Origin: an uncultured virus (IMG/VR IMGVR_UViG_3300021843_000436)
Taxonomy: Duplodnaviria > Heunggongvirae > Uroviricota > Caudoviricetes
Virus record (IMG/VR): IMGVR_UViG_3300021843_000436
Length of the DNA: 20,000 nucleotides
Direction: 5' to 3' (one strand)
In this document: in pieces, positions 1-20,000 of the stretch
Position numbering within the stretch: position 1 is the stretch's first letter
How the letters are laid out: each line of letters opens with the position of its first letter
Notes under the pieces: generated by a model
The model's input: the letters and a program-made list of their open reading frames with translations, nothing else
What the model was told of the DNA's origin: nothing
The model's database searches: none
Program-made: the position numbers and the translations under genes

Positions 1-159
1 ACACTCCCTATGGGTCCTCATGATCCTCTTCAGAGCAGCATCATAGCTCTCCCTTTTATGAGCCAAATCAGCTAACTCATCTCTGGTGTCAAAGGACACT
101 TCTATGCTAGTCCTGGGGCCTCTAGGCTCCAGGGCGGTGGGTTTATCTTTGGTAGTCAA
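1..159 (-). CDS. Small ribbon-helix-helix-like DNA-binding protein (3' end runs off the window; not in the ORF track)
   Basis: Open frame from TTG at 159, with GGAGGT 7 nt upstream (alternative GTG at 180): MTTKDKPTALEPRGPRTSIEVSFDTRDELADLAHKRESYDAALKRIMRTHREC. TSIEVSxxTRxxLxxL...ESYDxxLxR matches the pattern of archaeal RHH/antitoxin-like proteins. Confidence 0.7.
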   Translation of the reverse strand, partial: MTTKDKPTALEPRGPRTSIEVSFDTRDELADLAHKRESYDAALKRIMRTHREC

Positions 160-193
160 TGTTTTGACCTCCACATCCACAGAGACACCCTTC

Positions 194-245
194 CTATATA
201 AGTTTTATGGAAACTATGGCATAGCTGGAAAAAGCTCAAATACAC
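194..245. promoter_or_regulatory. Divergent promoter region with an operator-like variant (minus strand CCATAG-TTT-CCATAA, 205-219)
   Basis: Minus strand reads ccatagtttccataaaacttatatagg (TATA-like TTATATA). Plus strand has AAAAGCTCAAATAC about 25 nt before the ATG at 267, resembling AAAAGCTATAAATAC at 1345. Confidence 0.5.
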
Positions 246-266
246 TTAATTCCTATAGAATAGCTG

Positions 267-917
267 ATGACACGAACTGATGAAAATTTTAATGTGCTTC
301 AGGAGACTGTGCCACATGGGATCTCAGCCTCCAGAATCCATGCCTGGATGTTTTGCTCCAGGAGCCACCAGCTGAAATATGACATGGGCCTCCCAGGAAT
401 CACAGGACCTGCAGCCAGGATAGGTGTGAAGATGCATGATAGAATAGCCCAGGCCCTGCAAAATGGCACTGAGCCCCATCTGCCCGGTAAATGGCTGGCC
501 AACTATCATGAGATGTGCCAGGACCTGCAGCTCTCAGATAACCTGCTGATAGAAAAGCAACTGGAGGGGCAGGCCCAGGGAGAGGCCATCCTGGGCTATT
601 TGGATTTGATAGACCTTGATCAATGTTTCATCTTAGACTGGAAGACTGGCAAAGTGCATGGCTATCCTGTCCAGGCTTACATCTATAGCATGCTGGTGGA
701 TCAGCTCCTGGGTGAGCCTTTGCCCATGTATTATGCTTACATCAAGCATGGAAAATTGATCCCCACCACTAAGGAAGATTTGATCAAAGGGAGAAGAATC
801 TTCCAGAGATTTGTTAATCGCGACTCCAGATATTTACCATGTTTTAATGGCGAATCCAATAAGTGCTTAAAATGCAGCTACAGGGTGCCCTGTGCTATGG
901 TTTGTCAGGGCCTTTAG
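267..917 (+). CDS. Cas4/AddB/RecB-like PD-(D/E)XK nuclease with probable Fe-S cysteines
   Basis: ISASRI..FCSR N-terminus, G..MH, E..L.G....G.LDL..DWKTG, Q..IY, and C-terminal CLKCSYRVPC cluster. Confidence 0.85.
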   Translation: MTRTDENFNVLQETVPHGISASRIHAWMFCSRSHQLKYDMGLPGITGPAARIGVKMHDRIAQALQNGTEPHLPGKWLANYHEMCQDLQLSDNLLIEKQLEGQAQGEAILGYLDLIDLDQCFILDWKTGKVHGYPVQAYIYSMLVDQLLGEPLPMYYAYIKHGKLIPTTKEDLIKGRRIFQRFVNRDSRYLPCFNGESNKCLKCSYRVPCAMVCQGL

Positions 918-1016
918 GCCCTTCTTCCTTTTCTCTGTGTGACTTTTTGATAATTAGGCCAAACCTCCAGATGGATTCCTGGAGGCCAGGTATAAAAACC
1001 AGCATCAGTGATGGCC

Positions 1017-1324
1017 TGGCAGGGGTCAAACATCGAACTTTACGGAGTTCACACCGTTATTTCGATATGCAGAGACACCTGGCGGGGGTGGCAGGGGTAC
1101 CCCTCCCCTAACCTTTACTATACTCTCCCTCCTATACTATTTTCCTTACTCTTCTAATAGAGGAGGGGTACCCCTGCCATGTCTGCCAGGCAGCTCCTGT
1201 TATTGAAATAACGACGTGAACTGTGTAAAACCTAGAGATTGACCCCTGCCAATAGATAGCAATAGACACTATTTTGATTTAGAATAAAATTTGCCCCGCC
1301 CTTTCTGGCAGGGGTGGCAGGGGT
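1017..1324. repeat. 93-bp imperfect inverted repeat (1017-1109 / 1159-1251) with TGGCAGGGGT iterons; candidate replication origin
   Basis: The arms align without gaps (68/93 identical by hand count). TGGCAGGGGT at 1017, 1089, 1306 and 1315 (+) and 1170, 1242 (-), with a variant at 1080. Palindrome AGGGGTACCCCT at 1093 and 1164. The spacer 1110-1158 has no G on the + strand. Confidence 0.85.
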
Positions 1325-1344
1325 GGTCCTCAAAGACTTTTCTA

Positions 1345-1383
1345 AAAAGCTATAAATACCATAGTAACTATGGTATAAGTGGA
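1345..1383 (+). promoter_or_regulatory. Archaeal promoter with operator palindrome (copy 1)
   Basis: AAAAGC TATAAATA CCATAG-TAA-CTATGG TATAAGTGGA; ATG at 1389. Confidence 0.85.
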
Positions 1384-1388
1384 TAGCT

Positions 1389-1523
1389 ATGAAAGCATGC
1401 ATTGGCTGTGGAAGGGATATGACCACCAAGAAAATTGAAGGCTGGGTCCCTGGGAAGGGATTCCTGTGCAATGAATGTATTCAGAAAACTGACGCGAAGG
1501 AGGCAATCCATGCCCATTGGTAA
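1389..1523 (+). CDS. Small CxxC...CxxC zinc-finger protein, 44 aa (not in the ORF track)
   Basis: MKACIGCGRDMTTKKIEGWVPGKGFLCNECIQKTDAKEAIHAHW; lies directly downstream of promoter copy 1 and overlaps the start of the next gene. Confidence 0.75.
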   Translation: MKACIGCGRDMTTKKIEGWVPGKGFLCNECIQKTDAKEAIHAHW

Positions 1524-1803
1524 AAAGATATTATTTCCTCATGGGAAGACGGTGATCACTCCTGCAGCTCTGGAGGTCCTGCAGGAGCTGGACATCATCC
1601 AGCTCCTGGGATGGCACCTAACTGGAGACTGGAGTCAGATGTCTGAGGCTGACAGGGCTGCTAATGCCCAGGCCCTGGAGAATGGCTCCAGGATCTTCAG
1701 CTCCTATGAGGTGAAGGGCCAAAACATCTGGGTCATCACTGATGCTGTGGGTGAGGATGGACAGAGGGCTAGCACCTGCATTCTATTGCCTGGAGAATAC
1801 TGA
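1510..1803 (+). CDS. Conserved plasmid/phage-associated hypothetical protein (GDW...D..AN..AL...RI.S.Y...T.ILLP.EY family); likely start 1510 rather than 1435
   Basis: Characteristic motifs FPHGKTVITPAA, H..GDW, IWVIT and TCILLPGEY. GGAGG precedes the ATG at 1510. Confidence 0.75.
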   Translation: MPIGKKILFPHGKTVITPAALEVLQELDIIQLLGWHLTGDWSQMSEADRAANAQALENGSRIFSSYEVKGQNIWVITDAVGEDGQRASTCILLPGEY

Positions 1804-1960
1804 ATTGATCTAATATACTAGAGAAAGGAAAAGGTGATTTGAGGGAATTGTTGATGAGTTATGATGTATCTTCTGGTGTTTTTTGCACTCAATTGATTGA
1901 AGTGATACTATTTTAGGAAAAGCATGATCCCCAAGTAAAACGGAAGGATTTGAATTAAAT

Positions 1961-3082
1961 TCATAAAATTGGAATGTCAGATTTTTTCAATCCATCTTTT
2001 GTTTTGAAATATTCTGAAAGCTCTCCGTTTCTGATGAATTCCCTCGATTTGCTGAATTCATTAGAACTTTGATAGTATTCATGAAGCCGATTTGCTGAAT
2101 TGAACACTTGATTTGGGTATTCTTCACAGCAATCGCTATAAGAAGCTATGAAATCGTCTGTATTTTTGCCCTTGCATATAGGGCAGTCACAATTTAATGA
2201 AGTTCCAAAATCTATCCAATCTTGGAATCTATGGAAAGCTAAAGGAATTGGATCAAAGCGTTTCGTAGATCCTATTGGTTTAGGACTGAGTATTTCGCTT
2301 CCTGTTCTTGGAGGAACATAACGGCCAATTCTTACGCTAAAAGAGTCTATACCCCATTTCTGCAGTAAATGCATGGTCGATGTAGGATTTGTCCTAGCGA
2401 GTTCACGAGGAACTCCTGACATTTGGAGAAGCACATTAGTCTCTCTATTTTCCCATAGGAGGCGATAATTTTGAACATTTTTATGGATTGGTCTGTATAT
2501 TAATCCAATAGTATGTATTTGATCTGTCTCAGAATGTTCTAGTAATGCCAAGAACCTTTCATGAAAAACATCGATATCAAGCCCCATATCCAAATAGATT
2601 AACGGTTCTCGATTCTCTGACAAGACTTCTTCAGCAAAACTTTCTGCAATTTCTTCAAAATCTGGCGCAGAAGGAGGAATATTTGGTATGCTGATAAAAT
2701 CCAGATTGCTCATACGTTGAAGCTCTAATAATTGCTTGATACTGCTATCATTTAGATTTGTGCTGGACGGCAGCTGTGGGTAATATCGTTTTATTGTATA
2801 ATCCATTTTATCTGAATAGAAGTCTATAGTCCTTTTCCTGTTATAAAAAGACCCATTTTCTTCCATGAATTTTTTCCAGTTATCACTATAAAATTGTCCG
2901 ACAATTTCAGATAATTCATTATCCAAAGGCGGTTCAAAAGGTAACTTAGCTTTATATTGGAATTCGGATGAAGTTACCGCCCTGTTGGGTGTCTTAAAGG
3001 TGCCACGATCTGTAATTATAGATAACGCTCTCCCTCCAAAACGATCTAATTCACCCTCAATAGATATACGTGTGATTCTCAT
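1961..3082 (-). CDS. Divergent tRNA-guanine transglycosylase (TGT)-fold protein with Zn site; likely start 3082 (MRITRISIEG)
   Basis: N-terminal TDRGTFKTP resembles TGT TPHGxIxTP; GIDSFS corresponds to TGT GxDMFD; C-terminal CDCPIC...H Zn motif. The ATG overlaps the upstream stop (TAATG). Confidence 0.65.
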   Translation of the reverse strand: MRITRISIEGELDRFGGRALSIITDRGTFKTPNRAVTSSEFQYKAKLPFEPPLDNELSEIVGQFYSDNWKKFMEENGSFYNRKRTIDFYSDKMDYTIKRYYPQLPSSTNLNDSSIKQLLELQRMSNLDFISIPNIPPSAPDFEEIAESFAEEVLSENREPLIYLDMGLDIDVFHERFLALLEHSETDQIHTIGLIYRPIHKNVQNYRLLWENRETNVLLQMSGVPRELARTNPTSTMHLLQKWGIDSFSVRIGRYVPPRTGSEILSPKPIGSTKRFDPIPLAFHRFQDWIDFGTSLNCDCPICKGKNTDDFIASYSDCCEEYPNQVFNSANRLHEYYQSSNEFSKSREFIRNGELSEYFKTKDGLKKSDIPIL

Positions 3083-4044
3083 TATGCCCTCTTCCGTGCC
3101 CAATTAGGAAGCACCTTTTCTTTTATTCTAGATTCTATAGTATAGCCTTGATATTTCTTATAGACATCTTTTAGAATACCATCATTTCCAAGCTCATCCA
3201 CACCTCTTCTCCATGAACGTAGGTCTTCTTTCAAAGCATCTGGCAATGAATTATAAATTCTTCCAGCCTCCATTTTTCCCTTCTCTGTAAGGATGAAGCT
3301 TTCTTTATCAGATGAACGCTTCCCCTTTATAATGATTAAACCTTGCCGCTCTAAGGAATATAATGATTGATCTATATCAAAACTATAAGGGCCATAATAG
3401 TAGGGAATAAAATTTGGGGATATTGCAGGGACATTAAATTCCCTGAGTTTTTCTTTAAATAATAAGAATGATGCTTTCATAAGGCTGATAGCCCCTTTGA
3501 CCGGTCTTTTTGATGAACATAGCAGCACTAGAATAAGCTCTGTCGGATCAAGCGGGCGAATGCTAAATCCTTTTAAAATTTCTCTAATTTTTGGGAGCGA
3601 TTTCTCACTAAAATAAACCATTCCACAATTAGGGCATCCAAATCCGTCGAACTCTCCAAATACCTCTCCTGATATCTCTAAAGGGTATATGCCAGGCTGC
3701 AAGTTTGCTTTTTCGCATCGAGAGCACAAGTCTTTTCGTCTATTTCGTCGCATGTACCGGTTTTGGCGATAAATTTTATCTTTTACTGAATGGTTGTTGT
3801 TACCTTCTTTCCATGTTGTTATAACATTGAAATGACATGGCTTATTGTCCGCTATTACAACGACACATCCTTGCTGATACTTATCACCATCGCCATTATC
3901 ATTATTTGATTTCGTTCCACTAACTATGGCATCCCTTATATCCCCCTCGCTTAAGCTATCATTAATCATTTCAATTATAGCATGGAAAGATAAACTGAGT
4001 TGGCATCTGATTTTCTCTACAGCAATCTGGCTTTCGAGATGCAT
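3082..4044 (-). CDS. Three-domain fusion: DUF4258-like domain, YgiT/MqsA-type Zn ribbon, and SocA/Panacea/YwgA-like winged helix
   Basis: SFHAIIEM..DSLSEGDIRDAI..G...VITTW; CSRC...GCPNCGMVYFSEKS; VKG...LMKASFLL...FIPYYYGPYSFDI...L...GLI...FILTEKG. Confidence 0.7.
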   Translation of the reverse strand: MHLESQIAVEKIRCQLSLSFHAIIEMINDSLSEGDIRDAIVSGTKSNNDNGDGDKYQQGCVVVIADNKPCHFNVITTWKEGNNNHSVKDKIYRQNRYMRRNRRKDLCSRCEKANLQPGIYPLEISGEVFGEFDGFGCPNCGMVYFSEKSLPKIREILKGFSIRPLDPTELILVLLCSSKRPVKGAISLMKASFLLFKEKLREFNVPAISPNFIPYYYGPYSFDIDQSLYSLERQGLIIIKGKRSSDKESFILTEKGKMEAGRIYNSLPDALKEDLRSWRRGVDELGNDGILKDVYKKYQGYTIESRIKEKVLPNWARKRA

Positions 4045-4349
4045 CGGAACTCGTGAATACTCTCCTACTATTTATCCTCATTCAATGATTTCATTGCGAC
4101 ACCTTTTTCATTCTCATTTCATATAACAACCCCTTCCACTCAATTTGCGTTTTAGTATTCTATGGAAAGAGAGGAAGGCTACGGGTTTAAAAGCGTAAGT
4201 CTCATGCGCGAAAGTCCTTACCTATCCGATTTTTAAAAACCCTATGGCACCAGCACAGGATAACTGCTACCACGCTTGATTTCTCTCATAAGAATGTAAA
4301 GCACATAATGGCTAGGTTTTGTATGGAGCATAAGTTCTTTAATGCAAAC

Positions 4350-4385
4350 CTATAAATACCATAGTTTCTATGGAATAAGTGGAGG
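4350..4385 (+). promoter_or_regulatory. Archaeal promoter with operator palindrome (copy 2)
   Basis: C TATAAATA CCATAG-TTT-CTATGG AATAAGT GGAGG; 31/34 identical to 1350-1383; ATG at 4393. Confidence 0.85.
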
Positions 4386-4392
4386 CCATAGC

Positions 4393-4758
4393 ATGGACAT
4401 TAAGGCATTCACTACCTATCTAAAAGCCAGTCAGCTTGGAAGCCTGCTGGATGAAGCCTATGGAGCTGGGAAAACTGAGTCTGAGGCACCCAGGCTCTTT
4501 GCCGTTTATGAAAGCTACCAGAAGGGAGACCTGAATCTCCAGGAGATGGCAAAGGAGATGAATCTCACCACTCTGGGTCTGGATTCTGAGAAGATTAAAA
4601 GATGGCTCCCTAAGCTGGTGCCCAGACATGCCCTTGGCTGCAAGGTCCAGGTAGTGGAGATCACTCCCAGGACTAAAGGCTTTGAAGATGAGGCAAAGGA
4701 CTGGGCAGCCAGAGGTGGCCAAATCAAGGACATTAAGGGAGGAGAGCTAACAATATGA
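4393..4758 (+). CDS. Hypothetical protein, possible HTH; likely start 4393 rather than 4342
   Basis: GGAGG before ATG 4393; the 4342 start would run through the promoter. SYQKGDLNLQEMAKEMNLT resembles a UPF0175-like HTH. Confidence 0.65.
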   Translation: MDIKAFTTYLKASQLGSLLDEAYGAGKTESEAPRLFAVYESYQKGDLNLQEMAKEMNLTTLGLDSEKIKRWLPKLVPRHALGCKVQVVEITPRTKGFEDEAKDWAARGGQIKDIKGGELTI

Positions 4759-5288
4759 AACAACTCACTGAGACTGATGCAAAGGTTTTGGCTGGCATAA
4801 GTGGAGCAAAGGTCATTGTGGAGGTCATTGCTGCCTCTGAGCAGCCAACTGAACCTCTTTTTATGAGGCTTCACTATGTCAATAACAGAGAGGGCCAGGA
4901 GTTTTATCAGAAGGAGCCCATGATCCTGGTGCCTCTGGACTATCTGGTGGAGAAAATTAACTATGCCTGCTTTATGTCTGCAGCCCTGGGAGCTGACATC
5001 CTTCTCCAGGTCTCTGGACCAAAGGGATTCACAGATGAGCTGGAGGCTGCTTTTAAGTCTCTGGTGCCTCTCATGAGCCAGCAGTATGGTCTGACTGTAA
5101 TGGACACTTTCACTGAAGAAGTCCAGGAAGAGGACCCCTCTGCTGAAGCTCAGAGGCTGGGCAGGGAGATAGTGGAGAAGGCTCTGGGAAGGAGACTCCC
5201 TCCAGGAGCTGAGGTCCAGATCCTTAAGCTCACAGGAAGCCAGCAGGGAGGCCACTGTGACTGTCCAGATTGTGCTGGCCACAGATAA
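4755..5288 (+). CDS. Hypothetical protein with C-terminal HCDCPDC metal-binding motif
   Basis: ATGA overlap with the upstream gene, purine-rich RBS, backbone-like codon usage. Confidence 0.75.
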   Translation: MKQLTETDAKVLAGISGAKVIVEVIAASEQPTEPLFMRLHYVNNREGQEFYQKEPMILVPLDYLVEKINYACFMSAALGADILLQVSGPKGFTDELEAAFKSLVPLMSQQYGLTVMDTFTEEVQEEDPSAEAQRLGREIVEKALGRRLPPGAEVQILKLTGSQQGGHCDCPDCAGHR

Positions 5289-6933
5289 GCTGGTCAGGAA
5301 TTATCTGATCGTAAGAGGTCAGGAAGATGAGATCTGGAAAGCCAAATCTCATCTTTCCAGGCTGGGCTTTGTTTGGCAGCCTGATAAGAAATACTGGTTT
5401 AGGCTCTTTGATTTAGAGATCGTCAGAAAGCTGATGGACTGGAAACAGGCTGATCTGACTCCTAAACTGCTGAAGTTCTATCAGACAGAGACTATGAAGA
5501 ATACTCCCACCAGGGAGTTTGTTAGCACTTTCAGGCCAGACATGCTGATGACATATCAAATCCAGGGAGTGGAGACAGCACAGAAGGCAGGAAATTTCCT
5601 CTTTGCTGATGACATGGGCCTGGGAAAGACAGCTCAGACTTTGAAAATAGCAGAGGAGCTGGGCTGCAGAACCCTGGTCATCTGCCCCAGCACTTTGGTG
5701 GATGAATGGGGCTCCCAGATAAAGAAGTTTACTGAGTCCGAGACCGTCCTCATTAAGGGCTCCTGGCCCGTCAGAGCAAAGCTTTGGGAGGTCTGGAAGT
5801 CCTGTCATCCAGTTCATTATGTGGTCATGTCCTGGGACAGCCTGAGGAATAAGAAGGATCTGGCTTCTGCTCAGGATTACTGCAGGGATGGCCTCATCAT
5901 CTTTGATGAGATTACAAAGGGAAAGAATGCCCAGGCTCAGAGGTCAAAGGCTGCAGCTTCTCTGAAGGCCAGGAGGGTCCTGGGGATCACTGGCTCTCCA
6001 ATTGAGAATAATTTAAAAGAGCTGTGGCACATTTTGAGACTGGTCAGGCCAGAGCTTTTCCCTAACTATGAGAGGTTTGCTAACACCTTCATGATTCTGG
6101 AAGAGAAAAACTTTGGTGGCTATAACTTCAAGGACATTGTAGGCTATAAAAATCTGGATGTACTGAAGCAGATCATAGCTCCCTATTATATCAGGAGACT
6201 CAGGACAGAGGTCCTGCAGCTGCCACCCAGCAGCACTGTGGTTAGAAGAGTGGATCTATCAGATCAGCAGCAGGAGATAGAGCAGCTCCTTTTGAAAGCT
6301 TCTCAGGAGGCTTTTAATATGGATAGGATGGAGCTGGTGCTGAAATACTTCACCTATGGGATGGAGAATTTCATCAGCCCCTGCCTGCTCCCACAGGGAT
6401 GGACTCCAGATGAGAACCTTCTGCAGGAGGAGCAGCTCTTAAAACTCATTCAGGAGGCTTCAAAGGACCCCACTCCCAGGGAGTCTGAGGTCCTGGAAAT
6501 CCTGAAGGAATCCAGCCCTAACAAAATCATAGTCTTCTCAGGCTTCAAAAAGGCTCTGGAGAGACTGGCTGGTTTTGTCCAAGAGCCTATCTCCTGGCTG
6601 ACCTCTGGGGTGGATGTCCAGGCTGAGCTGGCCACCTGGAAGGGAGAGGGCTCCAGGCTGCTTTTCATGACATCTGCAGGAGCTATGGGTCATAATCTTC
6701 AGGAGCAGTGCTCCATGATGGTGGTCCTCAGCTCCCTGCATAACCCCAGGATGATGGACCAGCTCCTAGCCAGGATCTCCAGAATGGGCCAGAAGAAGCC
6801 TGTCACCTACTATGTTCTGGATTCTGACAGCCAAATAGAGCAGAAGCTCCATGTAAACACTGCAGAGAAGAATGAGCTATCTGAGAATGTTTTCAGGAAT
6901 ACTGATCTGGCAAAGATGGTGATGTGCCAATGA
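5257..6933 (+). CDS. SNF2/SWI2-family (SF2) helicase/ATPase
   Basis: YQ..GV, ADDMGLGKT (Walker A), LVICPSTL..W, IIFDEITK (Walker B variant), ITGSPIENNLKELW, YYIRRLR, KIIVFS, SAGAMGHNLQ, QLLARISRMGQ. N-terminal LGFVWQPDKKYW domain. Confidence 0.93.
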   Translation: MTVQIVLATDKLVRNYLIVRGQEDEIWKAKSHLSRLGFVWQPDKKYWFRLFDLEIVRKLMDWKQADLTPKLLKFYQTETMKNTPTREFVSTFRPDMLMTYQIQGVETAQKAGNFLFADDMGLGKTAQTLKIAEELGCRTLVICPSTLVDEWGSQIKKFTESETVLIKGSWPVRAKLWEVWKSCHPVHYVVMSWDSLRNKKDLASAQDYCRDGLIIFDEITKGKNAQAQRSKAAASLKARRVLGITGSPIENNLKELWHILRLVRPELFPNYERFANTFMILEEKNFGGYNFKDIVGYKNLDVLKQIIAPYYIRRLRTEVLQLPPSSTVVRRVDLSDQQQEIEQLLLKASQEAFNMDRMELVLKYFTYGMENFISPCLLPQGWTPDENLLQEEQLLKLIQEASKDPTPRESEVLEILKESSPNKIIVFSGFKKALERLAGFVQEPISWLTSGVDVQAELATWKGEGSRLLFMTSAGAMGHNLQEQCSMMVVLSSLHNPRMMDQLLARISRMGQKKPVTYYVLDSDSQIEQKLHVNTAEKNELSENVFRNTDLAKMVMCQ

Positions 6934-7718
6934 AAGGCAGCTATGTGATGCTGTTGCCTCAGAGGAAAGGGAATATCCTCCTCCCTCTGGAGGTGGCCCA
7001 GAAGCTCCAGGATCTGCCAGTCCATGACGAACATGGACAGAAGGTGGGCTTCATTCAGGAGGTCAGGAAGGGCCAGAATGAGGGATACTGGGAAGCAGTG
7101 GTCAAAGTCACCAGCCCTGCATTCATGGATAGGGTGGGCTTTTCTGTGGCTGACCTTTCTCCTATTTTCGATATGCAGAGCACCAAATATGATCTAATGA
7201 TCGAAGAGGTGGCCCTGGTCTCAAAATATGACCAGCTGGATGAGGCCACAAAGGAAGGAGACCAGAACTCTATCAAAGTCCTTGAAAATGAGATCAAATC
7301 TCATGAGAGAAAGCAAAAACGACTGCAGCAGAAGCAGCAGCAGATAAAATCAAGTCCAATGTTTAAGGGAGGAATTATTAAAATGGCGGAAGGAAAATCA
7401 GTCATGTATCTATCACAGAAGACTTTGAGAAGTGTCACAGAAAGACCAACAAACCCACTGGCAGCCAGCCTGTTTTCAGAGTGTTGCGCTGAAGTGGTGA
7501 AGCTTCTGGGCACTGCTGCTGTGGTGGCCTCCAATGAGGATGACCTCACCATCTTAAAACCCTCCCATGTGGCCAGGGGCCTGCAGATGGTCCTGCCAAA
7601 GAATGTGGCCAATGAGATCATCAGGGATGTTTTCAAGGGCAAAGTACCTGACGCCCTTATTGAAACCCTAACAAGGGAGCAGCCTTTGACAGTTAAGCCA
7701 GCTCAGAGGAGTGAGTGA
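6930..7718 (+). CDS. Multidomain protein: possible prohead-protease-like N-terminus, coiled coil and C-terminal histone-fold-like domain
   Basis: ATGA overlap with the SNF2 stop. N-terminus has PVHDEH..VG..GFSV..IEEVALV. C-terminus YLSQKTLRSV..AASLFSECCAEVVKLLGTAAVVASNEDDLTILKPSHVARGL follows histone-fold helix spacing. In-frame internal ATG at 7383 with GGAGG upstream. Confidence 0.55.
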   Translation: MKGSYVMLLPQRKGNILLPLEVAQKLQDLPVHDEHGQKVGFIQEVRKGQNEGYWEAVVKVTSPAFMDRVGFSVADLSPIFDMQSTKYDLMIEEVALVSKYDQLDEATKEGDQNSIKVLENEIKSHERKQKRLQQKQQQIKSSPMFKGGIIKMAEGKSVMYLSQKTLRSVTERPTNPLAASLFSECCAEVVKLLGTAAVVASNEDDLTILKPSHVARGLQMVLPKNVANEIIRDVFKGKVPDALIETLTREQPLTVKPAQRSE

Positions 7719-8016
7719 AATGGAGCACTTTCTTTCTGTCCTGGTAGCCTATCTCACTGGAGCCACCCTGGTGGAAATGTATGGCCCCTGGGCTTTTTAT
7801 CACCTCCTGGTCTGGATCTGGGATAAGTTCTATGGTCTGAGCTGGTGGGTTTTGAGTGGAGCCTGGTGGATTCTTATTAACATCCTCCTGCCCCTGGTCT
7901 GGATCTCTGCAGGTATTTCTCTCATCTATCTCACCCATAGGGGCTGGCAGGGAAAGATGAGGGCCTGGGCCTGGGAGAAGGATCACACCTCAAAGCTCAG
8001 GAGAGTAGGTGAGTGA
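7711..8016 (+). CDS. Trp-rich integral membrane protein
   Basis: Two or three hydrophobic segments followed by a basic C-terminus. Confidence 0.7.
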   Translation: MSEMEHFLSVLVAYLTGATLVEMYGPWAFYHLLVWIWDKFYGLSWWVLSGAWWILINILLPLVWISAGISLIYLTHRGWQGKMRAWAWEKDHTSKLRRVGE

Positions 8017-8369
8017 GCATGGAGAGAAAAAGCTTCAGGGATATGCCTCAGGTGGAACTGGTGCTGATCCCAGAGCTGGGACAGCCCAGGGCTCTCCCTT
8101 ATCCCTCTGTGGAGGAGGCAAAATTCTCAGCCAGAGGAATCTCCAGGAAAGGACCTCAGAAGTATGTGGCCTGGTATGTCCTGGATGATGACGGCCTGAT
8201 CCTGGCCTCTCATGGCTATTCTTTGCCCAGTCTGAAGTGTCTCAGACCAGATGCCCACACTGAGAGGGACCTGCAGAGAGTCCAGGAGAGGGGCCTTAAC
8301 AGAGATGAAAAGGCCCAGCTCCTGGTGGATCAATTGGCAAATGAAAGGAGAGCAGCTGCATGGAATTGA
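8013..8369 (+). CDS. Hypothetical protein
   Basis: GTGA overlap within the operon; backbone-like codon usage. Confidence 0.7.
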   Translation: MSMERKSFRDMPQVELVLIPELGQPRALPYPSVEEAKFSARGISRKGPQKYVAWYVLDDDGLILASHGYSLPSLKCLRPDAHTERDLQRVQERGLNRDEKAQLLVDQLANERRAAAWN

Positions 8370-9145
8370 TAGCCAGTATAGGGCAGGCTGTGGATGCCTT
8401 AGAAGGCATGAAGAAAAAAGTGGTCACCTTCCAGGTCCTCTCAGGGATAGATGGTGCTCTGTCCAATATGTGGACCATCACTCACAATTTTATAGTAGCT
8501 CAGAACGGGCTGGGATATGATCCCAGCCAGCTCCCTGCTTATCAGGAGGCTAAATTCCTCTGGCTGAAGATGCTACTGCTAGGGATGCCAGTTAAGCCTG
8601 CTCAGTCTCCTTTCTGTAGCTATTTCAGTGAGAGATGTGATCAGTGTGGCTTTGTTAAAAATCATGGCTCCTGCTATGACTTTGGATCTGACTATTATAA
8701 ATTGATCACCTCTCTGGCTAAAATGATTAAGCTCTCTAATTATGAGCCAGAGCCCTGGACAGAGTATGTCAAACTGAGCCCAGTCACAGCACAGGCTTAT
8801 GATATTTACACTTTCAATATGATGGAGGCAGCTCAGACCATTGAATCTCACATAACCTCATGGAGGAAGATCTTCAAGGCTACCAAGTCTTTTGAGGAAA
8901 TAATGCAGGATAGAGTCATGTTCATGAATCTGATCCTTAATGATCTTCCTCTGGAGATTTGGGACACTTATGCTGGCACTTGGAGGATCGCAGCTTTTCA
9001 GGAGATGCCTATTTCCTACCAATTCCCATTAGAGGGAGTTAAATTCACTGATCACGAAATAAACACCACATTAGGTCTGAGGAAGTTCAGGGATGAGACT
9101 TTGACTGCCCTAAAGAATTACTGGAAGCCAGGAGAGACATTTTAA
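8360..9145 (+). CDS. Hypothetical protein with central Cys cluster (PFC...RCDQC...GSC)
   Basis: 261-aa ORF in the operon, with RBS. Confidence 0.8.
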   Translation: MELIASIGQAVDALEGMKKKVVTFQVLSGIDGALSNMWTITHNFIVAQNGLGYDPSQLPAYQEAKFLWLKMLLLGMPVKPAQSPFCSYFSERCDQCGFVKNHGSCYDFGSDYYKLITSLAKMIKLSNYEPEPWTEYVKLSPVTAQAYDIYTFNMMEAAQTIESHITSWRKIFKATKSFEEIMQDRVMFMNLILNDLPLEIWDTYAGTWRIAAFQEMPISYQFPLEGVKFTDHEINTTLGLRKFRDETLTALKNYWKPGETF

Positions 9146-9390
9146 TGGTTGATCATTTAGAGGAGTTTAAAAAGGGTCTGCAGGCCATTAGGAATTATCT
9201 GGATGAGAAGGCTCCAGACTGGGTGACTGTCACTTTGAAGGTGGAGATAGAGCCCTGCCACTCCAGGGTGGAGATGCTGGAATTAGTAGAGCAGACGGGT
9301 CCAGCCTCCTTTAATGTCACCCAGTTTCCTCCACTCAGCATAAAGACCTGTGACGTAACCATGAGAGTGGGCATTCTGGAGGCACTTTAA
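9145..9390 (+). CDS. Hypothetical protein
   Basis: TAATG overlaps at both ends. Confidence 0.75.
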   Translation: MVDHLEEFKKGLQAIRNYLDEKAPDWVTVTLKVEIEPCHSRVEMLELVEQTGPASFNVTQFPPLSIKTCDVTMRVGILEAL

Positions 9391-10055
9391 TGAGTGGCCT
9401 GGAAAACTTTTCCATTTTTGATATCCTGGGAATGCCTGAGCAGAACCTGAAGGCCCAGGTGAAGAGATCGCTGGACTTCTGGCTGAAGGAGGTCAGAATG
9501 GTCAAAGATCCTGGAGAGGCCCTGGCCCTGTTGAATCAGGCTGAGGAATGGACTGCAGAGCAGAAGATCACTGTGATAAAGGGAATGCTTACCCTGAATC
9601 TGGTCTCCTTTCTGACCTCCAATAAGGTGGACTTCCTGGACTATGATGGCTGGAAGAAGTACATGCAGGAGAATCCCTTTGTCCCAGCTCAGACTCTGGA
9701 GATCCCTAATGATAAGGTAGTGGATCTCTCTGTCCAGGCCATGAAGGTCCTGAGGCCAAAGGTCACCAGGGACATGATGAGAAGTGGCAGGGCTCCAAAG
9801 CCACAGAAGCTCCTGGGCCAGCTGGTGGAGATCTGGATCAAAGAGGATGGAGAAAAGAAGCTCTTCTTCATCGGCTGGGCTATTTATGCCACAGTAATGA
9901 GGACCCAGGCTCAGGCAGGGATGTCTATTCCCATTGAGACAAAAGCAGTGGCAGAAGCCATCAGACCTGAGAAGCCACTTAAACCCTTGGATGAATCTGG
10001 ACAGTTATGTGATGTAAATGACATAATGGCCAGATTAAAGAAGATTAGAGCTTAA
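9390..10055 (+). CDS. Hypothetical protein
   Basis: 221-aa ORF with TAATG coupling and GGAGG RBS. Confidence 0.8.
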   Translation: MSGLENFSIFDILGMPEQNLKAQVKRSLDFWLKEVRMVKDPGEALALLNQAEEWTAEQKITVIKGMLTLNLVSFLTSNKVDFLDYDGWKKYMQENPFVPAQTLEIPNDKVVDLSVQAMKVLRPKVTRDMMRSGRAPKPQKLLGQLVEIWIKEDGEKKLFFIGWAIYATVMRTQAQAGMSIPIETKAVAEAIRPEKPLKPLDESGQLCDVNDIMARLKKIRA

Positions 10056-10103
10056 ACAGGGAATTATGGAATGTTATTTTAACAAATAGGGACATGATAA
10101 GGG

Positions 10104-10247
10104 TTAAATATGAGAATAGTAGGTCTTAAAGTGTCTGCTGGCAAAATGGCCTCCACTATTTCAGCAGACTTTGCCTGGAGGAGAAATTCTATTCTCACTC
10201 CCTGTCCCTCCAGGCTCCTCCCTTAGATTCTAAAGGAAGTATAAAAT
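10104..10247 (+). promoter_or_regulatory. Putative nrdD promoter (TTAAATA at 10104) and structured 5' leader
   Basis: Stems GTCTGCTG(10133)/CAGCAGAC(10162) and GCCTGGAGG(10173)/CCTCCAGGC(10207). Confidence 0.45.
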
Positions 10248-12725
10248 ATGCAGGATTTAAAAGTTATTACCTCCCAGGAGCGGATCAGCCCTTTCAACAG
10301 GGCAAAAATAGCACAGGCTTTGATCAGAGAGACCCAGGAGCTGGCTCCCAGGTTCTTTAATAAGCCAGGACTCACCCAGTCAGAAGCAGAATCAGTGGCC
10401 CTCTCAGCAGAGAAGACTCTCAGGACCATGCCGTATCCTTGGCTCACAGCTCCACTGATCAGAGAAGTGGTCAATGCTGAGCTTCTTCTAAGGGGCCACA
10501 TCATCCACAGAAATATCCTCAGCAGGGTAGGGACTCCCATTTATGATGCCTGCATGATGGATGTAGGCAAAGGCAAAGAGGATAAGGAGAATGCAAACCT
10601 GCAGGATAATGCAGAGACCAGTCATAAGAAAAAGGCTGATAGGATGTCAAAGGAGCAATATCTCCTGCTTCTGCCTCCACAGCTCTCTCAGAGGCACCTG
10701 GAGGGAGATCTCCATATTCATGACCTGGAGTACTTTGGCACCAGGCCCTTCTGCCAGGACCATGATCTCAGGTACTTCTTCTATTATGGTCTGATGCCAG
10801 ATGGCAAAGGCCAGAAGGCAGCAGTGGCAGGCCCTGCTAAAAGGCCAGAGGTGGCCATCCTTCATGCAGTGAAGGCTCTGGGCAGTGCCCAGACGAATTT
10901 TGCAGGAGGCCAAGGCTATTATAATTTCCTCACCTTTGTGGCTCCCTACCTGGAGAAGCTGCCTTATTCGTCAAAGGACCCTAAAATAATGAGCATCAAA
11001 CAGCTCATGCAGATGTTTGTCTATGAAATGACCCAGATGATGGTGGCAAGAGGAGGTCAGCTGGTCTTTAGCAGTGTCCAGCTCACTCCAGGGGTGCCTA
11101 AGGTCTGGAAGAACAGGCCAGTGGTGGCTTATGGGAAGATCTTTGATGGAGTCCATGAGGAGAGAAAGTGGACCTATGGAGAACTGGAGCCTGTGGTCAG
11201 GCTGGCCTTTAAAGCTCTGATGGAGGTCTTCCTGGAGGGAGATGCCTGGGGCAAACCCTTCAGCTTCCCAAAGCCAGAGATAGTGCTCTCAAATGAGTTT
11301 ATGTCTGATCCTCAGGCAGAATACTGGAAGGATCACCAGTATTATGGCATGAGAGTGCCTACCAGAGAAGAGCTTTATATCCTGGTGACAAAGCTGGCCA
11401 TAATTTATGGATCTCCATATTTTGATAATGAGATCCCTGAGTATAGGAATGCTGATGGTGAAGGAATCACATGCTATCAGTGTTGTAGTTATCAATTTGC
11501 AGCTAGACCAGAAGATGATCCCCTCTTTAATGCAAAAATGGATTTTGAAAATGGTCAGCACTTCAGCATGGGTGGTTATCAGGTAGTGACTGGAAACATG
11601 CCCAGAGCTGCAATGAGAGCTAAAGAGATCTTGAAGGATTTCGCTATTCCATCAGACCTGAAAGAAAAGATTACATTGCAGGCATTTATGCAAGAAGTTA
11701 AGGGCCTCATGAATTCTGCAGTGGAGATCTTCCAGCAGAAGAAGGTCTGGATGGATCAGGCCCTGGCAGCTGACAGGATTCCCTTTGCCACCCAGACACC
11801 CAGGGACCCCTACTCTGGAAAGGCTGGACAGCCCCTGGTGGACTTCTCTCAGCTGGTCTTTGCCTTTGGCATTGTGGGTATGAATGAGGTCTCAAAGATC
11901 CTGACTGGCCATGAGCTGGGAGACTATGAGGAGGGTGGCTGGGACTTCTCCATGAAGGCGGTCTATTTGATGAAACAATACTGCCAGGAGCTGTCTCAGA
12001 AGCATGGCATCCACATGGTCCTAGCCAGGACCCCTGCAGAGACAGTGGCCCAGAGGTTTGCAGCTCTGGATCTGGACTCTGAATTTAAGGAGATGGCCCT
12101 GCAGGTAGTGAATGGCAATAAGGAGGAGGCTTTGAAGCTTCTGCCTCAGACTTTAGATGTCCCTGTTTATTATACAAATGGAGCTATGATAAAGATGTCC
12201 ACTCCCAGGACAGTTAAATTCCAGGTGGAGAGGGAGGGCCAATTCTTCCCACTGGTGGATGGAGGAAACATCATGCACCTCTTTGTTGATGATGTCTTCC
12301 CATTAGTATCAGCCCACTTTGACAGACAGGCTGAGCTGCAGCAGAGGGTCAGGGAATACAGAGAGGCTGGAGATCAGAAGACGGCCAGGCACTATGAGAA
12401 GGAGATCATCAAGGGAAAGACAGAGGATAGGCTCCTCACCTCCTGGGCCAGTGATCTCTGGGAGGTCATCAAGAACATAGCCATCACCTCTGATGTGGGT
12501 TATTTTGCCTTTACCAGGGATATCAGCATCTGCCTGGACTGTGCTTCCACCATAAAGGGAAGGGTGAAGAAGTGCCCTGTTTGTGGTTCTTCTGAGGTGG
12601 ATGTGATCACCAGGGTGACAGGCTACTGTCAGGCTGTAAGTGGATTTAACAGAGCTAAAAAACAGGAAGTAGAGGATCGATATAGGCATAACTCTGAGAG
12701 TTTTGGCATGAAGGTGGTGGGCTAA
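10248..12725 (+). CDS. nrdD: Anaerobic (class III) ribonucleoside-triphosphate reductase with N-terminal ATP cone, methanogen type
   Basis: FNRAKIAQALIRET ATP cone, GDLHIHDLEY, TRPFC, QTNFAGGQG, FSFPKPE, CYQCC, GIVGMNE, RTPAET, YYTNG, GGNIMH, CLDC...CPVC Zn site, RVTGY glycyl-radical motif. Confidence 0.97.
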   Translation: MQDLKVITSQERISPFNRAKIAQALIRETQELAPRFFNKPGLTQSEAESVALSAEKTLRTMPYPWLTAPLIREVVNAELLLRGHIIHRNILSRVGTPIYDACMMDVGKGKEDKENANLQDNAETSHKKKADRMSKEQYLLLLPPQLSQRHLEGDLHIHDLEYFGTRPFCQDHDLRYFFYYGLMPDGKGQKAAVAGPAKRPEVAILHAVKALGSAQTNFAGGQGYYNFLTFVAPYLEKLPYSSKDPKIMSIKQLMQMFVYEMTQMMVARGGQLVFSSVQLTPGVPKVWKNRPVVAYGKIFDGVHEERKWTYGELEPVVRLAFKALMEVFLEGDAWGKPFSFPKPEIVLSNEFMSDPQAEYWKDHQYYGMRVPTREELYILVTKLAIIYGSPYFDNEIPEYRNADGEGITCYQCCSYQFAARPEDDPLFNAKMDFENGQHFSMGGYQVVTGNMPRAAMRAKEILKDFAIPSDLKEKITLQAFMQEVKGLMNSAVEIFQQKKVWMDQALAADRIPFATQTPRDPYSGKAGQPLVDFSQLVFAFGIVGMNEVSKILTGHELGDYEEGGWDFSMKAVYLMKQYCQELSQKHGIHMVLARTPAETVAQRFAALDLDSEFKEMALQVVNGNKEEALKLLPQTLDVPVYYTNGAMIKMSTPRTVKFQVEREGQFFPLVDGGNIMHLFVDDVFPLVSAHFDRQAELQQRVREYREAGDQKTARHYEKEIIKGKTEDRLLTSWASDLWEVIKNIAITSDVGYFAFTRDISICLDCASTIKGRVKKCPVCGSSEVDVITRVTGYCQAVSGFNRAKKQEVEDRYRHNSESFGMKVVG

Positions 12726-12726
12726 A

Positions 12727-13374
12727 ATGGAGGAGAACCTGAAGGGAAAGAATAGCTTTGTGATAGTGGCTTATGCCATGCCATTGGATGAGATGACTGA
12801 GGACCCCAGGGCTGGGGTTCTCCAGAAATTTGCTTATGATGACGCTGGCATGGTCACTGGAAAGGAGAACCTCATGCCCATAACTGCTCTGGGAGACCAT
12901 GAGGAGCTGGAGGCCAGCATTAACTCTGTGCTCTTTACCCTGGAGACCAGGATGAGGGATGAGATCCATCAGTTTGCTGACTCCTATATGGAGCAGTGGA
13001 GAGACCAGTGGCCACATCAACAGAGGCCCTGGTGGTGGGCAGGGAGACACCTTGAAGAGCTTTACCTGAAGGAAGAGATCCCATTCAAGCCCACAAAGGC
13101 CCTGATGATGAAGGTGGCAGCAGGAGGCTATCTGCAGGCCATCAACAGCCAGGAGGAAGCCTACCAGCTCCCAGACCCAGTGCTGAAAGGCACTTCCATG
13201 CTCATGACTTTCAATGATGAGAAGGACCTGGATGACATAGTAAGAGGAGCAGAGAGAAGCTTCTGGATGCTGAAGGCTGAGATGGCCCTTTACTTCTTCA
13301 AGTCTTTGAAGCCAGTCCTGGGAGAGGAGAGGGTGGCCACCCTGCTGAAGAAATACGGGAAGGAGGTGGAGTGA
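12727..13374 (+). CDS. Hypothetical protein
   Basis: 215-aa ORF starting immediately after nrdD; no radical-SAM CxxxCxxC motif, so not NrdG. Confidence 0.8.
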   Translation: MEENLKGKNSFVIVAYAMPLDEMTEDPRAGVLQKFAYDDAGMVTGKENLMPITALGDHEELEASINSVLFTLETRMRDEIHQFADSYMEQWRDQWPHQQRPWWWAGRHLEELYLKEEIPFKPTKALMMKVAAGGYLQAINSQEEAYQLPDPVLKGTSMLMTFNDEKDLDDIVRGAERSFWMLKAEMALYFFKSLKPVLGEERVATLLKKYGKEVE

Positions 13375-14088
13375 ATGGGTGGAAAGTCAGACATGGACCT
13401 GAGTCCCTTTGCCCATGTGCCTGGCCCAGGGGACCTCCAGGAGGAGCTGATAGGCTACTGCAGCCAATGTGCTGCAGCAGTTTTTAGAGTTTATAGGGTA
13501 GGTCAAAGATGCCCTGGAAAGATCAAATTCCAGTGCCCTCATCAGGGCACTGCCACTGTAGTTAAAAACCCTCCACTTCTGGCAGCAGATCCTGCAGGTG
13601 ATTTCCTCATCTCTGGAGATCAAGGACTGAATTGGCAGAAAAAGGATGATAGGCCCAGTCTTGACCAGTACTTCATGGCCTTTGCCACAGTAGCCTCCCT
13701 CATGTCCACCTGCCAGCATAGAAAAGAGGGAGCTGTGGCAGTCCAGGGGAAGAGGATCATAGCCACAGGCTACAATGGAGCCCCAGTGGGTTTGCCTCAC
13801 TGCAATGTGGTGGGCTGCTCCAGGGATGGCCTGGTCTCTGGTGAGAGGCTGGATATCTGCAGGGCAGTTCATGCTGAGGAGAACGTCCTCCTCCAATGTG
13901 CCCAGTATGGCCCCAGCTGCAAAGGAGCCACTATCTACACCACCCTGCAGCCATGTCTGGGTTGTGCAAAATCAATGGTCAATGCAGGCATAGCCAGGGT
14001 AGTTTATGAAGAAGAGTATTCTGACAGGCAGGGTCTTATCTTCCTGGAGGCTGCCAGGGTTAAGGTGGAAAAGCTACGTTCAGGATAA
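13375..14088 (+). CDS. dCMP deaminase (ComEB family) with an extra N-terminal Cys-rich domain
   Basis: RPSLDQYFM, STC..R..GAV, IIATGYNGAP.G..HC, C.AVHAEEN, PCLGCAK; N-terminal CSQC...C...CPH. Confidence 0.93.
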   Translation: MGGKSDMDLSPFAHVPGPGDLQEELIGYCSQCAAAVFRVYRVGQRCPGKIKFQCPHQGTATVVKNPPLLAADPAGDFLISGDQGLNWQKKDDRPSLDQYFMAFATVASLMSTCQHRKEGAVAVQGKRIIATGYNGAPVGLPHCNVVGCSRDGLVSGERLDICRAVHAEENVLLQCAQYGPSCKGATIYTTLQPCLGCAKSMVNAGIARVVYEEEYSDRQGLIFLEAARVKVEKLRSG

Positions 14089-14122
14089 ATATGTGGATGC
14101 AACTTGACATTTAGAGGAGTTC

Positions 14123-14254
14123 ATGGACTGTTTTATTCCCCATTGTGCTGGAGAAGCCAGGTGGAGGGAGAATCAGCAGCAGTGGCTCTGTGGGAAGCAC
14201 TACAGAGCCAGGAAAGCTGAGGCCATCCATTGGCAATACTACTTTAACCAGTAG
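14123..14254 (+). CDS. Small C-x4-C...C-x2-H zinc-finger protein, 43 aa (not in the ORF track)
   Basis: MDCFIPHCAGEARWRENQQQWLCGKHYRARKAEAIHWQYYFNQ; GAGGAG upstream; followed by a T-rich tract. Confidence 0.6.
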   Translation: MDCFIPHCAGEARWRENQQQWLCGKHYRARKAEAIHWQYYFNQ

Positions 14255-14283
14255 TTTTTAGTTTATCCATAACTTCTTATTTA
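14255..14283 (+). terminator. Probable archaeal oligo-T terminator
   Basis: TTTTTAGTTT and further T-runs between the stop codon and the next promoter. Confidence 0.4.
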
Positions 14284-14324
14284 ACTACTGTCTTTCTAGC
14301 TACTCATGGTTATCTTTGAGTAAT

Positions 14325-14360
14325 CTATAAATACCATAGAATCTATGGAAAAGATGGAGG
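14325..14360 (+). promoter_or_regulatory. Archaeal promoter with operator palindrome (copy 3)
   Basis: C TATAAATA CCATAG-AAT-CTATGG AAAAGAT GGAGG; ATG at 14364. Confidence 0.85.
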
Positions 14361-14363
14361 CCA

Positions 14364-14678
14364 ATGATGGTCCAAAGGGAGAGCGTCCCGTGGTTTTCTG
14401 AGCAGATGGAGAAAAAGCTCCTAGCCAACGATCATAAACCTGGCTGGAATGGTCTTCCAGATCCCTATTTTGTAAGCAGGGCACAGGATGAACTTCAGGA
14501 GCTGGCTGAAGCCCTGGCTAGAGGCATGAGTCCTGAGGACATCATTCAGGAATGTGCTGACGTGGCTAATTTCTGTATGATGTTAGCAGACAAAAAGAGG
14601 CAGCATGATCAGATTACCATCAGGGGAAGACTGCAGCTGGCTGCTGAAGCTGGACATTCCATTTCTCAAGAGGTCTAA
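14364..14678 (+). CDS. MazG-like all-alpha NTP pyrophosphohydrolase-superfamily protein
   Basis: ME.KL..NDHK.GW...DELQEL.......IIQECADVANFCMM, the ExxE...ExxD pattern. Confidence 0.65.
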   Translation: MMVQRESVPWFSEQMEKKLLANDHKPGWNGLPDPYFVSRAQDELQELAEALARGMSPEDIIQECADVANFCMMLADKKRQHDQITIRGRLQLAAEAGHSISQEV

Positions 14679-14682
14679 AATT

Positions 14683-15234
14683 ATGTCAGAGATAACTATG
14701 AGAGTGAATGCTGCAGTAGAGGCTGCAGCCAAAGCGTCAGAAAAGGTGGAAGAGCAGGTAAAGGCTGTGGCAGGGGCTATGAATCTAGCCTCACCTGCAG
14801 CTGCAAAGATTGCAGCAGCCCTGGAGAAGGGGAATCTGGCTCTGGAGCAGAGGCTAAACCAGAGGGTAGTGGTCATTAATCCAGAGGAGATGCCTCAGGA
14901 AGATAGGGACTTGGTGAAGAGGCTCCAGGACCTGGACCAGGCCCTGATAGATAACAGGATTGTAGGGGTGGACAGGCTAAAGGGTGACAAAGAAAACTCT
15001 CACAATATCAAGGACCCTGAGCTGGATAAGCAAATTAAGGAGGACCTGGAGATCCACCTTAAGGCCAGGACAAAGAGAATCAATGAGCTGGCCAGGGAGA
15101 TCCTATTCTTATATGACTGGTATCAGGCACAGCCTGGCATGACTCACCTGCCCACTCATGCCATGCAGTTCAAAGAGATCATCACAAAGCCTCCAAGGCA
15201 AACCAAGGGACTGAGGAGGCAGAAGTCTGCTTAA
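14683..15234 (+). CDS. Hypothetical helical protein; likely start 14683 rather than 14605
   Basis: GAGGT before ATG 14683, just after the upstream stop. Confidence 0.75.
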   Translation: MSEITMRVNAAVEAAAKASEKVEEQVKAVAGAMNLASPAAAKIAAALEKGNLALEQRLNQRVVVINPEEMPQEDRDLVKRLQDLDQALIDNRIVGVDRLKGDKENSHNIKDPELDKQIKEDLEIHLKARTKRINELAREILFLYDWYQAQPGMTHLPTHAMQFKEIITKPPRQTKGLRRQKSA

Positions 15235-15250
15235 GAGTCTGCTCAATGAG

Positions 15251-15273
15251 TCTGGGGCTTCTAAAGCCCCAGA
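15251..15273. repeat. Perfect 10-bp stem hairpin in an intergenic gap
   Basis: TCTGGGGCTT-CTA-AAGCCCCAGA. Confidence 0.7.
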
Positions 15274-15422
15274 GGAGACCCATAGAAGGGAGGAGCCAGC
15301 TGCAGAGGGCTGCTGTGCTGCCTTCGTTAGACAGGGACGTAGGTGTGGGAGTACTTCAGCAAAAATGAGGCCAGATTTTGGTATGTGGCTTTGTGAGAAG
15401 CACTACCAGGAGATGATCTAGC

Positions 15423-15773
15423 ATGAAGAAAACCATTCTTTGTCTAGTGTTATTGAGCATGGCTGTGGCCATGCTCACCCCTGCAATGGGTGAGGAAATG
15501 CAGATAATCACAGAGACTGTGGCAGTAGCTCATGGAAATGGGACGGTTTATACTGACTATCAAACTTCTCAGGTTAATATGCATGAGAAGTTTGTGGCTC
15601 TGTCTCCTAAGGGGATGGTTTACACCTCCCAGGTTAATGGCCAGAATGTCTCTATGAATGCTTCAGAAGTGATCAGTCAGGAGCTGGAGGATGGTATGCA
15701 GGATATGCAGACCATTAAACCCATTAGAGATCCATTTAAGATACAAATACCTGAAGTATTCAATAAGAAATAA
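15423..15773 (+). CDS. Secreted or surface protein with signal peptide
   Basis: MKKTILCLVLLSMAVAMLTPAMG: basic n-region, hydrophobic h-region, AxG cleavage-like site. Confidence 0.75.
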   Translation: MKKTILCLVLLSMAVAMLTPAMGEEMQIITETVAVAHGNGTVYTDYQTSQVNMHEKFVALSPKGMVYTSQVNGQNVSMNASEVISQELEDGMQDMQTIKPIRDPFKIQIPEVFNKK

Positions 15774-15798
15774 GGATGTATTAAGGGAGTGAGTCTGG

Positions 15799-16386
15799 AT
15801 GGACGTGGTAGGCTTTGAGGCCAAAGAGAAGCACTTATCTGGTTTACTATCTCAGGAGATAGTGGATCTATTGAGTGTCATGAGGTTCAAGTGCATTAAC
15901 AAAGACAGTGAATGCCTGGGCTTTGAGCTTCCATTATTTGTGGAAGACTATCCTGTAATCGCTTTTGTTGCCGTCACTGAGCAGAGAATAGAATTTTCAG
16001 CTCAGTGGGAGAGCAGGCCCCTCAGGACCCATTATCTGCTAAGAGCAGGCTTTGTGAATCTGCCTCTCTTGCAGGAGGGTTTGAAGGTCCTGGAGGCTGC
16101 CTGGAAGACGGTCCTGGAGATGCCTGCAGATGGAGAGATGGCTGACAGGGACTGGGATCAGGAGATCAAAGAGGCCCTGAAGGGAATCAGGCTCTTAAGA
16201 CAGGACAGGGTTAAGATGCTGAAGGAAATGGAAGAGAAGCTCCAGGCCATTCATGGCACCCCTAAGCCCCATGTAGTGGAGGGAGCTGTGGGCTGTGGCC
16301 TGGACATCAAGGTGGTCACAAAGGATGAGCAGGCAGCTGCAGAGCAGGTTGAGTTAATGCAGAGGATTGAGGAGGAGCAGATATGA
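15799..16386 (+). CDS. Hypothetical protein (possible paralog of the next gene)
   Basis: 195-aa ORF sharing a Y...G.VN..L..E.....E motif with 16383..16883. Confidence 0.75.
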   Translation: MDVVGFEAKEKHLSGLLSQEIVDLLSVMRFKCINKDSECLGFELPLFVEDYPVIAFVAVTEQRIEFSAQWESRPLRTHYLLRAGFVNLPLLQEGLKVLEAAWKTVLEMPADGEMADRDWDQEIKEALKGIRLLRQDRVKMLKEMEEKLQAIHGTPKPHVVEGAVGCGLDIKVVTKDEQAAAEQVELMQRIEEEQI

Positions 16387-16883
16387 AGCATAACGATTTG
16401 TTAGGAGATAATGCACAAATCCACAATAAGGTCTATCAGATGCTCAGGGACAGGCTCCTGAGAATCCTGGAGACCACCCTGATCTATGGAGAAACCACTT
16501 CAGGCTATTTCATGGATGTCCTGGGCATAACCAGAGAGGTGACCCTGCCTGATGGAAGGGAGATGATTGTGGAGATCATCTACCAGGATGATGAGCATGT
16601 CACCTTGACAGCCCACATCAGATGTGAGGATAAGGAAGAGACTGGAGATGCTTTCACCTATATCTGGGTGGGTGGCCTGGTGAATATTGACCTGATAGAG
16701 GAAGCCATCCAAATCATTGAGACTCTGGAAAAGCAGGATTCCCTAAAAGAAGGCTATCTGGCTCAGAGAGATGCCTGGGTCCAGAAGATGGAGAGAGGCT
16801 TCCAGGCCCTGGGTGGAGTGAAGACCAGGAAAATGAAGGCTGCAGATTATGTGGCCATGAGAAAAGAGGGCAGGGAGGACTAA
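16383..16883 (+). CDS. Hypothetical protein (possible paralog of the previous gene)
   Basis: ATGA overlap and GGAGG RBS. Confidence 0.78.
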   Translation: MKHNDLLGDNAQIHNKVYQMLRDRLLRILETTLIYGETTSGYFMDVLGITREVTLPDGREMIVEIIYQDDEHVTLTAHIRCEDKEETGDAFTYIWVGGLVNIDLIEEAIQIIETLEKQDSLKEGYLAQRDAWVQKMERGFQALGGVKTRKMKAADYVAMRKEGRED

Positions 16884-16907
16884 AAGTCCCTCTCTAATCT
16901 ATTTTTA
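16874..16907 (+). terminator. Probable terminator
   Basis: Short hairpin GGAC-TAAAA-GTCC followed by TATTTTTA, just before the next promoter. Confidence 0.4.
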
Positions 16908-16915
16908 GCATAATC

Positions 16916-16951
16916 CTTAAATACCATAGATTCCATAGTTTCCATAGGAGG
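16916..16951 (+). promoter_or_regulatory. Archaeal promoter with a direct-repeat operator variant (copy 4)
   Basis: CTTAAATA CCATAG-ATT-CCATAG-TTT-CCATAG GAGG; ATG at 16962. Confidence 0.8.
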
Positions 16952-16961
16952 CTATAAGATT

Positions 16962-17252
16962 ATGTCTTCATTAGCAAAAGCCATAGGAGCACTGCTGATC
17001 CTCTGTGGAGGGCTGGCTGCATTCTTTGGAGTGCTGGGAATGATTACTCTGGTGGGCTTCATCCCTGGCTTCATCAGCTGGGGCCTAGGCACCATAACTC
17101 TGTGCATAGGGCTACTGATCGGCTGGCCTAAGGAGACCAGAGCCTGGCTGGTTAAATACAGAGCCCAGCAGCAGGCCAGGAAAAAAGTCATGCAGCTGCA
17201 GGTGGATTCTGAGACTCAGAAGATTCTGGCTGCCCAGAAGACTGAGGAATAG
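16962..17252 (+). CDS. Small membrane protein with two TM helices and a basic helical tail
   Basis: Two Gly-rich hydrophobic segments. Confidence 0.78.
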   Translation: MSSLAKAIGALLILCGGLAAFFGVLGMITLVGFIPGFISWGLGTITLCIGLLIGWPKETRAWLVKYRAQQQARKKVMQLQVDSETQKILAAQKTEE

Positions 17253-17255
17253 CTC

Positions 17256-17741
17256 ATGGAGATGGAGATCGCACCCTCAGAGCACGTTGATCATCCAAAG
17301 TGCCTGAGGTGTCATAGGCAGCTTAAAAATCCAAAGTGGAGAAAGCTGGGCTTTGGAAAGAAGTGCTATGCAAAGCACTGCCAGGAGTGCCAGCAGAGAC
17401 TGGGAGTGGCTGGGCCTGAGAATCAGGAGAGGGCTCCTGATCCTAAGATTCAGAAGGCTGACAAAAGGGCGGGCCTGGAGAAAGCTCATGCAGAGGAGAT
17501 GGCCAGGATTGACCCAGCACCAACTGAAGCTCAGAAGAGGGCTGCAGAGCAGAGGCTGGTGAGAGATGTAGATAAGGCCCTGGGTCTGGAGGAGGAAGAA
17601 GATGGAGGAGAGTCAGATCCTGCAGAGTCTACTGGCCAGCTGGGAAAGAAGAAGAAAGTGGGCAAAGTTCCTAAAGGGCAGGCCATTGTCAGGTCAGGAG
17701 CCTTTAACAGATCATCAAGGAGCATGATTGTAAGTGCCTGA
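17256..17741 (+). CDS. DUF6011-like zinc-binding protein with a charged low-complexity tail
   Basis: CLRCHRQLKNPKWRKLGFGKKC matches the CxxCxRxL...GxGxxC pattern. Confidence 0.65.
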   Translation: MEMEIAPSEHVDHPKCLRCHRQLKNPKWRKLGFGKKCYAKHCQECQQRLGVAGPENQERAPDPKIQKADKRAGLEKAHAEEMARIDPAPTEAQKRAAEQRLVRDVDKALGLEEEEDGGESDPAESTGQLGKKKKVGKVPKGQAIVRSGAFNRSSRSMIVSA

Positions 17742-17901
17742 GATCATTGAGCTTAAAATTAATTTTGTTGTCATGACAGATGGGAAGGAGTACATCAGGG
17801 CAGGAGTCTATGACCTGCCCATAACAAAAGAGAATCTGCCCATCCTGGTGGAAGTGGCTGAGAGGATCAGGGTCCTCTTTGATGGGAGGAGATTCCTGTG
17901 A
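17734..17901 (+). CDS. Hypothetical protein, 55 aa (not in the ORF track)
   Basis: GTG start: MPEIIELKINFVVMTDGKEYIRAGVYDLPITKENLPILVEVAERIRVLFDGRRFL. It fills the gap exactly, and its stop overlaps the DHH start (GTGA). Confidence 0.65.
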   Translation: MPEIIELKINFVVMTDGKEYIRAGVYDLPITKENLPILVEVAERIRVLFDGRRFL

Positions 17902-18860
17902 AGTATGTCATAGTCTTTCACAGGGCTGACCTAGATGGTCACCTCTCTGGAGCCCTGGTCAGATACTGGCTGGAGGAGATGGAGAAAGTGGAGGACCCCA
18001 TTGAGATGGTGCCCATGAACTATGGAGAGCCATTCCCCTGGGATCTGATCAAGCCAGAGGATATGGTTTTTATGGTGGACTTTTCCCTGCAGCCTATCCT
18101 GGAGATGGCAAACCTGAGTGAGCTGTGCCACCTTCACTGGATTGATCACCACCAGACCAGTCTGGCAAATCCAAAGGACAGAGGAGATGACTGGATGAAT
18201 GGCATTAAGGGAATCAGATCAGCTGATGGAGCTGCCTGTGAGCTGGTCTGGAGATATTTCTGGCATGAGCCTGGGCTCCCTGAGGCCACCTATCACATGC
18301 CGTCCTTTGTCAGATGGGTGGGCTTTTATGACAGGTGGAATCAGGTCAGTGAATGGAAGACCATCATCCTGCCATTCCAGTATGCTCTGAAGGCCCAGGA
18401 GACTGACCCCTCCACAGAGCAGGGATATGCTCTTTGGAAGAGAATGCTGGAGACTATGAAGTTTGAAGGTCCCTATTCTTCCTGGATGAGATCCCTGATC
18501 CTGGAGGGCATGGCTGTGAAAAGCTATGCTGAAAGGGAGGATGAGAAGTTTATGAAGGCCCATGCCTTCACCAGCTCCTGGGGTGGAATTACCTGGCTGG
18601 TGGTTAATGGAGGAGCAGTCAATTCTGCCAGGGACTCCTCAGTTTATGATCCCAAAGTCCACCAGGCTATCCTCTCTTATGTCAATGTCCAGGGGAATTT
18701 CTGGAGGATCTCCATGAGGACTGAAAAGAGTGATCTGGACCTCTCAGCTATTGCCAGAGAGTTTGGTGGAGGAGGCCATAGAAAGGCTGCAGGCTTCCAA
18801 ATCAAGGATCTGCCTGCTGAGCTGGTAGGGCCTGATTATGGAGAGGAGCCTGATGATTAA
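17898..18860 (+). CDS. DHH/DHHA1 family phosphoesterase
   Basis: HRADLDG, VDFS, WIDHH, AACELVW, ISMR, FGGGGHRKAAGF. Confidence 0.92.
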   Translation: MKYVIVFHRADLDGHLSGALVRYWLEEMEKVEDPIEMVPMNYGEPFPWDLIKPEDMVFMVDFSLQPILEMANLSELCHLHWIDHHQTSLANPKDRGDDWMNGIKGIRSADGAACELVWRYFWHEPGLPEATYHMPSFVRWVGFYDRWNQVSEWKTIILPFQYALKAQETDPSTEQGYALWKRMLETMKFEGPYSSWMRSLILEGMAVKSYAEREDEKFMKAHAFTSSWGGITWLVVNGGAVNSARDSSVYDPKVHQAILSYVNVQGNFWRISMRTEKSDLDLSAIAREFGGGGHRKAAGFQIKDLPAELVGPDYGEEPDD

Positions 18861-19155
18861 GCCCTATCTTTTTTATGGGTCTAAAATTTTCCATATCCAA
18901 GACTGCAAAGACGGGAATGTGGTGACCACTGAGAAAAGAGTCCTGGGAACAGAGATAGTCTGGTGTGATGAAAAAGACCTGGCTGATGCTATAGTGAATC
19001 TGGAAGAGCCTGCAGTCCCTGGCTCTGTGAAGATGAAGGTCCTGAAGGTCTGGGACCTGAGTGGGAGAGAAGTGGAGACCCCTGCCAGCTGCAGAGGCTG
19101 CTGCCTAAGAAGGTCCGGCTGCCTGGAGACCTGTCCATGCATAGGGAGGTCCTGA
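18853..19155 (+). CDS. Hypothetical protein with Cys-rich C-terminus (start 18853 or 18838)
   Basis: GAGGAG before ATG 18853; CRGCC...C..TCPC tail. Confidence 0.7.
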   Translation: MIKPYLFYGSKIFHIQDCKDGNVVTTEKRVLGTEIVWCDEKDLADAIVNLEEPAVPGSVKMKVLKVWDLSGREVETPASCRGCCLRRSGCLETCPCIGRS

Positions 19156-19275
19156 ATGGCCTGCAAACATCAGCTGCCTGATGGTAGCTGCCCACTTTGC
19201 ATGTCAGAGAGTTGCATGGCTGAAGCTCAAGGAAGCTGCCAGGAGGAATGTGATGTCTTTGAGGAGGATCTCTAA
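19156..19275 (+). CDS. Small Cys-rich protein, 39 aa (not in the ORF track)
   Basis: MACKHQLPDGSCPLCMSESCMAEAQGSCQEECDVFEEDL; GGAGGT RBS; TAATG overlap with the next gene. Confidence 0.7.
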   Translation: MACKHQLPDGSCPLCMSESCMAEAQGSCQEECDVFEEDL

Positions 19276-20000
19276 TGGCTGACATGACACCCACTGAGAT
19301 TGAAAAGCGATTCATTGACCTGCAAGTGAAGGAGTGGAAGAATCAGATCTATGCCCAGAGAGCCCTGGGCATAGATGTGGACATCCTAAACACCAGGCTG
19401 GCTGTCAAACATGATAATGGAGAGATCTGGGAGATCCTCATTAAATGCAAACGAATAGCAGAGCCAGTCAAATCAGGTCCTGCTGGCCTCACTACCTGGG
19501 AGAAAAAAGATGAAGTTATTCCTAAAGGCCAGGAGACCATAGACCTGTCTGGTCAGACCCCAGACCCTGCTCAGCTCCCTCCTACGTCTAAGTGGAGCCC
19601 TGAGAAGATAGTGGAGGGCATGGAAGTGATGGAGGGCAACAGGCTCAAGATAAATGAGGCTGCTGCAGCTGCTCTCACTGGCCATCCTCATCAACTCTTA
19701 GGAAGTTATCATCCTAACTGCAGGATTGACCCAGACTTCAGCCTGCTGATCTCTGGAGTTCAGGTCCCTATTCCCTTCCATGATTTAGATCCCACTGTGA
19801 AGCCTGGTTCTGCTCATGAAGCCTGGCTCAAAAAGGGACTGAAGAAGTATCCCATCACTGATGACGATATTATGAACACAAAGGCTGGACTGGAAGCTGC
19901 AGCGCCATTCTTTGATTTGATGGATGAGGAAGGCAGTGGAAAGCACGTTCACCAGGCTCCAGAACCTTGGTGGAAAAGGGCAGGATATGGAGAGATGTGA
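19275..20000 (+). CDS. Hypothetical protein
   Basis: 241-aa ORF with GAGGAGG RBS; stop codon at 19998-20000. Confidence 0.8.
   Translation: MADMTPTEIEKRFIDLQVKEWKNQIYAQRALGIDVDILNTRLAVKHDNGEIWEILIKCKRIAEPVKSGPAGLTTWEKKDEVIPKGQETIDLSGQTPDPAQLPPTSKWSPEKIVEGMEVMEGNRLKINEAAAAALTGHPHQLLGSYHPNCRIDPDFSLLISGVQVPIPFHDLDPTVKPGSAHEAWLKKGLKKYPITDDDIMNTKAGLEAAAPFFDLMDEEGSGKHVHQAPEPWWKRAGYGEM

What the first reader, a model, noticed from the sequence alone, without database searches (positions are those of the whole stretch)
1961..4044. Candidate new toxin-antitoxin/defence cassette: DUF4258-like, MqsA Zn-ribbon and Panacea-like fusion coupled to a catalytically altered TGT-fold protein
Seen: two minus-strand genes coupled by TAATG at 3080-3084, in an AT-rich, CpG-normal island within a CpG-depleted genome. 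Gene 1 has three recognisable blocks. Gene 2 has a TGT-like start and a CxCxxC..H site, but no DSGG motif, and GIDSFS where TGTs have GxDMFD. Established: DUF4258 and YgiT/MqsA Zn ribbons are usually separate adjacent toxin-antitoxin genes; GPYS winged-helix (SocA/Panacea-like) domains neutralise diverse toxins; the DSGG and DMFD aspartates are required for base exchange by TGT/DpdA. Inference: a repurposed TGT fold (nucleic-acid binder, sensor or toxin) is controlled by a fused toxin-antitoxin protein and was captured by a virus for superinfection exclusion, inter-virus conflict or addiction.
Basis: partly seen in the sequence, partly recalled or inferred. Interest (0 to 1): 0.8.

Follow-up and report, generated by a model that had tools for sequence, protein, structure and literature searches.

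The report
Dead TGT-fold protein with toxin-antitoxin partner
A methanogen virus carries a foreign two-gene cassette in which a tRNA-transglycosylase-shaped protein without its catalytic residues is coupled to a fused toxin-antitoxin-adaptor protein, a pairing that recurs in archaeal restriction-modification loci and looks like an undescribed defence or addiction module.

Summary
Two minus-strand genes (3082-4044, 320 aa; 1961-3082, 373 aa) overlap in TAATG and lie in a GC 0.37, CpG o/e 0.75 island inside viral DNA with CpG o/e 0.06. A 98%-identical provirus in genome G001 carries other genes in the same slot (1220-4345). Gene 2 folds confidently as a TGT barrel with the Zn subdomain (ArcTGT Z 23.3). 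It lacks the DSG acid/base Asp and has Ser where TGTs have the nucleophile Asp, as do all 120 relatives compared. It belongs to a mainly archaeal family that no searched library models (338 representatives). Gene 1 is DUF4258 (RelE/ParE-type toxin fold) + four-Cys ribbon + a winged helix nearest to the DarG toxin-binding domain. New here: the winged-helix protein accompanies the TGT-like gene in 8/8, 11/11 and 13/14 loci. It is fused or adjacent to different toxin-antitoxin sets (DUF4258/Zn ribbon; UPF0175/DUF3368-PIN; PIN). The module often sits inside type I R-M or DUF1156-DUF499-helicase loci. Best reading (0.45): the TGT-like pseudoenzyme plus winged helix is a conserved sensor/regulator core controlling a swappable RNase toxin. 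No biochemical function is shown.

The parts
3082..4044 (-). Gene 1, 320 aa: DUF4258-like domain + four-Cys Zn ribbon + winged-helix/helical C-terminal domain
   Evidence: ORF. 38 relatives. Model pLDDT 80.9 with a disordered linker at residues 83-104.
3808..4005 (-). DUF4258-like (BECR/RelE-ParE-type toxin fold) domain, about residues 14-79
   Evidence: PF14076 E 1.6e-3 in the window protein. 27 of 35 relatives at E<=0.01, best 7.7e-8. Strand-helix-helix-four-strand order in the model.
3607..3732 (-). Four-cysteine Zn ribbon, about residues 105-146 (C107, C110, C137, C140)
   Evidence: Cys columns invariant or nearly invariant. Weak profile matches: DUF7479 0.013, YgiT finger 0.067, MqsA_antitoxin in 1 of 35.
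3085..3552 (-). Winged-helix plus helical extension, residues 165-320. This is the part conserved next to every TGT-like gene.
   Evidence: DarG C-terminal domain 7yk3_D: Z 9.3, rmsd 4.6, 134 residues. DUF4364 in 21 of 35 relatives. PDC-M19A 2e-13. The HMM of A2 matches partner proteins only over about positions 132-314 in the wider family.
3080..3084 (-). TAATG stop/start overlap coupling gene 1 to gene 2
   Evidence: Sequence read directly.
1961..3082 (-). Gene 2, 373 aa: TGT-fold protein (barrel + Zn subdomain) lacking the catalytic aspartates
   Evidence: Model pLDDT 89.4, pTM 0.90. Foldseek TGT E 8e-11. VIA-align: ArcTGT Z 23.3, TGT 22.5, QTRT2 21.1, DpdA 15.8, Cap10 15.1.
2336..2353 (-). 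G244-I-D246-S-F-S249: the counterpart of the TGT G-x-D-x-F-D strand, with Ser at the nucleophile position
   Evidence: Global hhalign against ArcTGT. Position 249 is S/A/T/C/G/L among the six commonest residues, which cover 114 of 120 family members; Asp is not among them. D246 is kept in 112 of 120.
2081..2191 (-). Zn site C298-x-C300-x-x-C303 ... H334
   Evidence: Invariant in 41 sequences. Aligned to the TGT Zn site with 94-96% probability.
1220..4345 (.). Cargo slot of the (pro)virus. Flanks are 98% identical to genome G001 and the filling is unrelated.
   Evidence: CpG o/e 0.57 in the slot against 0.06 in the backbone.

Best explanation
The cassette is a horizontally acquired defence or addiction module of a so far undescribed, mainly archaeal type. 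Its constant core is a TGT-fold pseudoenzyme (gene 2) together with a winged-helix adaptor (the C-terminal domain of gene 1).

The adaptor carries or neighbours an interchangeable toxin-antitoxin set. Here that set is a DUF4258 RNase-type toxin domain fused to a Zn-ribbon (MqsA-type) antitoxin element.

Proposed working, all inferred:
1. In the resting state the Zn ribbon masks the DUF4258 domain in cis, and the winged helix is docked on the TGT-like protein.
2. The TGT-like protein keeps the nucleic-acid-binding Zn subdomain but cannot exchange bases. It acts as the sensor or scaffold for a nucleic acid or base signal of an invader, or for failure of the neighbouring restriction system.
3. 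On the trigger the toxin domain is released and arrests the cell.

On a virus the module would exclude competing viruses or stabilise the provirus.

Shown: gene structure, folds, loss of the catalytic residues, the conserved pairing, the swapping of toxin-antitoxin sets, the restriction-modification neighbourhoods, and the foreign origin.

Not shown: any binding, toxicity, trigger or protection.
For: Fold and dead site.
- TGT-type chains stand well above generic TIM barrels (Z 21-23 against 13.2 or less).
- the Zn subdomain is homologous to that of TGTs (94-96% probability).
- global alignment at 97% probability over 301 columns. There is a gap at the DSG motif, N134 at the base-recognition Asp and S249 at the nucleophile Asp.
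- Asp is not among the six commonest residues at position 249, which cover 114 of 120 relatives.
- PMC10164549 (passages) states that the three aspartates are invariant in TGT and DpdA.

Constant pairing. A gene 1 relative lies directly upstream in 8 of 8 genome and viral loci and in 11 of 11 metagenome loci with enough upstream DNA. In the wider family the winged-helix partner is adjacent in 13 of 14 regions, in upstream, downstream or divergent order.

Swappable toxin-antitoxin sets.
- Five loci: winged helix fused to UPF0175 (Pfam 9.2e-12 in one; BLAST 4e-20 to 6e-9 from that one's C-terminal part to the other four), followed by a DUF3368/PIN protein. UPF0175 is reported only with that PIN family (PMC5499597, passages).
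- Two loci: a small separate ORF before a Zn-ribbon winged helix. One of the two ORFs gives a weak DUF4258 match (E 0.023); the other gives none.
- Four loci: a Zn-ribbon protein of unknown type.
- Two loci: PIN.
- DUF4258 is a BECR-fold toxin family, and 17 DUF4258-MqsA fusions are on record (PMC11980606).

Defence setting.
- Between HsdM and HsdS of a type I operon (L063), and beside HsdS-HsdM (L064).
- With a DUF1156 methylase in L014 and L069-L072, joined by DUF499 (L069, L072) and/or a SNF2 helicase (L014, L070, L072).
- Next to a TIR-NACHT gene (L013)..
- Patchy spread: 13 of 401 genomes and 13 of 121 genera.

Foreign cargo..
Against: - No experiment bears on any step.
- The barrel part of the alignment to TGT rests on a forced global profile alignment with low per-column confidence. 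I could not inspect model coordinates, so the pocket may still hold a working site built from other residues. R18, R34, E40, Q122, R226, H238, D246 and E342 are nearly invariant.
- The association with restriction-modification genes was not tested against a background rate, and many loci come from related genomes.
- About half of the loci sit among housekeeping genes or transposases.
- Stop/start overlap in the order antitoxin then large protein is also what a plain pair with gene 2 as toxin would show.
- One family member stands without a partner (L068).
- Homology between the small third proteins of groups A and D and the DUF4258 domain was not supported (hhalign probability below 1%).
Confidence: 0.45

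Rival explanations
1. One reading: the TGT-like protein is itself the toxin or effector (for example a tRNA binder or an N-glycosidase acting on tRNA). It is neutralised directly by the Panacea/DarG-like winged helix of gene 1. The DUF4258-Zn-ribbon part is an extra regulatory layer.
For: The constant partner of the TGT-like gene is a domain whose nearest solved relative is the toxin-binding C-terminal domain of DarG (Z 9.3; NCBIfam DarG E 0.004). It also has weak Panacea matches. The order is partner first, then the TGT-like gene, with a TAATG overlap. The TGT fold binds tRNA, a common toxin target. Many polar residues are nearly invariant.
Against: The three catalytic aspartates are gone. 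The partner brings its own complete toxin-antitoxin set of changing type, which would be redundant. In three loci the TGT-like gene is transcribed divergently from its partner (L069-L071), which is unusual for a toxin and its antitoxin.
Confidence: 0.22
2. A 7-deazaguanine-linked enzyme or carrier. Gene 2 would work like DpdA (DNA) or Cap10 (protein-linked base) using other residues, and gene 1 would be its regulator or substrate.
For: DpdA and Cap10 are among the structural matches (Z 15.8 and 15.1). In three related archaeal genomes QueC lies directly upstream of the pair. Cap10 shows that TGT folds can be turned to protein substrates (preprint 10.1101/2025.04.06.647259, passages).
Against: That QueC is the only full-length QueC of each of the three genomes, hence the housekeeping one, and all three belong to one lineage. 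QueC was not found in the other loci that were Pfam-scanned, nor among the 23 ORFs of the window that were scanned. All three aspartates are missing. Cap10 lacks the Zn site, which this family keeps in about 72 of 120 members. No PADLOC or NCBIfam match to DpdA or Cap10 at E<=0.1.
Confidence: 0.1
3. A decoy subunit. Like eukaryotic QTRT2, the dead TGT-like protein would pair with the host ArcTGT, or compete for its tRNA, and so alter archaeosine modification during infection.
For: QTRT2, a non-catalytic TGT paralogue, matches at Z 21.1. The Zn subdomain is kept. The gene is carried by a virus.
Against: Most family members are chromosomal, in restriction-modification or mobile settings, and are always found with the winged-helix partner. 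A decoy does not need such a partner.
Confidence: 0.06
4. An ordinary fused DUF4258-MqsA toxin-antitoxin gene that merely lies next to an unrelated gene of unknown role.
For: Fused DUF4258-MqsA genes exist on their own (17 in PMC11980606).
Against: The adjacency holds in 8/8, 11/11 and 13/14 loci, across partners whose identity to the window protein falls to about 20%, and across different toxin types.
Confidence: 0.05

Closest known systems
tRNA-guanine transglycosylases (bacterial TGT, archaeal ArcTGT; Pfam PF01702) and DpdA
   Same: Barrel plus C-terminal Zn subdomain (Z 22-23 for TGT/ArcTGT, 15.8 for DpdA). The CxCxxC...H Zn site is aligned at 94-96% probability. Shared structural residues: R18, T31-P32, Q122, D128, G193, G244, D246.
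   Different: No DSG acid/base Asp. Ser at the nucleophile position. Asn at the base-recognition position in the window protein. Pfam TGT scores 11.6 bits against a cut-off of 26.3. Only 5 of 99 family members match PF01702 at E<=0.01. No PUA or C-terminal tRNA domains.
QTRT2, the non-catalytic subunit of eukaryotic TGT
   Same: A TGT fold that has lost catalysis while keeping the Zn subdomain (Z 21.1).
   Different: QTRT2 partners a catalytic paralogue for tRNA modification. Here the partner is a winged-helix/toxin-antitoxin protein and the setting is mobile or defence DNA.
Cap10 of type IV CBASS (with the QueC-like Cap9)
   Same: A TGT-family fold recruited into anti-virus defence and turned from tRNA to a protein partner (preprint 10.1101/2025.04.06.647259, passages). 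Structural match Z 15.1.
   Different: Cap10 lacks the Zn site and keeps base-reading Asp residues (the preprint names D73 and D122). No CD-NTase or Cap9 stands here. QueC adjacency is seen in one lineage only, and that QueC is the housekeeping gene.
Fused DUF4258-MqsA toxin-antitoxin genes (RelE/ParE superfamily; PMC11980606)
   Same: An N-terminal DUF4258 domain followed by a Zn-ribbon antitoxin element in one polypeptide. Split two-gene forms also occur (L036-L038, L018, L062).
   Different: The DNA-binding half is a DUF4364/DarG-CTD-like winged helix, not an XRE helix-turn-helix. The gene is always coupled to a TGT-like gene.
UPF0175 - COG2405/DUF3368 PIN toxin-antitoxin pairs (PMC2701414, PMC5499597)
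   Same: In five wider-family loci the same winged helix is fused to UPF0175 and followed by the PIN protein. This parallels the DUF4258/Zn-ribbon arrangement in the window.
   Different: This set is not present in the window itself. It serves as comparative evidence only.
Panacea (DUF4065, PanA) antitoxins and the DarG C-terminal domain
   Same: A winged-helix-based domain that serves as a direct neutraliser of varied toxins. DarG CTD is the best structural match (Z 9.3).
   Different: The Pfam Panacea score is below the cut-off (15.7 against 25.7 bits), and only 2 of 35 relatives match. There is no macrodomain. NCBIfam DarG scores 16.4 bits against a cut-off of 250.
Backup RNase effectors inside BREX-related (DUF499 ATPase - N6-methylase - helicase) and type I R-M loci; PrrC in the EcoprrI locus (recalled)
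   Same: A nuclease-type suicide effector placed inside a restriction-modification operon. PIN, HEPN and Schlafen effectors are described for BREX-related systems in PMC12839542 (passages).
   Different: In the passages read, that paper mentions TGT only for another system (BRC). It does not mention a TGT-like plus winged-helix pair with the PIN genes. PrrC is an ABC-ATPase-type anticodon nuclease; that comparison is from memory.

Membership tests
TGT / ArcTGT / DpdA base-exchange enzymes (PF01702) | (beta/alpha)8 barrel with a C-terminal Zn-binding subdomain | tested here: met
   Model pLDDT 89.4. Foldseek E 8e-11. ArcTGT: Z 23.3, rmsd 3.9, 309 residues.
TGT / ArcTGT / DpdA base-exchange enzymes (PF01702) | Zn ligands CxCxxC...H | tested here: met
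   C298, C300, C303 and H334 are invariant in 41 sequences. They align to the TGT site at 94-96% probability.
TGT / ArcTGT / DpdA base-exchange enzymes (PF01702) | Profile score above Pfam's curated cut-off | tested here: not met
   11.6 bits against 26.3, over the Zn region only. No PDB sequence match with the family profile at E<=10.
TGT / ArcTGT / DpdA base-exchange enzymes (PF01702) | General acid/base Asp of the DSG(G) motif | tested here: not met
   No DSG string in the protein. The global hhalign puts a gap there, after P102.
TGT / ArcTGT / DpdA base-exchange enzymes (PF01702) | Base-recognition Asp (Z. mobilis D156, DpdA D130) | tested here: inconclusive
   N134 aligns there in a low-confidence part of the global alignment. 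In 120 relatives the column holds D or E in 52.
TGT / ArcTGT / DpdA base-exchange enzymes (PF01702) | Nucleophile Asp, the second Asp of G-x-D-x-F-D | tested here: not met
   S249. The six commonest residues in that column are S, A, T, C, G and L, covering 114 of 120 relatives, and Asp is not among them. The nucleophile was identified as the Asp before Cys from the archaeal TGT alignment together with the C281 mutant names. The residue numbering is recalled.
Cap10 (type IV CBASS) | Operon with a CD-NTase and the QueC-like Cap9; TGT fold without the Zn site | tested here: not met
   No such Pfam families among the 23 window ORFs scanned or the neighbours in other loci. The Zn site is present. 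No PADLOC match at E<=0.1.
DUF4258 (PF14076; BECR-fold toxins of the RelE/ParE superfamily) | Profile match of the domain | tested here: inconclusive
   The window protein scores 19.2 bits against a cut-off of 25 (E 1.6e-3). 27 of 35 relatives match at E<=0.01, best 7.7e-8, and 15 of 38 carry a precomputed PF14076 label. So the family assignment is sound, but the window copy is below the curated cut-off.
DUF4258 (PF14076; BECR-fold toxins of the RelE/ParE superfamily) | Toxicity / RNase activity | not testable with these tools
   PMC11980606 says the family's activity is unknown.
MqsA/YgiT-type antitoxin | N-terminal four-Cys Zn ribbon | tested here: met
   C107, C110, C137 and C140 are conserved.
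MqsA/YgiT-type antitoxin | Profile match and a C-terminal XRE helix-turn-helix | tested here: not met
   YgiT finger E 0.067, 13.5 bits against a cut-off of 20.2. MqsA_antitoxin matches 1 of 35 relatives. The C-terminal domain is a winged helix.
Panacea / PanA (PF13274) | Profile score above the cut-off | tested here: not met
   15.7 bits against 25.7. 2 of 35 relatives match at E<=0.01.
DarG antitoxin | Macrodomain plus C-terminal toxin-binding domain | tested here: not met
   Only the C-terminal domain resembles it (Z 9.3). NCBIfam scores 16.4 bits against a cut-off of 250. There is no macrodomain.
Type II toxin-antitoxin module (general) | Adjacent co-transcribed toxin and antitoxin, mobile and patchy distribution | tested here: met
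   TAATG overlap. 13 of 401 genomes. Island composition. Transposase, R-M and virus settings.
Type II toxin-antitoxin module (general) | Growth arrest by the toxin and rescue by the antitoxin | not testable with these tools
   Needs expression assays.

The most novel reading that the evidence does not exclude
The TGT-fold pseudoenzyme is a dedicated sensor of invader nucleic acid. The most attractive candidate signal is 7-deazaguanine-modified, or otherwise restriction-resistant, DNA or tRNA. The sensor acts through the winged-helix adaptor to unleash a plug-in RNase toxin (DUF4258, PIN) as a second line of defence when the restriction-modification or BREX-related system in which it is embedded fails. 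Archaeal viruses have captured the module to fight rival viruses.
Probability: 0.15. Interest if true: 0.85.

Novelty: new variant of a known kind. Interest (0 to 1): 0.7.

Why it matters
TGT-fold proteins are known as base-exchange enzymes for tRNA (queuosine, archaeosine) and DNA (Dpd). Very recently one was shown to hold a protein-linked base (Cap10).

A large archaeal family that keeps the fold and the Zn subdomain, has lost the DSG and nucleophile aspartates and often the third, and is tied to toxin-antitoxin parts inside restriction-modification loci would be a further re-use of this fold in immunity.

It would also add a case to the few in which a pseudoenzyme serves as the fixed core of a defence module with exchangeable effectors.

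Archaeal defence systems and the accessory genes of methanogen viruses are poorly charted. This cassette gives a small, testable two-gene system.

Tried and rejected
- Complex prediction of gene 2 with gene 1 (after the queue was full): no answer, score 0.00. This is not evidence either way.
- Sequence search of PDB with the gene 2 family profile: no match at E<=10. With the gene 1 profile only designed repeat proteins, CTCF and MarR rows appeared, none informative.
- Local hhalign of the family against archaeal TGTs aligns only the Zn subdomain. The bacterial-type TGT group gave nothing in global mode.
- PHROGs, PADLOC and NCBIfam gave no match for gene 2, apart from a chance-level JetB row.
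- Foldseek on the gene 1 model: nothing at E<=0.001.
- hhalign of the small third proteins (groups A, B, D) against the N-terminal half of gene 1: probability below 1%.
- QueC as a system part: rejected as a general feature.
- DpdA-type virus DNA modification: rejected. The aspartates are missing and none of the 23 window ORFs scanned is a preQ0 gene.
- Own assembly not held; G001 was used instead.
- Earlier findings of the scan: nothing found.
- Expression: no RNA holder listed.
- Rfam: only chance hairpin rows below threshold.
- No tRNA genes in the window.
- Literature searches turned up no paper describing a TGT-like gene paired with a winged-helix/toxin-antitoxin protein. I judged this from listings and from passages of the papers named. 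Supplements of PMC12839542, PMC8832971 and PMC11980606 were not read and may list such neighbourhoods.
Full report
**1. What is there**

The window holds two minus-strand genes. Gene 1 is 3082-4044 (320 aa). Gene 2 runs from the ATG at 3082 to 1961 (373 aa). The minus strand reads GCATAATGAGA, so the TAA of gene 1 and the ATG of gene 2 share one base.

All other long ORFs of the window lie on the plus strand. They encode a viral replication and nucleotide module: a Cas4-like PD-(D/E)XK nuclease, an SNF2 helicase, NrdD, dCMP deaminase and a DHH phosphoesterase.

The two genes form a composition island. GC is 0.37 and CpG o/e 0.75, against GC 0.49 and CpG o/e 0.06 in 4346-20000.

The window's own assembly is not held. 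Genome G001 (3.6 Mb, one contig) carries DNA 98% identical to window 1-1219 and 4346-8000, with an unrelated 3.4-kb filling between. That filling encodes a 464-aa repeat-rich membrane protein and a 477-aa protein. Gene 2 was not found in G001.

Housekeeping loci of G001 have CpG o/e 0.82-1.02, while its provirus DNA has 0.10-0.14. So 1220-4345 is an exchangeable cargo slot of a CpG-avoiding (pro)virus, and the cassette came from elsewhere. Contigs of anaerobic-digester metagenomes hold the stretch.

**2. Gene 2**

No library names it. Pfam TGT scores 11.6 bits over the Zn region only, and PHROGs, NCBIfam and PADLOC give nothing useful.

It has 57 close relatives, up to 81% identical. The alignment of 41 is strongly conserved.

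The AlphaFold model is confident: pLDDT 89.4 and pTM 0.90. Foldseek finds TGT entries from E 8e-11, with TM 0.52-0.62. An independent all-against-representatives structural search gives the ranking below.

| Match | Z |
|---|---|
| ArcTGT (rmsd 3.9, 309 residues) | 23.3 |
| Bacterial TGT | 22.5 |
| QTRT2 | 21.1 |
| DpdA | 15.8 |
| Cap10 | 15.1 |
| Generic TIM barrels | 13.2 or less |

The ESM Atlas agrees: its own clusters for this protein are 'hypothetical' and mostly archaeal, and the structural neighbours are TGT/TgtA at TM 0.68-0.69.

Profile-profile comparison used 13 archaeal TGT/ArcTGT sequences taken from related genomes.
- Local mode aligns the Zn subdomain at 94-96% probability.
- Global mode aligns 301 columns at 97% probability.

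Structural hallmarks are shared: R18, T31-P32, Q122, D128, G193, G244, D246 and the Zn ligands. The catalytic residues are not:
- The DSG motif falls in a gap.
- N134 stands at the base-recognition Asp. This part of the alignment has low confidence.
- S249 stands at the nucleophile Asp.

PMC10164549 (passages) states that these three aspartates are invariant in TGT and DpdA.

A full HMMER scan of 1.84 billion representatives finds 338 family members at E<=1e-3, 227 at E<=1e-10 and 70 at E<=1e-30.
- In 120 of them, position 249 is S, A, T, C, G or L in 114; Asp is not among the six commonest residues.
- D246 is kept in 112.
- About 72 keep the Zn cysteines.
- Of 99 members only 5 touch PF01702 at E<=0.01.

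The family is therefore a distinct, unmodelled branch of the TGT fold that cannot use the canonical double-displacement chemistry.

**3. Gene 1**

The model (pLDDT 80.9) shows three parts joined by a disordered linker at residues 83-104.

- The N-terminal part is DUF4258. The match is weak in the window copy (E 1.6e-3) but clear for the family: 27 of 35 relatives, best 7.7e-8.
- PMC11980606 (passages and the text of its Table 2) lists DUF4258 among BECR-fold toxins of the RelE/ParE superfamily. Its activity is unknown, and 17 DUF4258-MqsA fusions are recorded.
- The middle part is a four-Cys ribbon.
- The C-terminal part (165-320) is a winged helix with a helical extension. Its best solved match is the DarG C-terminal, toxin-binding domain (Z 9.3, rmsd 4.6, 134 residues), just above generic winged helices (Z 8.4 or less).
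- Profile matches for this part are to DUF4364 (21 of 35), PADLOC PDC-M19A (2e-13) and the C-terminal end of a type I specificity-subunit model (3.5e-10). The match to Panacea is only marginal.

Split forms exist.
- In L036-L038 and L018 a frameshift in the linker gives a 107-aa DUF4258 ORF and a 223-aa ribbon-winged-helix ORF.
- In L010 an in-frame stop interrupts the DUF4258 domain.

**4. The pairing and its company**

A gene 1 relative lies directly upstream of the gene 2 relative in 8 of 8 loci from genomes and a viral contig. The same holds in 11 of 11 metagenome loci with enough upstream DNA; three more loci had none.

I searched 401 genomes of the phylum with the wide-family profile. 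It matched 13 genomes in 13 of 121 genera. One match is probably another TGT-type protein of 597 aa.

In 13 of 14 wider regions a protein matching only the winged-helix part of gene 1 is adjacent. It lies upstream, downstream or divergently transcribed.

Next to it stands a third, changing element.

| Loci | Partner and third element |
|---|---|
| L069, L070, L071, L073, L074 | Winged helix with a C-terminal UPF0175 domain (Pfam 9.2e-12 in one; BLAST 4e-20 to 6e-9 from that one to the other four), followed by a DUF3368/PIN protein |
| L072, L075 | A PIN protein (weak Pfam match, E 0.0035, in L072) |
| L062, L066 | A small separate ORF before a ribbon-winged-helix protein; L062's ORF gives a weak DUF4258 match (E 0.023), L066's gives none |
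| L063, L064, L065, L067 | A Zn-ribbon protein of unknown type |

UPF0175 is reported only with that PIN family (PMC5499597; PMC2701414).

Thus the winged helix and the TGT-like protein are the fixed pair. Toxin-antitoxin sets of at least two well-recognised kinds are plugged onto the winged helix.

**5. Neighbourhoods**

Restriction-modification and defence settings:
- L063: the module sits between HsdM and HsdS of a type I operon.
- L064: beside HsdS-HsdM.
- L062: before a UvrD helicase and a DNA methylase.
- L069-L072 and L014: beside a DUF1156 methylase, joined by a DUF499 ATPase (L069, L072) and/or an SNF2/NOV_C helicase (L014, L070, L072). L015 has the helicase only.
- L041: before RadC and HsdR.
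- L013: beside TIR-NACHT and HD-nSTAND genes.

The DUF499-methylase-helicase sets are the 'BREX-related' systems of PMC12839542. That paper describes PIN and HEPN backup effectors in such operons. In the passages I read it does not describe a TGT-like/winged-helix pair.

Other loci lie among housekeeping genes (ThiC and UvrB in L033 and L040) or transposases (L037).

QueC lies directly upstream in L011-L013. It is the single full-length QueC of each genome, and the three belong to one lineage.

**6. Reading**

The evidence fits a mobile defence or addiction module.

I favour a model in which the dead TGT fold, with the winged helix, is the conserved sensing or regulating core, and the small RNase-type toxin is the effector (confidence 0.45).

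A 7-deazaguanine-linked activity (0.10), a decoy of host ArcTGT (0.06) and mere adjacency (0.05) are less likely.

**7. Limits**

- No function was tested.
- The barrel alignment is of low confidence.
- I could not inspect model coordinates.
- The restriction-modification association has no background control.
- Related genomes inflate the counts.
- Complex prediction gave no answer.

Noticed in passing
window 4346-20000 (also 1-1219): Extreme CpG avoidance in the viral backbone: o/e 0.06 with TpG 1.35 and CpA 1.24. Housekeeping loci of the carrier genome G001 have CpG o/e 0.82-1.02. This suggests selection against a CG-containing restriction target, or a cytosine-methylation/deamination history that is specific to the virus.
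   Followed up: partly
window 1039-1110 / 1158-1229: An imperfect inverted repeat with 72-nt arms (76% complementary) ends at the left edge of the cargo slot at 1219/1220. A related copy (86%) lies about 50 kb away in G001 (L003). It may be a recombination site or an end of the provirus.
   Followed up: partly
window 1435-1803 (+), probably from M26 at 1510: A small ORF inside the same slot, convergent with gene 2. It belongs to a family of roughly 90-115-aa phage and bacterial proteins automatically named 'type I restriction endonuclease subunit M family protein' (structure TM 0.88-0.91). It is a candidate anti-restriction protein. It was absent from all related loci.
   Followed up: partly
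L009 1425-4231 (G001): In G001 the same slot holds a 464-aa protein with Thr/Gly/Ala/Ser-rich repeats and membrane segments, and a 477-aa protein that may be secreted (read by eye). These two were not scanned against any library. Like the window's cassette, this filling is AT-rich (GC 0.36).
   Followed up: no
L011 2589-3224, L012 6331-7038, L013 6352-7032: The only full-length QueC of three related archaeal genomes lies directly upstream of the gene pair, overlapping or within 5 nt of it. This may be chance insertion next to QueC or a link to 7-deazaguanine.
   Followed up: partly
L018 7136-8642 (viral contig): A second virus-borne copy is decayed. Gene 1 is split by a frameshift, and the gene 2 relative ends after about 206-213 residues.
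   Followed up: partly
window about 1251: Contigs of runs X4 and X5 follow the window to 1251 and then continue with another sequence. That sequence differs from both the window and the G001 filling. It may be a third filling of the slot or the paralogous repeat copy.
   Followed up: no
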